Of a stretch of 64,000 nt of DNA, positions 1-64,000 are shown one piece after another (within the stretch, counting starts at the first letter, position 1; each line of letters begins with the position of its first letter). The translations under genes were made by a program, and so were the position numbers. The notes under the pieces were generated by a model, which saw only the letters and a program-made list of their open reading frames with translations, did no database searches and was not told the origin of the DNA. The DNA comes from Alphaproteobacteria bacterium (GTDB lineage: Bacteria > Pseudomonadota > Alphaproteobacteria > UBA7887), in assembly GCA_965216755.1 (NCBI GenBank), contig CBDCGL010000011.1, positions 2,784,001 to 2,848,000 of the forward strand, in the 5' to 3' direction.

Positions 1-1163
1 GCAAGCGCCGCAACCAGGCCGGCGGCGGCCATCGCCGCCATGATCAAAAACGCCGATGACGGCCGCATGTCATAAGCGGCGCCGGCGGCCATGGTCGCCA
101 CGGCGAACACAATTCCCATGGCCACCGCCGCGTATAGGGCCTGCGCCGTCGCCGAAACAGCTTCCGGTACCGCCCGCTGCAAGAAATGCATAGCCGCCAA
201 ATGGGTCGCACCAAAAGTGAGCGCGTGCAGGGCTTGGACGACCACCAGCACGGCCAGATCGTGGCTGCCGGCCATCACCAGCCAACGCGCCACCGCCGCA
301 ACGCCGGCGACAACAAACAAGCGCCCGATGCCGATCCGGCGCACCACGGCGCCACTGAACGCGAACAGCAGCACTTCGGCGGCCACGCCCTCGGCCCACA
401 AAAAGCCGATCATGCCGTCGGTCAGGCCGGCGGCGCGCCAATGGATTGTGGAAAACCCGTAATAGGCCGCGTGACTCGATTGGATCAGGCTGGCCGCCAC
501 TAGAAACACGATGAACACCGGCGCCCGCAACAGGCGGCCGCTGTGACGGTGACGAGGCCGCGGCCGGGGCACACGCACGTCCGGCAACAGCAGACACACG
601 CCGGCACCGAGCGCGAACGCCGCCAGCAAAAGCCACAGGATCAGGTCGTCGGAGCGCCCGGCAAGCAGCATGCCGCCACCCGACGCGCCGGCCATGAACG
701 TCAACGATCCCCACAGGCGGATGCGGCCATAGTCCATGTTGCGGCTGCGGCAGGCGATCATAGTCATGTTCTCGCCCAGCGGCATCAGCGGCGAAAATGT
801 CGCGCCGACCAACATGGCAATCGACACCATGGTCCAGAAGTCGGCGGCGACGATATACAGGCTCATGGTCAGCCAGGCGGCCAGCGCGAGGCCGATCATC
901 ATGTGGCGGCGGGCCCCGGTGCGGTCGGCCAGATGGGCGGCGAGCGGGCTCGCGACGATTTTTGTCCAGGTGCCAACCGACAGCAAAATGCCGATTTCGG
1001 CCGCGTCGAGCCCGCGGCTGCTCAACCAGGCCGGCCAGAACGGCATGTAAAGGCCGATGATCAGGAATGCGGCGCCGTAAAAGGCCGCCAAGCGCCAATT
1101 GAGCGGCACCGGCAGCCGGTCAACCAAATGTACGACGGCCGCCGGATCACGCACGCCGGTCAT
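1..1163 (-). CDS. MFS transporter, HcaT/MFS_1_like family (runs off the window start)
   Basis: Own translation from ATG at 1163: MTGVRD...RLAAFYGAAFLIIGLYMPFWPAWL...DYGRIRLWGS...QSSHAAYYGFSTIHW...LWAEGVAAEV...QALHALTFGATHL. These are HcaT-like motifs. Not in the ORF track because its stop lies outside the window. Confidence 0.88.
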   Translation of the reverse strand, partial: MTGVRDPAAVVHLVDRLPVPLNWRLAAFYGAAFLIIGLYMPFWPAWLSSRGLDAAEIGILLSVGTWTKIVASPLAAHLADRTGARRHMMIGLALAAWLTMSLYIVAADFWTMVSIAMLVGATFSPLMPLGENMTMIACRSRNMDYGRIRLWGSLTFMAGASGGGMLLAGRSDDLILWLLLAAFALGAGVCLLLPDVRVPRPRPRHRHSGRLLRAPVFIVFLVAASLIQSSHAAYYGFSTIHWRAAGLTDGMIGFLWAEGVAAEVLLFAFSGAVVRRIGIGRLFVVAGVAAVARWLVMAGSHDLAVLVVVQALHALTFGATHLAAMHFLQRAVPEAVSATAQALYAAVAMGIVFAVATMAAGAAYDMRPSSAFLIMAAMAAAGLVAAL

Positions 1164-1247
1164 CGTGCACCGCCGCGCTCGACAGTCGACGGCGCTTCCG
1201 GCAAGGTTGCGACGACGGCCACAGAGACGGGGCTTGAGGACCGACCG

Positions 1248-4040
1248 ATGACCCAGACCGCAACCGCAGCAGCGCCGGCCGCGCCCGATGCCAAGGATTC
1301 GCGCCATATATTCCTGGTCGATGGCTCAGGGTTCATATTTCGTGCCTATCACGCCCTGCCGCCCCTGACCCGCGCCGACGGCACACCGGTGGGCGCGGTG
1401 ATGGGTTTCGCCAACATGCTGCACAAGCTGATGCGCGAAAGCGACTGCGACGCGATTGTCGTGCTGTTCGACACCGCGCGGACGTCGTTTCGCAATGATA
1501 TTTATGCCGATTATAAGGCCAATCGGCCCGATCCGCCGGAAGATTTGATCCCCCAATTTCCCTTGATTCGCGAGGCGACCCGCGCCTTTGGCCTCCCGGC
1601 GATCGAGCTCAACGGCTATGAAGCCGATGATTTGATTGCCACCTATGCACAGCAGGCGCGCACCCGCGGCGATCGGGTGACGATTGTCTCCAGCGATAAG
1701 GACCTGATGCAGCTGGTCGGCGGCGCCATCGACATGCTCGACCCGATGAAGATGCGCAACATCGGACCCGACCAAGTGGTCGAGAAGTTTGGCGTGCCAC
1801 CCGAAAAGGTCATCGAGGTTCAGGCTTTGGCCGGCGATTCGATCGACAATGTGCCCGGCGTGCCCGGTATCGGCGTCAAGACCGCGGCGATGCTGATCAA
1901 CGACTATGGCGACTTAGACACGCTGTTGGCCCGCGCCGAGGAGATCAAACAACCCAAACGGCGCCAGAACTTGATCGAGCACGCAGACATGGCGCGCATC
2001 AGCCGCGATCTGGTGCGCCTCAAAGACGACGTACCCGTTGCGCAAGATATCGGCAGTTTCGCCAAGTCGGAACCCGATTCGGAAACATTGCGCGCATTTT
2101 TGGCCGAGCAAGGCTTCAAGAATTTGCTGTCGCGGATCGAGTCCGAGGCCGGTCTTTCCCCCGCTGACGCCGCGCCGCCGGCCGCTCCTGAGCAAGCCGA
2201 CTATGAGCTTGTGCAAAACGAGGCCAACCTGGCGCGCTGGATCGACGACGCGCGCGCCGCCGGCTTCGTCGCCGTCGACACCGAGACGACGTCGCTGGAC
2301 GCCATGCAAGCGGAACTGGTCGGCGTGTCCTTGGCCATCACCGCCGGTCGCGCCTGCTATGTTCCGCTCGGCCACCGCGCGCCCGAGGGCGACCTCGCCA
2401 CCGCCGCCGATCCACCCCAGCAGATTCCGCTGGCAAAGGCCCTGGCTCTGCTCAAATCTCTGCTGGAAGATCCGGCGGTGCTTAAGATTGGTCAAAATCT
2501 CAAATACGATATGCTGGTGCTGGCGCGCCCGCCCTATGACATCGACGTCGCGCCGATTGACGACACGATGCTGCTGTCGTTCGTGCTCGATGCCGGCCAG
2601 CACGGCCACGGCATGGACGAGTTGTCGCAACGCTATTTAGACCACAAACCGATCGCCTACAAAGAGGTGGTCGGCACCGGCAAAGCGCAGATCACCTTCG
2701 ATCACGTGCCTCTTGACGCCGCGCGCGACTATGCCGCCGAGGATGCCGACATCACCCTGCGTTTGTATCAGCATTTGAAACCGCGCCTGATCACCGAGCG
2801 CATGGTTACGGTTTACGAAACCCTGGAACGGCCGCTGGCGCCCGTCTTGGTGGCCATGGAAAGGGCTGGCATTTGCGTCGATCGGGCGACACTGGCCGGC
2901 CTGTCGCTGGACTTCGCGACTCGGATGACAGCCTTGGAAGAACAGATCTATGGCTTGGCCGGACGGCCCTTTGCGATCGGCTCACCAAAACAACTCGGCG
3001 AGATTTTGTTCGACGAAATGAGCCTACCCGGCGGCAAGAAAACCAAGACCGGCGCCCATGGCACCGGCGCCGACGTTTTGGAAGGCCTGGCCGCGCAAGG
3101 TCACGACTTACCCGCCCGGGTGCTGGAGTGGCGCCAGTTGAGTAAACTGAAAAGCACCTATACCGACGCCTTGGTGACCCAGATCAATCCGGATACGGGG
3201 CGCGTGCACACGTCTTATGCCATGGCCGGTGCGGCCACCGGCCGGCTGGCGTCGACCGATCCCAACTTGCAGAACATCCCGGTCCGCACCGAAGAGGGCC
3301 GCAAGATCCGCCGCGCGTTTGTCGCCACCCCCGGCTGCGTGCTAGTCAGCGCCGATTATTCGCAAATCGAGCTTCGGCTCTTGGCGCATGTGGCCGATAT
3401 CGCGGCGCTGCGCGATGCGTTCCGCGACGGCATCGACATTCATGCCTTGACCGCGTCGCAGGTGTTCGACGTGCCGGTCGCCGACATGGATCCGATCGTG
3501 CGGCGCAGCGCCAAAGCGATCAATTTCGGCATCATCTATGGGATCAGTGCGTTCGGGCTCGGCCAACAATTGGGCGTGCCGCAAAAAGAGGCGAAGCAAT
3601 ACATAGAGGCCTATTTCGCACGCTATCCCGGGATTAAGGACTATATGGACCGAACCAAGGCGCTGGCGCGCGCGCAGGGCTATGTGACCACCCTGTTCGG
3701 GCGGCGCTGCCATTTGAGCGGCATCAAGGACCGCAACGCGGCCCGGCGCGGCTTTGCCGAACGCCAAGCGATCAACGCGCCCCTGCAAGGCGCCGCAGCC
3801 GATATCATCAAGCGCGCCATGATCCGCATGCCGGCGGCTTTGCGAAAGCGAAATCTGGACGCGCGCATGCTGTTGCAAGTCCATGACGAATTGGTGTTCG
3901 AAGTGCCGACGGAACAGGTCGAGGAGACCCGCGCGGCGGTCAAGCACGTGATGGAAAACGCGCCGGCGCCGGCGCTGGCGCTATCGGTGCCCCTTACCGT
4001 CGATGTCGGTGTCGGCGACAATTGGGACGACGCGCATTAG
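1248..4040 (+). CDS. polA: DNA polymerase I
   Basis: LVDGSGFIFRAYHA (5'-3' exonuclease), DTETTS (3'-5' exonuclease), SADYSQIELR, KAINFGIIYG, LQVHDEL. ATG 1248 follows a GAGGA RBS. Confidence 0.98.
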   Translation: MTQTATAAAPAAPDAKDSRHIFLVDGSGFIFRAYHALPPLTRADGTPVGAVMGFANMLHKLMRESDCDAIVVLFDTARTSFRNDIYADYKANRPDPPEDLIPQFPLIREATRAFGLPAIELNGYEADDLIATYAQQARTRGDRVTIVSSDKDLMQLVGGAIDMLDPMKMRNIGPDQVVEKFGVPPEKVIEVQALAGDSIDNVPGVPGIGVKTAAMLINDYGDLDTLLARAEEIKQPKRRQNLIEHADMARISRDLVRLKDDVPVAQDIGSFAKSEPDSETLRAFLAEQGFKNLLSRIESEAGLSPADAAPPAAPEQADYELVQNEANLARWIDDARAAGFVAVDTETTSLDAMQAELVGVSLAITAGRACYVPLGHRAPEGDLATAADPPQQIPLAKALALLKSLLEDPAVLKIGQNLKYDMLVLARPPYDIDVAPIDDTMLLSFVLDAGQHGHGMDELSQRYLDHKPIAYKEVVGTGKAQITFDHVPLDAARDYAAEDADITLRLYQHLKPRLITERMVTVYETLERPLAPVLVAMERAGICVDRATLAGLSLDFATRMTALEEQIYGLAGRPFAIGSPKQLGEILFDEMSLPGGKKTKTGAHGTGADVLEGLAAQGHDLPARVLEWRQLSKLKSTYTDALVTQINPDTGRVHTSYAMAGAATGRLASTDPNLQNIPVRTEEGRKIRRAFVATPGCVLVSADYSQIELRLLAHVADIAALRDAFRDGIDIHALTASQVFDVPVADMDPIVRRSAKAINFGIIYGISAFGLGQQLGVPQKEAKQYIEAYFARYPGIKDYMDRTKALARAQGYVTTLFGRRCHLSGIKDRNAARRGFAERQAINAPLQGAAADIIKRAMIRMPAALRKRNLDARMLLQVHDELVFEVPTEQVEETRAAVKHVMENAPAPALALSVPLTVDVGVGDNWDDAH

Positions 4041-4080
4041 TCTATCTGGGTTGCGGATTTTCGTGAAAGGAGGGCCCGAG

Positions 4081-5067
4081 TTGCGAACCACCATTTCATT
4101 GTGGCTGGCGATAGGCCTGAGTCTTGCCGTGACCGTAAGGAGCGGCGTGGCGGAGACCGCCTCGGACATTTTGAATGGCGTTGTCGGTTTGCGCACGGAA
4201 ATCCCGGCCAGCGCCCGTACGGCGCGCATGCTGGGGACCGAGCGCGACGGCAGCGGCATTGTCATCGACAGCGACGGCTTAGTGCTGACGATCGGCTATT
4301 TGATCCTGGAAGCCATGGCCGCCCAGGTGATCGACGTCGATGGTCGCATCGTGCCGGCCGACATTCTCGCCTATGACTATGACACCGGGTTCGGTTTGTT
4401 GCGGGCCCAACAGCCGTTAACGGCCAAACCGTTGCGTTTCGGCCGCTCGCAAGACATCGAGGCCGGCATGCCGGTTCTGGCCGTGGCCCACGGCGGCTCA
4501 GAGGCGGTGGTCGCCACCTATGTGACCTCGCGCGACGAGTTTGTCGGCTATTGGGAGTATTTGCTGGACAGTGCCATCTTCACTGCGCCGCCGCACACGC
4601 ACTATGCGGGCGCGGCGCTGATCGGCGATGACGGCCGGTTGTTGGGCGTTGGCTCACTGTATGTCAACGATCCTGGCCCAAACGACGAGCGGCGGCCCGG
4701 CAATATGTTTGTGCCCATCGCGCTCTTGCGGCCGATCCTGGCAGACCTGCTCGTCAATGGTCGGTCGTCGGCCCCACCGCGGCCCTGGCTCGGCATGTTC
4801 TCGCGCCAAATCGGCCAACATGTCGTGGTCAGTCGGGTTTTGCCAGAAGGCCCGGCCGCGGAAGCGGGAATTGATGTGGGCGATTTGGTGGTCGGCGTCG
4901 GCAAAGACAAAGTGACCGATCTTGCCGACATGTTTCGCAAAGTGTGGGCCTTGGGCGATGCCGGCGTCTCAGTTCCTCTCGTCATTCTGCGCGACGGCGG
5001 TCTGCAGCCGGTCACGGTGAAATCGGGCGACCGGTATGATTATTTACGTATGAACCCGACCTACTGA
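4081..5067 (+). CDS. Exported S1C/HtrA-like trypsin domain + PDZ protein, catalytic residues degenerate
   Basis: Signal-like N-terminus, GSGIVIDSDGLVLTIGYL, C-terminal PDZ (RPWLG...GPAAEAGIDVGD). TTG start at 4081 after AAGGAGG is inferred. Confidence 0.8.
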   Translation: MRTTISLWLAIGLSLAVTVRSGVAETASDILNGVVGLRTEIPASARTARMLGTERDGSGIVIDSDGLVLTIGYLILEAMAAQVIDVDGRIVPADILAYDYDTGFGLLRAQQPLTAKPLRFGRSQDIEAGMPVLAVAHGGSEAVVATYVTSRDEFVGYWEYLLDSAIFTAPPHTHYAGAALIGDDGRLLGVGSLYVNDPGPNDERRPGNMFVPIALLRPILADLLVNGRSSAPPRPWLGMFSRQIGQHVVVSRVLPEGPAAEAGIDVGDLVVGVGKDKVTDLADMFRKVWALGDAGVSVPLVILRDGGLQPVTVKSGDRYDYLRMNPTY

Positions 5068-5157
5068 CGGGCTATAAGCGGAGCGGTTCATGATCGGCGA
5101 TCGCCGTGGTGTGCCCGGCAGGGGCGTGCCGCCGTATCGCCCAACCGAATCGGCAAG

Positions 5158-6120
5158 ATGTCAATGACACTTCACCAATTGCGCATTTTTTGGGCCGTGG
5201 CCCACGCCAAGTCGTTCACAAAAGCGAGCAAACTCTTAGGCCTGGCGCAACCGTCGCTGTCCCAGCAGATCTCCAAATTGGAAGAGGACATCGGCACGCA
5301 GCTGTTCAATCGCACGCGCAACGAAATGGACCTCACCGATGCCGGGCGTTTCCTGGCCCGCAAGGCCGAACTGATCTTGTCGGGTGTGGAGGAAGCGACC
5401 GTCGGATTGAAGGAATTTGCCGAAGGCACGCGTGGCGTAATCGCACTGGGCGCACTGAGCTCGATCGCGCGCAACGTCGTGCCGCCGGCGGTTCACCGCC
5501 TGGCCGAAGCGTTTCCCGAACTAGAGCTGGATATCCACGAAACGCCGCCGGCGGAGGCGATTGACCTGCTTTATGGGCGCCGATTGACGATGGCGCTGTT
5601 GGCAACCGATTCGTTTGCCCAAGCCAGTTCATCGTTCCACCAAACGGAAGTCTTCGCCGATCCTTACGTGCTGGCGGTGCCGCGTGGCATCGACCTGGCT
5701 GAAGTGCAAGACGTTGCTACCGATCTGGACGAGCCAGAGCGGATGGTGATCAACAGCACCATCCAATTCAATTTCGGCAGCCAGCATAAGCGACGCATTG
5801 AAGAATGGTACCAAACGGTGCTGCCGCATTATCGCGTTGTCGGCCAATCGCGAACCTATGAAGTCGCGTTGTCGATGGTGCAAGAAGGTCTGGGCGTGGC
5901 CGTGGTGCCGGCCCTGACCGCGGCCTTGGGCCCGGGCCTCACGTTTGATGTGACACTGTATGCGACCACTCTACCCGATCGGCAAGTCGTCGCGTTGACA
6001 CCGTCCCAGTATGTGCGGGTCGAGCCGTATGCGCGCCTCTTGGAGATCTTGGATAAGGTCGGCAAAGCCCTCGTTTTGCCCAAGATCGAACCACTACCAC
6101 CATTGCTCAAACATCTTTAA
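5158..6120 (+). CDS. LysR-family transcriptional regulator
   Basis: TLHQLRIF...SFTKAS..LGLAQPSLSQQISKLEEDIG...LTDAG helix-turn-helix followed by a substrate-binding domain. Confidence 0.95.
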   Translation: MSMTLHQLRIFWAVAHAKSFTKASKLLGLAQPSLSQQISKLEEDIGTQLFNRTRNEMDLTDAGRFLARKAELILSGVEEATVGLKEFAEGTRGVIALGALSSIARNVVPPAVHRLAEAFPELELDIHETPPAEAIDLLYGRRLTMALLATDSFAQASSSFHQTEVFADPYVLAVPRGIDLAEVQDVATDLDEPERMVINSTIQFNFGSQHKRRIEEWYQTVLPHYRVVGQSRTYEVALSMVQEGLGVAVVPALTAALGPGLTFDVTLYATTLPDRQVVALTPSQYVRVEPYARLLEILDKVGKALVLPKIEPLPPLLKHL

Positions 6121-6300
6121 ATAATTGAAAATATGAGACAAACGTCGTTCCGCGCGAGACATTGGAAATCGCAATAGCGGCTATAGAATGACCCTTTGCA
6201 GAGGCCTGATAGGTTGGCGTCTGTGATTTGCGGTGAACGGCGCCGACGAGCGTAACAGCCGCGAACGGTGTGTTAAACGCGCAAGCCAGGAGTGGGCACC

Positions 6301-6375
6301 ATGTGGACGAAGCCTGTTGTAGTTGAGTTGGCCGTTGGTCTTGAGATTAACTGCTACGCCTGCGCCGAGCTGTAA
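6301..6375 (+). CDS. pqqA: Pyrroloquinoline quinone precursor peptide PqqA (24 aa)
   Basis: Translation MWTKPVVVELAVGLEINCYACAEL*: W-x-x-P leader and G-x-E-x-x-x-Y core. AGGAG RBS upstream and intrinsic terminator downstream. Confidence 0.9.
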   Translation: MWTKPVVVELAVGLEINCYACAEL

Positions 6376-6404
6376 GAGCCGGATCAGGTTTCCAAGAAGT
6401 TTCG

Positions 6405-6440
6405 CAAACCGCCGGGTGGATCACCCGGCGGTTTGTTTTT
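6405..6440 (+). terminator. Rho-independent terminator of pqqA
   Basis: CAAACCGCCGGGTG-gat-CACCCGGCGGTTTG perfect 14-bp stem followed by TTTTT. Confidence 0.88.
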
Positions 6441-6485
6441 GTGCCCACACTACAAGAACGTAGACCACTGCGATAAGTTCAGTTA

Positions 6486-6594
6486 TTTCGGTGATTTCGG
6501 TGACAGTTTACTAAATACACAACATATCGCGTTTCGGCATTTTCATTCCTCAATACTTTGTGTATTTAGTAAACTGTCACCGAAATCACCGAAA
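6486..6594. repeat. Perfect 37-bp inverted repeat with 35-nt spacer (REP/REPIN- or MITE-like)
   Basis: TTTCGGTGATTTCGGTGACAGTTTACTAAATACACAA (6486-6522) and its exact reverse complement (6558-6594). AT-rich compared with the flanks. Confidence 0.9.
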
Positions 6595-6599
6595 CAAAG

Positions 6600-9023
6600 T
6601 CACAATCCTCGGCGCCACGTTAGCGCGGCAACCGCATAGAGGATGACCGCCAGCAAAACCACCGCCGAAAAGCCGAATTCGATCGCGAGCAAAGTCGCCA
6701 AAACAGCGCTCACCACAGAGGCGCAGCCATTAATCCCCCAGGCCCACGGGACAAGATGCGGCAGTTCATGCCCGACTTGCGCCAAACCAAGGGGGAATGG
6801 CATGCCCATAAAAAACGCCAGCGGTGCAATCGCGAGCAAAACCAAAGGAACCTTTACAGAGACCGGTAGGGTGATCAGCCAGTGGGTCACCGGCCCCAGT
6901 GCAATCAGATAAACAACCGCGATAACCGAAATCACCCCAATCGATACGTCGACTGCCGTCAAGCGACCTGTGTCCGGCATGTACGCGGCCAAGCGCGGGC
7001 TCATCCCGGCGCCTAAACCCGCGAAGACAAGAAACGCCGCCAGCACCACCGCGACGGCGTAAATGGGATGGCCGAGGAACAGTGTCAGGCGTTGAATGAA
7101 GGCCATCTCTACAAACAGAAAGGCCAGCCCGAGAGCGACAAAATAGATCGCGACCCGTCCGGCGCCGCCGCGCACGATAGCCGCATTGCGACGCCACACG
7201 ACAAGCGGCAACAGGATCAGCACGATGCTGACCGCGCAGGCCTGCACCAACGTCAGTACAAGAATGATATGGCCCCACTCGATCAATGGCATGGTCCCTT
7301 GACGACTCAGCGCCAACAACTCCGGTAGTGCATTCCACTTAAGAAAATCATGAAGAAATGGGCGATCGTCGCGTGCGGGGCGCAAATCGAATTTATAGTC
7401 GGCTAAGAACCTCTGGTGTCGCGATCCCAGAAGCGCTGTCGCGCCGTCGTACAAGTCGGGCTCATCAAGAATATTGAATCGATTGGCCTGGTTGCGTGCC
7501 AAACCAGGTGCATAGGTCATGTCGAATCCGCGCGTTTCGGCAAATTGGCCAGCCGCTTCGACCTCCTTTGTTGTCAACGTGCCTCGTTTCACCAGCAGCA
7601 CGACGCTCTTGATGCCACGGATCATCAGCAAACTCTGGCGCGGGTTCGCGGCCGCGACCCGGTGCAGTGCCTCGATCGCCGTCGCCAGCAGCTTCAACGC
7701 CATGCGCGGCGGCGGTTCGAACGGTGCATCAATGGCCAAGAAGCCACCATCGTTCAGGTGTTCAAGATAACCGACGAAGGCTTCGACCGTGGCGCCGTAA
7801 GTCTCTTGCAAACTGCCAAACCCGCCGGCCGTCGCACCGGTCAATGGCAGCCGGATCAAATCAAACCGATGGTCGGCGAGAGCCAGGGCGCCGCGCGCAT
7901 CCGCTATGTGGAATCGCGTACGCGGGATGTCATACACATGTCCGGCATAGTCGGCAAAGCGCGCACGCAGCAACGACGTCACACCGACGTCCGGTTCGGC
8001 AATCTCCACGGTTCGGGCGTCGTGCCGGCGCGCCAGCAGCACTTCGTCAGCAGCTGCGGTGCTGAGCAGCAATACACTTGGTTGCACAAGCAAATGATAG
8101 GGCAGCGCGCGGGTCGTGAAATCGAGATAGGCGACCTTTTCGAGGTCGCCATCAAATCGCGTTATGGCGGCAGTGAAGTTGCCATCGATGAATAGACCCA
8201 ATTGCGCGGCCGGCGGGACAGGGCCCACCAAGCTCAAACCTGGTGCGTGGCGGAATGGTACCTCGGGGCTGCGCACGACCGCCAGCCGACCGAGCGGGCT
8301 GGATTGCTCGTGAATCACTTCGGCGCCGGGCACATGCTGCGCGTAGCTGAGGTCTTTGTATGGCGATAGCTTCGCCATGAACGTCTCAGCCGGTTCGCGC
8401 CACGCAACCATCGCGCCGCACGCAACGATGGCTATGGCCCACCATCTGAAAGCACCATGGCTGTCGCGCAATACGACGAGCGTGGCGGCACCGAAACCGA
8501 CAACAATCAGCCACCGCATCGCATCGCCCGCGGGTAACAGAAACAGCAAGGCCGTGATCGCGGCCGCTCCGGCGCCGGCGCCGGTGAGGTCGTAGCGATA
8601 GACACGCGCGACCGGCGCATTCGCCTCGCCGCCGCCGTGACGCATGAACGACAGGCCAATACAACTCGCCGCACAAAAAAACGGCACCATCAGCACCAAA
8701 TAGGTCCAAAGCAGTTCGATCGCCTGGCCCGGATCCCAAGCCAATTCAAAGGGGTTGATAATAATGTTGCGGGCCACCGAAAAACCATATGCCGCACTCA
8801 GCCCGAACAGTGCGGCGAAGACACCCCACGCTAATTCATAGTGTACCATCAGGCGCGCACGCGCCAAGGCCAGGAATGTCCCGCTGGCGCCATAGCCGAG
8901 CAAGGCAATGGAGATGATCATATAAGCGAAATGGTGCCATTGGCCGGCGGCGTAGAGCCGCATGAGCAGGATTTCGTAAGCGATGGCGCCGGCCGAAACC
9001 AACGAGATCGCCAGGAATGGCAC
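6600..9023 (-). CDS. Multi-pass membrane protein with central spermidine-synthase-like (class I SAM-dependent fold) domain
   Basis: YEILLMR...HHFAYMIISIALLGYGASG TM region, SSPLG, ADARG, TVEAF, DDRPF, LGLAFLFVE, WAWGINGCASV. GTG start abuts the pcm stop. Confidence 0.8.
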   Translation of the reverse strand: MPFLAISLVSAGAIAYEILLMRLYAAGQWHHFAYMIISIALLGYGASGTFLALARARLMVHYELAWGVFAALFGLSAAYGFSVARNIIINPFELAWDPGQAIELLWTYLVLMVPFFCAASCIGLSFMRHGGGEANAPVARVYRYDLTGAGAGAAAITALLFLLPAGDAMRWLIVVGFGAATLVVLRDSHGAFRWWAIAIVACGAMVAWREPAETFMAKLSPYKDLSYAQHVPGAEVIHEQSSPLGRLAVVRSPEVPFRHAPGLSLVGPVPPAAQLGLFIDGNFTAAITRFDGDLEKVAYLDFTTRALPYHLLVQPSVLLLSTAAADEVLLARRHDARTVEIAEPDVGVTSLLRARFADYAGHVYDIPRTRFHIADARGALALADHRFDLIRLPLTGATAGGFGSLQETYGATVEAFVGYLEHLNDGGFLAIDAPFEPPPRMALKLLATAIEALHRVAAANPRQSLLMIRGIKSVVLLVKRGTLTTKEVEAAGQFAETRGFDMTYAPGLARNQANRFNILDEPDLYDGATALLGSRHQRFLADYKFDLRPARDDRPFLHDFLKWNALPELLALSRQGTMPLIEWGHIILVLTLVQACAVSIVLILLPLVVWRRNAAIVRGGAGRVAIYFVALGLAFLFVEMAFIQRLTLFLGHPIYAVAVVLAAFLVFAGLGAGMSPRLAAYMPDTGRLTAVDVSIGVISVIAVVYLIALGPVTHWLITLPVSVKVPLVLLAIAPLAFFMGMPFPLGLAQVGHELPHLVPWAWGINGCASVVSAVLATLLAIEFGFSAVVLLAVILYAVAALTWRRGL

Positions 9024-9782
9024 TTAGTGCCCCCCGGTCAAGGGAACGAAGCTGACAGGCAGAAGCTGGCGGGTGCGCACGCGGCCGTCCGCTGCTTTGG
9101 TGACGAGCACGAGCTGTTGCAGCCGATAGGGCTCACCCACCGGGATCACCATGCGGCCGCCCGGCTTGAGTTGTTCGACCAAGGGCGGCGGCACGTGGCT
9201 GGCGGCCGCGGTGACCAAAATCCCGTCGAAGGGGGCCAGATCCGGCCAGCCGAAATAACCATCGCCAACCCGAGTCGCAACCCCGTCATAGCCAAGTCGT
9301 GCCAAGTCCGCCGCGGCCCGTTCGCCCAGCTCCGGAATGATTTCGATCGTGTGCACGTTGAGCCCGAGTTCGGCCAAGACCGCCGCCTGATATCCCGATC
9401 CCGTGCCGAGTTCGAGCACGTTGTCGCCGGCCTTAGCGCCCAGCAAATGGCTCATAAGAGCGACGATATAGGGTTGCGAAATCGTCTGGCCGTAGCCGAT
9501 GGGCAGCGGTCGATCCGCATAGGCAAAGGCACGTTGATCTTCTGGCACAAATTCGTGTCGCGCCACTCTATCCATGGCGGCAAGAACATCTGATGCGATC
9601 GCACTGCCGCCGGGGTTCGCCCGATCATAAAGTTGAATCACCGCCAGCATGTCGGCGCGCGGTGCGGCATGGGGATCTGTCGGGTCTTGTGCCAGGACGG
9701 CCCCGACGGCAAGGGCGCCGAACCCAAACAAAAAAAATGCCCACGCCGCAAACCGCTTCTTCTGACCAAACATTAGCGTCAT
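9024..9782 (-). CDS. pcm: Protein-L-isoaspartate O-methyltransferase with N-terminal signal/TM segment
   Basis: AYADRPLPIGYGQTISQPYIVA, VLELGTGSGYQAAVLA, APFDGILVTAA, QLKPGGRMVIPVG, FVPL. Start taken at ATG 9782. Confidence 0.93.
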   Translation of the reverse strand: MTLMFGQKKRFAAWAFFLFGFGALAVGAVLAQDPTDPHAAPRADMLAVIQLYDRANPGGSAIASDVLAAMDRVARHEFVPEDQRAFAYADRPLPIGYGQTISQPYIVALMSHLLGAKAGDNVLELGTGSGYQAAVLAELGLNVHTIEIIPELGERAAADLARLGYDGVATRVGDGYFGWPDLAPFDGILVTAAASHVPPPLVEQLKPGGRMVIPVGEPYRLQQLVLVTKAADGRVRTRQLLPVSFVPLTGGH

Positions 9783-9864
9783 TGCGCTTCGTTTGCCCCG
9801 GCGTTCAACCGGCCGCACTTGGCACAAACATCGCGCAGTCGCCACGATCGTGTTGGCAATCGCC

Positions 9865-10149
9865 CTACTCTTCCCCGACCAGCTCTTGCACGGTGTCCGC
9901 ATTCATGCTCGATGCGTAATAGCCAGCCTTGATATCCGCTGCCGCCTCGTCCGGCAAGACCTCGAAAATGACCAGAGCCGGGTTGGGGTCGTCGCCCAAC
10001 GGCGCAGGAACCATCGGCTGGCGATCGCCGAGCGGCTGCAGAAATTTGGCGTCGTTCAGATCGAACTGTGCCGCGCAGTCTTGCACGCTCATCTCAGTAA
10101 CGAGAAAGGGCTCCAGCCCGCCAGGCTTGTGGATCCAAACCTTGACCAT
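9865..10149 (-). CDS. Small hypothetical protein (94 aa)
   Basis: MVKVWIHKPGG... preceded by a GGGAG RBS, plausible codon usage, FNR-type box upstream. No family recognised. Confidence 0.7.
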   Translation of the reverse strand: MVKVWIHKPGGLEPFLVTEMSVQDCAAQFDLNDAKFLQPLGDRQPMVPAPLGDDPNPALVIFEVLPDEAAADIKAGYYASSMNADTVQELVGEE

Positions 10150-10214
10150 GAATTGTGCTCCCAAGTTCTTAGGGGTTGACACAACTCCATGTCACACGGG
10201 GGCGGCCCGCCGCA

Positions 10215-10228
10215 TTGATTGGTATCAA
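10215..10228. promoter_or_regulatory. FNR/FixK/FnrL-type binding box
   Basis: TTGAT-TGGT-ATCAA is an exact match to TTGAT-N4-ATCAA, extended by CA/TG flanks, centred about 72 bp upstream of the ATG at 10149. Confidence 0.8.
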
Positions 10229-10335
10229 TGTTCCGCACCAGCGGCCGATGGACCGCGGCCCCGCGCGGCGCGCCTCCTCTTTTGTGGACAGGCATTTACG
10301 GTCAATCAGACGCCGTCACACATCTTTGCCATCGG

Positions 10336-11268
10336 TTAGAACCCAACTTGATCGCCGCCCTTAAGGCGCAAGATCCCGCGGGCTTCATCGGACGTGGCGA
10401 TCTCGCGGCCGAGGCCTTCAATGATCTGGCGGACCATGCGCACCTGTTCGGCATTGCTTTCGGCGAGCTTCCCGGGACCGGCCCAAAGCGAATCTTCCAG
10501 ACCAACCCGGACGTTGCCGCCCATGGCCGCCGACATGGCCGCGATGCGCATCTGATGCCGACCGGCGGCGAGCACGCTCCACCGATAGTCGTTGCCAAAG
10601 AGGCGATCGGCGGTGCGTTTCATGTGCGCCACGTCTTCCTCATGTGTGCCAATGCCGCCCAGGATGCCGAATACCGACTGGACAAAGAACGGAGGCTTGA
10701 TGATCTGGCGGTCGGCCATGTGCGCCAATGTGTAGAGATGGCCAATATCGTAGCATTCGACTTCGAAGCGCGTGCCGTTTTCGGCACATTCGGTGAGGAT
10801 GAATTCAATGTCCGCGAAAGTATTCTTGAAGAATCCCGATTTCGAGCCTTCGAGATAGGGGCGTTCCCAGGCGAACTTGAACTCGTTGAAACGGGAGAGC
10901 ATCGGATAGAGGCCGAAGTTCATGGTGCCCATGTTGAGGGACGCAATCTCGGGCTTGAAGTTGGTTGCCGGCCGGGCGCGCTCTTCCACGGTCATGGTTA
11001 TGGCGCCACCGGTGGTGATGTTGACTACGCAAGGCGAGCGCTGCTTGATGACTTTCAAGAACGGCGCGAAGGCTTCGGTCGATTGATCGGGCTGGCCGGT
11101 TTCCGGATCGCGCGCGTGGAGGTGAACAATGGCCGCGCCGGCTTCGGCCGCGCCGATCGCGGCGTCGGCGATTTCCTGCGCCGTGATGGGCAGATGCGGT
11201 GACATCGACGGCGTGTGAATTGAGCCGGTGACGGCGCAGGTGATGATGACCTTGTCGGGCGCGGCCAT
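10336..11268 (-). CDS. Beta-keto acid cleavage enzyme (BKACE/DUF849, Kce family)
   Basis: VIITCAVTGSIHTPSMSPHLP, AAIVHLHARDP, ITTGG, PEIASLNMG, GGNVRVGLED. Confidence 0.93.
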   Translation of the reverse strand: MAAPDKVIITCAVTGSIHTPSMSPHLPITAQEIADAAIGAAEAGAAIVHLHARDPETGQPDQSTEAFAPFLKVIKQRSPCVVNITTGGAITMTVEERARPATNFKPEIASLNMGTMNFGLYPMLSRFNEFKFAWERPYLEGSKSGFFKNTFADIEFILTECAENGTRFEVECYDIGHLYTLAHMADRQIIKPPFFVQSVFGILGGIGTHEEDVAHMKRTADRLFGNDYRWSVLAAGRHQMRIAAMSAAMGGNVRVGLEDSLWAGPGKLAESNAEQVRMVRQIIEGLGREIATSDEARGILRLKGGDQVGF

Positions 11269-11286
11269 GGGAAACCTCCTCCGGAT

Positions 11287-12222
11287 TTATTTGCGCGGCT
11301 CTTGCGCGCGTTTGTGGGCGACGAGAGCGGCGATGCGATCATCGCGCCAGCGGCTTTTCGACAAAATCTCAGCTGGAGATGGCGCGTGCCCCCAATCGGC
11401 GACAATGCGCTCAATATTGGCCTGGCTCCAGATCTCTTCTGTCACCGGTTCGCGGGATAGACCATAGAGCGTCGGGCCATAGCGTTCGCAGTAATCGGCA
11501 ATGCCGCCCGGCGCGTTGAGCTCGATCGTCTCAAACGGCCCCATGAAAGACCAGCGCAGGCCGAGCCCATGGGCGATCGTCTTATCGAGATCTTCCGCCG
11601 TGCAGTAGCCCGCGCCAACCAGCCGGAGCGCTTCTGAGAGGAGGACAGCCTGCATGCGATTGAGAATGAAGCCGTCGATTTCCTTTTTGACCTCGATCGG
11701 GACCTGACCGACCGACTCATAGATTTCGCGGGCGCGCTTGATAATTTCACGAGAGGTCCAGGGCGCGCCGCAAAGTTCGACAATCGGGACGACATTTGGC
11801 GGGTTCACGGGATGGGCAATGAGACAGCGTTCGCGGCCATCGAGTCTTTCGGTGAATCGAGACGTGACAATGGCGGAAGAAGAAGACGCGAGAATAGCTG
11901 ACTTCGGCGCCGCGGCATCGAGCGCCTCGAAGATCTGGATCTTTGTGTCAATTCGCTCAGGCCCGGACTCCTGAACGAGGTCAGCGTCCGCGACCGCGTC
12001 TTCCAAACTGTCGGCGACCGCGAGCCTGGCCCCGGCCGCGGCCGGATCCGCGACCAAACCATGGTCCGCGAGATCGGACAGCGAGGTGCGGATCAGGTCA
12101 AGTGCTGTTGTGCGCGTCGGCTCGTGAGCGTCGAAAACGCTGACATCCCATGCCGCACGCGCAAATACATTGGCCCAGGCGCGCCCGATCAGGCCGCAAC
12201 CGACAATAGCGACGCGCGGCAT
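11287..12222 (-). CDS. 3-hydroxyacyl-CoA dehydrogenase family protein (carnitine dehydrogenase/lambda-crystallin-like)
   Basis: VGCGLIGRAW Rossmann motif, VQESGPE, LASSSS, IAHPVNPP, GFILNRMQ, GLGLRWSFMGPFET. Confidence 0.9.
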   Translation of the reverse strand: MPRVAIVGCGLIGRAWANVFARAAWDVSVFDAHEPTRTTALDLIRTSLSDLADHGLVADPAAAGARLAVADSLEDAVADADLVQESGPERIDTKIQIFEALDAAAPKSAILASSSSAIVTSRFTERLDGRERCLIAHPVNPPNVVPIVELCGAPWTSREIIKRAREIYESVGQVPIEVKKEIDGFILNRMQAVLLSEALRLVGAGYCTAEDLDKTIAHGLGLRWSFMGPFETIELNAPGGIADYCERYGPTLYGLSREPVTEEIWSQANIERIVADWGHAPSPAEILSKSRWRDDRIAALVAHKRAQEPRK

Positions 12223-12464
12223 AGTTTTCTCCTTCGCTCTCGTCTCAAGTGGGTTTCAGGTCAGCAGGGACTACGGTGGCGGGCCGTGCCGGCGCAACAC
12301 GTCCATTTTATCCCAAAAGTCGCGGCGGTCACGCGGGTTGGGCCATGCCGCGCGTGTCCGACCGCGCGCTGCGCATCGGCCGCCGGACATGCCGGCAACA
12401 AAGCCCGCTTGGCGACCTGCGCATGAGCCGGGCGCACCAAGACAGACGCGAATCAACCCTCCCG

Positions 12465-13946
12465 TCAGCGAAGCACAAAGGGATTGCCGGGCGCCGTTTC
12501 TGAGATGTTGATCCAGATCGACTTGGTCGAAAGATATTCACGAATGGCTTCGATCCCACTCTCGCGCCCGATGCCAGAGCGCTTCACGCCGCCGAACGGC
12601 ATCATGTAGCTGATCGCGCGATATGTGTTGACCCAGACCGTACCCGCCTTGAGCGCTCGGCTCATGCGGATGGCGCGGCCAATGTTCTGGGTCCAGACTC
12701 CCGCGGCGAGGCCGAAGATCACGTCATTTCCAATGGCGACCGCCTGCGCCTCGTCTTCGAAGCCGATGATTGACAGAACGGGGCCGAACACCTCCTCCTG
12801 CGCAATGCGCATGTGGTTGGAGACATCGGTGAAGATGGTCGGCTCGACGAACTGCCCGCCGATGATTTCCGAACCCTCGGGCTTGCCGCCACCGATCAGG
12901 CAGCGCGCGCCCTCGGATTTCGCAATGTCGATATAATCGAGGACCTTGCCATATTGCGGCGTGGTGGTGACGGGGCCGATGTTGGTTTCGGGCTTCATCG
13001 GATCGCCGATACGTGCGGTGCGGGCGATTTCCACCAACATCTCGGTGAACTCTTCCTTGATCGAGTTTTGAACCAGAAGACGCGAGCCGGCGACGCAAGT
13101 CTGCCCGGTCGCGGCGAAAATGCCCGATGCGGCGCCAGCTGCTGCCGCTTCGAGATTGGCGTCGTCGAAAACGATGTTGGGGGATTTGCCGCCGAGCTCC
13201 AAGGAGACGCGCTTGATGCCCTTGGCGGCCGCCGCATAGATCGCTGCGCCAGTGCGGTCGGAGCCAGTAAAGGTGATTTTGGCAACATCCGGATGTTCCA
13301 CAAGCGCGGCACCGGCTTCGGCGCCAAAGCCCGTGACCACGTTGAACACGCCGTCGGGGATACCGGCCTCCTTGGCCAACGCGGCGTATTCCAGGGTGGA
13401 GGCCGACGTGAACTCCGAGGGCTTCACCACCACCGAACAACCGGCGGCCAGCGCTGGCGCGCATTTCCAGGCAATGAACAGGAGCGGCGAATTCCAGGCG
13501 GTGATGGCGCCGACGACGCCGACCGGTTCGTGGTCTGTCAAGGCGAGATGATCGGGCTTGTCGAGCGGCACCACAGCGCCCTCGATCTTGTCGGCGAGCC
13601 CGGCATAGTAATACCACCACTCCGGATGATAGCGGAGTTGGCCCAGCATCTCAGAATAGAGCTTACCGTTGTCGCGCACCTCGATTTCGGCCAAACGCTC
13701 GGCATTTGCGGCCACCAGATCGCCAAGCTTGCGCATTGCTTTGCCACGTGCCGAGGGCGTGGTCGACGCCCAGGGCCCGACGGTCATCGCGTTCCCGGCC
13801 GCGGCGACGGCCGCGTCTATGTCGGCGGCACCGCTACGGGGGATCTGCGCCCACACCTCGCCCTTGTACGGGTCATGGCTGTCGAACCACTTACCGCCGA
13901 CCGGGTCGACATATTTGCCGTCGATAAAATTCTGGTAAGTATTCAT
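12465..13946 (-). CDS. Aldehyde dehydrogenase
   Basis: ITAWNSP, KPSE, FTGS, LELGGKSP, GQTCVAGSR (catalytic Cys), EEVFGPV, PFGGVKRSGIGRE. Confidence 0.95.
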   Translation of the reverse strand: MNTYQNFIDGKYVDPVGGKWFDSHDPYKGEVWAQIPRSGAADIDAAVAAAGNAMTVGPWASTTPSARGKAMRKLGDLVAANAERLAEIEVRDNGKLYSEMLGQLRYHPEWWYYYAGLADKIEGAVVPLDKPDHLALTDHEPVGVVGAITAWNSPLLFIAWKCAPALAAGCSVVVKPSEFTSASTLEYAALAKEAGIPDGVFNVVTGFGAEAGAALVEHPDVAKITFTGSDRTGAAIYAAAAKGIKRVSLELGGKSPNIVFDDANLEAAAAGAASGIFAATGQTCVAGSRLLVQNSIKEEFTEMLVEIARTARIGDPMKPETNIGPVTTTPQYGKVLDYIDIAKSEGARCLIGGGKPEGSEIIGGQFVEPTIFTDVSNHMRIAQEEVFGPVLSIIGFEDEAQAVAIGNDVIFGLAAGVWTQNIGRAIRMSRALKAGTVWVNTYRAISYMMPFGGVKRSGIGRESGIEAIREYLSTKSIWINISETAPGNPFVLR

Positions 13947-14453
13947 AATTCGGCTCTCCTCATCGCCCGTATCTTAACTTATCGGACAGCAGTCGCCTGG
14001 CCTGGAATCCGGCACCCCCGGCATTCCCAAACCACGCCCGGATTGGCCGCGAACAGACCTGGTCGGCAAATACGCGGCGGATGTTGCGAGGCACCGACTT
14101 CAATCAGTTGGAGCAAGTCCGCAGCAAACGCGCCCAGGTTATCCCGCCCTGGCGTAAACCATTCAAGCGACCCTTTCATGGCCCCGATCCTGACCACCGG
14201 CGACCCACGCGAAGGGCGGCGCAGTGCGATGCGCGTGTCCCGAATTCGTGGTTCGTCACGTCTGACCCCACGCACCTTACGAACTTCGGATTCGTCAGGA
14301 CCCGAGCCGAACATTGGAATCTCGTGCGGTGGACCAGGCAAGCCGCCCAAGCAATGTGGTCGTCCACTTGGATTCCCATTGGGGTCACCCGCCGGTCGCG
14401 AACCCGCGGGGCCAGCACTCAAATAGGCGAAGCCGGTAGCGCAGACAAGAACA

Positions 14454-14543
14454 TGGCGGAGGGAGTGGGATTCGAACCCACGGTACGCGTAAGCGCACAA
14501 CGGTTTTCGAGACCGCCCCGTTCGACCACTCCGGCACCCCTCC
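14454..14543 (-). tRNA. tRNA-Ser(CGA)
   Basis: GGAGGGGTGCCGGAGTGGTCGAACGGGGCGGTCT-CGA-AAACCG, long variable arm, GGTTCGAATCCCACTCCCTCCGCCA (90 nt, encoded CCA). Confidence 0.96.
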
Positions 14544-14752
14544 AAACCTTATGTTTCAGCAACTTAAATCAGATGCACGCTCCCGAAATCGATCCCCTAT
14601 AGCCAGATCAAAACCCATTTTTTTCGCGGGCTGAGATGTGGCACAAGTTGCGTGAACGTGCCAGTCAAATCGTCAGCGAGCCGGGCCGCGCCTCAGCCGC
14701 TGTGCGGCGCTTGGCATACGACGGCGCGGCGCTGGCCGACACGACGGATGGG

Positions 14753-16045
14753 TTACGGCTTGCCCAGTTCCTCGCGTCGCGGGCCCAGATAACCGAACAG
14801 ATAGGCAGCCACCTTTCGCATTTGAATCTCCTCCGCGCCCTCGGTAATGCGATAGCGGCGGTGGTGGCGATAAATGTGCTCGAACGGTTTGTGCCGTGAA
14901 TAGCCGATACCGCCGTGCACCTGCATGGCCCGGTCGGCCGCCTCGCAGACCAGCCGGTTTGCCCAGTAGTTGCACATGGAGACCTTGTCAGAGAGGCGTT
15001 TTTCGACCTCGGGATGGCGCATCTGATCCATCTCCCAAGCCGTCTTGCGGATGAGCAAGCGGAGCATCTCAACCTGGGTCGCCAGCTCGACCAGGGGGAA
15101 TTGGATCGCCTGGTTGGCGGCAAGCGCCTTGCCGAACGGCTTTCGCGCACGCGCATAGCGCACGCTTTCCGCGATGCAATAGCACGCCGCGCCCAGCGAC
15201 GAGGCCGCTTGCCGGATGCGGTTTTCGTGCACAAAGGCCTGGGCCAGGGCGAGCCCCCCGCCGCGCGCGCCGAATTGCGCGTCCCCCGGCACCCATAGGT
15301 CGCGCAGGGTCAGACGCGGATGATCGGTCGGCATGTTGAAAGTCCACAGATACTCCTCGATCACCAGCCCCGGCGTGTCGCGCGGCACCAGAAAAGCGGT
15401 GATGCCGGCGGCGTCGCCTGGCGCACCGTCGCTGCGCGCAAAGACCACACAGTGGCTCGCCCGATGCATGCCGGTGATCCACATTTTTTCGCCGTCGATG
15501 CGCCAGCCATCGATACCATTGCGGCGTTCCGGCGCTGCGCGCGTCGCCATGTGAGTCGCGTCCGAGCCGTGGTGCGGCTCGGTCAGGCCGAAAGCGAAGC
15601 TATAGCGACCCACGAGCGCCCCGGGAATGAACTCCGTCTTTTGCGGCGCGCTGCCAAAATCGCGCAGCATGAGTATGATCGGGAAATTGCCAACGACCGA
15701 GTGTTCGTTTTGCAAATCGTTGAATAGCCCGAGCCCCTTGGCGGCAAGGTGCTCGCGGATCACCGCCATCCACAAATTGGTCCCGTCCGCGCCACCATAT
15801 TCGGACGGCAGCGTGAAGCGATAGAACCCCGCCTTGTCGGCACGCCGTACCGCTTCGGCCAACAACGCCTCCCATTCGGGGCGCGGTAGACCGCCGGCGT
15901 CGAAATCGGTCCGCGCCCACTCTCGGCGATGGTCGAAGAAGCGTTCATTGTCGTCGGCGGCCTGCAACGGCGCGATCTCCGCCTCGATGAAGGCATCCAA
16001 ACGCGTGAGATAGTCAACCAGATCAGCGGGCAACGCGAAATCCAT
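14753..16045 (-). CDS. Acyl-CoA dehydrogenase family protein (LvaC/ACAD11-like)
   Basis: FGLTEPHHGSDA, DGEKMWITG, RKPFGK.L..NQAIQF, AMQVHGGIG, RITEGAEEIQ. Confidence 0.92.
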   Translation of the reverse strand: MDFALPADLVDYLTRLDAFIEAEIAPLQAADDNERFFDHRREWARTDFDAGGLPRPEWEALLAEAVRRADKAGFYRFTLPSEYGGADGTNLWMAVIREHLAAKGLGLFNDLQNEHSVVGNFPIILMLRDFGSAPQKTEFIPGALVGRYSFAFGLTEPHHGSDATHMATRAAPERRNGIDGWRIDGEKMWITGMHRASHCVVFARSDGAPGDAAGITAFLVPRDTPGLVIEEYLWTFNMPTDHPRLTLRDLWVPGDAQFGARGGGLALAQAFVHENRIRQAASSLGAACYCIAESVRYARARKPFGKALAANQAIQFPLVELATQVEMLRLLIRKTAWEMDQMRHPEVEKRLSDKVSMCNYWANRLVCEAADRAMQVHGGIGYSRHKPFEHIYRHHRRYRITEGAEEIQMRKVAAYLFGYLGPRREELGKP

Positions 16046-16061
16046 GTCCCAGCTCCGTTTG

Positions 16062-16415
16062 TCACCCGGTCAGGTGGCGGTAAAGAGGAAAACGTGGCTG
16101 GTCAACGGCGACCTTGGCCAATGTCGTCTGCCACAGATGTTCGACCAGCCCCTCGGTCGATAGGTCCATCCTGCCGGCGGCGATTTCGGCGGCGAGCGCC
16201 TCGGTCAAATTGGTAAGGTCGCCCACGCGTCCCAGCAAGTCGGCGAGCCGTTGCCGTTCCGCGTCCGCATCGGCCGGGTCCAGGGACAACTCACGCTGCG
16301 CGATGGCCAACGCTGCGGCCGCAACCGTGCGCTCGTATACCGTCCCGGGTTCGGGTTGGCGCAAAAAATCGGCAACTGCGGCGATGATGTCGACGGCGCC
16401 AGGCTGGTCTTGCAT
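16062..16415 (-). CDS. Small DUF6285-like protein (LvaB-like)
   Basis: MQDQP....IIAAV..FL and C-terminal HLWQTTLAKVAVDQP.F. Lies between the APH-family kinase and the acyl-CoA dehydrogenase, overlapping the kinase stop by 1 nt. Confidence 0.75.
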   Translation of the reverse strand: MQDQPGAVDIIAAVADFLRQPEPGTVYERTVAAAALAIAQRELSLDPADADAERQRLADLLGRVGDLTNLTEALAAEIAAGRMDLSTEGLVEHLWQTTLAKVAVDQPRFPLYRHLTG

Positions 16416-17410
16416 CAGTCAGTCCTCCCCGTCAGCTTAGCCAAAAGCACCAACTCGGTCTCCGACGCGCGCCGGGCGATGACGTGGCGTTCAACAGAGG
16501 TGTCGTCGCCGGCACGAATCCAGCCGCCCATTTCTGTTGTGATAACACCCCAGCATAGCGCCGACCAAATTTCCCACCAGGCCACCCGAGTCGGATCGAC
16601 AGGCGCGCCGCCGGCGGCCTCATAGGCCGCGAAAACATCCTCTCGCCTTGCCATGCCGCCCGCCGGGTGCGCGCCACCGAAGCGCCAGCTTTCCATGCAC
16701 AGCCAACCGAAATCGGCGTGGCGATCGCCGCGGAAGGTCATCTCCCAGTCGAGCACGGCGGCGAGGCCGTCAGGGCGAAACATCAGGTTGCCCATGCGGA
16801 AGTCGCCATGCACCAGTCGCGGCCCGCCGGCCTCGGGTGCAGGCGCGGTGTCGGCGAGTTGGCGCAGTGCCAGGGCGAACACGGGACGCGGCGCACCCAC
16901 GGCAGCATGCCGTCGGGCAAGGTCGGCAACGGCTTCCGCCGGCGTGACAGCCCGCAGCGCGAGCCCATCCGTTGCCGCAGCGTGGATGCGCGCCAGAGCC
17001 GTGCCGAAATCCGCAGCGGCCCGGTTTCGCGCCGGGGCAAAGGCATCGCCCTGGAGAACGCGCTTCGGCAAGGTCTCGCCTTCGACGAAGTCCATAACGA
17101 AGGCCTCGCCAAGACCATCGTCGGGCGCCAGCGTGCACCGCACCCGCGGCACCGGCGCCCCGGCGGCCGCTGCCCGCGCCATCGCGACGGCCTCGGCGGC
17201 GGGTCCGAGCGAGACGGTTCCCGCGCGCGCGCCGGGCGAGCGCCTGAGGATCAGCCGCGTGCCCGGCCCCTCTAGCCTGAACGCCCAGATCTGCTGGCTG
17301 GCACCGCCTGCGAGCCGCCGCACGTCCACCACACCCGTGGCCGCGTTGTCCAGACGTCGCGCGATACGCCCCAGGCCCCTGGCAACAGTGGCATCGTCAT
17401 GTATCGCCAC
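16415..17410 (-). CDS. APH-family phosphotransferase (LvaA/ACAD10 kinase-like)
   Basis: LAGGASQQIW, LVHGDFRMGNL, VLDWEM, DFGWLC..SWRFG. GTG start. Confidence 0.9.
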   Translation of the reverse strand: MAIHDDATVARGLGRIARRLDNAATGVVDVRRLAGGASQQIWAFRLEGPGTRLILRRSPGARAGTVSLGPAAEAVAMARAAAAGAPVPRVRCTLAPDDGLGEAFVMDFVEGETLPKRVLQGDAFAPARNRAAADFGTALARIHAAATDGLALRAVTPAEAVADLARRHAAVGAPRPVFALALRQLADTAPAPEAGGPRLVHGDFRMGNLMFRPDGLAAVLDWEMTFRGDRHADFGWLCMESWRFGGAHPAGGMARREDVFAAYEAAGGAPVDPTRVAWWEIWSALCWGVITTEMGGWIRAGDDTSVERHVIARRASETELVLLAKLTGRTD

Positions 17411-17413
17411 CCT

Positions 17414-17443
17414 TCTATACCTCGGTTATCTATACCTCGGTTA
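17414..17443. repeat. 15-bp perfect tandem duplication TCTATACCTCGGTTA x2
   Basis: 17414-17428 and 17429-17443 are identical and sit immediately upstream of the phosphotransferase start. Confidence 0.85.
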
Positions 17444-17618
17444 GCATGCAAACTGGTACGCCGCGCGGCACGGCGGGCATGACGCCGTTCTCTCGCCCGG
17501 CTTTTTGCGCGTGTCGGACGTCGGTCTCGGTCCCACGCCGCGGCGATCCCGACACACGCGGCATTCTTGCTTGGGCATGCCGCCTCTTCTCGGGCAGCGA
17601 CGCCGACAAGCAACGATA

Positions 17619-18581
17619 TCAGCCGCGCAGGCGGGCCCTGGCGATATTGTACTCTGCCGCCAAACGATCAACATATTCCGCTACCGTGCCCACGGTCTTA
17701 ATCGCGCCGATGCCCTGCCCACAGCCCCAAATATCTTTCCAAGCCTTGGCGGAGCTGCTGCCGCCCGAGCCGAAGTTCATGACCGACGGGTCGCTTTCTG
17801 GAAGGTCGTGCGGATCGAGACCGGCGTTTTCGATCGACGTTCGAAGATAATTGCCATGCACACCGGTGAAGAGATTGGTGTAAACGATGTCGTCCGCCGC
17901 ACTGTTGACGATGGCCCGTTTGTACGCGGCCGCCGCGTTGGCTTCCTCGGTGGCGATAAAAGGCGAGCCGATGTAGGCGAGGTCCGCGCCCATCGCTTCG
18001 GCGGCAAGAACCGCAGCGCCGTTCGCGATGGCGCCAGACAAGGCGATCGGGCCGTCGAACCATTCCCGACATTCCTGTACCAAGGCGAACGGCGATTGCA
18101 CGCCCGCATGACCGCCGGCGCCCGCCGCCACGGTGATCAGACCATCCGCGCCCTTCTCGATCGCCTTGTGGGCAAAGAACTGGCTGATCACGTCATGCAG
18201 AACAATGCCGCCATAGGAATGCACCGCGCAATAGACGTCTTCACGGGCGCCAAGCGAGCAAATGACGACGGGCACCTGGTGTTTGACGCATAGCTTCAGG
18301 TCTTCATCCAGCCGGTCATTCGACTTATGGACGATCAGGTTCATGGCGAATGGCGCGGCCGGACGGTCTGGATCATCCCGGTCGTGCGCGACGAGTTCGG
18401 ATTTGATTCGGGTTAGCCAGGCATCGAGAACGTCGAGCGGACGCGCGTTGAGAGACGGAAACGACCCAACCACTCCGGCTTTACATTGTGCGATCACCAG
18501 ATCGGGACCGGAAATGATGAACAATGGCGCGCCGATCACCGGAATTCTCAGCTTTGATTTCAAAGACATCTCTTTAGACAT
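17619..18581 (-). CDS. Nitronate monooxygenase family flavin oxidoreductase
   Basis: PVIGAPLFIIS, AGAGGHAG, GADLAYIGSPFIATEEA, AWKDIWGCGQG. Confidence 0.92.
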   Translation of the reverse strand: MSKEMSLKSKLRIPVIGAPLFIISGPDLVIAQCKAGVVGSFPSLNARPLDVLDAWLTRIKSELVAHDRDDPDRPAAPFAMNLIVHKSNDRLDEDLKLCVKHQVPVVICSLGAREDVYCAVHSYGGIVLHDVISQFFAHKAIEKGADGLITVAAGAGGHAGVQSPFALVQECREWFDGPIALSGAIANGAAVLAAEAMGADLAYIGSPFIATEEANAAAAYKRAIVNSAADDIVYTNLFTGVHGNYLRTSIENAGLDPHDLPESDPSVMNFGSGGSSSAKAWKDIWGCGQGIGAIKTVGTVAEYVDRLAAEYNIARARLRG

Positions 18582-18784
18582 TCGTTATTCCTGACCGGAA
18601 CCAATTCGAAATGACGGCAAAAGCATAAGGAGTTGTTGGCGTCAAAAAGCGATCATATACCGGGTTATCGGCGATGCGCGGCCACCGGTTGCTTCACAAG
18701 ATGTGGTGACCACTTCCGAACAAGCGCGCGACCTTGGCGGTTTGCGATCCGATGGAAACGTTCGGCCGCCAACCGCGCGCCAGA

Positions 18785-18812
18785 TTGACAAGCGTTTGGG
18801 CAAGCGTATAGT
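18785..18812 (+). promoter_or_regulatory. Sigma70-type promoter of rplU-rpmA
   Basis: TTGACA-16 nt-TATAGT about 60 bp upstream of the rplU ATG. Confidence 0.75.
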
Positions 18813-18870
18813 GCGCGCTTCCGTTTTGCGGCGGGATCCCAACTTGAATTCAACGCGCAGGCAGCGCCAC

Positions 18871-19425
18871 ATGTACGCAGTCATCCGGACCGGCGGCAAG
18901 CAGTATAAAGTCGCCAAGAACGACGTCATCAAGATTGAAAAAGTGGCCGGCGCCGCCGGTGCCACGGTGTCGTTTGACGACGTATTGATGGTTGGCGACG
19001 GCGGCAACACGACGGTCGGCACGCCTCAAGTCGATGGTGCCAGCGTGACCGCGGTGGTGCTGGAGCAGGGACGCGACGATAAGATCATCGTGTTCAAGAA
19101 AAAGCGCCGACACAACTATCGGCGCACCCGGGGCCATCAACAACCGATCACCGTCTTGCGTGTCACCGACATCGCCGTTGGCACGAAAAAGGCCGCGCCG
19201 GCACGGCGGGCGCGCAAAAAAGCGGCAGACGAGCCAGAGTCGGCGCCCGCGGCCACGACGGCGGGGCAAGCTGAAACCACGGCCGCGACCGAAGCCAAAG
19301 CGCCCGAGCCGAACGCCACCAAGCCAGCGCGCAAACCGCGCAGCCGCGCCAAGAAAACCGAAGACACCGACGCCACGCCAAAGGCGGACGCGGCGCCCGA
19401 GCACGGCGACGGCGACACGAAATAA
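18871..19425 (+). CDS. rplU: 50S ribosomal protein L21 with ~80-aa low-complexity C-terminal extension
   Basis: [14 protein letters not shown]...[24 protein letters not shown]. Confidence 0.97.
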
Positions 19426-19437
19426 GGAGACCCACAG

Positions 19438-21992
<2,555 letters not shown>

Positions 21993-21996
<4 letters not shown>

Positions 21997-23303
21997 CCGC
22001 GCTACAGGCAGCCGAAATCCGTGAAGGTGGTGAGGCCGACAGCATCACTGACGTCGAAAGCGCCATGGCCGCCCTGGGCGCCGGCGCGCGTGCTGCCGGT
22101 CAGGTCTTGGCCAAGGCGTCCACCGCGCGAAAAAATGCCGCGCTGACGGCGGCCGCCCAGCATATGCGCGCGCATGCAGCGGGCATCCTGGCCGCCAACG
22201 CCCGTGATATGGCCGAAACCCGGGGTCGCGGCGCCACCGGTGCCTTTCTCGACCGCCTGGAACTCAACCAGGCACGTGTTGAGGCGATGGCCAATGGTTT
22301 GGACGACATTGTCGCCTTGCCGGATCCGATCGGCACCGTGATCGGCGAATGGCAGCGCCCGAATGGCCTGAAAATCAGCCGCATGCGTGTTCCCCTTGGG
22401 GTGATCGGCATCATCTACGAATCGCGCCCGAATGTGACGGCCGACGCCGGCGCCCTATGCCTGAAGTCCGGCAACGCCGCTATTTTGCGAGGTGGATCGG
22501 AAAGCTTCCATTCTTCACGGGCAATCTGCGATAGCTTGGTCGCCGGGTTGCGGGCCGCCGACCTGCCAGAGGGCTGCATCCAACTGGTCCCGACCCGTGA
22601 CCGTGCCGCCGTCGGTGTTATGCTAACTATGACGGACGATATCGACGTCATCGTCCCGCGTGGCGGCAAGTCGTTGATCCAGAGGGTCGCGGCCGAAAGC
22701 CGCATTCCGGTGATCAAACATCTTGACGGCATTTGCCATGTCTATATTGACCGCACCGCCGACCCGCAGATGGCTGAGGAAATCACCGTCAATGCCAAAA
22801 TGCGCCGAACGGGGATATGTGGGGCGGCCGAAACGCTGTTGGTGCACAAAGACGCCGTGAACGCGACCCTACCGCGGATTGTCGAGCGCTTGACCGTGGC
22901 CGGCTGCGCCATCCGCGGCGACCAAGCGGCGCAGCAATGTGACCCGCGGGTGACACCTGCCAGCGACGCCGATTGGGACACGGAGTATTTGGACGCGATT
23001 TTGTCGGTGCGCGTGGTCGAATCCCTGGACCAGGCCATCGATCACGTTGAACGCCATGGCTCGCACCACACCGACTCGATCGTCACCAATGACCACGCGG
23101 CGGCCGAGCGTTTCCTGAGCGAGATCGACAGCGCCATCGTGCTTCACAACGCATCGACGCAATATGCGGATGGCGGTGAGTTCGGCATGGGCGCGGAGAT
23201 CGGTATTTCGACCGGTAAGCTTCACGCCCGCGGCCCGGTCGGTTTGGAGCAGCTGACAAGCTACAAATATATCGTCCGTGGCGACGGACAGGTTCGGCCC
23301 TGA
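21993..23303 (+). CDS. proA: Glutamate-5-semialdehyde dehydrogenase
   Basis: [52 protein letters not shown]. Confidence 0.98.
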
Positions 23304-23317
23304 ACGCATTCTATCGG

Positions 23318-23965
23318 TTGTTGGCGCAAAGTGGCGGCCATGGCCGCCACCGGCGCCCGCGTATTGGGCTGTTGGGGGGCTCGTTCAATCCGGCCCACGA
23401 CGGCCACCGCCATATCAGTTTGTCGGCCTGTCGGATGCTGCGGCTAGACCGTGTTTGGTGGCTGGTGAGCCCACAAAACCCGCTAAAACCCAGTGCCGGC
23501 ATGGCATCGCTGGAAGATCGCATGGCGACGGCCCGGCGCGTCGCGGCACATTCGCGGATCATGGTGACCGATATCGAGCGGGTCATACGCACCCGCTACA
23601 CGGTCGACACCCTGCGCAAGCTCACGGAGCGCTTCCCACAGGTACGCTTTGTCTGGATCATGGGCGCCGATAACATGGTCCAAATCCCCCAATGGCGCGA
23701 TTGGCCGGGCTTGTTCAGAACTATCCCGGTTGCGATTATCGATCGGCCAACCTATGCTCAAGCGGCGCTGGCAGCGCGCGCGACCCGCCGATTTGCGCGG
23801 TTTCGTGTGCCGGAAAAAGCGCTGGCGGGGCTGCCTGATCGGCCCCCCCCGGCCTGGGCGTTTGTGCGACCACGCCTTCACGCCGCGTCGGCGACCCGGA
23901 TTCGTCAATCGGGCGCCTGGCCGCGGGACACCACCGGCGGTATCGCGCCGCGCGCGACACCTTAA
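23318..23965 (+). CDS. nadD: Nicotinate-nucleotide adenylyltransferase
   Basis: GLLGGSFNPAHDGH, WLVSPQNPLK, WIMGADN, SATRIR. Exact start uncertain. Confidence 0.95.
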   Translation: MLAQSGGHGRHRRPRIGLLGGSFNPAHDGHRHISLSACRMLRLDRVWWLVSPQNPLKPSAGMASLEDRMATARRVAAHSRIMVTDIERVIRTRYTVDTLRKLTERFPQVRFVWIMGADNMVQIPQWRDWPGLFRTIPVAIIDRPTYAQAALAARATRRFARFRVPEKALAGLPDRPPPAWAFVRPRLHAASATRIRQSGAWPRDTTGGIAPRATP

Positions 23966-23996
23966 GACCGGCGGTCGAAGGGCGAACAGAGGAGAT

Positions 23997-24368
23997 ATGG
24001 CGATCGCGGAAAGCCGTGACGGCGACAAAGTTAAGTTGATTCAGCAGCTTGTGCTAACGTCGCTTGAAGACGACAAAGCCGACGACATCACGATCATCAA
24101 TCTCTCAGGCAAGACGAGCATTGCCGATGCGATGGTCATCGCAAGCGGGCGCTCCAATCGTCACGTATCGGCCATAGCGGAGCACCTGGCACAAAAACTT
24201 AAGGATCAAGGCATAGACTCGGTGGGCGTCGAAGGCCTGACCCACGCAGACTGGGTGTTGCTCGATGCCGGCGACGTCATTGTCCATATTTTTCGCCCCG
24301 AGGTCCGCCGTTTCTATAATTTGGAGAAGATGTGGGCGGTACCACTGCCTGAACAGGTTGTCGGGTAA
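23997..24368 (+). CDS. rsfS: Ribosome silencing factor
   Basis: LEDDKA, MVIASGRSNRHV, DWVLLDAGDVIVHIFRPEVRRFYNLEKMW. GAGGAG RBS. Confidence 0.96.
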   Translation: MAIAESRDGDKVKLIQQLVLTSLEDDKADDITIINLSGKTSIADAMVIASGRSNRHVSAIAEHLAQKLKDQGIDSVGVEGLTHADWVLLDAGDVIVHIFRPEVRRFYNLEKMWAVPLPEQVVG

Positions 24369-24401
24369 TCGATAACCGCAACATCATCCGGATCGCCTGC
24401 G

Positions 24402-26009
24402 ATGGCCTCCCCAGAGCCCCAAATGCCCATGCCAGCGAAAGCCACCTATCGACCAGTCGTCCTTTGTATTCTCGATGGTTGGGGCCATCGGGTGGAAATC
24501 GATGGCAATGCGATCGCGCTCGCCGAGACACCCCATTGGGATCGACTGATGGCGACGTGTCCACATGCCCTGATTGATGCGTCGGCGACCGATGTCGGAC
24601 TGCCGGCTGGCCAAATGGGCAACTCCGAGGTCGGACACATGAATATCGGCGCCGGCCGCGTGGTTTTGCAGGATCTGCCGCGAATCGATGCCGCGGTCAG
24701 AGAACAGCGGCTGGGCGAAACCGCGGCGATCACCCGCCTGATCGAGGCCTTGCGCGCCAGCGGCGGCGCGTGTCACCTGCTTGGCCTGGTTTCTCCGGGC
24801 GGCGTCCATGCCCATCAAGACCATATTGTGGCGCTGGCGCAGACCCTGGCAGCGGCCAATATCCCCGTGCGCATTCATGCACTCTTGGACGGGCGCGACA
24901 CGCCGCCGCGAAGCGCCCACGGTTACCTGCAACAGCTAGAGGCGGCGCTGGCCGATTTGGGTGACGTTGCCGTGGTCACCGTATGCGGCCGTTACTACGC
25001 GATGGATCGCGACAAGAGGTGGCAACGAGTCAGTCGGGCCTATGCGGCGCTGGTCGACGCTGATGGTCACCGTCGGCCAAGCGCCATCGCCGCCATCGAT
25101 GCCAGTTATGCGGCCAATGTGAGCGATGAGTTTGTCGAACCGGCCGTGATCGGCGCCTATCAGGGGATGGCCGACGGCGACGGCCTCCTGATGGCCAACT
25201 TCCGCGCCGACCGGGCGCGCGAGATCTTGACCGCGCTGGTCGATCCCGCCTTTGACGCTTTTGCCCGCGGCCGCCGCATCAGGTTCGCCGCGAGCCTGGG
25301 CATGGTCGAATATTCAACGGCGTTGAACGATTTTCTGGAAACGGTTTTTCCACCGGTGGATGTTGACAAGACATTGGGCGAAGTGGTGGCCGCCGCCGGC
25401 TTGCGCCAATTGCGCGTTGCCGAGACGGAAAAGTACGCGCATGTCACCTTCTTTCTGAACGGCGGCCGCGAGGCGCCGTTTGCCAACGAAACGCGCAAGC
25501 TAGTGCCGTCGCCAAAGGTAGCAACCTATGATTTGCAGCCGGAAATGTCGGCGCCGGCGGTCTGCGACACGGTCGTCGACGCGATTGTCGCCGACGACAC
25601 CGATCTGATTGTGGTTAATTTCGCCAACACCGATATGGTTGGGCATACGGGCATTCTGCCCGCTGCCACGCGCGCCGTCGCAGCGGTCGACCAGTGTCTC
25701 GGACGGATCGCCGAGGCCATCGAGTCCACGGGCGGCGCCCTTTTGATCACGGCGGATCACGGCAATGCAGAGCAAATGTTTAACCACGGTGGCGGCCAAG
25801 CACACACAGCGCACACCACGAACAAGGTGCCGCTGGTGATTGTCGGTACAAACGTCGACGCCGTGCGCAACGGCCGACTTGCGGATCTGGCGCCGACCGT
25901 GCTCGCTTTGTTGGGCATTGCCAAACCAGGTGAAATGACGGGCGCGTCACTGATTGGCGACGTCTTACCACAAGATCGCGAACAGACGTCGGAACACGCA
26001 ATCGCCTGA
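24402..26009 (+). CDS. gpmI: 2,3-bisphosphoglycerate-independent phosphoglycerate mutase
   Basis: ILDGWG, GQMGNSEVGH, GRYYAMDRD, AETEKYAHVTFF, DMVGHTG, TADHGNAE. Start may be 24423 or 24429. Confidence 0.97.
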   Translation: MASPEPQMPMPAKATYRPVVLCILDGWGHRVEIDGNAIALAETPHWDRLMATCPHALIDASATDVGLPAGQMGNSEVGHMNIGAGRVVLQDLPRIDAAVREQRLGETAAITRLIEALRASGGACHLLGLVSPGGVHAHQDHIVALAQTLAAANIPVRIHALLDGRDTPPRSAHGYLQQLEAALADLGDVAVVTVCGRYYAMDRDKRWQRVSRAYAALVDADGHRRPSAIAAIDASYAANVSDEFVEPAVIGAYQGMADGDGLLMANFRADRAREILTALVDPAFDAFARGRRIRFAASLGMVEYSTALNDFLETVFPPVDVDKTLGEVVAAAGLRQLRVAETEKYAHVTFFLNGGREAPFANETRKLVPSPKVATYDLQPEMSAPAVCDTVVDAIVADDTDLIVVNFANTDMVGHTGILPAATRAVAAVDQCLGRIAEAIESTGGALLITADHGNAEQMFNHGGGQAHTAHTTNKVPLVIVGTNVDAVRNGRLADLAPTVLALLGIAKPGEMTGASLIGDVLPQDREQTSEHAIA

Positions 26010-26019
26010 GAGAGGTCGG

Positions 26020-27288
26020 GTGGCTAGGTTCGGGGGCTGGACTTTATCGATTTTTGCGTGCGCCACGCTTGCCGTGGGCACCGTCTATGGCGTCACACCG
26101 CGCGCTCAGCCTGTCGATCCGCAAGACGCCGACGACGCACTTCAGGCCGTCGAGCAAGAACTCTCGGACCAGCGCGATCGTGCCCAAGAGCTGGAACAAC
26201 GTGAGCAAGCGCTAAAAGATGAGATCAAGCAGCTGAGCGCGGCACTGATCAAAACGGCGGCACGAATTCAAACACAGCAGGAAGCGCTGGGCGAAACCGA
26301 CACGCGTCTGGCGGCGCTGGCCGAACAACTGGCGGCGCTGCGCACGTCGCTCGTGCGCAACCGCGATGCGCTTTCGGGAACCCTACGCGCATTGGTCCGA
26401 CTCAATCGCAACCCGCCCGAGGCCCTGGGTCTGATGCCGCGGACCTTGGCCGAGACAACGCGCAGCCTTCGTTTATTGGGCAAAGCCGTGCCGACGCTGG
26501 ACGAGCGCGGCGTCGACTTGGCGCGCAACGTGAAAAAACTCGCCGCGGTACGCGCCGAAATTGTTGAACAGCGCGCAGAGAAATCGCGAATCGTTGAAGA
26601 ACTGGTGGCCGACCGCGCGGGACAATCGGATCTCATGGCCCGCAAGACCGCGCTTCAGTCGGATGTCGCAGCCGAGCGCCAATTGGTGTCGCGTGAGATT
26701 CGCGCCCTCGCCGCCCGGGCCAAGGATTTGCGGGAACTGCTGGAAGGCCTGAAAAAAGCGCGCAAAAAAGCGCGTGAGCTTGCCGCCGCGGCGCGACCAC
26801 CGCGCAAACCCGATCCCGCCGCGCAGACCGACAGCCCCGAACAGGGTGACAATGACGGCGCGTCAGACGCCGAATTATCGCTTGCCGCGCTGCCCAGCAG
26901 TCTGCCTTACCCAGCCCACGGCGATATCGTGGAAACCTTTGGCAAAGGCGCCGGCAATGCCGTCACAAACAAAGGTTTAACGATCGAAACGGCGAGCAAC
27001 GCGCAGGTCGTGGCGCCCTTGGACGGCGAGGTTGCCTACGCTGGTACTTTTCGCAGCTACGGCCTGCTGTTGATCATAGAACATGGCGAGGAGTATCATA
27101 TATTGCTATCAGGGTTTTCGCGCATCGACAGTGGCGAGGGCTTGTCGTTAAGGGCGGGGGAACCCGTCGGTGTTATGGGGCGCCGTGAAAATGGCGGGAC
27201 AACCCTCTATATGGAGGTCCGCCGTAACGGTGAGCCGATCAATCCCGTTACATGGCTGGCTTCTATGAATCGAAAGGTCAGTGGATGA
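26020..27288 (+). CDS. envC: Murein hydrolase activator EnvC family (coiled coil + degenerate M23 domain)
   Basis: Signal region, long coiled coil, VVAPLDGEVAYAG..YG..LIIEHG, LYMEVRRNG.PINP. GTG start inferred. Confidence 0.85.
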   Translation: MARFGGWTLSIFACATLAVGTVYGVTPRAQPVDPQDADDALQAVEQELSDQRDRAQELEQREQALKDEIKQLSAALIKTAARIQTQQEALGETDTRLAALAEQLAALRTSLVRNRDALSGTLRALVRLNRNPPEALGLMPRTLAETTRSLRLLGKAVPTLDERGVDLARNVKKLAAVRAEIVEQRAEKSRIVEELVADRAGQSDLMARKTALQSDVAAERQLVSREIRALAARAKDLRELLEGLKKARKKARELAAAARPPRKPDPAAQTDSPEQGDNDGASDAELSLAALPSSLPYPAHGDIVETFGKGAGNAVTNKGLTIETASNAQVVAPLDGEVAYAGTFRSYGLLLIIEHGEEYHILLSGFSRIDSGEGLSLRAGEPVGVMGRRENGGTTLYMEVRRNGEPINPVTWLASMNRKVSG

Positions 27289-28646
27289 TCCGTAGGTATG
27301 TGATTGCGGGCGTGGTAGTTGCGGGGCTTATGGTGCCAAGCGCAACCGCATTGGCGGCAAGTTCCGAAACATATCGGCAGCTAAATCTGTTCGGCGATGT
27401 GTTCGAACGTGTGCGCGCCGAATATGTCGAGGAGGTCGAAGACGAAGAGCTGATTGCATCGGCGATTCGCGGCATGTTGGCGGCGTTGGACCCGCACTCC
27501 AGCTATCTGAGCGCCGATGCGTTTAAAGATATGCAGGTGCAGACACGTGGAGAGTTTGGCGGGCTGGGGATCGAGGTCACCATGGAAAACGGCCTGGTGC
27601 GCGTGGTTTCGCCCATCGACGACACACCGGCGTTTCGCGCCGGCATCGAGCCGGGCGACTTGATCAGCCACATTGACGGTGAACAGGTTCTGGGCCTGAC
27701 GTTGAACGAAGCGGTTGAGCGCATGCGCGGCCCGGTCAATTCCGACATTGTCGTGACCATTCTTCGCGAGGGCGAGGAACAGCCGTTCGACGTGACCCTG
27801 GTTCGCGACATCATCCGCATTAAGTCGGTCCGCTCGCGGGCCGAAGGCACGGTCGCCTATGTACGAATTACCTCGTTCAACGAGCAGACAGAACCCGGAC
27901 TGAGAAACAGTTTGGACAATCTGCGCGAGGAAATTGGCGATGAATTGGCTGGCGTGGTGATCGATTTGCGCAACAATCCGGGCGGCTTGCTGGACCAGGC
28001 CGTGGCCGTGGCGGACGCGTTCTTGGACAAAGGCGAAATTGTCTCGACCCGTGGCCGGCGCAACGAAAGTGCACAGCGTTTCAACGCGCGCCCCGGAGAC
28101 CTTGCCGAAGGATTGCCGGTCGTGGTGCTGATTAATGGCGGATCCGCGTCCGCGTCGGAAATCGTGGCGGGTGCCCTGCAGGACCACAATCGCGCGCTGG
28201 TCCTTGGCACGGCTTCGTTTGGCAAGGGGTCTGTGCAAACCGTGATTCCGCTGCCCGGCAACGGCGCCATGCGCCTGACAACGGCGCGCTATTACACACC
28301 CTCAGGCCGATCGATCCAGGCGACCGGCATCGAGCCAGACATCAAAGTCGAACAGGCGACCATCGACTTGGCGGAGGCCGAAAGCCAAACCGAGGCGGAT
28401 TTGCGTAACCATCTGGACAGTTCGGGCGATGCCTCAGGGCGGGCGCCGTCGGGCGAAGGCGATGACGCGACCGACGACAACGCGCCCAGCGACGACTCCG
28501 TCGATGCGGATGGCGCCGATGATGACACCGATGCGGACCCCGCCGACGTTGCCAGCGCCCAAGCCAATGCCAGCGCCCGAGACTATCAGCTGCAGCGCGC
28601 CCTGGACCTGATTCGCGGCGTCGCCTTGTTTGAAAGCAAGGTATAG
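27285..28646 (+). CDS. ctpA: Carboxy-terminal processing protease, S41 family
   Basis: LDPHSSY, FGGLGIEV (PDZ), DLRNNPGGLL, SASASEIVAGALQD, FGKGSVQ. Confidence 0.96.
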   Translation: MIRRYVIAGVVVAGLMVPSATALAASSETYRQLNLFGDVFERVRAEYVEEVEDEELIASAIRGMLAALDPHSSYLSADAFKDMQVQTRGEFGGLGIEVTMENGLVRVVSPIDDTPAFRAGIEPGDLISHIDGEQVLGLTLNEAVERMRGPVNSDIVVTILREGEEQPFDVTLVRDIIRIKSVRSRAEGTVAYVRITSFNEQTEPGLRNSLDNLREEIGDELAGVVIDLRNNPGGLLDQAVAVADAFLDKGEIVSTRGRRNESAQRFNARPGDLAEGLPVVVLINGGSASASEIVAGALQDHNRALVLGTASFGKGSVQTVIPLPGNGAMRLTTARYYTPSGRSIQATGIEPDIKVEQATIDLAEAESQTEADLRNHLDSSGDASGRAPSGEGDDATDDNAPSDDSVDADGADDDTDADPADVASAQANASARDYQLQRALDLIRGVALFESKV

Positions 28647-28670
28647 GGGGGCAAGCGTCGCCGGCCGACG

Positions 28671-29837
28671 ATGATCATGCGGCGCTTGCAGCCGCTGATC
28701 TGGGGCACCCGCGCGATGGTGGCGCGGGTGTCGGTTGTGCCGATTGTCGTCGCCATGGTGGTCTTGAGTGTTGCCGGCGGCGTCGGGTGGCTTGTTTTGT
28801 CACCGGCGCCGGCACCGGCGACCGTATTTCATGTCCCGTTGCCGGCTCGCGGTGAAAATAGCGCGGACCACGCGCCGCCGGCCGCGCCGGAAATTGCCGA
28901 ACAAGTGCGACCGCCAGCTCCGTCCGACACGGCCGAGGTCACGCGCGACGACCCCGTGGCCCCACCTGACGCACCGACAACGACGCCTGAATCCGCGCCG
29001 AAGCTGCCGCCGATCACGGTGACCGATCAAATGGGTCCGGTGCCGCACCCCGCATTGGTTGAAGATGGCCCCTTCGGTCCGCTGCCGATCATCGGGGCCG
29101 ACGGCAGCCAAGCCTGGCAAGTTTATGCCAAGCCGTTTCGGGCCGGCGATCCGCGTCCACGGGTCGCGGTGGTCATTGGCGATTTGGGCTTGAGCCGGGC
29201 GCCGACCTATCAGGCGACGCGCCTGCCCGGCGACATCACGCTCAGTTTCGCGCCCTACGCCGAGGACTTGGACGAATGGATCGAGATTTCGCGTACCGCC
29301 GGGCACGAAGTCGTCCTGCAATTGCCGATGGAGCCAGTCGACTACGCCCGTGGCGATCCGGGACCGCGCGCCTTGCTCACCTCGCACGGCGCCGACGAAA
29401 ATCTGTCGCGTCTGGATTGGCTGCTGTCGCGGTTGGTGGGCTATGTCGGGGTGGCGTCATTCATGGGCGGCGCGCTGGCCGAGTCGCACGATCACCTGCG
29501 GCCCATATTGACCGCCGTGCGTGACCGCGGGCTGCTCTATTTCGACACCAGCGCGGCGCGCACAGACCTGCCCCACGCGTTGTCGCGCGAGATCGGTTTG
29601 ACCCATGTCGCCATGGATATCGATATCGACGCGGCGCCGTCGCGGACGCGCATTGCCGGTCGCCTGGCGGCGCTGGAGGAGATTGCCCAAGACCAAGGCT
29701 ACGCCGTGGCGCTGGCGCGCCCCTATCCGCTGACATTGGAAATTCTTGGCGAATGGGTGCCGAGTTTGGCGCCGCGCGGCATTGCCATGGCGCCGCTGAG
29801 CGCGGTCGCCGCACGCGCCAACGCGCGGACGCAATGA
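28671..29837 (+). CDS. Divergent polysaccharide deacetylase family protein (YibQ-like)
   Basis: N-terminal TM and Pro-rich linker, then RVAVVIGDLG, LSFAPY, GHEVVLQLPMEP, GLLYFD. Usual position after ctpA. Confidence 0.88.
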   Translation: MIMRRLQPLIWGTRAMVARVSVVPIVVAMVVLSVAGGVGWLVLSPAPAPATVFHVPLPARGENSADHAPPAAPEIAEQVRPPAPSDTAEVTRDDPVAPPDAPTTTPESAPKLPPITVTDQMGPVPHPALVEDGPFGPLPIIGADGSQAWQVYAKPFRAGDPRPRVAVVIGDLGLSRAPTYQATRLPGDITLSFAPYAEDLDEWIEISRTAGHEVVLQLPMEPVDYARGDPGPRALLTSHGADENLSRLDWLLSRLVGYVGVASFMGGALAESHDHLRPILTAVRDRGLLYFDTSAARTDLPHALSREIGLTHVAMDIDIDAAPSRTRIAGRLAALEEIAQDQGYAVALARPYPLTLEILGEWVPSLAPRGIAMAPLSAVAARANARTQ

Positions 29838-30322
29838 GTGCGATACCGAACAGTGCGCTGCCTTATCGGCCGTGCGTCGGCATCTTGCTGTTGAATGCCA
29901 ACGATCTGGCATTCGTCGGCCGGCGTATCGACGGTCCGTCCGAGGCCTGGCAAATGCCACAAGGCGGCATCGATGACGGCGAAGATCCGGCGGCGGCGGC
30001 ATTGCGCGAATTGGAAGAAGAAATTGGCACCCGCAATGCCCGGGTCATCGCCGAAAGCCGCGACTGGCACGCCTATGACTTGCCGCCGGAATTCATTGGC
30101 AAGGTATGGCGCGGGCGCTATCGCGGCCAGCGGCAAAAATGGTTCGCCATGCGATTTTTAGGCAGTGACAGTGACATCGATCTGGCCACACACAGCCCTG
30201 AATTCGCCGCATGGCGCTGGGTGTCGCCACACACCCTGCCGGACTTGATCGTGCCCTTTAAGCGCGCGATTTATCAAGCGGTCTTGGACGAGTTTCGCAC
30301 CTTGTTGCCGCCATTGGCGTGA
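29834..30322 (+). CDS. rppH: RNA pyrophosphohydrolase
   Basis: YRPCVG, WQMPQGGID...AALRELEEEIG Nudix box, YRGQRQKWF, IVPFKR. Confidence 0.96.
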   Translation: MSAIPNSALPYRPCVGILLLNANDLAFVGRRIDGPSEAWQMPQGGIDDGEDPAAAALRELEEEIGTRNARVIAESRDWHAYDLPPEFIGKVWRGRYRGQRQKWFAMRFLGSDSDIDLATHSPEFAAWRWVSPHTLPDLIVPFKRAIYQAVLDEFRTLLPPLA

Positions 30323-31251
30323 CCTCGTGCGCGCGGATGCGCGCGATCATGCACGGCGACCAGATGCGCGCTGGCGACATCGGTATAGCGCTGCGTTGTC
30401 GACAGGCTGGCGTGACCGAGCAACTCTTGGATGGTGCGCAAATCGGCGCCGCGTTCCAACAGATGGGTGGCGAAGCTGTGGCGCAGGGCATGCGGCGTGG
30501 CGGTTTCGTCCATGTCTAGCAGGGCGCGCAATTTGCGCATTTGGCGCTGCGCGACGGCGGCCTGCAAGGGCCCACCGCGCACACCGACAAAAACCGGATC
30601 GCCGGCCGCCACCGATCCCGGCCGCTGCCGCATATAGGTGTCAAGCGCGGCCCGTACGAGCGGCAGCACCGGCACCAGCCGCGTCTTGTTGCCCTTGCCG
30701 GTGATCCGCCAAACATCCGACGACGCGCCGACCTCACCACAGGTTAAGGCCAATGCTTCACTGATCCGCAAGCCGCAGCCGTAAAGAATGGTGAACAGCG
30801 CCGTATCGCGCGCGGCAACCCAGGGCCGGTCGTCGATTTCGTGTGCCGACGTCGCCGCGTCGCGGGCGTCGGTGACCGATAGGGGTCGTGGCAACGACCG
30901 CCGCACTTTCGGCGCGCGCAGCGCCAACGCGGCCGGATTGTGACCCAAGCCGCGTCGGTCGAGAAAGCGATAGAAACCACGGACCACCGCAACGGCGCGC
31001 GCCGTCGACGTCGGCGCCGCGCCACGGCCGCGGCGATGGGCCAGCCAGGCACGGAAATCGATCGTCTCTAACGCACACAAGTCGGCCAGATTCGGCGCAC
31101 TGCGGCGATGCTGGGCGACGAAATTCAGAAACGCGTTCAGATCACGACGATAGCTGGCCAAGGTGTGTCGCGCGGCCCGTTTTTCGTGACACAGCCAGTC
31201 GTCCCAATCCGCGACCGCCGCCTCCAACTTGGCTACGCTGGATACGCTCAC
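30274..31251 (-). CDS. xerC: Tyrosine recombinase XerC
   Basis: LYGCGLRISE, GKGNKTR, TPHALRHSFATHLL, QELLGHASLSTTQRYT. Near priA as is typical for alphaproteobacterial xerC. Confidence 0.9.
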   Translation of the reverse strand: MSVSSVAKLEAAVADWDDWLCHEKRAARHTLASYRRDLNAFLNFVAQHRRSAPNLADLCALETIDFRAWLAHRRGRGAAPTSTARAVAVVRGFYRFLDRRGLGHNPAALALRAPKVRRSLPRPLSVTDARDAATSAHEIDDRPWVAARDTALFTILYGCGLRISEALALTCGEVGASSDVWRITGKGNKTRLVPVLPLVRAALDTYMRQRPGSVAAGDPVFVGVRGGPLQAAVAQRQMRKLRALLDMDETATPHALRHSFATHLLERGADLRTIQELLGHASLSTTQRYTDVASAHLVAVHDRAHPRARGHANGGNKVRNSSKTA

Positions 31252-31257
31252 GATCAG

Positions 31258-31935
31258 CTATTCAGCCGCCTTTGGCTGCAGGATCGCCTGCCCGGTCTTT
31301 TGCCAATCGTCGAGGAACGCTTTCAGGCCTTTATCGGTCAGCGGATGGGCGACCAGTTGGCGCAGCACCTTCGGCGGCACCGTCGCAACCTGGGCGCCGA
31401 GCTTGGCGGCATCTATCACATGCAGCGGATGACGGATTGACGCGACCAGAATCTCCGTCGTCAACGTGTCCGGATAGTTGTCGTAAATCGCGACGATTTC
31501 GGCGATCAGGTCCATACCTGTTGCCCCGATATCGTCGAGCCGGCCAACGAATGGTGATATGAATGTCGCCCCCGCCTTGGCCGCCAGCAATGCTTGGGCG
31601 GGCGAGAAACACAGGGTGACATTGACCATCGTGCCATCGTCGCGCAGGCGGCGACAGGCCTTGAGGCCATCCCATGTCAACGGCACCTTGACCGCGACGT
31701 TTTGGGCAATCGCAGCCAATGCGCGGCCTTCGGCCACCATGCCGTCGAATTCGGTCGCCGTGACCTCGGCGCTGACCGGCCCCGGCACCAGTTCACAGAT
31801 CTCGGCGATCACGTCGAACATCGGCCGGCCGGTCTTTGCTATAAGGGATGGATTGGTGGTGACGCCGTCCAGCAAGCCGGTGGCGGCGAGATCACGAATT
31901 TCCTCGGTATCGCCGGTGTCGATAAAGAACTTCAT
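31258..31935 (-). CDS. tal: Transaldolase (TalC/MipB small type)
   Basis: [41 protein letters not shown]. The Glu/Phe signature favours transaldolase over FSA. Confidence 0.92.
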
Positions 31936-32010
31936 GATGTGCTGTCTTCCGCGTTCTAAGGAAATGCCGGCCCAATGGGGACGTCCGATCGGCGGTGGCG
32001 AGTTTAGCCG

Positions 32011-34245
32011 ATGACATCGCAACCCGCCAGCGCGCCCGGCCTGCCGGGGCTGGCAGACGATGATACGGCCACGCGCGATTCGACGCCGCGCACGGTCGCC
32101 GTGTTGTTGCCGCTGCCGCTCGATGGGCCCTATGACTACCGTGTCCCAAGCGGCGCATGCCTGACTGTCGGTCAATTTGTGCGCGTGCCCTTCGGACCGC
32201 GTCAATTGATCGGCGTTGTCTGGGGCCCGGGCGCCCAGACCGTGGCCACCGCCAAGCTGCGCGACGTTACGGAAATTATCGACGTCGCGCCGATGGCCGA
32301 CGACCTGCGCACCTTCATCGACTGGGTGGCGCGCTACACCATGGCCACGCCGGGAGCGGTGGTGCGCATGGCAATGAGCGTCCCGCAAGCTTTTGAAGCC
32401 GAAACACCGCAAATGCTTTACAGCGCCGCCGACACGCGGCCGGCGCGGATGACGCCACAACGGCAAAGAATCTTTGACCTGTTGACCGACGGCCCAGCCA
32501 TGGCCGCCGGCGATTTGGCGCGCGAAGCCGCTGTCGGCGCCGGTGTCGTGCGGGCCCTCGCCCGCGACGGGCATCTGGTCGCCCGGCCGGCACCGAAAGC
32601 GGCACCAATGCCGGTGCCCGACCCAACCCGCCCGGGACTACCCTTGTCCGACGAACAATCGACTGCCGCCCACTATTTGAGCGCCAAAGTCACCGCACAA
32701 GCCTTTGCCGTCGATGTTTTGGATGGCGTCACCGGTTCGGGCAAAACGGAAGTGTATTTCGAGGCCATCGCCACCGCCTTGCGCCTGCAACAGCAAGTGC
32801 TGGTCTTGCTGCCCGAAATCGCGCTTGGTGCCCAGTGGCTGGGGCGCTTCGAAGCGCGGTTTGGGGCGCGCCCGGCCGAATGGCATTCGGGCTTGGGCCA
32901 AGCGCAGCGACGGCGCACCTGGCGCGCGGTCGCCGCGGGCCGCGCATCGGTTGTCGTGGGCGCCCGCTCGGCCCTGTTCCTGCCCTATCGGAAATTGGGC
33001 CTGATCGTGGTCGATGAAGAACATGACCCATCGTTCAAACAGGAAGATGGCGTCATCTACAACGCCCGCGACATGGCGGTCGTGCGCGCCCGCCAAGCCG
33101 GCTTTCCGGTTGTCTTGGTGTCGGCGACGCCTGCCATGGAAAGCCACCAGAACGTACGTCGTCAACGCTACGGCCATGTCGCGCTGAGCCGACGCCATGC
33201 GAACGCCGCCATGCCCGAAATCAGCTTGGTCGACATGCGCGCGACACCGCCCGCGCCCGGCCGGTGGCTGTCGCCGCCCTTGACCGATGCCATCAGCGCG
33301 GCCACCAAGGACGGCGCGCAGGCGATGTTGTTCCTCAACCGCCGCGGCTATGCCCCGCTGACATTGTGCCGTGCCTGTGGGCACCGGTTGCAATGCCCCA
33401 ATTGCAGCGCGTGGCTGGTCGAACATCGCCTGGTCGGCGCGCTTCGGTGCCACCATTGCGATCACGCCGAACGGCTGCCGCAACACTGCCCATCATGCGA
33501 AGCGGGCGATGCGCTGGTCGCCTGCGGGCCCGGTGTCGAGCGCCTGGCAGAAGAGGCCCATGCCCGCTGGCCTGAAATGCGTGTCCGCGTCATGGCCAGC
33601 GATACGGTCAGCAACACAAAGCTTGCCATGGCACTGGTCGACGACATGCTGGCGCACAACATCGACCTTTTGATCGGCACCCAGATGGTCACCAAGGGCC
33701 ATCATTTTCCCAATTTGACCGTGGTTGGCGTGATCGATGCCGATCTTGGCTTAGCCGGCGGCGATCTGCGCGCCGCCGAACGCACGTACACGATACTGGC
33801 ACAAGTCGCCGGCCGCGCCGGCCGTGCCGATCGGCCGGGGCACGTGTTCCTGCAGAGTTATATACCCGAACACCCGGTGATGCAGGCACTGGCCGCCGGC
33901 GACCGCGACCGGTTTGTCGATGCCGAGTTGGACGCCCGCCGGGCCGCCGGCATGCCGCCGTTCAGCCGATTGGTGGCGGTGATTGTCTCGGGGCCGGACG
34001 AGGCCGCGGCCCGCGCCGTCGCCGTCGCATTGGGCCGCGCGGCGCCGCGCACGGACGAAGTTGACGTCGTCGGACCGGCCCCGGCCCCCTTTGCCCTGCT
34101 GCGCGGCCGCTATCGATTCCGGCTGCTTTTGCGCGCCTCGCGGGCAACCGATGTGCAAGCGGTGACCCAACATTGGCTGGCGCAGGTGAGCGCGCCGTCG
34201 GCGGTGCGCGTTGGGGTCGATGTCGATCCCTACAGCTTCCTGTGA
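32011..34245 (+). CDS. priA: Primosomal protein N'
   Basis: [30 protein letters not shown], two Cys4 zinc sites, [12 protein letters not shown]. Confidence 0.98.
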
Positions 34246-34409
34246 AAGGCCCTAAAATCGGCGTGGGTGGCAGGTTGCAACGCGAAAAGGAGTGTGTTAC
34301 CTAACGGCGGCCTTTGGCCGGAAGGCTGCCAGCCGTCGTGGTTTGCGGCTGGTTTTCTTTATTGATCAACAGTCTATCTGTTGAGCCGGCTCATCTGAGG
34401 GATTTCAGC

Positions 34410-34970
34410 GTGGCTGAAGAGGCTGCAGGCGTTTCCGGGCTCGCCGGTCGTTACGCGACCGCTTTGTTTGAGTTGGCCGAAGAGCAAGGCCAACTGGACG
34501 ACGTCGCGCGCGACCTGACGACGTTGCGCGCCATGCTCAACGATAGCGACGATTTGCAGCGCTTGGTGAAAAGCCCGGTGATCGCGCGCGACGACCAGGT
34601 CAAGGCTTTGTCCGCGGTGGCGGAACGGGCCGCGTTGAGCGCTCTGGTGCGCAATTTCTTGGGCCTTTTGGCGCGCAACCGGCGCCTGTTCGCCGTCGCG
34701 GACATGATCGCCGCGTTCGGCGCGCTGTTGGCCGCGCATCGCGGCGAGGTGACCGCCCAGGTGAGCAGCGCCCAAGCACTAAGCGACGCGCAAATGGCGT
34801 CTTTGAACGCTAGTTTGAAAAGCGCTATCGGTCGCGACGTGCGGATTGAGGCCGACGTGGACTCGTCCTTATTAGGGGGGCTGGTGGTGCGCATCGGCTC
34901 GCGCATGATCGACAATTCACTCAAAGCCAAGCTGCAAGGGCTTAGGTTGGCGCTGAAGGGCATCGGGTAA
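34410..34970 (+). CDS. atpH: ATP synthase F1 delta subunit
   Basis: [30 protein letters not shown] start at 34410 after GAGGG. Confidence 0.96.
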
Positions 34971-36499
34971 TGGAACTCCGCGCGGCAGAAATCTCCGAAA
35001 TTCTCAAGCAACAGATTGCAAACTTCGGTACCGAGGCAGAGGTTGCCGAGGTTGGCCAGGTCCTGTCCGTCGGCGACGGTATCGCCCGCGTTTACGGCCT
35101 GGACAAGGTGCAAGCCGGCGAGATGGTCGAGTTTCCCGGTGGCATTCGCGGCATGGCGCTAAATCTTGAGTCGGACAATGTCGGTGTCGTGATTTTTGGC
35201 AACGACCGGTCGATCAAAGAAGGCGACACCGTCAAACGCACTGGCGCGATCGTCGACGTCCCCGTTGGCAAGGGGTTGCTCGGCCGCGTGGTCGACGCGC
35301 TCGGCAATCCGATTGACGGCAAGGGCCCGATCGAAGCGACCGAACGGCGCCGGGTCGATGTGAAGGCGCCGGGAATCATCCCGCGACAGTCGGTGCATGA
35401 GCCGATGCAAACCGGCCTGAAAGCGATCGACAGCCTGGTGCCGGTCGGTCGCGGCCAGCGCGAATTGATCATCGGCGACCGGCAAACCGGCAAGACGGCC
35501 GTCGCCATCGACACAATCATCAATCAAAAACCGATCAACGCCGGCGGCGACGAATCGAAGAAGCTCTATTGCGTGTATGTCGCGGTCGGTCAGAAACGGT
35601 CTTCGGTGGCGCAGATCGTTAAGACGCTGGAGGACTATGGCGCGATGGACTATTCCATCGTCATCGCCGCCACCGCGTCAGAACCGGCGCCATTGCAGTT
35701 CCTGGCGCCCTATGCCGGCTGTGCCATGGGCGAGTTTTTCCGCGATAACGGCATGCACGCGCTGATCATCTACGATGATCTATCCAAGCAGGCGGTTGCC
35801 TATCGCCAAATGTCGCTGCTGCTGCGCCGGCCGCCGGGCCGCGAAGCCTATCCGGGCGACGTATTTTACCTGCATTCGCGCTTGCTCGAACGGGCGGCGA
35901 AAATGAACAGCGACAATGGCAGTGGCTCGCTGACCGCCCTGCCGGTCATCGAAACCCAAGCCGGTGACGTGTCGGCCTATATCCCGACCAACGTCATCTC
36001 GATTACAGACGGCCAGATCTTTCTGGAAACCGAGCTGTTCTATCAAGGCATTCGACCGGCGATCAATGTTGGCCTGTCGGTGAGCCGGGTGGGTTCGGCG
36101 GCGCAAGTCAAAGCCATGAAGCAAGTGGCCGGCACGATCAAATTGGAGCTCGCGCAATATCGTGAAATGGCGGCATTCGCGCAGTTCGGTTCCGATTTGG
36201 ATGCGGCCACCCAACGCCTGCTCAATCGCGGCGCGCGTCTGACCGAACTTCTGAAACAGTCGCAGTTCTCGCCAATGACGGTCGAGGAAATGGTGGTGTC
36301 GATCTTTGCCGGCGTGCGCGGCTTCCTTGATGGTATCGACGTCAGCGAAGTCAACCGTTTCGAAGAAGGGCTTCTGGGCGAAGTGCGGGCAAAACACGGC
36401 GATATTTTGGAGACGATTCGCAACGAGGCGGCAATCTCCGATGAAACTGACGGCAAACTGACGTCGCTCATGACCGACTTTGCCAAGACGTTTGCTTGA
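34970..36499 (+). CDS. atpA: ATP synthase F1 alpha subunit
   Basis: [29 protein letters not shown]. Confidence 0.99.
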
Positions 36500-36537
36500 T
36501 CACGCAGTGAATACAGCGTCGACAGCCGGACCGCCCT

Positions 36538-38917
<2,380 letters not shown>

Positions 38918-38922
38918 CTGTT

Positions 38923-39333
38923 ATGGCCGACAAGGTTGAATTCGAACTCGTCTCGCCCGAAGCCCTGGTCGAATCGCGCCAGGTCGACATGGTCGTCGTG
39001 CCTGGAGAGGAAGGCGATTTCGGTGTGCTGCCGGGCCATGCGCCCTTCATCTCCCAAGTACGCCCGGGGTTGATCGAAATCTATGATGGTCAGAACGTCA
39101 CCGATCGCCTGTTCGTCGACGGCGGGTTTGCCGAGGTCACGCCGGAACGCTGCACGGTGCTGGTCCAGGAAGCGGTGCCGCTTGGCAACTTGGATCGCGA
39201 CATGGTCGATGCGCGCATCAAAGCCGCCCGTTTAGCCATAGAGGACGCCCAAAACGACGCCGAACGCGACGCCGCGGCCCACCGCCTCAAAATAGCCGAG
39301 AGCATGCAAGAGGTGCTCGCCGCCGCCCTTTAG
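38923..39333 (+). CDS. atpC: ATP synthase F1 epsilon subunit
   Basis: FELVSPE, GDFGVLPGHAP, GGFAEV. Confidence 0.98.
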   Translation: MADKVEFELVSPEALVESRQVDMVVVPGEEGDFGVLPGHAPFISQVRPGLIEIYDGQNVTDRLFVDGGFAEVTPERCTVLVQEAVPLGNLDRDMVDARIKAARLAIEDAQNDAERDAAAHRLKIAESMQEVLAAAL

Positions 39334-39544
39334 CGGCATTTCCGTCAGGGCATTTCGCAACGCATCATCAGATGACCGTCCGTGCTGCGCAAAACAGGCC
39401 GATCGAGCAATGGCCATCACTGTCTAATTCGTTGCGAAATCGTGTCATTTCACGTCTATTACATTCTTAGGCGGCTCAGCGTTTGCCGCCGAGGTCACAT
39501 TGCTTTAGGCTTATCATAACGATGTCATCATCACACGAACGGGC

Positions 39545-40360
39545 ATGAAGGACTGGTCACTCGACGACATTCCCTGGCACGCTTTCCAGGCAGACAAAGT
39601 GGATCCGCAGTTGCTGGGCGCGGTCAAGGCCGCGGCGCTGGTCGAACATAACGGCCGCGACTACGAAACATACCTGCACAATGTCTTCCACAATGAACCC
39701 GACTTTTGCGACACCGTCACGAAATGGGCGGCGGAAGAAGTGCGCCATGGCGAAGCACTGGGTCGCTGGGCGGGGTTGGCCGACCCGGAGTTCGATTTCA
39801 CGGCGTGTTTTGGCCGCTTTCGATCCGGCTATCAATTGCCGCTAAAGGCATCCGATTCCGTGCGCGGTTCGCAGGCGGGCGAACTGGTCGCGCGCTGCGT
39901 CGTCGAATCTGGAACTTCATCCTTTTATTCCGCCATGCGCCACGCTGCCGACGAACCGGTTTTACAAGAGATATGCCGTTTGATCGCGGCGGACGAATTT
40001 CGCCATTACAAATTGTTCTACGATGGGCTAATGCGCTATGTGCGCAGCGGCGAGATCGGTCGTGCTCGGCGAATTATGATTGCATTGAGCCGCGTCATCG
40101 AATCCGAGGATGAAGAACTCGCCTATGCGTATCATTGTGGCAACAAGCTGCCTGAGCCCTTCGACCGGCGCGCCTGCAGCCGCGCCTATGCGCGCCGCGC
40201 CTATCGCCTATATCGATTCGGCCATTTGCGCCAGGGGCTTGGCATGACTCTGAAGGCCGCCGGGCTGAAACCGTATGGCCGGATCGGCACGGCGCTCAGC
40301 CGCCTGTCATGGCGCTTCATGCAGTTTCGGATCCGCATGTTGGACCGGGTGGCGGCCTGA
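39545..40360 (+). CDS. Ferritin-like di-iron domain protein
   Basis: W..DDIPW N-terminus and paired E / EXXH ligands: LVEHN, EEVRH, VVESGT, DEFRHY. Confidence 0.85.
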   Translation: MKDWSLDDIPWHAFQADKVDPQLLGAVKAAALVEHNGRDYETYLHNVFHNEPDFCDTVTKWAAEEVRHGEALGRWAGLADPEFDFTACFGRFRSGYQLPLKASDSVRGSQAGELVARCVVESGTSSFYSAMRHAADEPVLQEICRLIAADEFRHYKLFYDGLMRYVRSGEIGRARRIMIALSRVIESEDEELAYAYHCGNKLPEPFDRRACSRAYARRAYRLYRFGHLRQGLGMTLKAAGLKPYGRIGTALSRLSWRFMQFRIRMLDRVAA

Positions 40361-40584
40361 CCCCGGATCGGTCCGTGTTCCGCGGACACCAATATATACA
40401 CACGATTTCAATTACTTAAGAGGATTCTGATGCTCTGCGCCCGGGTATCTGTGGGGCGCACCATTTTTTTTCTGCGCCTCAACCCCCTCTGGCCAAGCGC
40501 TGCGTGTTTAGAAGCAGACCAACATGACACGGTCACCGAAACACAGCTTCCACTCACATCAACGCTTCTTAGGGGACTTGACCA

Positions 40585-41097
40585 ATGAACGCATTTCTGA
40601 AGATCTCGGCCGCCGTCGCTGCTTTGACCGTGGTTTCCGTTTCGGCCGCTTCGGCTGACGATGTCAACTTCGACTTCACCAAGGTTAAGCAAAAAGCCGC
40701 CGTCGTGAACGTTCTGTCGAACAACGACTTCGGCAAGGAAAGCGGCGCCAAGAAGGGTGGCCTGACGGTCAACGGTGTGCTGCAGGATGCGGTCATCGCC
40801 GAGGGCAATGCCACGGTCGCGGTTGGCAACTACGCCGACGCCCGCACCCGGATCGGCACGGTCGAGAACGGTGAGATCAACGGTGTGATGCAGCGTGCCG
40901 TGATCGCCAAGGACAACGCCAACGTCGCCTACGGCAACTACGCCTACAGCCGCCTGCACATCGGCACGGCGCGTGACATCGAGGTCAATGGTGTTGTGCA
41001 GCAGGCCGTGATCGCGAAGCGCAACGCGGCGGTGTCTGTCGGCAACCACACCACCACCTGCATGGAGATTGGCACGCTCGGCACCCCCACTTGCTAA
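40585..41097 (+). CDS. Secreted protein with three 36-aa tandem repeats (predicted beta-solenoid; candidate fibre/functional amyloid major subunit)
   Basis: Sec signal ending ASA|DD. Three repeats NGV.Q.AVIA..NA.V..GN.......IGT. C-terminal C-x10-C. AGGGG RBS and strongly biased codons. Confidence 0.8.
   Translation: MNAFLKISAAVAALTVVSVSAASADDVNFDFTKVKQKAAVVNVLSNNDFGKESGAKKGGLTVNGVLQDAVIAEGNATVAVGNYADARTRIGTVENGEINGVMQRAVIAKDNANVAYGNYAYSRLHIGTARDIEVNGVVQQAVIAKRNAAVSVGNHTTTCMEIGTLGTPTC
40768..41094 (+). repeat. Three imperfect 108-bp coding tandem repeats
   Basis: Units start at 40768, 40876 and 40984 (GTC AAC GGT GTG / ATC AAC GGT GTG / GTC AAT GGT GTT). Confidence 0.88.
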
Positions 41098-41126
41098 GCG
41101 GAGCCCAATCCCAACGTGACGGCTTA

Positions 41127-41166
41127 GAGGGCGGGACCCGCGGAAACGCATACGGGTTCCGCTCTT
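41127..41166 (+). terminator. Intergenic stem-loop (leaky terminator or mRNA stabiliser)
   Basis: GAGGGCGGGACCCG / CGGGTTCCGCTCTT 14-bp stem with three G-U pairs and a 12-nt loop. No long U tract. Confidence 0.65.
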
Positions 41167-41233
41167 CGCTGCGAAACCAAGACATCAGCCCGAACGGCAC
41201 CGTTCGCAACCAATGCCAACAAGGATACCGACC

Positions 41234-41539
41234 ATGACCAAAGCAGCTTTCGTGATCGCGTTCGCCAGCGCCCTGACCATGGCCGCCGCCACCGGCGCCA
41301 GCGCTAAAGAGTTCAATCAGCGGCCCCATTTGGATTCGGGCTCTCAGTCGCGCGTCAACAGCGCGTTTGCCAAGACCTTCCTGAACCGCGGCCAAGCCCG
41401 CCGTTTGGAAGATCGCGCCAGCGACTGCGGCAATGTCAGCATCGGCAACGTCGATCCGGGCAATGGCCAAGCCCCGCGCGAGATTATCGTCGTAGCCAAG
41501 AACGTCATCAACGTTGTCGGCCCCGGCGGCTGTCGCTGA
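41234..41539 (+). CDS. Small secreted protein with a Cys pair and one permuted copy of the neighbouring repeat (candidate nucleator/minor subunit)
   Basis: AAGGA RBS, signal ending ASA|KE, C-terminal CGNVSIGNV...REIIVVAKNVINVVGPGGCR. Confidence 0.78.
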   Translation: MTKAAFVIAFASALTMAAATGASAKEFNQRPHLDSGSQSRVNSAFAKTFLNRGQARRLEDRASDCGNVSIGNVDPGNGQAPREIIVVAKNVINVVGPGGCR

Positions 41540-41578
41540 TACCCCTTTGGCCGCTATCGATTGCACGTCGTCAGCTAC

Positions 41579-41875
41579 TCACCGACCGATCGAAACTGGC
41601 GCGAGCGCCGGAAAGCGCACCACATAGTAGGGGGGCGCCGAGTCATTGACGCCCCCGTTGAGGCGCGCGGACTTGTGGAGACGATTCACAGCCGCGTAAA
41701 TGTAGTTATCCGGACCGGTCGCAAATCCATCCGGCCAGTCGAGAAGATCATCGTCGGACACCAGCAGCTCATACGTGCCATCCGGCCGCGTCACGCCGAT
41801 GCCCTTGGCGTTCATATCCGTGATGTAGACATTGCCGTGATCATCAATGGTGATGCCACCGCAGGGCGGCGCATT
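41579..41875 (-). pseudogene. 5'-truncated fragment of a major royal jelly/yellow (L-dopachrome tautomerase-related) beta-propeller gene
   Basis: PPCGGITIDDHGNVYITD...LLDWPDGFATGPDNYIYAAVNRLHKSARLNGG...PYYVVRF...GR*. In-frame TGA at 41876-41878, and no N-terminal part nearby. Confidence 0.72.
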
Positions 41876-42036
41876 TCATGCGGCAGTGGGAAAACGGCGC
41901 GACGGCGCCATCACCCAGGTTGGAACGCCGCCGTATTATGTCAATCGGACCTATCGTGCCGATGCGCGCTTGTGGTGTTCAGGGCGCCATGGACGGCGAA
42001 GCATGGTCGAGACCAGATGATTGCCGGAAAAGTGCG

Positions 42037-42354
42037 TTAGTCCTGCGACGAATCGATAATGATCTCGTCACCGTTGCCGTCGTCTTCGGTTTGGTCTGAT
42101 GTCGGCGCGTCATCCGCGCCCTCGTCCGTTTCGGTAGGCACCTGCGGAACGGTGGGCATCGGCAGGGGTTGCGCCTCTTCAAGCCGCTCGGGAGTCCAGA
42201 ATTCTTCGTCCTCAGTGGTCTGTTCGGGCGCGTCTTTTCTTTCAACCTCGGTGTCTTTACGATCATCGTCACCACGTTCGGCGGCGCCCGCACCAGTCAT
42301 GTGCATTGCTATTCCAATCCAAATCAGGGCCACTATTTCACGTTTCACACGCAC
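42037..42354 (-). CDS. Secreted acidic protein consisting only of a protease-propeptide-like motif
   Basis: GGAGG RBS, GTG start, signal-like N-terminus, EEFWTPERLEEAQPLPMP motif, very D/E-rich. Confidence 0.75.
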   Translation of the reverse strand: MRVKREIVALIWIGIAMHMTGAGAAERGDDDRKDTEVERKDAPEQTTEDEEFWTPERLEEAQPLPMPTVPQVPTETDEGADDAPTSDQTEDDGNGDEIIIDSSQD

Positions 42355-42374
42355 CGCCTCCTTCTAACGGGATC

Positions 42375-42403
42375 GGCGTGCGCCCCGTTCCGGGACGCAC
42401 GCC
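42375..42403 (-). terminator. Stem-loop between the protease and the propeptide-like gene
   Basis: On the minus strand GGCGTGCGTCCCG-GAA-CGGGGCGCACGCC. No U tract. Confidence 0.55.
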
Positions 42404-42415
42404 AAGCGTGTATTA

Positions 42416-43423
42416 TCAATTGCACCGCGCGTCAACGTAGCGGAGCAAGCGCCAGGTGTTGCGATCAAAATACGGGCCCCACATTTCCTTTGGGCTGTTT
42501 ATGTATTTGAATGAGTTCAGGCCGATTGCGTAGTTGTTTGCACCGGACTGCCCCACTTTCAAATCACCGATCCAACTGCCACCGCTGGAACCGCCACCGA
42601 AGGAATTGCGTTTCATTTCGACGACGCCATTGGTCACGCGCCCCCGCCAGCCTTCAATAACTTGCATATACTTGCCACTGTCAAAGTTGCTGGGATAGCC
42701 GATCGAATGAAATCGACGATAAGGGATGCCCGTGCGAAATCCGAGATGTCCTCCCTTTGACGCTTGCGCCATGCAAATAAACGCATAATCCCACTTGTAC
42801 GGCCATTGCGCCGTGTACCAATTCTTGTAGATGGCGATGAATCTCGGCGATGCAAGTTGACCATTGCCATTGGCGTAGGCGCGGTAAAAACGGTGATTGT
42901 TGTACCAGCGTTTGTTCCTTCGATCATAAACGCAATGTGCGGCCGTCATCAGCACACGGCGATCAGCCACATATTGTGCCGAGCAATACGCCGTTCTAGG
43001 CGTTCTAAAATAGAGTTTGCCGCCGGCGGAGAACGGGAAAACCTTTACATTCGCGCGACGTGACGCGCCAAGGGCCGGGTCTTCCAAATCCTCATCGCTG
43101 GCGTCCTCGGCCTGCGCCGACTCGATCACTTCCGGCTCTGAGTCCGCCAGTTCATCAATCATGTCGGCCTCGGTCGGCGCCAGAAACTCCTCGAATTGCT
43201 CTTCCGAGATAACCGGCAGTTCGACAGGCTCGGCAAACTCTAGCTGTTCCTCAACCCAGAAGGCGTCCGCCTCTGCCGCCATGTCCTCTTGAATTTCGAG
43301 GACATCGATAGACTGGTCTGCCGCGCCCCCTTCATCTCCAGTGTCAATATCTTGAGCAAGAGCGGTGCCCGCCAAGATCAAGCAAGCTCCGATCATGCTC
43401 ATAGGTCCACGCACACACATCAT
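42416..43423 (-). CDS. Secreted trypsin-like serine protease (V8/glutamyl endopeptidase-like) with acidic propeptide
   Basis: Signal peptide, GKLYF, YCSA, MTAAHCVY (His), WDYAF (Asp), IGYP, GGSSGGSW (Ser). GAGGGAGG RBS before ATG 43423. Confidence 0.9.
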   Translation of the reverse strand: MMCVRGPMSMIGACLILAGTALAQDIDTGDEGGAADQSIDVLEIQEDMAAEADAFWVEEQLEFAEPVELPVISEEQFEEFLAPTEADMIDELADSEPEVIESAQAEDASDEDLEDPALGASRRANVKVFPFSAGGKLYFRTPRTAYCSAQYVADRRVLMTAAHCVYDRRNKRWYNNHRFYRAYANGNGQLASPRFIAIYKNWYTAQWPYKWDYAFICMAQASKGGHLGFRTGIPYRRFHSIGYPSNFDSGKYMQVIEGWRGRVTNGVVEMKRNSFGGGSSGGSWIGDLKVGQSGANNYAIGLNSFKYINSPKEMWGPYFDRNTWRLLRYVDARCN

Positions 43424-44073
43424 GATTAACCTCCCTCTTTCTAAAAACCCAAGTCTCCAATAAACGAGAAACAAACATTGCAACAAACAAACCTAACCGC
43501 GTAATTTACCTGGGATTGTTTCATTCGATACCAAACATGGATTGATCGACTGCTTTCCATACTCTCTCATTGTTCAAAAATACTGTTTATATTGGTAGAC
43601 TTAATTGTCCTTTCCTCAGCATATCGCATTGCAATTACTTGCTTATTTTTTTTCTGAAAGTATTTATTTGTATTTCATTTCCTCGCGAAGGAAGAATGTC
43701 AAACAAACGCCGGCACACATTCAACATGGCGATCTGCAGGTCACCGCAGAAAGAACCCGTATTACGTGTGTTTATGGACCATAACACACGTTAAAGTCGT
43801 TATTCTACTGAAAAGATTTCCTCGGCAACAAAAAGACTGCCACCGATTCTAATTCGGGAATTTGTTATGGCATCACGCGTTTGGGGGATATTCGGTCACT
43901 CTGGTGGCACCATTCCGGCTGCGCGACTTGGACGTCAATGCCACGTAAACGCCAACAGCCGACGTAATAGTTCACGTGCGGCCAGCACGTTCTGTTTTCA
44001 TTCGTCCGACTTAAAAACAATCACAGCGACCGCTGACCTACCAAGTCGAAGCGCTGTATTGCTATCAATCGCG

Positions 44074-45486
44074 TCAGATATGGATGGTATGGCCGAAAGA
44101 GGCGACGGCGGCGGCTTCCATCACCGCTTCGTTGAGCGTCGGATGGGCGTGACAGGTGCGCGCGATATCTTCCGCCGCGCCGCCGAATTCCATTACGATG
44201 GCGGCCTCGGCGATGAGCGCGCCGGCGTCGCTGCCCAGAATGTGCACGCCCAGCACCCGGTCGGTTTGCGCGTCGACGAGTACTTTGCACAGGCCCGCGG
44301 TGTGGCCGACGGTCTTGGCTCGGCTGTTGGCCATGAACGGAAATTTGCCGGCCCGATAGTCGACGCCAGCCGCCTTCAGCTCTTCTTCGGTCTTACCGAC
44401 CGAGGCGACTTCGGGATCGGTGTAAACCACCGCCGGGATCACGTCATAGTTCACCGCACCCGCCTTGCCGGCGATGCGTTCGGCGACCGCGATCCCCTCA
44501 AAGGATGCCTTGTGCGCCAACATCGGCCCGGGTATGACGTCGCCGATCGCATAGATTGACGGCACATTGGTACGAAACGCGGCGTCGACGGTGATAAAGC
44601 CGCGACCATCGGTGGCCACACCCACACCGTCCAATCCCAAGCCATCGGTATGGGGCTTCCGGCCCACCGCAACCAACACCACGTCCGTGTCGATGGTTTC
44701 GCATTTGCCACCGGCCGCCGGCTCGATGGTCAGCTTGACGCGATTGCCTTTGGCTTTGGCGCCGGTGACCTTTGACGATAGTTTGAACGCCAGGCCCTGG
44801 GCCGAAAGCTGACGATGAAATTGCTTGGCGACCTCACCATCCATGGTTGGCACGATGCGATCAAGAAACTCGACCACGGTGACAGTGGTGCCCAGGCGCG
44901 CCCAAACCGACCCCAGCTCCAGCCCGATATAGCCGCCGCCAACCACCACCATCGACTGCGGCACGGCGTCGAGCGCCAGCGCGCCGGTCGAACTGACAAT
45001 GCGTTGTTCGTCGATGTCGAGCCCCGGCAGCGTCGTCGGCACCGACCCCGTGGCGACGACAATATGATCGGCGCCGAGCTGTTGGGTGGCGCCCGAGTCC
45101 GATGTCACGATCACTTCGTTGGTGCCGCTGATACGGCCGGCGCCGGCCACGTGGCTGACCTCGTTCTTTTTGAACAGGCCTTGAATGCCCTTGGTAAAGG
45201 TACCGACCACCTTGTCCTTTTCCGCCATCATGGCCGACAGGTCCAAGGACAGGCCCTTGGTCTTGATGCCATGGGCGGCGAAGTGATGGGCCGCCTCGTA
45301 ATAGCGCTCGGACCAATGCAGCAAAGTTTTCGAAGGAATGCAGCCCACGTTCAGACAAGTGCCGCCCAGAGTCGGGCGGCTTTCGACACAGGCCACCGAA
45401 AGACCCTGTTGGGCGGCGGCAATCGCGGCGACATAGCCGCCGGGTCCACCGCCTATGACAACGACATCATGGTTGGCATCGGCCAT
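44074..45486 (-). CDS. lpdA: Dihydrolipoyl dehydrogenase
   Basis: GGGPGGYVAAI, GGTCLNVGCIPSK, GPMLAHKA, HAHPT. Confidence 0.98.
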   Translation of the reverse strand: MADANHDVVVIGGGPGGYVAAIAAAQQGLSVACVESRPTLGGTCLNVGCIPSKTLLHWSERYYEAAHHFAAHGIKTKGLSLDLSAMMAEKDKVVGTFTKGIQGLFKKNEVSHVAGAGRISGTNEVIVTSDSGATQQLGADHIVVATGSVPTTLPGLDIDEQRIVSSTGALALDAVPQSMVVVGGGYIGLELGSVWARLGTTVTVVEFLDRIVPTMDGEVAKQFHRQLSAQGLAFKLSSKVTGAKAKGNRVKLTIEPAAGGKCETIDTDVVLVAVGRKPHTDGLGLDGVGVATDGRGFITVDAAFRTNVPSIYAIGDVIPGPMLAHKASFEGIAVAERIAGKAGAVNYDVIPAVVYTDPEVASVGKTEEELKAAGVDYRAGKFPFMANSRAKTVGHTAGLCKVLVDAQTDRVLGVHILGSDAGALIAEAAIVMEFGGAAEDIARTCHAHPTLNEAVMEAAAVASFGHTIHI

Positions 45487-45507
45487 CCGAGCGCCCTCTT
45501 TAGCTGA

Positions 45508-46791
45508 CTAAATATCCAACATGATGCGGTGCGGGTCTTCGATACATTCTTTGATCCGCACCAGGAAGGTCACGGCCTCGCGCCCATCGATGATGCGATG
45601 GTCATAGGACAAGGCCAGATACATCATCGGCCGCAGTTCGATCTTGTCACCCACCGCCATCGGCCGCTTGTCGATCTTGTGCATGCCGAGAATCGCCGAC
45701 TGCGGCGCGTTCAAGATCGGTGTCGACATCAGGGAACCATAGACACCGCCGTTGGTGATCGTGAAGGTGCCGCCGGTCATATCCGACACTGTTAGTTTGC
45801 CGTCACGCGCTTTTTGGCCGAACTCTTTGATCGTGCGCTCGACATCGGCGAAGCCCATCTGGTCGGCATCGCGCAGGACCGGCACTACCAAGCCCTGGGG
45901 CGCGCCGACCGCGACGCCGACGTTGTAGTAATCCTTGTAGACGATGTCGTCGCCATCGATTTCGGCGTTGACCGCTGCTTGCTCTTTGAGCGCGACGATC
46001 GCCGCCTTGACGAAGAACGACATGAACCCCAAGCGGATGCCATAGCGCTTTTCAAAGCCATCGCGATATTGGGCACGCAACGCCATCACATTGGTCATGT
46101 CCACCTCGTTAAAGGTGGTCAGCATGGCCGCCGTATTTTGCGCTTCCTTGAGCCGGCCAGCAATCGCCCGGCGCAGGCGCGACATCGGTTCGCGGCGTTC
46201 GCGTGCTTCGCCGGCCGCCGGGGCGCGGACGGGGGCCGGCGCGGGTACCGGCGCCTTGGCGACAGGCGGAGCCGGCGCAGGTGATGGCGCCGGCGGCTGT
46301 TGCTGCTGTTCCAGCGCGGCCAAGACATCACCCTTCAGGATCCGCCCATCCTTGCCTGTCGCAGCAATGGATTCGGGCGCGACGTCATGTTCGGCGAGCA
46401 AACGCCGCACGGCCGGCGACATCGGTATGCCGGCGCCCGCGTCGGCATGCGGCACGGATCCGGTTTCCGGGCTCACCGGCTCTGTTTCCGCGGGCGCCCC
46501 CGCGCCATTTCCCGACTTGCTCGTTGGGGCCGTTGGGGCCGCGGCCGGGACCTCACCCTCAGCGATGCGGGCCAAAAGCGCGCCCACTTCAACATTCTCG
46601 CCTTCGCTGACGATCACTTCGGCCAATGTACCGGCGCTTTCGGCGACCACCTCCAGATTGACCTTATCGGTCTCCAACTCGACGATGACTTCGTCACGCT
46701 GAACCGTTTCGCCACTTGACTTGAACCATTTGGCAACCGTGGCCTCGGTCACGGATTCGCCTAGCTCTGGCACCACAACGTCGATCGTCAT
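45508..46791 (-). CDS. sucB: 2-oxoglutarate dehydrogenase E2 (succinyltransferase)
   Basis: GESVTEA, ETDKV lipoyl domain, [22 protein letters not shown]. Confidence 0.98.
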
Positions 46792-46837
46792 TGTTCACAC
46801 CACCTTCGACTTATCGCAACTGTGCGCCGCACCCAGA

Positions 46838-49624
46838 TCACCCATGCACCAGCGCCTCGTCGATTAGATTTGCCTGTTCACGCTGATGCACCTTGATGAA
46901 GCCGGTGGCCGGCGAGGCCGCTTCGTCGCGTCCGGCATAGCGCGGCCGCGTGGCCTTCACATCCAGACTGCCCAAAACGTCCTCAATGCGTGGTCCAACA
47001 AATGTCCAGGCGCCCATATTCTTGGGCTCTTCCTGACACCACACGACGTCAGCATTTCCATATTGAGAAAGTTCAGCCGCTAATGACTGGTCTGGAAACG
47101 GCGCCAATTGTTCGATCCGAACAATCGCGACGTCGTCGATGCCGCGATCTTCGCGCGCCTCGAGCAGATCGTAATAGACCTTGCCCGTACATAACACCAC
47201 ACGCCGGACATCGGCCGCTTTAGCGATTTTCTGGCTCTCTGGCAGCACCCGGCGAAACGCGCTGCGCCCGCTAAACTCGGCCAACTTCGACACGCAGCGT
47301 TTGTGGCGCAACAGTGATTTCGGCGTCATCAGTATCAGCGGTTTACGGTACTTGCGATGCAGTTGGCGACGCAGCACATGGAAATGATTGGCCGGTGTCG
47401 TGCAATTGGCGATCTGGATATTGTCGTCGCCAAACAGTTGCAGGTAACGCTCCAAGCGCGCCGAGCTGTGTTCCGGCCCCTGGCCCTCATAGCCGTGCGG
47501 CAGCAGCATCACCAAACCCGACATACGCAGCCATTTGCTTTCCCCAGAGCTGATGAACTGGTCGATGATCACCTGTGCACCATTGGCGAAATCGCCAAAC
47601 TGGGCTTCCCACATGACCAGGCAATTGGGATCGGCCAAGGTGTAGCCATATTCGAAACCCAGTACCGCCGCCTCTGACAGCATCGAATCGATGACCTCAA
47701 ACCGGGCCTGGTCCGGCGCCAAGTTGTTGAGTGGAATATAGCGTTCTTCGGTGAGCTGATCGGACAAAACCGCATGCCGCTGGGAAAACGTACCACGGCC
47801 GCTGTCCTGGCCGCTGAGGCGCACCGGCTTGTGCTCGACCAACAAGGTGCCGAACGCCAAGGCTTCCGCCGTTGCCCAATCGATGGCGCGGCCGGTTTCG
47901 ATCGCGGTGCGCCGGGTCTCCAGGAACCGCGCGATTTTGCGATGCGCATTGAACCCTTCGGGAAAGCGGCACAACGCCGCGCCGATTTGTTTGAGCGCCC
48001 CGGTCGGCACCGCGGTCTTGGCCTTTGGCTCGCCTTCCGGCGGCGCCTCAAACCCGGACCACTTGCCTTCCAGCCAATCCGCCTTGTTGAGTCGGAAGCC
48101 CTTCGACGCCTCGAAGTCTGCATCCAACCTGCTATGGAAATCGCGCAGCCGCTTGTCGGCCTCACCGGCCGTCAACACACCGTCGGTGACCAAACGCTGG
48201 GTATAAATCTGCCGCGTGGTCGCGTGTTCGGCGATCTTTTTATACATCAACGGTTGGGTGAAACTGGGCTCGTCGCCTTCATTGTGGCCATACCGCCGGT
48301 AGCAAAATATGTCGAGCACGACGTCGCGATGAAAGTGACAGCGATATTCGGCGGCGAAGTGGGCCGCGTGGGCAACCGCCTCTGGATCGTCGCCATTCAC
48401 ATGGATGATCGGCGCCTGCACCATTTTGCCAACGTCAGACGGGTAGGGCGAGGAGCGGGAAAACCCAGGGCTGGTGGTAAAGCCGATCTGGTTGTTGACG
48501 ATGATGTGAATCGTGCCGCCGGCGCGATAGCCGCGCAGTTCGGACAAGCCAAACGTTTCGGCCACCAAGCCTTGGCCGGCGAATGCGGCATCGCCATGCA
48601 ACAAAATGCTCATCACCCGCTTGTGCGCCAAGTCGCCAATCATAGTTTGCTTGGCACGTACCTTGCCCAACACCACCGGATTGACCGCCTCTAAATGTGA
48701 CGGATTGGCCGTCAGCGATAGATGCATGGGCTTGCCATTGCTCAGCTCACGATCAGCCGAGGTGCCAAGATGGTACTTGACGTCGCCCGAACCCTGGACA
48801 TCTTCCGGGTTGGCGGCCTCGCCCTGAAATTCGGCAAACAGCTGCTGATAGGATTTGCCCATCACGGTGGCTAGTACATTCAAGCGGCCGCGATGGGGCA
48901 TGCCCAAGACAATCTCGTCGACGCCCAAATCGCTGGAGACGCGAATAATCGATTCCATGGCGGGGACCAACGATTCCGCGCCTTCGATGGAAAACCGCTT
49001 GGCACCCCGATATTTGAGATTCAAATAGCGCTCAAAGCCCTCTGAGCGTTCCAGCTGATCAAGAATCTCCATCCGCTCCTGCGCCGAAAAAGCGGTCCGA
49101 TTGAGCGTGTTTTCGACCCGCTGCTGAATCCACGATTTCTCCACCGGATATTGGATATGCATGAACTCGACACCGATCTTGGTGCAGTAAACCTGCTGCA
49201 AGATCGACAGGATTTGACGCAACGTCGCGGTTTCCTGGCCGAGCACGCCATCGATAAAAAAGCTTCGATCGAAATCAGAGTCGGTGAAGCCATAGGTGGC
49301 CGGATCAAGTTCCGGGTGATGGCGTTCGGACTCAAGCCGCAATGGATCAAGATCGGCAATCAAATGACCGCGCACCCGATAGGCGCGGATCAGCATCAAA
49401 ACGCGCAACGAGTCGCGCGTGACACGGCGCGCCGCGTCGGCGTTCTCCGCGCCCGTCGCCTGCGCCGCACGCAGCCCCAAGCCCTCAGGCGCATCGCTGA
49501 GTTCCTCGAAGAACGTCCGCCAACTGGGGTCGACCGCCGCCGGATCGCTGCGGTAGGCCTCGTAGATCTGCTCCAGGAATGCGCCATTGGCCCCGGACAA
49601 GAACGAAAGATCACTGGTCTGCAT
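46838..49624 (-). CDS. sucA: 2-oxoglutarate dehydrogenase E1
   Basis: GMPHRGRLN, GDVKYHLG, HGDAAFAGQG, WEAQFGDF, PHGYEGQGPEHSS. Confidence 0.99.
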   Translation of the reverse strand: MQTSDLSFLSGANGAFLEQIYEAYRSDPAAVDPSWRTFFEELSDAPEGLGLRAAQATGAENADAARRVTRDSLRVLMLIRAYRVRGHLIADLDPLRLESERHHPELDPATYGFTDSDFDRSFFIDGVLGQETATLRQILSILQQVYCTKIGVEFMHIQYPVEKSWIQQRVENTLNRTAFSAQERMEILDQLERSEGFERYLNLKYRGAKRFSIEGAESLVPAMESIIRVSSDLGVDEIVLGMPHRGRLNVLATVMGKSYQQLFAEFQGEAANPEDVQGSGDVKYHLGTSADRELSNGKPMHLSLTANPSHLEAVNPVVLGKVRAKQTMIGDLAHKRVMSILLHGDAAFAGQGLVAETFGLSELRGYRAGGTIHIIVNNQIGFTTSPGFSRSSPYPSDVGKMVQAPIIHVNGDDPEAVAHAAHFAAEYRCHFHRDVVLDIFCYRRYGHNEGDEPSFTQPLMYKKIAEHATTRQIYTQRLVTDGVLTAGEADKRLRDFHSRLDADFEASKGFRLNKADWLEGKWSGFEAPPEGEPKAKTAVPTGALKQIGAALCRFPEGFNAHRKIARFLETRRTAIETGRAIDWATAEALAFGTLLVEHKPVRLSGQDSGRGTFSQRHAVLSDQLTEERYIPLNNLAPDQARFEVIDSMLSEAAVLGFEYGYTLADPNCLVMWEAQFGDFANGAQVIIDQFISSGESKWLRMSGLVMLLPHGYEGQGPEHSSARLERYLQLFGDDNIQIANCTTPANHFHVLRRQLHRKYRKPLILMTPKSLLRHKRCVSKLAEFSGRSAFRRVLPESQKIAKAADVRRVVLCTGKVYYDLLEAREDRGIDDVAIVRIEQLAPFPDQSLAAELSQYGNADVVWCQEEPKNMGAWTFVGPRIEDVLGSLDVKATRPRYAGRDEAASPATGFIKVHQREQANLIDEALVHG

Positions 49625-49698
49625 AGTTCATCTTCACCCGTCACACAGACACGCCGCGCTGCGCGGGCGGCCCGGCGGGCGCCATGTGCGGGCGGTGC

Positions 49699-50574
49699 CT
49701 AGCTGTTGAGCGCCGCCTGCATGGTTTGACCGATTGTCGCCGGCGAGTCGGCAACAATGACATTGGCTTCCTTCAGGGCCGCGATTTTCTCCTCGGCGCC
49801 GCCCTTGCCACCCGAGATAATCGCCCCGGCATGCCCCATGCGCCGTCCCGGTGGCGCGGTCAAACCGGCGATAAAGCCGACCACCGGCTTGGAATTGCCG
49901 GCTTCGACCAAGAACGCCGCGGCATCTTCTTCGGCCGTGCCGCCGATTTCGCCGATCATGATCATCGCCTCGGTTGCCGGGTCTTCCATAAAACCCTGCA
50001 AGCAGTCGATGAAATTCGTGCCGTTGACCGGATCGCCACCAATCCCAACACATGTGCTTTGGCCCAATCCGACCGCCGTCGTCTGGGCCACAGCCTCATA
50101 GGTCAGGGTACCTGAACGCGAGACGATGCCAACCTTTCCCGGCGTATGGATGTGGCCCGGCATGATGCCGATCTTGCATTGCCCCGGGGTGATCACGCCC
50201 GGGCAATTGGGGCCGACCAAGCGCGTCTTTGACTCGCCCAAAATGCGTTTCACGCGCACCATATCGGCCACCGGTATCCCTTCAGTGATGCACACCACCA
50301 AATCGAGCCCGGCATCAACCGCCTCGAGAATCGCGTCGGCGGCAAATGGTGGCGGTACATAGATCACCGAGGCATTGGCGCCGGTGCCGTCAACAGCTTG
50401 GCGCACAGTGTCGAACACCGGCAAATCGATATGGGTGCTACCGCCTTTGCCCGGCGTGACGCCGCCAACCATGTTGGTGCCATAGGCGATGGCCTGTTCC
50501 GAATGAAAGGTGCCTTGCTGACCGGTAAAACCCTGGCAAATGACCCGCGTATTCGCATCGATAAATATGGCCAT
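49699..50574 (-). CDS. sucD: Succinyl-CoA ligase alpha subunit
   Basis: [32 protein letters not shown]. Confidence 0.99.
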
Positions 50575-51743
50575 CAGGCTGCTTCCCTTACCGCGGCGAC
50601 AACCTTGCTGGCAGCGTCGGCCAAATCCGTGGCCGGCACGATCGCCAATCCCGATTGCGCGAGAATGCGGTTGCCGAGTTCAACGTTGGTGCCTTCCAAC
50701 CGCACCACCAGCGGCACATGGACGCTGACCTCGCGCGCCGCGGAGACAATGCCCTCGGCGATCACGTCACAGCGCATGATGCCACCGAAAATATTGACCA
50801 ACACGCCTTCAACATCGGGGTCGGACAAGATCAGCTTAAAAGCTTCCGTCACCCGCTCGCCGGTCGCGCCGCCACCGACATCCAGGAAATTGGCCGGCGC
50901 GCCACCATTGAGCTTGATGATATCCATGGTCGCCATGGCCAGGCCGGCGCCATTGACCATGCAGCCGATCGTGCCGTCGAGCTTGATGTAGTTCAAATCG
51001 TGGCGCGATGCTTCCAGCTCACGCGGGTCTTCTTCGCTTTCGTCGCGCAATTCGACGATTTCCGGATGGCGAAACAGCGCGTTGTCGTCGAAGTTCATTT
51101 TCGCGTCCAAGGCGATAATGTCGCCGGCGCCGGTCACCACCAGCGGATTGATCTCAACCAGGCTGGCATCGGTGGCGATATAGGCATCGTACACCGCGCG
51201 CATGAACTTGACCGCCGCGTTGACCTGCCGTCCTTCCAATCCCAATCCAAACGCCAGTTGCCGGGCATGAAACGGTTGCATGCCGACCGCCGGGTCCACG
51301 GTCACGCGGTAGATCTTCTCCGGTGTCTTGGCCGCCACCTCTTCGATATCCATGCCGCCTTCGGCCGAAGCCATGACAGTCACGCGACTGGACGCGCGAT
51401 CGAGCAGCACGCCGAGATAGAGCTCGCGCGCGATGTCGCAGCCTTCTTCGATGTACACACGGCTGACGCGTTGGCCGGCCGGTCCGGTCTGATGGGTGAC
51501 CAGGTTCATGCCGATGATTTCCTCGGCGAACTGGCCAACTTCATCGAGCGAACGGGCCAGTTTGACACCGCCCCCCTTGCCGCGCCCGCCGGCGTGGATT
51601 TGGGCTTTGACAACCCAGACCGAACCGCCGAGTTCCGAAGCGGCATCGTGGGCTTCCTTGCGCGTATAGGCAACGCGGCCACGGGGCACCGCGACGCCGA
51701 ACTTCGACAGAAGCGCTTTCGCTTGATATTCGTGAATGTTCAT
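50574..51743 (-). CDS. sucC: Succinyl-CoA ligase beta subunit
   Basis: [38 protein letters not shown]. Confidence 0.99.
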
Positions 51744-51902
51744 CTTGGCATGCCTGCGGTTATGCGACCGCGAACGGGATCGGAGCCGCGGCTTGGGCTA
51801 TCCCTATGTTTATAGGTTTCAAACGCACGTGGACAACCGCGCAGCGATGGATTTCTGGCGGAATTGCACCAGATCGCGCGCGTTGCGATCACCCCCCACG
51901 GT

Positions 51903-52994
<1,092 letters not shown>

Positions 52995-53112
52995 CTATTG
53001 TGGATACGGTGTTGCGGGATTTCGGATTGTCTTGAAATTGCGGGCACCCAACGCGGCCGCATGACGGTTTCGTAGCTTAGATTACCGGTCTCTGCAAGGC
53101 CCAGGCCACGGT

Positions 53113-54234
53113 TTACGCCGCGCGTTCTTGTCCCAAATATGTGGACGTTTGCATTTCGATGAGCCTGGAAACGGTTCGCTGAAATTCGAATGCGCCCGTG
53201 CCGTGGGGATACAGGGCTTCAGGTGGACCGTCGGCGCTGCACAGCAATTTCACACCTTGCTCATAGAGAACATCGATCAAGGTTGCAAAACGCCGCGCCT
53301 CATTGCGCTGTTCCGGCGCCATGCGCGGGATCTGTTCCAGGAACACCGTATGATAGCGCGCGGCGATGGCAAGATAGTCCGCCGCGCCGAGCGCCGCACC
53401 GCATAGTTCATTAAAGCTGAACCTGGCGATGCCGCCATGGGCCACAGGCACCGTCATTGTCCGCCCTTGGACGGTTAGACTTTCCTCGATCGCCTCGGCA
53501 TGGCCGACCAAGCGTGCGAAACACTGTTCCAAGGCAGCCGCGCTGTCGCCGTTGAGTGGCGTGAAATAAACCGCCATATCGCGCAAACCATCAAGGCGAT
53601 AGTCGTGCCCACCCTCAAGCGCCAAAATGTCTAAGCGTTCCTTGAGTAACGCAATAAATGGCAGAAACCGATCCCGTTGCAGTCCCCCCTGATAAAGTTC
53701 ATCCGGTGCCCGGTTCGACGTCGCCACCACCACCACACCACGGTCAAACAACGCCGCAAACAGCCGCGACATGATCAATGCATCGGCCACATCGCGCACT
53801 TCGAACTCATCAAAACACAGCAACCACGCCTCGGCCGAGAGCGCGTCGGCGAGCGGCGGAATCGGGTCGGCGGCACGTCCATTGCGGCGCGCCCGCATTT
53901 GCTGGCGCCAGGCGTGAATACGGCCATGTACGTCGACCATGAAACGATGGAAATGGGTGCGTCGCACCGACTCGGTTGGTGCGGCATCGTGAAATAGGTC
54001 CATGACCATGGTCTTGCCGCGACCGACACCGCCAAAAATATACAGCCCCAGTGGCGGCGGCGCCGGTTTGGCAAGCCCCAAACGGTGCCGCCAACCGCGA
54101 TCACCGGGCTGGTGATGTCGCAGTCGGCGATGGAGCAATTGCAGCTTTTCCACCGCCAGTTCCTGCGCGGGATCAGGGCGCAACGCGCCCGTCGCCAATA
54201 GTGCCCGATAGGCGGCAATCGGTTCGTCGGTCAT
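53113..54234 (-). CDS. zapE: AFG1/ZapE family ATPase
   Basis: GGVGRGKT Walker A, CFDEF Walker B, TSNRAP, RTVSRLIEMQ. Confidence 0.95.
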   Translation of the reverse strand: MTDEPIAAYRALLATGALRPDPAQELAVEKLQLLHRRLRHHQPGDRGWRHRLGLAKPAPPPLGLYIFGGVGRGKTMVMDLFHDAAPTESVRRTHFHRFMVDVHGRIHAWRQQMRARRNGRAADPIPPLADALSAEAWLLCFDEFEVRDVADALIMSRLFAALFDRGVVVVATSNRAPDELYQGGLQRDRFLPFIALLKERLDILALEGGHDYRLDGLRDMAVYFTPLNGDSAAALEQCFARLVGHAEAIEESLTVQGRTMTVPVAHGGIARFSFNELCGAALGAADYLAIAARYHTVFLEQIPRMAPEQRNEARRFATLIDVLYEQGVKLLCSADGPPEALYPHGTGAFEFQRTVSRLIEMQTSTYLGQERAA

Positions 54235-54295
54235 GACAGTGATATAGGCCGCGACGCCGCCATTCACCGTCGGCGGCGCCGGGCGAGTTTGCGCC

Positions 54296-55792
54296 TTAGC
54301 GCATGGTCGGCATGGTGTAGACGGCGCCTTGGCGAATCCCCGACGGCCAGCGCGCCGTCACCGTCTTGATGCGGGTATAGAAGCGCACCGCATCCATGCC
54401 GTGTGCATTGGAGGACCCGAACAGCGAGCGTTTCCAGCCGCCAAAGCTGTGATAGGCGACCGGCACGGGGATCGGCACATTGACGCCGATCATGCCAATG
54501 TTGGCGCGGTTGGCGAAATCACGCGCCGCGTCGCCATCGCGCGTAAAAATGGCCGCGCCGTTGCCATATTGATTTTCGCGCACCAATTTCAGCGCGCCGT
54601 CATAGTCATCGGCACGGACCACCGACAAGACCGGGCCAAAAATCTCTTGCTGGTAGATATCCATGTCCGGCGTGACCTTGTCGAACAGGCAACCGCCCAT
54701 GAAAAAGCCGTTATCGTAGCCTTGCAGGGTGGTCTCGCGGCCGTCGACCAAAAGCTCGGCGCCTTGAGCAACGCCGGAATCGACCAACCCCTTAATCCGA
54801 TGCAACGCCGCGCCGGTGACCACGGGCCCCATTTCCGCTTCGGGATCGTTATAAGGACCGATCTTAAGGCTCTGCACCCGCGGCACCAGACGGTCGAGCA
54901 ACGGTCCGGCGCTGTCGCCAACCGCAACCGCAACCGACACCGCCATACAGCGCTCGCCGGCGGAACCATAGGCCGCCCCCATCAGCGCATCGGCAGCCTG
55001 ATCCATGTCGGCGTCAGGCATCACCACCATGTGATTCTTCGCGCCACCAAGCGCTTGCACGCGTTTGCCGTGGCCGCTGCCCGTGGCGTAGACATATTCC
55101 GCGATCGGCGTCGAACCGACGAAACTGACCGCCTGAACGCGCGCATCGGTCAGCAGCGTGTCGACCGCTTCTTTGTCGCCGTGAACCACATTCAACACGC
55201 CCTTTGGCGCACCGGCCTCGGTCAGCAACTGCGCGAGCCGTACGGGGCAAGACGGGTCCTTTTCGGATGGCTTCAACACGAACGTATTGCCGCACGCCAC
55301 CGCCAGCGGAAACATCCACAATGGGATCATCGCCGGAAAGTTGAACGGCGTGATACCGGCGACCACCCCCAAAGGTTGGCGCATGGAAAACGAATCGACA
55401 TTGGTACCGACCGCTTCGGTAAATTCGCCCTTCAGCAAATGCGGGATACCGCAGGCGAATTCGACCACTTCAAGACCACGGGTGATCGACCCTTTGGCGT
55501 CGGCGAGCGTCTTGCCATGCTCCTTGCCGACCAGTTCGGCAAGCTCGTCCATGTGGCTTTCGATCAACGATTTGAATCGAAACATCACCCGCGCGCGCTG
55601 GATCGGCGGTGTCGCCGCCCACTCGCCGCTCGCCGCCTCGGCCGCCGCGATTGCCTGGCCAACCGTCGCCGCGCTGGCATAGGCGACATGTCCGGCAACT
55701 TCGCCGGTCGCCGGATTGAAAATCTCACCCTGGCGGTCGCCGACCCCGTCTGCGGCCACACCGTTAATATAGTGGGACACCGTATACGTCAT
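54296..55792 (-). CDS. mmsA: CoA-acylating methylmalonate-semialdehyde dehydrogenase
   Basis: ITPFNFPAM, SFVGSTPIA, GGAKNH, GSAGERCMA, GVNVPIPVP. ATG 55792 after AAGGAGG. Confidence 0.96.
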   Translation of the reverse strand: MTYTVSHYINGVAADGVGDRQGEIFNPATGEVAGHVAYASAATVGQAIAAAEAASGEWAATPPIQRARVMFRFKSLIESHMDELAELVGKEHGKTLADAKGSITRGLEVVEFACGIPHLLKGEFTEAVGTNVDSFSMRQPLGVVAGITPFNFPAMIPLWMFPLAVACGNTFVLKPSEKDPSCPVRLAQLLTEAGAPKGVLNVVHGDKEAVDTLLTDARVQAVSFVGSTPIAEYVYATGSGHGKRVQALGGAKNHMVVMPDADMDQAADALMGAAYGSAGERCMAVSVAVAVGDSAGPLLDRLVPRVQSLKIGPYNDPEAEMGPVVTGAALHRIKGLVDSGVAQGAELLVDGRETTLQGYDNGFFMGGCLFDKVTPDMDIYQQEIFGPVLSVVRADDYDGALKLVRENQYGNGAAIFTRDGDAARDFANRANIGMIGVNVPIPVPVAYHSFGGWKRSLFGSSNAHGMDAVRFYTRIKTVTARWPSGIRQGAVYTMPTMR

Positions 55793-55868
55793 CTCGTTGC
55801 CTCCTTGGTCGTCCGACGTCCCACGCCGGCCGCGTTCTAACGTGATCACCCAAGCGGTCGTGGCCCGC

Positions 55869-56990
55869 CTACAAGTAGCCGAGTTCGCGCCACTCCGCAT
55901 AGTTGGTGCGGAATTCTTGCAGCGACTCCCAGGCGCGGGCGAAATCCGGATCTTTCTCCGCTTCTTCCGCGGCCACCTCGACCCAGGCGGATTCAAACGC
56001 CGCCAGCATAGTGTCGTCCCATTGGTGCAAGACGACGCCTTTCTCCTTCAAGAATTCTAATGCTGGCACCTGCAAGGCCTCGCCTTCGGCGATGCTCCGT
56101 CGCACACTGTTGCCGCAAGCCGATTCAAACTGCCGCTGCTGTGCCGTCGGCAACGCATTCCACTTGTCCAAATTGACGATCATGTCGGCCCACGTCGACT
56201 GTTGATGCCAACCCGGGAAGTAATAATGCTTGGCGACTTGGTAAAAGCCGAGGTCGCGATCGATCGCCGGGCTGGCATACTCGGTCGCGTCAATCGTCCC
56301 GAGTTCCAGGGCCGGAAAAATGTCGCCACCGGCGAGCAACTGGGTGGAAACACCAAGCTTCTCCATGACCCGCGCACCCAGGGCGAAAAAGCGCATTTTG
56401 AGGCCCTTTAGGTCGTCCGGCGACGTGATTTCTTTGCGGAACCAGCCAGACGCCTCGGGCGGAAACAGGCCACACAAGACGCCCTTGATATTGTGCTTGG
56501 CGTAAATCTCGTCATAGATCTCTTGGCCACCGCCATAGTAGATCCACGCCATGTATTCGGCCGATGCCGGACCGAATGGCACCGACGCGAAAATTTGCAG
56601 TGCCGGCGCCTTGCCGGCCCAGAAACCCGGTGTCGCCCAGCCGACATCGATCGAACCGCTGGATACTGCGTCGAAGATCTCCAGCGCGGGAACCAAGGCG
56701 CCCGGTTCATAGAACTGCAATTTCAGCTGTCCGTCCGACATGGCGTCGAGATTGGTGACGAAATCTTTGGCCAGCGGCCCCAAGATCGGCGTTGTACCGG
56801 CATAGGCACTGGCAAGCTTCCAACGCGTCTTTGATCCGCCGGCAGCGACCTCGGGCGCCGCAGCGTCGGTCTCGGCCGTGGCTGTGGCCGTGTCGGTCGT
56901 TGTCTGTTGGCCGGGGCCGAAGGCATAACGATCCACCAACACACCAGCGACGATGCCGATAATTAGGCCCGCGATGAGTCCTCCGCGCAT
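55869..56990 (-). CDS. TRAP transporter substrate-binding protein (DctP/TakP-like)
   Basis: PGALVPALE, GWFRKEI..PDDLKGLKMR, LELGTIDATE, YYFPGWHQ. Confidence 0.92.
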   Translation of the reverse strand: MRGGLIAGLIIGIVAGVLVDRYAFGPGQQTTTDTATATAETDAAAPEVAAGGSKTRWKLASAYAGTTPILGPLAKDFVTNLDAMSDGQLKLQFYEPGALVPALEIFDAVSSGSIDVGWATPGFWAGKAPALQIFASVPFGPASAEYMAWIYYGGGQEIYDEIYAKHNIKGVLCGLFPPEASGWFRKEITSPDDLKGLKMRFFALGARVMEKLGVSTQLLAGGDIFPALELGTIDATEYASPAIDRDLGFYQVAKHYYFPGWHQQSTWADMIVNLDKWNALPTAQQRQFESACGNSVRRSIAEGEALQVPALEFLKEKGVVLHQWDDTMLAAFESAWVEVAAEEAEKDPDFARAWESLQEFRTNYAEWRELGYL

Positions 56991-57126
56991 GGCTCCCTCC
57001 CGATGGTCATGAGCTGATTGTGGACAAGACGGGGCGTCGCGATACGGACGAAGGCTTCATCTGATTCGTTGACGCCACGTGCCTGGCTACAATAGTGCAA
57101 ATGTCGCGTCAGGTCAGCTCTCGGCG

Positions 57127-58092
57127 TCAGCCCGCGACGGGCAGACCACCATGGCTGACCAAAACCGCCACATAGCCGCAATAAAGTAAAACCATAACCA
57201 CGCCATGACCCCGGTTCAGGCGCTGCGCCCACAAGGCCAATCCGACCAAGGCCGCGGTGACCGCCATCATGATCCACAGATCGAACGCGACCAAGGGCAC
57301 CGGCACCGGCACCGGCTGGACGACCGCGCTGGCGCCGGCAATGCCGTACATGTTGAACATGTTGCTGCCCATGGCGTTGCCGATCGACAAGGCCGCTTGC
57401 CCACGCAGCGCGGCCATGACCGAGGCAGCAAGTTCCGGCAACGACGTGCCCAAGGCGATCAAGGTCAACCCGATCACCGCTTCCGACAGGCCGGCCATCC
57501 GCGCGATCGCGACCGCACCTTCGACCAGGAAGTGGGCGCCGAACACCACACCCACGAGTCCGGCAACGGTCAACAGGGCCGCGACCGGGAAGGATTGGCC
57601 CGTGCCTTCCAATTCCGCGACCGCCTCGATGCCACCACCGGCGGCCGACAAGCGCCTTGCGGCGCGGAACGACCAAGTTGTATAGGTGACGATCGCCAAC
57701 ACCATAATCGCACCGACCAAGCGCGAGATCGTGCCGAACTGGCACAGAACCACAAACGCGACCGTGCCGATGATGAGCGCCCACCCATCCCGGCGCAAGG
57801 TCTGAGGATCCGCGACCACCGGCGACATGGCGGCGGCGACACCGACGATCAGCAACACGTTCGCCGTGTTGGAACCGATCACGTTACCCAGAACAATGTC
57901 GGGATGCCCGGTCAGCGCCGCTTGCACGCACACCACAAGTTCCGGCGCCGATGTGCCAATGGCAACCACGGTCAAACCGATCACCATCGGCGTCACACCA
58001 AGGCGCCGCGCCAACGTCACCGCGCCCCGCACCAACCCCTCGCCGCCGGCGATCAATAGAACGATGCCGGCGCCGACATAAACAAAACTCAT
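57127..58092 (-). CDS. Calcium/sodium antiporter (YrbG-like)
   Basis: Alpha repeats GTSAPE..GNVIGSN and GTSLPE..GNAMGSN. Confidence 0.93.
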   Translation of the reverse strand: MSFVYVGAGIVLLIAGGEGLVRGAVTLARRLGVTPMVIGLTVVAIGTSAPELVVCVQAALTGHPDIVLGNVIGSNTANVLLIVGVAAAMSPVVADPQTLRRDGWALIIGTVAFVVLCQFGTISRLVGAIMVLAIVTYTTWSFRAARRLSAAGGGIEAVAELEGTGQSFPVAALLTVAGLVGVVFGAHFLVEGAVAIARMAGLSEAVIGLTLIALGTSLPELAASVMAALRGQAALSIGNAMGSNMFNMYGIAGASAVVQPVPVPVPLVAFDLWIMMAVTAALVGLALWAQRLNRGHGVVMVLLYCGYVAVLVSHGGLPVAG

Positions 58093-58152
58093 GAAAGACC
58101 GTCCACAAAGGCGGACATTACAGCATCAATGTAGCGAGGCGAAACGCGGCGT

Positions 58153-58932
58153 TTAGCGCCGCGCCACCATCATCTTTTTGATTTCGGCGATGGCTTTGCC
58201 GGGATTGAGCCCCTTCGGGCAGGTGTTGGTGCAGTTCATGATCGTGTGGCAACGGTACAGCCGATACGGATCTTCCAAATCATCAAGCCGTTCACCGGCG
58301 GCTTCATCGCGGCTGTCCGCCAACCACCGATAGGCCTGCAATAACACCGCCGGGCCCAAATAGCGATCGCCATTCCACCAATAGCTCGGACAACTTGTCG
58401 AGCAACAGAAACACAGAATGCATTCGTAGAGCCCATCCAGCCGCTTGCGATCATCTGGCGATTGCCGGCGCTCACGGTCAGGCGGCGGCGGCGTTCGCGA
58501 CTGCAACCAGGGCTTGATTGATTCATACTGGGCATAGACGGCGGTTAGATCGGGGACCAAGTCCTTGATCACCGGCAAGTGCGGCAATGGGTAGATTTTA
58601 ATGTCGCCCTTGATGTCGCTGATATACTTGGTGCAGGCGAGCGCATTGGTGCCGTCAATATTCATCGCGCATGAGCCGCAGACCCCTTCGCGACAAGAAC
58701 GGCGGAATGTCAGGGTCGAATCGATCTCGTTTTTGATCTTGATCAGAGCGTCCAGGACCATGGGGCCGCAGCGGTCGAGATCAAGCTCATAGGTGTCGAG
58801 GCGCGGGTTGGCGCCGTCGTCGGGAAACCAACGATAGACCTGAACACGCTTGATTTTTTTTGCACCAGCCGCCGCCTCATATGTGGTGCCCGTGTGCACG
58901 CGGGAATTTGCTGGCAGCGCCATTTCAGCCAT
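58153..58932 (-). CDS. sdhB: Succinate dehydrogenase iron-sulfur subunit
   Basis: [31 protein letters not shown]...CP. Confidence 0.99.
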
Positions 58933-58962
58933 TGTTGTCCGGTCCTCGCTGGTGTGGGAGCG

Positions 58963-60756
58963 CTAGTAGACCCGCGCTTTGGGTGGAAAGGCTTGCACGT
59001 CGTTGCTGAGTGGCGTCATGTGCACCGGTCGATAGTCTATACGCGGCACACCGTCTTCACCGCACCAGGCGATGGTGTGTTTCATCCATTCATCATCATC
59101 GCGTTCCGGGTAGTCCTCGCGGGCATGCGCGCCACGGCTCTCGGTGCGGTTGTGCGCCGACCGCATGGCGACGACGGCCTGGAACATCAGATTGTCCAGC
59201 TCCAAGGTCTCGACCAAATCGGAATTCCAGATCATCGATCGGTCGGCGACCTTCAGCGCCTCACGCTGCGCCCAAAGCGCGGTCATGTTCTCAACGCCTT
59301 CGGTCAGCACATCGCCGGTGCGAAACACCGCGCAGTGACTTTGCATCAACCGCTGCATGTCCAAGCGCAGGGCCGCCGTCGGCGTTTGGCCCTTGGCATG
59401 GCGGAACCGGTCCAACCGCGCCAGCGCCTTATCGCTGGCATCATTCGGCAAATCCTTATGGGCCGTGCCGGGCGTGACCACGTCAGCCGCGCGGTCGGCC
59501 GCGGCACGGCCGAAAACCACCAGATCAAGCAAGGAATTTGAACCCAAACGATTGGCGCCGTGCACCGACACGCACGCGGCTTCACCGATTGCCATCAAGC
59601 CGGGCACGATACTGTCCGGATTACCATTGGCGACAGTCACCACCTCGCCATGATAATTGGTTGGCACACCACCCATATTGTAGTGGCAGGTAGGCAACAC
59701 AGGGATCGCTTCGTGGGTCACGTCCACACCGGCGAAGATACGCGCCGTCTCGGCGATCCCCGGCAGCCGTTCGTTGATCAAATCCGCATCCAAATGTTCG
59801 AGATGCAGATGAATGTGATCCTTTGACTCGCCGATGCCGCGGCCCTCGCGGATTTCGATCGTCATGGCGCGACTTACCACGTCGCGCGAGGCCAAATCCT
59901 TGGCGCTCGGCGCATAGCGCTCCATGAAGCGCTCGCCTTCCGAATTGGTCAAATAGCCGCCTTCGCCGCGCACGCCTTCGGTGATCAGGCAGCCCGCGCC
60001 ATAAATCCCAGTCGGGTGGAACTGGACAAATTCCATGTCCTGACACGGCAAGCCGGCGCGCAGCACCATGGCGTTGCCGTCGCCGGTGCAGGTGTGCGCG
60101 GAGGTACAAGAGAAATACGCGCGACCATAGCCGCCGGTGGCCAGAACCACACTGTGGGCGCGAAACCGGTGAATCGTGCCGTCGTCCAAGTTCCACGCCA
60201 TGACACCGCGGCAGGTGCCATCGTCATCGTCCATGATCAGGTCGAGGGCGACATACTCGATGAAAAACTCAGCATGGTGACGCAAAGATTGCTGATACAA
60301 GGTGTGCAGGATGGCATGGCCCGTGCGGTCGGCCGCGGCACAGGTCCGTTGCGCGGTGCCTTCACCAAAATGGGTGGTCATGCCACCAAAAGCGCGTTGA
60401 TAGATTTTGCCCTCGGGCGTGCGCGAAAACGGCACGCCGTAATGCTCCAGTTCGACAATCGCCGGCACGGCTTCGCGACACATATACTCGATGGCGTCCT
60501 GATCGCCCAGCCAGTCCGACCCCTTGACGGTGTCGTACATATGCCAGCGCCAGTCGTCTTCGCCCATATTGCCAAGCGCGGCGGAAATACCGCCTTGGGC
60601 GGCCACGGTGTGGCTGCGTGTCGGAAACACCTTGGTCAGGCAAGCGGTCTTAAGGCCTTTCTCCGCCATGCCGAACGTCGCCCGCAGACCGGCGCCACCG
60701 GCGCCAATCACCACTACGTCATAGCTATGATCGATAACCGTGTACGCTTTCGTCAT
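58963..60756 (-). CDS. sdhA: Succinate dehydrogenase flavoprotein subunit
   Basis: [39 protein letters not shown]. Confidence 0.99.
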
Positions 60757-61136
60757 GTCGTTCCCAACGTGATTTTGACCACGGCGAGCACGCAGGCGAC
60801 CGCCAGCAAGAAATTTGCGAACAGGTTGCCCATCAACAACACCAGGCGCAGCGCGCCATAGTTGACATAATCTTCAATCACCACCTGCAAGCCCAGTTTG
60901 GCGTGATAAAACATGGCGATGATCAGGGCGATCATCAGTACCGCGACCAAGGGGTGCGCCAACCAAGCCCGAACCGTGTCATGACCACCGCCGGCCATGA
61001 ATGCCACCGAGACAACAAACCAAAAAGCGAGCGGCACCAGCGCGATGGCGGTTACACGCTGCGCCCACCAATGGCCCGGGCCTTCCTTTGCCGCGCCCAG
61101 GCCCAATGCCCGGCGCAGCGGCGCGTCCATGGTCAT
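60753..61136 (-). CDS. sdhD: Succinate dehydrogenase membrane anchor
   Basis: [31 protein letters not shown]. Confidence 0.96.
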
Positions 61137-61528
61137 GCTGCCCCCATGACGGTCAGACCGATCGCCCATGCAACGATCGTCAATATGGCGGTCACGATCA
61201 ACACCGTCCAGCCCGACCGGTAAACCGACGCGATCTCCAGCCCAAGCCCCGCGTCCCAGAACAAATGCCGGATGCCATTGCATAAATGATAGAACAGCGC
61301 CACCGACCACGCGAATAGAACCAGCATGCCAAGCCACGAACCGACCAAAGCTTGGGCGCTGGCAAACGCATCCGCACCGGATGCTGCCGCGATCAACCAA
61401 TAGGCCAGCAACAAAGTCCCAAGCGCCAGGCCGACCCCCGTGATCCGGTGCAAGATCGAAAGGGTCGACGTGATCTGCGGGCGATAGACCTGCAGATGGG
61501 GCGAGAGCGGCCGATCCGCCTGCGCCAT
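61133..61528 (-). CDS. sdhC: Succinate dehydrogenase cytochrome b556 subunit
   Basis: RPLSPHLQVY, SILHRITG, YHLCNGIRHLFWD. Confidence 0.98.
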   Translation of the reverse strand: MAQADRPLSPHLQVYRPQITSTLSILHRITGVGLALGTLLLAYWLIAAASGADAFASAQALVGSWLGMLVLFAWSVALFYHLCNGIRHLFWDAGLGLEIASVYRSGWTVLIVTAILTIVAWAIGLTVMGAA

Positions 61529-61680
61529 GTTCCATCACCTCTCGTTCGAAGTCGCGCGCGGCATCGCGCAGCAAAGATGATTACGAAGTAGACCGCTGAA
61601 CCGTTTAAGTCAACGATCCGCCCCGGCCGTGTGCCATTATCCGCCCCGGTGCAGGCCACACTGTGTGGGACGCGTTGCCC

Positions 61681-62520
61681 ATGAACGTCTTGTCAATCCA
61701 GTCCTCTGTCGTCTATGGCCATGTTGGCAACAGCGCCGCGTGCTTTGCGTTGCAACGCTGTGGTCTGACGGTGTGGCCTTTGCACACGGTGCAATTGAGC
61801 ACGCACACCGGTCACCCCGGCTGGCGTGGACAGCGATTTGATGGGGCACATATTGGCGACTTGGTTGCCGGCCTCGCGGCGCTCGGCTGTTTCCACCGTT
61901 GCGACGCCATGTTGAGCGGATATGCCGGTCAAACCGCCACCGTCGCGGCGATCGCCGACGCCAGCGATCGCATGCGGACCGGCAATGCGCGGGCGCTGTA
62001 CCTCTGCGATCCGGTCATCGGCAATCAGACCAAGGGCCTGTTTGTGGCCGCGCAGACTGCCGGCGCGATCCGCGACCAGTTGGTGTGCCGCGCCGACATC
62101 GTTACGCCGAACGCCTTCGAACTCAGTTGGTTGACCGGCCGACCAGTCGCCACAATCGACGACGCCGTTGCCGCCGCCGATTTGCTGCGTGGCCTCGGCC
62201 CGTCAGTGGTCGCCACCACGTCGCTGTCCACTGACACCGGCATCGCCACCCTGATCGCCAAGGCGGACGCGGCGTGGCTGGTCGAAACACCACGGCTTGA
62301 TGTCGCGGCAAACGGCGCGGGCGACGTTTTCGCCGCACTGCTGCTCGGCCAATTGCTCAAGGGTGCTCCCGCCGACACCGCCCTGGCCCGCTCCGTGTCC
62401 GCGTTGTTCACCATTTTGGAAGCGACGGCGGCGGCCGCCAGCCCCGAGTTGCTGTTGGTCCCAAGCCAAGAGGCGTGGGCATCGGGCGCCGCGCGCTTTC
62501 CGGCGCGCAAGATCCGCTAA
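61681..62520 (+). CDS. pdxY: Pyridoxal kinase
   Basis: LSIQS.VVYGHVGNSAA, LCDPVIG, TPNAFEL, GAGDVF. Confidence 0.93.
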   Translation: MNVLSIQSSVVYGHVGNSAACFALQRCGLTVWPLHTVQLSTHTGHPGWRGQRFDGAHIGDLVAGLAALGCFHRCDAMLSGYAGQTATVAAIADASDRMRTGNARALYLCDPVIGNQTKGLFVAAQTAGAIRDQLVCRADIVTPNAFELSWLTGRPVATIDDAVAAADLLRGLGPSVVATTSLSTDTGIATLIAKADAAWLVETPRLDVAANGAGDVFAALLLGQLLKGAPADTALARSVSALFTILEATAAAASPELLLVPSQEAWASGAARFPARKIR

Positions 62521-63530
62521 AGATACTCTTCGGCGAGTGCTTCGGCGATTTGGATCGAATTCAAGGCCGCGCCTTTGCGCAGATTGTCGGACACGACCCA
62601 CATGTTCAAACCGAACGGCACGGTTTCGTCCTGGCGAATGCGGCTGACGAACACGTCATATTCGCCGACACACTCAACCGGCGTGACATAGCCGTTGTTT
62701 TCCGGTTCGTCGACCACGGTCAGCCCCGGCGCCTCGTCCAGCTCCATGCGCGCTTCTTCGACCGTGATCGGTTGTTCAAATTCCACATTCACCGCTTCGG
62801 CGTGACCGACAAAAACCGGCACGCGCACGCAAGTGGCGCTGACGGCGACCGTTGGGTCCAGGATCTTTTGGGTTTCACGGACCATCTTGAGCTCTTCTTT
62901 GCTCGATCCGTCGGGTTGGAAGACGTCGATGTGAGGAATCACGTTAAACGCGATCTGGCGCGGAAACTGCTCGGGCTCGCGATCTTCGTTGAAGTAGATC
63001 TTGCGGGTTTGGTCAAACAACTCATCCATCGCCGACTTGCCGGCGCCGGAAACCGACTGATAGGTCGCCACCACGACTCGCTTGATGTGAGCAAAATCAT
63101 GAAGCGGTCGCAGTGCCACCACCATTTGAATGGTCGAGCAATTGGGGTTGGCAATGATGTTGCGATCGCGATAGCCACTAAGGGCATCGCGATTGACTTC
63201 CGGCACGACCAACGGCACATCAGGGTCCATGCGAAACTGCGACGTGTTGTCGATGACCACGCAACCGGCGTCGGCCGCGCGCGGCGCATGGACGGCCGAT
63301 ACCTTGGCGCCCGGCGAAAACAAGCCGATGTCGTAGCCCCTAAAGTCGAAATCGTCCAGGCTCCGGACTTTCAGGACATCGTCGTCGCCGAATGAAACCT
63401 CTCGTCCCACAGATGACGCCGAGGCCACCGCCGCGACTTCGTCGACCGGGAACTGACGCTCGGCAAGGATGTTCAACATCTCGCGGCCGACATTGCCGGT
63501 CGCGCCCACAACCGCCACTCGATAACCCAT
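62517..63530 (-). CDS. asd: Aspartate-semialdehyde dehydrogenase
   Basis: VGATGNVG, IANPNCST, TYQSVSGAG, DNLRKGAALN. Confidence 0.98.
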   Translation of the reverse strand: MGYRVAVVGATGNVGREMLNILAERQFPVDEVAAVASASSVGREVSFGDDDVLKVRSLDDFDFRGYDIGLFSPGAKVSAVHAPRAADAGCVVIDNTSQFRMDPDVPLVVPEVNRDALSGYRDRNIIANPNCSTIQMVVALRPLHDFAHIKRVVVATYQSVSGAGKSAMDELFDQTRKIYFNEDREPEQFPRQIAFNVIPHIDVFQPDGSSKEELKMVRETQKILDPTVAVSATCVRVPVFVGHAEAVNVEFEQPITVEEARMELDEAPGLTVVDEPENNGYVTPVECVGEYDVFVSRIRQDETVPFGLNMWVVSDNLRKGAALNSIQIAEALAEEYL

Positions 63531-63576
63531 GATACTCTTCCCGCTCGCTAACCGTTCTTGCTAATGTTTCCGCATT

Positions 63577-63921
63577 ATGGCGAACAAAATCACGACGTAT
63601 CGCGAATTTTGGCCCTATTATTTGGCCGAACATCGCCGCCCGGCCACGCGCCTGTTGCATTACATCGGTACAGGCGTGGGCATCGCATTCCTGATCGCCT
63701 TCGCGCTAACCGCGAATTTGTGGTTCGTCCCCTGCGCGATCGTGGCAGGCTATGCGTTCGCCTGGGCCGGTCACGCGTTCGTCGAACACAATCGTCCGGC
63801 GACGTTTACTTATCCGACTTGGTCTCTGGTAAGCGATTTCCGCATGTTCTTCCTCGCGCTCAGCGGCGGTCTCGGAAAGGAACTGGACCGCCACGCCATC
63901 GACCAAGTCCGGCCACGTTAG
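63577..63921 (+). CDS. DUF962 (Mpo1-like) membrane protein
   Basis: EFWPYYLAEH..P.TR.LHY.G, GYAFAW.GH.FVEHNRPATF.YP.WSL..DFRM. Confidence 0.88.
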   Translation: MANKITTYREFWPYYLAEHRRPATRLLHYIGTGVGIAFLIAFALTANLWFVPCAIVAGYAFAWAGHAFVEHNRPATFTYPTWSLVSDFRMFFLALSGGLGKELDRHAIDQVRPR

Positions 63922-64000
63922 GCGGCCAACTTATCAAGCTCGCTGGTAATCGCCTCGCCCATCACCGCCGTTGACACCCGCGCCATGCCGGGCTGCATGA
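63918..64000 (-). CDS. leuB: 3-isopropylmalate dehydrogenase, 3' end only
   Basis: ...MQPGMARVSTAVMGEAITSELDKLAA* matches the LeuB C-terminus, and leuB commonly precedes asd. Confidence 0.7.
   Translation of the reverse strand, partial: MQPGMARVSTAVMGEAITSELDKLAA

Follow-up and report, generated by a model that had tools for sequence, protein, structure and literature searches.

For only a few bacterial functional amyloids are the subunit, the nucleator and the exporter all understood. The model systems are curli and Fap, to which the holdfast anchor adds a third that is poorly resolved. The curlin unit comprises about 22 residues arranged as strand-turn-strand, and the barrel of the Fap system is FapF. 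In the portion of the FapC report available to us, FapC is described as having three imperfect repeats, each of which forms one cross-β layer that hydrogen-bond networks of conserved Asn/Gln keep together, with a fibril core of residues 45–96, 110–161 and 173–234 joined by loop linkers (PMC12392863). According to extracts from a paper on curli loci, many alphaproteobacterial loci consist of subunit genes and one small adjacent gene, csgH, and 171 of the 601 Pfam CsgG matches counted there lie inside curli loci (PMC3521004), so that a CsgG-like protein does not by itself mark amyloid export. In the holdfast anchor, the excerpts available of two reports present HfaB as a CsgG-like lipoprotein required for surface placement of the small amyloid-like HfaA (PMC6707917; bioRxiv 10.1101/2022.07.20.500906).

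Here we describe a small repeat protein and the small two-Cys partner encoded downstream of it, found in the window (the whole stretch of 64,000 nucleotides of alphaproteobacterial DNA analysed). Our preferred reading, which we rate as evenly balanced, is that the repeat protein is a surface fibre or anchor subunit of a new sequence family, resembling those of curli, Fap or the holdfast anchor.

A secreted protein with three 36-residue repeats

The repeat-protein gene, taken from the list of open reading frames, occupies positions 40585..41097 of the + strand (170 codons plus stop) and is preceded by a Shine–Dalgarno-like AGGGGA at 40571..40576 (+), 8 nt upstream of the ATG; the protein collection contains an identical sequence (entry P0002). 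Residues 1–24 (40585..40656, +) read as a Sec-type signal peptide with a short basic N-end, a hydrophobic run and SAASA, features that were recognized by reading the sequence and not by a predictor, as was the A-x-A cleavage site preceding DD. The mature protein would then be exported by Sec and comprise about 146 residues. Its N-terminal segment (residues 25–61; 40657..40767, +) is without repeats, gave no match to the repeat HMM and is predicted to be disordered (AF2 pLDDT <50 at residues 1–58). The C-terminal two thirds of the protein consist of three 36-residue repeats at 40768..40875, 40876..40983 and 40984..41094 (all +), recognized by the repeat HMM with i-E values of 7.8e-14, 4.8e-13 and 1.7e-12, respectively, the last with a terminal Cys added. 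The only cysteines of the protein, Cys159 (codon 41059–41061, +) and Cys170 (codon 41092–41094, +), form a putative disulfide staple. Scans around the gene for a sigma-70 promoter and a canonical terminator found none, and an Rfam search near it gave no match.

The sequence-only reading had proposed three 36-residue repeats without indels at 40768–41094 (+). Translation reproduced the strings that it quoted exactly, the repeats align without gaps at period 36, and a recount returned the same 16 of 36 invariant positions (N2, G3, V4, Q6, A8, V9, I10, A11, N14, A15, V17, G20, N21, I29, G30 and T31); Pro is absent before the last three residues, as it had stated, the sole Pro of the whole protein being residue 168. 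The signal peptide, the gene of the partner and the CsgG-like setting of relatives had escaped that reading. Pairs of repeats share 21, 18 and 17 of 36 amino acids and 76, 70 and 68 of 108 nucleotides. Over the repeat region, the BLOSUM62 self-score at lag 36 was 174, with 38 identical pairs, a score attained by none of 5,000 shuffles of that region, each represented by its best score over lags 5 to 74 (mean −2.3, s.d. 7.9, maximum 34; z = 22 for the observed score). A half-period was sought at lag 18, where the score was −63, and none was found.

Identical residues are encoded by differing codons at 4 of 21, 10 of 18 and 6 of 17 positions in the three comparisons between repeats, and the overall Nei–Gojobori dN/dS values are 0.74, 0.53 and 0.88. 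Because inter-repeat dN/dS is only 0.53–0.88, the constraint is position-specific and not global. A paralogue with 89% identity is encoded on the same 4.85-Mb contig, and one of its 14 repeat-region differences from the repeat protein falls at the 16 invariant positions, where 6.2 would be expected (P = 0.003). Selection on the protein, as first proposed from synonymous divergence, is therefore retained for the ladder and turn positions but not for the repeat as a whole (dN/dS 0.5–0.9). Of the proposed Asn/Gln ladder positions, N2 and N21 characterize the repeat protein and its paralogue, whereas family-wide only Q6 (22 of 35) and N14 (21 of 40) are moderately conserved. The hallmark of the unit across the family is A18-x-G20 ... 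A25-x-T27-x-I29-G30, and nine aligned family members all have Gly at positions 3, 20 and 30 of the repeat, as expected of turn positions. That the gene is not real, or that the repeat arose by chance, is refuted by the z of 22, by relatives with conserved turn glycines, by a paralogue whose differences spare the invariant positions, and by a GC3 of 0.82 with the ribosome-binding site in place.

Predicted fold and its structural neighbours

The AF2 model of the repeat protein is all-β and periodic (pLDDT 80–93 in the repeats, pTM 0.64), with the same 3–4 strand positions recurring in each repeat. Its best Foldseek neighbours were the FapC fibril 9u4u (E 0.015, TM 0.14) and then a CsgA fibril (E 0.034), followed, with few exceptions, by other β-solenoids, for example ice-binding proteins and SufD; none of the 193 matches reached E <= 0.001, and TM-scores were <0.15. 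The earlier proposal that each repeat is one 3–4-stranded solenoid rung is supported at the level of prediction, while the structural neighbours are non-significant. We predict a β-solenoid fold with one rung per 36-residue repeat, in which turns would fall at G3, x13-N14, G20-N21 and I29-G30, and small aliphatic side chains (Ala, Val, Ile) together with Asn/Gln would be stacked in register.

Like FapC and FapB of Pseudomonas, the repeat protein is small and secreted and has three imperfect repeats with Asn/Gln positions (here the invariant N2, Q6, N14 and N21); FapC, however, has longer layers with linkers, whereas the 36-residue units here abut without linkers. A phmmer search and a family profile, run against all PDB chains including the solved FapC, gave no Fap match at E <= 10, and no Fap component of the fapA–F kind was found with Pfam and NCBIfam among the neighbours in the window or at a related Rhodobacterales locus (L001, below). 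Secretion, a repeat architecture and a predicted β-solenoid are features that the protein shares with curli CsgA and CsgB, but its unit of 36 residues with 3–4 predicted strands differs from the shorter curlin unit. There was no Curlin_rpt Pfam match to the repeat protein at E <= 1, and hhalign of the family repeat alignment gave probabilities of 0.6% for E. coli CsgA and 0.1% for CsgB.

Soluble β-helices (ice-binding proteins, bactofilin and pentapeptide-repeat domains) resemble the model in their predicted stack of short parallel strands and appear among its Foldseek neighbours, but none of these matches has an E value as low as 0.1, and their rungs are of other lengths; bactofilin, moreover, is cytoplasmic, whereas the repeat protein carries a signal peptide. 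The many ice-binding proteins among the neighbours would suit an ice-binding or antifreeze β-helix, which we regard as very improbable: all such matches have E > 0.1 and TM <0.15, no solved ice-binding protein shows sequence similarity, the conserved positions show no evident flat Thr-rich face, and the gene context of the relatives points to envelope export.

A rare family with paired terminal cysteines

Among 1.84 billion representatives, 17 matched at E <= 1e-3, and 13 of these are small signal-peptide proteins with the 36-residue unit. All 13 distant relatives carry a signal peptide and 2–5 copies of the unit, so that homologs with different repeat counts, which the sequence-only reading had suggested looking for, do exist. 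Trained on family members alone, a repeat HMM identified 45 units in 15 proteins; P0008 and P0014 contained zero units and were discarded as spurious. With the single repeat protein as query, the search for homologous proteins returned, besides the query, no more than the paralogue and a chimeric fragment of 149 aa, and a repeat-only profile restricted to longer proteins returned only P0007. The full-length family profile search was dominated by signal-peptide words.

Pfam and NCBIfam yielded nothing above noise for the repeat protein, the partner and 14 family members; at E <= 1 the Pfam matches of the repeat protein were TAT_signal and DUF4183 only (each E 0.12). The PDB sequence searches, run once by phmmer from the repeat protein and once from the family profile, returned no relevant chain, and TPR-like SPINDLY matches among their results were spurious. 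Nothing was found by tblastn in 72,556 plasmid records with the repeat protein, P0013 and the partner as queries. Atlas neighbours of the repeat protein were unnamed clusters, one 'Adhesin' (0.89) and HfaD (0.80), which we treat as leads only, and the phrase '36-residue repeat' occurs in no paper among the matches listed. Judged by these comparisons, the repeat protein is a member of a rare family that is named in none of the databases searched (Pfam, NCBIfam and PDB).

Exactly two cysteines are present in the mature part of 11 of the 15 family proteins; the first lies in the last repeat, the second at the C-terminus or close to it. Four members lack cysteines in this part, and the count is never odd. 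Sec export and this all-or-none pairing speak, indirectly, for the disulfide-stapled last rung envisaged at the outset, and we consider that a Cys159–Cys170 disulfide probably pins the last rung.

Capping elements stop soluble β-helices from stacking, and the Cys pair at the very end of 11 of 15 family members resembles such elements. The repeat protein could accordingly be a capped, non-polymerizing β-solenoid monomer, periplasmic or at the cell surface, that has a binding or structural role (for example, with polysaccharide or peptidoglycan) and uses the Cys-stapled rung as its end cap. The window encodes no exporter, and many Foldseek neighbours are soluble β-helices such as ice-binding proteins and SufD, both of which fit a monomer; the two best structural neighbours are nevertheless amyloid fibrils, the Cys pair is missing from four of the 15 members, and L001 co-encodes a CsgG-like lipoprotein and a single-repeat protein in an arrangement that resembles major/minor subunit pairing. 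We regard the capped monomer as doubtful but as a serious contender; if it is correct, the protein would be an ordinary small β-helix with an unassigned binding function.

A small partner gene downstream

The partner gene (41234..41539, +), which begins 137 nt downstream of the repeat gene with an ATG at 41234 and AAGGA 8 nt upstream, encodes a small secreted two-Cys protein of 101 aa. The open frame reaches back to a further ATG at 41213, which would give 108 aa; the 108-aa form is absent from the protein collection. In the intervening region, RNA folding gave a GC-rich stem-loop without a U-run at 41127..41166 (+), 30 nt past the stop codon, which may serve between the repeat and partner genes as a stabiliser or an incomplete terminator; folding of the whole 141-nt stretch was not significant (z = −1.64).

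The partner belongs to no Pfam or NCBIfam family and is homologous to a 97-aa open reading frame that follows the L001 repeat protein (tblastn, 37% over 87 aa, E 1e-10). The span between its cysteines is 35 residues, about one rung long; kinship to the repeat unit was rejected (repeat HMM E 0.44 and 7), as was a relationship to CsgC, CsgE or CsgF, to none of which it has any similarity. The pair of repeat protein and partner parallels the curli loci of subunit genes plus csgH, as far as the extracts of the curli paper describe them. NCBIfam Hfa models gave no match to the repeat protein or the partner at E <= 1, the presence of an HfaA model in that library being unconfirmed.

The other neighbours in the window are housekeeping genes (atpHAGDC and lpdA-sucBADC-mdh). 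It contains no holdfast synthesis genes, and tblastn at E <= 1 found no relative of the CsgG-like lipoprotein in these 64 kb. A trypsin-like protease gene at 42416–43486 (−) is unrelated to the trypsin-like gene of the Azospirillum lipoferum cluster described below. A ferritin-like gene lies upstream of the repeat gene, and we saw no link between the two.

Relatives encoded beside a CsgG-like lipoprotein

L001, a Rhodobacterales MAG contig, was the sole relative confirmed from 434 stretches matched by one alignment search; another alignment-derived locus search matched 70 stretches, with no relative among them. The genes of L001 encode, in order, a family repeat protein, the 97-aa partner homologue, a 518-aa lipoprotein with PG_binding_1 and DUF4384 domains, a secreted protein of 169 aa that has a single family repeat (HMM E 8e-6) and likewise ends in the Cys pair, and an OmpA-like protein, the family member being two genes upstream of the lipoprotein.

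The assignment of this lipoprotein as CsgG-like rests on profile comparison: with a 3-sequence lipoprotein profile as query, hhalign aligned 204 columns of the N-domain to residues 7–254 of the 277 in E. coli K-12 CsgG, at a probability of 86.7% and E 4.3e-6. BLASTP against CsgG gave E 0.001, the NCBIfam HfaB model matched the L001 lipoprotein at E 5.5e-4 and its Azospirillum ramasamyi homologue at E 8.2e-6, and the nearest named Atlas clusters were CsgG/HfaB (score 0.89). A single-sequence AF2 prediction of the N-terminal domain was unusable (pLDDT 34.8). By these alignments the N-domain of the L001 lipoprotein is CsgG/HfaB-like. The placement of the relatives beside a lipoprotein that aligns to E. 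coli CsgG is another likeness to curli, but this protein carries PG_binding_1 and DUF4384 domains in addition; the Fap system, in contrast, has the FapF barrel in place of such a lipoprotein. HfaA/HfaB/HfaD of the Caulobacterales holdfast anchor is likewise an alphaproteobacterial system, and HfaB is the best named NCBIfam match of the L001 and L003 lipoproteins, although at 19 and 25 bits these matches are far under the curated cut-off of 300.

In Azospirillum lipoferum 4B, two genes stand before the lipoprotein–OmpA pair: one for a secreted protein of 97 aa containing two 36-residue units, the other for a two-Cys protein of 126 aa. Both products are only weakly like their counterparts in the window; in A. 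ramasamyi the lipoprotein is present, and DUF4399 proteins stand where the repeat protein would be. For the operon context there is thus a single clear locus, L001, and a weak second, L004.

These Azospirillum loci also bear on whether the repeat protein might serve an envelope-signalling module around the CsgG-like/DUF4384 lipoprotein, as its ligand or periplasmic component, and not form a structural fibre. After the A. lipoferum pair come genes for FHA, two copies of PP2C, trypsin-like, DUF805 and Ser/Thr-kinase proteins, the A. ramasamyi pair is preceded by an ECF sigma/anti-sigma pair and followed by an adenylate cyclase, and the DUF4384 literature found, as far as its available extracts go, concerns caspase homologues, kinases and Deinococcus, with secretion in none. 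Co-transcription of the Azospirillum signalling genes with the lipoprotein is, however, only putative, and no such genes lie beside the repeat/partner pair in the window; we consider a signalling role unlikely. Our literature searches found no paper pairing DUF4384 with CsgG and none joining CsgG, Rhodobacterales and amyloid.

A possible route to a surface fibre

Returning to the fibre or anchor subunit, the repeats, the family, the conservation of the partner and the CsgG-like neighbour of relatives are established and the solenoid fold is predicted, whereas we infer the disulfide, CsgG-like export, polymerization and a role for the partner. The exported protein would consist of a lead segment of about 37 unstructured residues followed by three 36-residue rungs, with Cys159–Cys170 pinning the last, and it would be made together with the small two-Cys partner encoded downstream. 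It would cross the outer membrane through a CsgG-like channel encoded elsewhere in the genome, a route that we propose because in relatives the gene pair lies directly upstream of a CsgG/HfaB-like lipoprotein and an OmpA-like protein. On the surface, rung-on-rung stacking would give a fibre or anchor. Against a fibre, the disulfide-closed C-terminal end could be a cap that blocks stacking, and against CsgG-type export, a pre-formed loop might not pass a narrow pore. The housekeeping surroundings in the window, which include no relative of the lipoprotein, the occurrence of CsgG-like proteins beyond curli loci and the want of sequence similarity to CsgA, CsgB, FapC or any solved chain also weigh against this reading.

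More tentatively, and with clearly less than even confidence, we suggest that repeat protein and partner together make up the core of an undescribed alphaproteobacterial class of functional amyloid or surface fibre, beside curli, Fap and the holdfast anchor, with 36-residue rungs, a disulfide-closed end and a partner that nucleates, caps or chaperones the fibre. Its exporter would be a divergent CsgG-like lipoprotein with fused peptidoglycan-binding and DUF4384 domains, acting alongside an OmpA-like protein. A different rung length, a conserved terminal disulfide and a dedicated small partner would widen the design space of secreted β-solenoid fibres, as would the link of the relatives to a CsgG-like channel with extra peptidoglycan-binding and DUF4384 domains. 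If true, this would give some of the many CsgG-like proteins outside curli loci a first assigned function, and a subunit as small as this (three rungs, 109 residues) would be attractive for structural work and engineered protein materials.

Codon usage

Heavy use of AAC, AAG and GGT codons had been taken as a sign of high expression. In the repeat gene, AAC accounts for 14 of 16 Asn codons and AAG for 8 of 9 Lys codons, as claimed, but GGT (5 of 16) is outnumbered by GGC (11 of 16); in the atp, suc, mdh and lpdA genes of the window, the corresponding counts are 62 of 120 for AAC, 109 of 181 for AAG and 75 of 430 for GGT. A CAI calculation had also been suggested, and by a CAI-like index referenced to these 11 atp/suc/mdh/lpdA genes, a set that does not include the repeat gene, the repeat gene ranks second of the 41 genes in the window. 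Its codon usage resembles that of the most highly expressed gene classes in the window and is compatible with high expression, and usage typical of abundant proteins suits a structural role better than the regulatory one that an envelope-signalling module would imply.

A secreted protein with three gap-free repeats

The repeat region (40768-41094, +) makes up the last 109 of the 170 residues encoded by an ORF (40585-41097, +), and an AGGGGA resembling a ribosome-binding site lies 8 nt upstream of its ATG at 40585. The exact protein is present in a public protein collection (P0002). The first 24 residues resemble a Sec signal peptide with an A-S-A end, and residues 25-61 are non-repetitive, with model pLDDT below 50. 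Translation of the repeat region matched exactly the strings of the sequence-only reading, whose description was borne out: the alignment of the three 36-residue units needs no gaps, the same sixteen positions are invariant, and the single Pro of the protein is residue 168. Pairs of repeats share 21/36, 18/36 and 17/36 amino acids and 76/108, 70/108 and 68/108 nucleotides. The lag-36 self-similarity score of the region was 174 (z = 22 against 5000 shuffles scored by their best value at any lag; mean -2.3, s.d. 7.9, maximum 34), and the lag score revealed no 18-residue half-period there. Cysteines are found at residues 159 and 170. Neither tblastn nor a six-frame HMM scan detected a second copy of the repeat gene or unit in the window.

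Codons of the repeat gene are strongly C/G-ending (AAC 14/16, AAG 8/9, ATC 8/9; GC3 0.82), as had been claimed for AAC and AAG; GGT, which was also said to be heavily used, is enriched over the reference set (5/16 versus 75/430), but GGC is nonetheless commoner. In a CAI-like index referenced to the 11 atp/suc/mdh/lpdA genes of the window, a set that excludes the repeat gene, it ranked second of 41 window genes, and these figures would fit an abundant protein, in line with the high expression that the sequence-only reading had suggested. Codons differ at 4/21, 10/18 and 6/17 of the residues identical between repeats. Since dN/dS over whole repeats is 0.74, 0.53 and 0.88, the 20 variable positions have changed under almost no constraint, and the 16 fixed ones have been kept. 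The paralogue P0003, which is 89% identical to the repeat protein and lies on a contig of equal length (4,853,305 bases), has 19 residue differences; 14 lie inside repeats, and only one of these 14 falls on an invariant position versus 6.2 expected (binomial P = 0.003). Selection on the protein, suspected earlier from synonymous divergence, is therefore upheld at the 16 invariant positions but not at the 20 variable ones.

A rare, unannotated family

The repeat protein matched no family in Pfam or NCBIfam and no chain in a PDB sequence search. HMMER against 1.84 billion cluster representatives returned 17 proteins at E ≤ 1e-3, comprising the query itself, P0004, 13 small proteins (96-234 aa), and the long, repetitive P0008 and P0014, in neither of which a repeat HMM recognizes a unit. 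The family thus defined has 15 members (the 13 small proteins, the window protein and P0003), and an HMM built from these alone recognized 45 units, 2-5 per protein, so that homologues with different repeat counts do exist. Conservation over the units is highest at G30 (45/45), followed by A18 (38/42), A25 (38/45), I29 (35/45), G20 (32/43) and T27 (32/45); Q6 occurs in 22/35 and N14 in 21/40, and in a nine-sequence alignment of repeat regions every sequence has Gly at positions 3, 20 and 30. A hydrophobic signal-like N-terminus is present in 14/15 members, the exception being P0017, which may be truncated. Exactly two Cys occur in the mature part of 11 members, the first within the last unit and the second at the C-terminus or close to it, and none in the other four. 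The only member with a source name is a hypothetical protein from an Alphaproteobacteria MAG. The repeat protein is real and well conserved, and its family is rare, unannotated and unnamed.

The excluded P0004 is a 149-aa protein from an 840-base contig; its first approximately 55 residues match P0003 and the remainder carries a precomputed PF01925 membrane-protein domain. Either the assembly is chimeric or a deletion in a related strain has joined the 5′ end of the repeat gene to a different one.

Predicted fold

An AlphaFold2 model built with the 15-sequence alignment had a mean pLDDT of 69 and a pTM of 0.64, with pLDDT below 50 for residues 1-58 and 79-93 per ten-residue block across the repeats. 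DSSP assigned only beta strands, recurring at equal places in every unit (3-4 strands, roughly positions 32-36 plus 1-12, 15-19 and 24-29), the long strand being interrupted at G3 in the third unit. Foldseek against the PDB gave 193 matches at E ≤ 10; none of them reached E ≤ 0.001, and TM-scores were below 0.2 throughout. At the top were fibrils of FapC (9u4u, E 0.015) and CsgA (8enq, E 0.034), and lower matches were ice-binding beta-helices, SufB/D, SV2 pentapeptide-repeat domains, CcmM and bactofilin. Locally the model resembles a solenoid, but with a predicted rung shape unlike any solved protein; the solenoid reading of the repeats is supported at the level of prediction.

Genomic surroundings

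The short stretch from atpC to lpdA that harbours the repeat gene is variable, and the region around it is one of housekeeping genes (polA, obg, proB, gpmI, priA, atpHAGDC, lpdA-sucBADC-mdh and sdh). Upstream lies a ferritin-like or desaturase-like protein (39545-40360). Downstream, beyond a GC-rich stem-loop, is the partner gene, with a likely start at ATG 41234 (AAGGA 8 nt upstream) and a 101-aa secreted product that has two Cys 35 residues apart and matches no known family. On the minus strand beyond it are two short ORFs, a 78-aa one (41579-41815, -) wedged between the partner gene and an acidic ORF, with no Pfam match and possibly a gene remnant, and the 105-aa acidic ORF itself (42037-42354, -), with a signal-like start. 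These are followed by a trypsin-like protease (42416-43486, -) of low GC and the lowest codon adaptation of the 41 scored genes (0.537). The acidic ORF is similar to the acidic N-terminal part of this protease (30% over 100 aa, E 2e-7) and has the look of a pro-region that was duplicated or truncated. The stretch at 43200-44000, between the protease gene and lpdA, is AT-rich (GC 0.39-0.47 versus 0.62 for the window), which together with the nearby gene fragments points to an insert between atpC and lpdA that is variable and may have been acquired.

Related loci encode a CsgG-like lipoprotein

A single locus, L001, was confirmed among the 434 stretches matched when species-representative genomes were scanned with a sub-family alignment. 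It is a contig of 4153 bases from an uncultured Rhodobacterales MAG, with all genes on the same strand. Its first gene encodes the last 70 residues of a family member (two units and the Cys-pair end, 41% identity to the window protein), and the second a 97-aa partner homologue (37% over 87 aa, E 1e-10), so the pair of repeat protein and partner is conserved in two distant genomes. Then come a lipoprotein of 518 aa bearing PG_binding_1 and DUF4384 domains, a small two-Cys protein (2276-2608, +), a secreted protein of 169 aa that has a single family unit, with the Cys-pair end, as its C-terminus (HMM E 8e-6), and an OmpA-like protein.

Full-length homologues of the lipoprotein occur on chromids of Azospirillum ramasamyi (48% identity) and A. 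lipoferum 4B (34%), each followed by an OmpA family gene. A three-sequence profile of the lipoprotein N-domain aligned with E. coli K-12 CsgG (probability 86.7%, E 4.3e-6, 204 columns), covering CsgG residues 7-254 of 277, and BLASTP gave E 0.001; a shallow profile of near-identical sequences matched weakly (probability 5%). The Pfam CsgG model gave E 0.11, NCBIfam HfaB gave sub-threshold matches to complementary parts of the model (E 5.5e-4 and 8.2e-6), and the nearest named Atlas clusters are CsgG/HfaB (0.89, 184-187 common features). A single-sequence fold yielded no usable model (pLDDT 35). By these comparisons, the N-terminal domain of the lipoproteins is CsgG/HfaB-like.

In A. lipoferum 4B the lipoprotein gene is preceded by genes for a 97-aa secreted protein and a partner-like 126-aa two-Cys protein. 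The former has two 36/37-residue units in the register of the window repeats (G3, G20-N21, I29-G30-S/T) but with weak statistical support (HMM E 7.7, hhalign E 0.039; best phmmer E about 1e-3, 24-sequence set); the latter resembles the partner at hhalign E 0.0025 (probability 12%, 74 columns) and the L001 partner at phmmer E 6e-4. The small genes upstream in A. ramasamyi instead encode two DUF4399 proteins and an ECF sigma/anti-sigma pair. Kinase, phosphatase, FHA and ECF-sigma genes surround the Azospirillum lipoprotein homologues, as would suit a repeat protein acting in an envelope-signalling module, a possible role that we consider quite improbable.

A candidate surface fibre or anchor subunit

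The repeat protein, its single-unit relative in L001, the small dedicated partner and the pair of CsgG-like outer-membrane lipoprotein and OmpA-like protein match the logic of curli, Fap and holdfast-anchor systems, and a surface fibre or anchor subunit is therefore favoured. The small, Sec-exported protein with imperfect repeats would form a beta-solenoid that turns at Gly residues and stacks its Asn/Gln, and would leave via a CsgG-like channel whose gene would lie elsewhere in the genome; we give this reading about an even chance. FapC has three imperfect repeats, each making one cross-beta layer (PMC12392863), the amyloid-like HfaA of Caulobacter is put on the surface by the CsgG-like HfaB (PMC6707917), and the curli loci of many Alphaproteobacteria consist of subunit genes plus a small adjacent gene only (PMC3521004). 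We infer a likeness of function only; by sequence the repeat protein is neither a curlin nor a Fap protein, and no Hfa relationship is detectable. The main rival, a capped, monomeric beta-helix, would draw on the conserved putative terminal disulfide, which may act as the cap, and on the absence of any secretion gene from the 64-kb window; we regard it as rather unlikely. In the library of papers searched, neither a DUF4384-CsgG link nor a description of such a repeat family turned up. Judged by the gene context of its relatives, the protein may represent a new variation on the theme of secreted functional amyloids or anchors.

Additional observations

The small, secreted two-Cys protein of L001 (2276-2608, +) and one in A. 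ramasamyi (L003 8463-8819, +) share a C-W-Q-x-G motif (phmmer E 7e-5), lying after the CsgG-like lipoprotein in the former and after the OmpA gene in the latter; it adds another conserved, unnamed component to the module. Around the A. lipoferum CsgG-like/OmpA pair (L004 8794-13401, and L005) are signalling genes, for two FHA and two PP2C proteins, a trypsin-like protein, DUF805 and a Ser/Thr kinase; those of A. ramasamyi (L003 2103-3431 and 8845-13464) comprise the ECF sigma/anti-sigma genes, a second DUF4384 protein, an adenylate cyclase and a SUMF1-like gene.

Within the window, AtpD (37496-38917), AtpA (34970-36499), AtpC (38923-39333) and the ferritin-like protein are each the sole member of their 90%-identity cluster, drawn from about 15 billion proteins, and a close sequenced relative of this genome therefore seems to be absent; atpD DNA is approximately 77% identical to Sinorhizobium and Sphingomonas. 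An 807-aa ORF (6600-9023, -) has coding-like GC3 and no match in Pfam at E ≤ 1e-5 or NCBIfam at E ≤ 0.1. The longest ORFs of transaldolase (31258-32574, -) and PriA (32011-34245, +) overlap by approximately 560 bases on opposite strands; the true transaldolase start is probably well downstream, because its Pfam match starts only at residue 216.

Follow-up and report, generated by a model that had tools for sequence, protein, structure and literature searches.

Two adjacent genes, A and B, on the + strand of the window (the whole 64,000-nucleotide stretch of DNA that was analysed) encode small proteins with putative secretion leaders, and A belongs, by its sequence, to a rare and unnamed family whose members are small, secreted and built wholly of repeats. 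The order of A, an RNA hairpin and B is kept in three loci, two of which also have a CsgG-like lipoprotein gene adjacent to the pair. These comparisons make it plausible that the A-B pair specifies a new kind of surface fibre. The particular reading that we favour, tentatively and at a little under an even chance, is a fibre like curli or the holdfast anchor, built from a new subunit family, with A as its abundant subunit, B as a minor accessory and the channel encoded elsewhere.

Two genes and the hairpin between them

Gene A (40585..41097, + strand, stop codon included) was assigned from its open reading frame, its GC3 and its relatives. Its GC3 of 0.82 is coding-like and comparable to that of the window's housekeeping genes, and the 170-residue all-repeat product, putatively secreted, is 89% identical to a database protein of the same length, P0002. 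The leader, as read from the translation, comprises residues 1-24 (40585..40656, + strand) and is putatively of the Sec type, with a positive residue, a hydrophobic core and the sequence ASA before DD. The mature protein would then open with a non-repeat segment, residues 25-61 (40657..40767, + strand), which gives no score with the repeat HMM and is missing in the relatives at the other two A-B loci (L001 and L004), where the repeats begin right after the leader.

The remainder of A consists of three tandem 36-residue repeats on the + strand: residues 62-97 (40768..40875; 49.9 bits with the repeat HMM), residues 98-133 (40876..40983; 46.9 bits), and residues 134-169 followed by Cys170 (40984..41094; 46.1 bits). 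The period-36 identity score is 40, as compared to 8.3 +/- 2.7 (maximum 21) in 10,000 shuffles, and 16/36 positions are invariant among the three repeats. The third holds a C159-x10-C170 pair at the very end of the protein. At the DNA level, TRF detects a period of 108 bp (2.4 copies, 75% matches); the repeats are just 63-70% identical in nucleotides, yet the 16 residues are kept. AlphaFold2 (AF2), run on a 15-sequence alignment and judged from confidence values and secondary structure, models residues 61-170 at pLDDT 70-93 and residues 1-56 below 50, with disorder predicted through residue 56 of the N-terminal segment. Three strands are predicted per repeat, recurring at a 36-residue offset (64-72, 76-80 and 85-94; 100-108, 112-116 and 121-130; 136-144, 148-152 and 157-165). 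Hexapeptide repeats of the left-handed beta-helix were considered as well, 36 being 2 x 18, and were set aside, as there was no Pfam Hexapep match.

The RNA hairpin that separates the two genes (41127..41166, + strand) has a 13-bp outer stem plus three inner pairs and a folding energy of -31.1 kcal/mol (z -4.38), and none of 200 shuffles was as stable. Hairpins at the same position have z -3.26 in L001 and z -4.63 in L004, placing one after the A-like gene in 3/3 A-B loci. The window hairpin has no T-run terminator and no Rfam match, and it was not found as a repeated element within the window.

Gene B (41234..41539, + strand, stop codon included) encodes a putatively secreted 101-residue partner and has a GC3 of 0.76, again coding-like and comparable to the window's housekeeping genes. 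The start at 41234 is preferred over that at 41213 because AAGGA lies 7 nt upstream of it and the resulting product is identical to P0022. Its putative Sec leader, read from the sequence, has a positive residue, a hydrophobic core and ASA before KE. Homologues are P0004, P0005 and P0006, together with the B-like protein of L001 (hhalign 98%, E 1e-13). An alignment of six sequences (B itself, its L001 counterpart and four database proteins) reveals two conserved parts of the mature protein: the N-terminus, residues 25-43 (41306..41362, + strand), in which E26, N28, Q29, R30, P31, L33, G36 and V41 are invariant, and a 36-residue module bounded by Cys65 and Cys100 (41426..41533, + strand), both invariant. 

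These results bear out most of what the first-pass annotation had described, namely two co-oriented genes (both ORFs are on the + strand, at 40585-41097 and 41213/41234-41539), Sec leaders ending in ASA (both N-termini fit by reading of the sequence), three exact-period 36-residue repeats in A (residues 62-97, 98-133 and 134-169, far above shuffles) and a terminal C-x10-C; the 14-bp stem-loop it had placed between the genes is close to the structure measured here. It had also proposed a permuted A repeat between the two Cys of B, and this stands only in part: Cys65 to Cys100 is exactly 36 residues, whereas homology to the A repeat does not emerge. A circular (doubled) repeat profile aligned to the B Cys segment scores 12.3 (E 0.031), a value reached by 7/200 column shuffles, making the kinship of this module with a permuted A repeat marginal. 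When the A and B profiles are compared by hhalign the leaders alone match, and for mature B proteins between 7 and 60 of 300 shuffles score as well with the A HMM. A detectable relationship of B to A is thus not established by sequence comparison. Without demonstrable kinship between the two proteins, the proposal that B is a related minor nucleator, as in curli and Fap, fails as well.

The A family and the other A-B loci

A phmmer search with A against 1.84 billion representatives returned 17 proteins at E <= 1e-3. P0003 (149 aa, resembling A in its first 56 residues only) was left out of the A-family alignments, as were the unrelated-looking long repeat proteins P0010 (812 aa) and P0016 (1328 aa), with E of ~1e-4 to 1e-5. 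The repeat HMM was built from 47 repeats, aligned from 17 of the 18 proteins supplied, and A's own three score 46-50 bits each against it. The family signature is Gly3, Ala19, Gly21, Ala26, Ile30 and Gly31, with Gly31 present in 47/47 repeats, Gly3 in 45/47, Ala19 in 42/47 and Ile30 in 37/47. The best period is 36 in 13/18 sequences. A C-terminal Cys pair, its second Cys at most three residues from the C-terminus, occurs in 14/18, and ten of those 14 have a spacing of x9-x12. Relatives of A carry between one and four repeats, and their mature forms are repeats alone, with no capping domain. Homologues at 25-35% identity retain leader, period and Cys pair, and A itself carries the traits of the family: a leader, 2-4 tandem 36-residue repeats and a terminal Cys pair.

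The first-pass annotation had assigned neither protein to a characterised family, and the searches agree. Neither A nor B matched Pfam, NCBIfam or the E. coli CsgA/B/C/E/F proteins, and the Pfam and NCBIfam scans found no binding or enzymatic domain in either. The NCBIfam scan also took in 15 relatives, and these too drew no match from any of its models, whatever the name; a PDB sequence search gave no credible match for the A profile, the B profile or the L001 lipoprotein. PHROGs had no match for A or B, and two relatives gave only weak matches of unknown function. A RiPP precursor was considered and rejected, the sole signal being a leader-only NCBIfam match to HvfA (E 0.13). Every source name encountered among the relatives was "hypothetical" or "unknown function", and no literature was found on either family. 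By tblastn against plasmids, A and B had no match, nor had their L001 counterparts, P0015 or P0026; the L004 A and B proteins matched only themselves. In a genome scan, over a collection that contains neither the source genome of the window nor close relatives of it, the A profile recovered one relative among 33 pattern matches and the B profile none among 44. Within the window, neither A nor B has a paralogue.

The A-B synteny rests on three loci: the window, L001 (an alphaproteobacterial MAG) and L004 (the Azospirillum lipoferum 4B plasmid AZO_p4). Both of the other loci inspected repeat the arrangement of the window, with a hairpin between an A-like and a B-like gene, which answers the earlier suggestion to look for co-occurrence of the pair elsewhere. 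In L001 an A-like gene with four repeats is followed by the hairpin, the B-like gene and a lipoprotein gene, and a second A-family gene has no adjoining B. The order in L004 is the same, save for two more genes between the B-like gene and the lipoprotein. The L004 A-like gene was found with an HMM E of 1.3e-6 among 752 ORFs; its B-like gene matches L001 B by BLASTP at E 3e-4, a weak assignment given the B HMM (E 0.045) and hhalign (18.6%). Also common to L001 and L004 are an OmpA-family gene (1.2e-16) and a 224/280-aa protein, X, with no assigned function (3.5e-13).

Downstream of the pair, L001 and L004 encode a lipoprotein in which a divergent CsgG/HfaB-like domain is joined with a peptidoglycan-binding domain and DUF4384, in line with the earlier suggestion to search for CsgG-like neighbours. 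A lipobox is present in the lipoproteins of L001, L003 and L004 (3/3). PG_binding_1 and DUF4384 are well over threshold, whereas the CsgG assignment draws on sub-threshold matches. Against Pfam CsgG (cut-off 20.8 bits), two of these three lipoproteins score 18.8 and 16.3 bits, the former being that of L001 (E 1.1e-3), and the L004 lipoprotein has no match at E < 0.01. The best NCBIfam match in the N-terminal CsgG-like region of the L001 protein (residues 139-258) is HfaB, at E 3.7e-5 and 23 bits against a cut-off of 300. By BLASTP the L001 lipoprotein aligns colinearly with E. coli CsgG from the lipid Cys onward (E 1e-4), and a three-sequence lipoprotein profile aligns with E. coli CsgG by hhalign at 77% (E 2e-5) over 209 columns. 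An OmpA-family gene lies beside the lipoprotein gene in 3/3 loci. A. ramasamyi encodes the same type of lipoprotein without A or B within 6 kb; upstream of its lipoprotein/OmpA module lie instead two DUF4399 proteins and a 111-aa Pro/Ala/Gly-rich protein. 

Genes for a channel, an OmpA-family protein or X are all lacking in the window itself. Tblastn of the L001 lipoprotein on it gave a best E of 0.097, and CsgG, DUF4384 and OmpA domains were absent from the 53 window ORFs scanned, so the earlier statement that the channel gene lies outside the window agrees with both. The accompanying claim of an independent fibre family divides in two: the subunits are new, while the machinery probably is not, if the channel is a CsgG homologue.

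A proposed surface fibre and competing readings

Under the fibre reading, A and B would make up a conserved module of two genes whose products are exported envelope proteins, with A produced in excess over B. Cleavage of the leader would leave a mature A consisting of a flexible N-terminal segment and three 36-residue coils and nothing else, each coil having three beta-strands with Asn/Gly corners and the last bearing the Cys159-Cys170 pair. We infer export through the lipoprotein channel, polymerisation, and the roles of B and the hairpin as follows. A would pass the outer membrane unfolded via the CsgG-type lipoprotein channel and would then polymerise as its open-ended solenoids join end to end; structures of that kind are stated to polymerise in the available excerpt of PMC10192328. 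Its place would thereby be that of the major, stacking subunit in a surface fibre resembling curli or the holdfast anchor, with B as a low-abundance accessory: a nucleator, adaptor or anchor. How much A is made relative to B may be set by the hairpin, which would either cause partial termination or stabilise the transcript of A. The CsgG-like/peptidoglycan-binding/DUF4384 lipoprotein and its OmpA-family partner would be encoded outside the window in this genome.

The C-terminal Cys pair could speak against a fibre by acting as a cap that blocks stacking. A serious competitor, to which we give a substantial minority share of belief, takes up this point: A would be a non-polymerising, disulfide-capped beta-solenoid of the periplasm or surface with a structural, binding or envelope-stress role, B a separate periplasmic partner, and the lipoprotein/OmpA pair a peptidoglycan-tethering complex with no channel. 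Such a complex is suggested by the peptidoglycan-binding and DUF4384 domains, which clear their thresholds while CsgG does not, and by the constant presence of an OmpA-family, that is, peptidoglycan-associated, gene beside the lipoprotein (3/3 loci). The lipoprotein also occurs without A or B, A and B occur in a window that has no channel, and the conserved terminal Cys pair could cap the last coil. The colinear similarity to CsgG, from the lipid Cys over 209 columns, argues for a channel nonetheless, the mature relatives of A are bare repeats with no capping domain, and the strong hairpin after the A-like gene in all three loci fits a subunit made in bulk.

The fibre reading could also be carried further, and we consider the extended form rather unlikely. 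In it A would found a third, hitherto unrecognised Gram-negative class of functional amyloid, a three-strand, 36-residue open solenoid exported by a divergent CsgG-type channel with fused PG-binding and DUF4384 domains and an OmpA-family partner. B would be a dedicated nucleator or anchor consisting of one permuted coil, which a disulfide would close, and docking via its invariant N-terminal peptide; the hairpin would set the ratio of the two, and the window would be a satellite subunit locus served in trans from elsewhere in the genome.

An unlikely alternative, below both of these, is that A and B leave the cell by a general route, through Sec and a CsgG-like exporter, and form no fibre, A being soluble and secreted or else surface-displayed (for instance an adhesin, or a solenoid that binds ice or minerals) and B a co-secreted factor or chaperone. 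The A. ramasamyi module, with other small secreted proteins upstream of its lipoprotein and OmpA genes, suggests such a cargo-flexible exporter, and the A family is small and divergent; set against this, A and B have no binding or enzymatic domain, and regular uncapped repeats together with a conserved, dedicated partner would be typical of self-assembling subunits. That the ORFs are not genes and the repeats a non-coding tandem DNA repeat, for which only the small ORF size and the lack of annotation names speak, can in practice be rejected given housekeeping-like GC3 in both ORFs, conservation of residues over nucleotides among the repeats, distant homologues with the same leader, period and Cys pair, and synteny across three loci.

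To our knowledge, few dedicated bacterial fibre-amyloid systems are understood, namely curli, Fap and the holdfast anchor; studies of controlled protein polymerisation, as well as nanopore or biomaterial engineering, have drawn on each of them. If the fibre reading is correct, a new subunit family on a CsgG-like channel would mean that this export route serves unrelated cargos, and A would be a very small (~110-residue) three-coil solenoid and a model building block. Fibres of the A type could also help explain amyloid-like matrix signals in bacteria without curli genes; in Azospirillum baldaniorum, the available portion of PMC13723633 describes a Thioflavin-positive, formic-acid-resistant matrix protein in the absence of csgA or csgG.

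Comparison with curli, Fap and the holdfast anchor

A resembles the curli subunits in being putatively Sec-exported, small and composed nearly entirely of imperfect repeats in which Asn, Gly, Ala, Val and Thr abound. A further likeness is the modelled disorder of its N-terminal segment, which parallels the N22 segment of CsgA, for which the excerpt of PMC10192328 gives a pLDDT of 47. A CsgG-similar lipoprotein lies downstream in 2/3 A-B loci; many alphaproteobacterial curli loci are themselves described, in the part of PMC3521004 at hand, as having no csgE/F/G beside the subunit genes. The repeat itself differs: in curli it is 23 +/- 5 residues long, forms a two-strand beta-arch and carries the curlin motif of N-x-psi-x-psi-x-Q pairs (PMC10192328, same excerpt), as opposed to 36 residues and three predicted strands in A. 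Pfam Curlin_rpt detects no curlin signature in A even at E <= 10, and an 18-sequence A profile aligns with E. coli CsgA and CsgB at hhalign probabilities below 1%. Furthermore, B is no paralogue of A and matches none of CsgB, CsgC, CsgE and CsgF, and the lipoprotein of the A-B loci bears extra PG-binding and DUF4384 domains.

For FapC, the first-pass annotation had cited a terminal Cys motif. Like Fap, A has three imperfect repeats, although relatives of A have one to four, while the number in Fap is, as far as the source extends, reported as fixed. Conserved Asn and Gln occur in the A repeats as in the description of FapC, and the FapC Greek-key and the three predicted strands of the A repeat both go beyond a simple two-strand arch (PMC12822426, as excerpted). 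In contrast to Fap, the A repeats are joined without long linkers and B is no FapB-style paralogue. At the level of family models, nothing named for Fap in Pfam or NCBIfam gave a match, and no FapF, FapD, FapE or fapA-F operon was seen in the window, L001 or L004.

The third system, the holdfast anchor (HfaA, HfaD, HfaE, HfaB), is linked to the A-B loci by HfaB, the best NCBIfam match of the L001 lipoprotein in its CsgG-like region, although the 23 bits of that match are far under the cut-off of 300. NCBIfam includes an HfaA model, and none of its models, under any name, matched A, B or their relatives. No HfaD-like gene was seen, and the gene order of the A-B loci, A-B-lipoprotein, is unlike that of the holdfast anchor. 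The Caulobacter anchor is described, in the accessible parts of the sources, as made of small secreted proteins that form SDS-resistant multimers and need a CsgG-like lipoprotein (10.1101/2022.07.20.500906, PMC6707917). On these partial accounts, HfaA and HfaB offer an alphaproteobacterial precedent for a small subunit served by a CsgG-like lipoprotein.

Organisation of the A-B locus

Genes A (40585-41097) and B (41234-41539) are two co-oriented open reading frames on the + strand, and the leaders of their products both end in A-S-A, as the first-pass annotation had read them. The 170-aa protein A is composed of a leader that is Sec-type by sequence, a non-repeat segment (residues 25-61) and three repeats of exactly 36 residues (62-97, 98-133 and 134-169) with 16 of 36 positions invariant. 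The exact period claimed earlier is upheld by a period-36 identity score of 40, as compared to 8.3 +/- 2.7 (maximum 21) in 10,000 shuffles, and by a 108-bp period detected in the gene by TRF; the terminal Cys pair was likewise confirmed as C159-x10-C170, Cys170 being the final residue. Since the repeat copies are only 63-70% identical as DNA, what has been conserved is the protein motif and not a recent duplication. An AF2 model built from a 15-sequence alignment (mean pLDDT 66, pTM 0.61) gave values below 50 for residues 1-56 and 70-93 for the 10-residue blocks of 61-170, with strands at 64-72, 76-80 and 85-94 that recur at +36 and +72. Judged from these confidence values and the predicted secondary structure, A is compatible with a solenoid of three strands per coil and corners at Asn/Gly.

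The stem-loop between the genes is present at 41127-41166, with 13+3 bp, close to the 14 bp described earlier (-31.1 kcal/mol, z -4.38), and none of 200 shuffles was equally stable. It has no T-tract, no Rfam match and no second copy in the window. The preferred start of B is 41234, with AAGGA 7 nt upstream and a 101-aa product identical to the database protein P0022. In this product the leader precedes a conserved N-terminus, which a variable linker joins to a 36-residue segment between Cys65 and Cys100.

The pair is preceded by the atpHAGDC operon and a ferritin-like gene (together 34314-40360); on its other side a convergent block precedes lpdA-sucBA-sucDC. GC3 (A 0.82, B 0.76) resembles that of housekeeping genes. 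The 271-aa protein directly upstream of A (39545-40360, +) is putatively ferritin-like, with only weak diiron-type matches (FA_desaturase_2 4.6e-6, Rubrerythrin 7e-4), both at residues 118-164. The open frame convergent on B (41579-41875, -) has 98 codons, or 78 aa from its first start codon. Its product is reminiscent of the final blades of a beta-propeller (a weak match to Pfam SBBP, E 0.0074), and it is probably what is left of a truncated gene. Beyond it, an acidic secreted protein of 105 aa (42037-42354, -) adjoins a secreted protein of 356 aa (42416-43486, -) with a trypsin-like TAAHC/GGSSGG core and weak Pfam matches (Trypsin_2 E 0.0028, Trypsin E 0.02); an acidic N-terminal FW..E.L..A.P stretch is common to both. 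GC is lower in this part of the window (0.51-0.58), 43400-43799 is AT-rich (GC 0.39), and the area looks like a small acquired island adjoining the A-B pair. Elsewhere in the window, an 806-aa open reading frame (6600-9023, -) with coding-like GC3 has no Pfam match at E <= 0.1.

Relatives of A and B

The placement of A and B outside characterised families held in every library searched. Neither protein yielded anything above noise in Pfam or NCBIfam at E <= 10, nor did 15 relatives at E <= 1; the A and B profiles had no sequence match among solved structures, and PHROGs gave none for either protein. A word-indexed search with A returned itself, P0002 (170 aa, 89% identical and presumed to be a paralogue within the same genome) and one fragment, and no others. 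At E <= 1e-3, an exhaustive phmmer search of 1.84 billion representatives gave 17 proteins, of which P0003, P0010 and P0016 were left out of the A-family set. P0003 (149 aa, from an 840-base contig) is nearly identical to P0002 over its first 56 residues and belongs to a different family, Pfam PF01925, over the remainder; its make-up suggests either a chimeric assembly or a gene call with a frameshift. The remaining relatives (96-234 aa, mostly with leaders) are built from the same type of repeat. An iterated repeat HMM aligned 47 repeats from 17 of the 18 proteins given, with conservation strongest at Gly31 (47/47) and Gly3 (45/47), followed by Ala19 (42/47), Ala26 (39/47), Ile30 (37/47) and Gly21 (36/46). 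Among 18 sequences of a set that differed slightly from this one, 36 was the best period for 13, and 14 had a Cys pair whose second Cys lies within 3 residues of the C-terminus, with x9-x12 spacing in 10 of those.

Relatives of B comprise two that are 87% and 75% identical and a third, on small contigs, that is 44% identical. B had been described as one permuted repeat between two Cys and as a related minor nucleator. The idea of a permuted coil is attractive because the Cys65-Cys100 module is exactly 36 residues long, and in three different B proteins a C-x-x-[IV]-G-x-V stretch aligns with strand three of the A repeat. The likeness itself is marginal: a doubled A repeat profile matched B at E 0.031, a score also reached by 7 of 200 column shuffles, and the A HMM scored mature B proteins no better than 7-60 of 300 shuffles. 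The leader is the one part over which the profiles of A and B match, and kinship of B to A as its nucleator was not borne out.

Conserved gene order and a CsgG-like neighbour

A genome scan with the B profile gave no locus, and one with the A profile gave a single locus, L001, which lies in the MAG of an uncultured alphaproteobacterium on a contig of 274 kb. There, the product of an A-like gene (9794-10336) has four 36-residue repeats and a terminal Cys pair. After this gene come a 13-bp hairpin (z -3.26), a B-like gene (10408-10776; 98% and E 1e-13 by hhalign with the B profile) and a gene for a 514-aa lipoprotein (10883-12427). The lipoprotein contains DUF4384 (2e-14) and PG_binding_1 (2e-8) domains, with CsgG (1.1e-3) and HfaB (3.7e-5) below threshold, and its BLASTP alignment with E. 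coli CsgG (E 1e-4) starts at the lipid Cys and is colinear. Azospirillum plasmids hold two homologues, and a three-lipoprotein profile matched CsgG over 209 columns (hhalign 77%, E 2e-5). On A. lipoferum 4B plasmid AZO_p4 (L004), the run of genes leading to the lipoprotein gene begins with one for a 97-aa A-like protein (leader plus two repeats; E 1.3e-6 with the A HMM in a set of 752 ORFs). A perfect 13-bp hairpin (z -4.63) separates it from a gene for a 126-aa protein of B layout (E 3e-4 by BLASTP with the L001 B; only E 0.045 with the B HMM), after which come two further genes. An OmpA-family gene follows the lipoprotein in A. lipoferum and A. ramasamyi (L003) and lies 1.4 kb downstream in L001 (L001 against L004 protein, 1.2e-16). 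A-like and B-like genes co-occur again in L001 and L004, with the CsgG-like lipoprotein and OmpA genes near.

Both of these clusters also encode a protein without a Pfam match (L001 14539-15213, 224 aa; L004 4718-5560, 280 aa; BLASTP 3.5e-13), which may be a further component or regulator. Two cases run counter to this pattern. A second A-family gene in L001 (6199-6714, -; P0026, 53% identical to the database protein P0021) has no B adjoining. In the 2000-6714 stretch that it opens on the minus strand, three more genes follow, for a small lipoprotein, a secreted protein whose end is a long run of Gly, and a caspase (Peptidase_C14)-Sel1/TPR-PG_binding protein of 990 aa. A. ramasamyi carries the lipoprotein and OmpA genes with no A or B within 6 kb. 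In its 4244-10005 region these two genes are flanked instead by genes for two DUF4399 proteins, two secreted proteins (one of 111 aa, rich in Pro/Ala/Gly; one of 118 aa, containing Cys) and another DUF4384 protein, and these neighbours suggest that lipoprotein/OmpA is a cargo-flexible module.

The window itself has no channel gene, as had been noted: the L001 lipoprotein gave no tblastn match better than E 0.097, the OmpA and 224/280-aa proteins none at E <= 0.05, and CsgG, DUF4384, OmpA and other outer-membrane channel domains are absent from the 53 ORFs scanned with Pfam.

A fibre reading and known systems

The A gene-hairpin-B gene order is kept in 3/3 loci, although the proteins are 25-35% identical and the hairpins are unrelated in sequence, and this argues for a functional module that would need A in excess over B. 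Strong intercistronic hairpins are known to stand 3' of the major-subunit gene in pilus operons. Of the mechanisms considered, a fibre like curli or the holdfast anchor is best supported, by the bare uncapped repeats and the disordered N-terminus together with the CsgG/HfaB-like neighbour of two loci, and we favour it tentatively; A would be its subunit, produced in excess of B. The main rival, to which we give a lower, still appreciable probability, holds that A is an envelope protein that does not polymerise and is tied to a lipoprotein/OmpA complex which anchors to peptidoglycan, and it draws on the sub-threshold CsgG scores of the lipoprotein, its strong PG-binding and DUF4384 domains and its occurrence without A or B.

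In the literature searched, no paper was found linking DUF4384 lipoproteins to CsgG or describing A-type repeat proteins. The disordered N-terminus of A can be likened to CsgA N22, and the statement on polymerisation of solenoids with open ends applied to A by comparison, both as given in PMC10192328. A departs from curlin in both motif and repeat length, its profile gave nothing against E. coli CsgA or CsgB by hhalign, and it has no homology to Fap or HfaA in the libraries searched. Unlike CsgB and FapB, the minor subunits of curli and Fap, B is no detectable paralogue of the repeat protein it accompanies, and its profile gave nothing against CsgB, CsgC, CsgE or CsgF. The proposed independence of the fibre family stands for the subunits, which lie outside the curlin and Hfa families, and probably not for export, where the likely channel, if confirmed, would be a divergent member of the CsgG/HfaB family. 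The A-B system would work like curli or Hfa, outside both subunit families.
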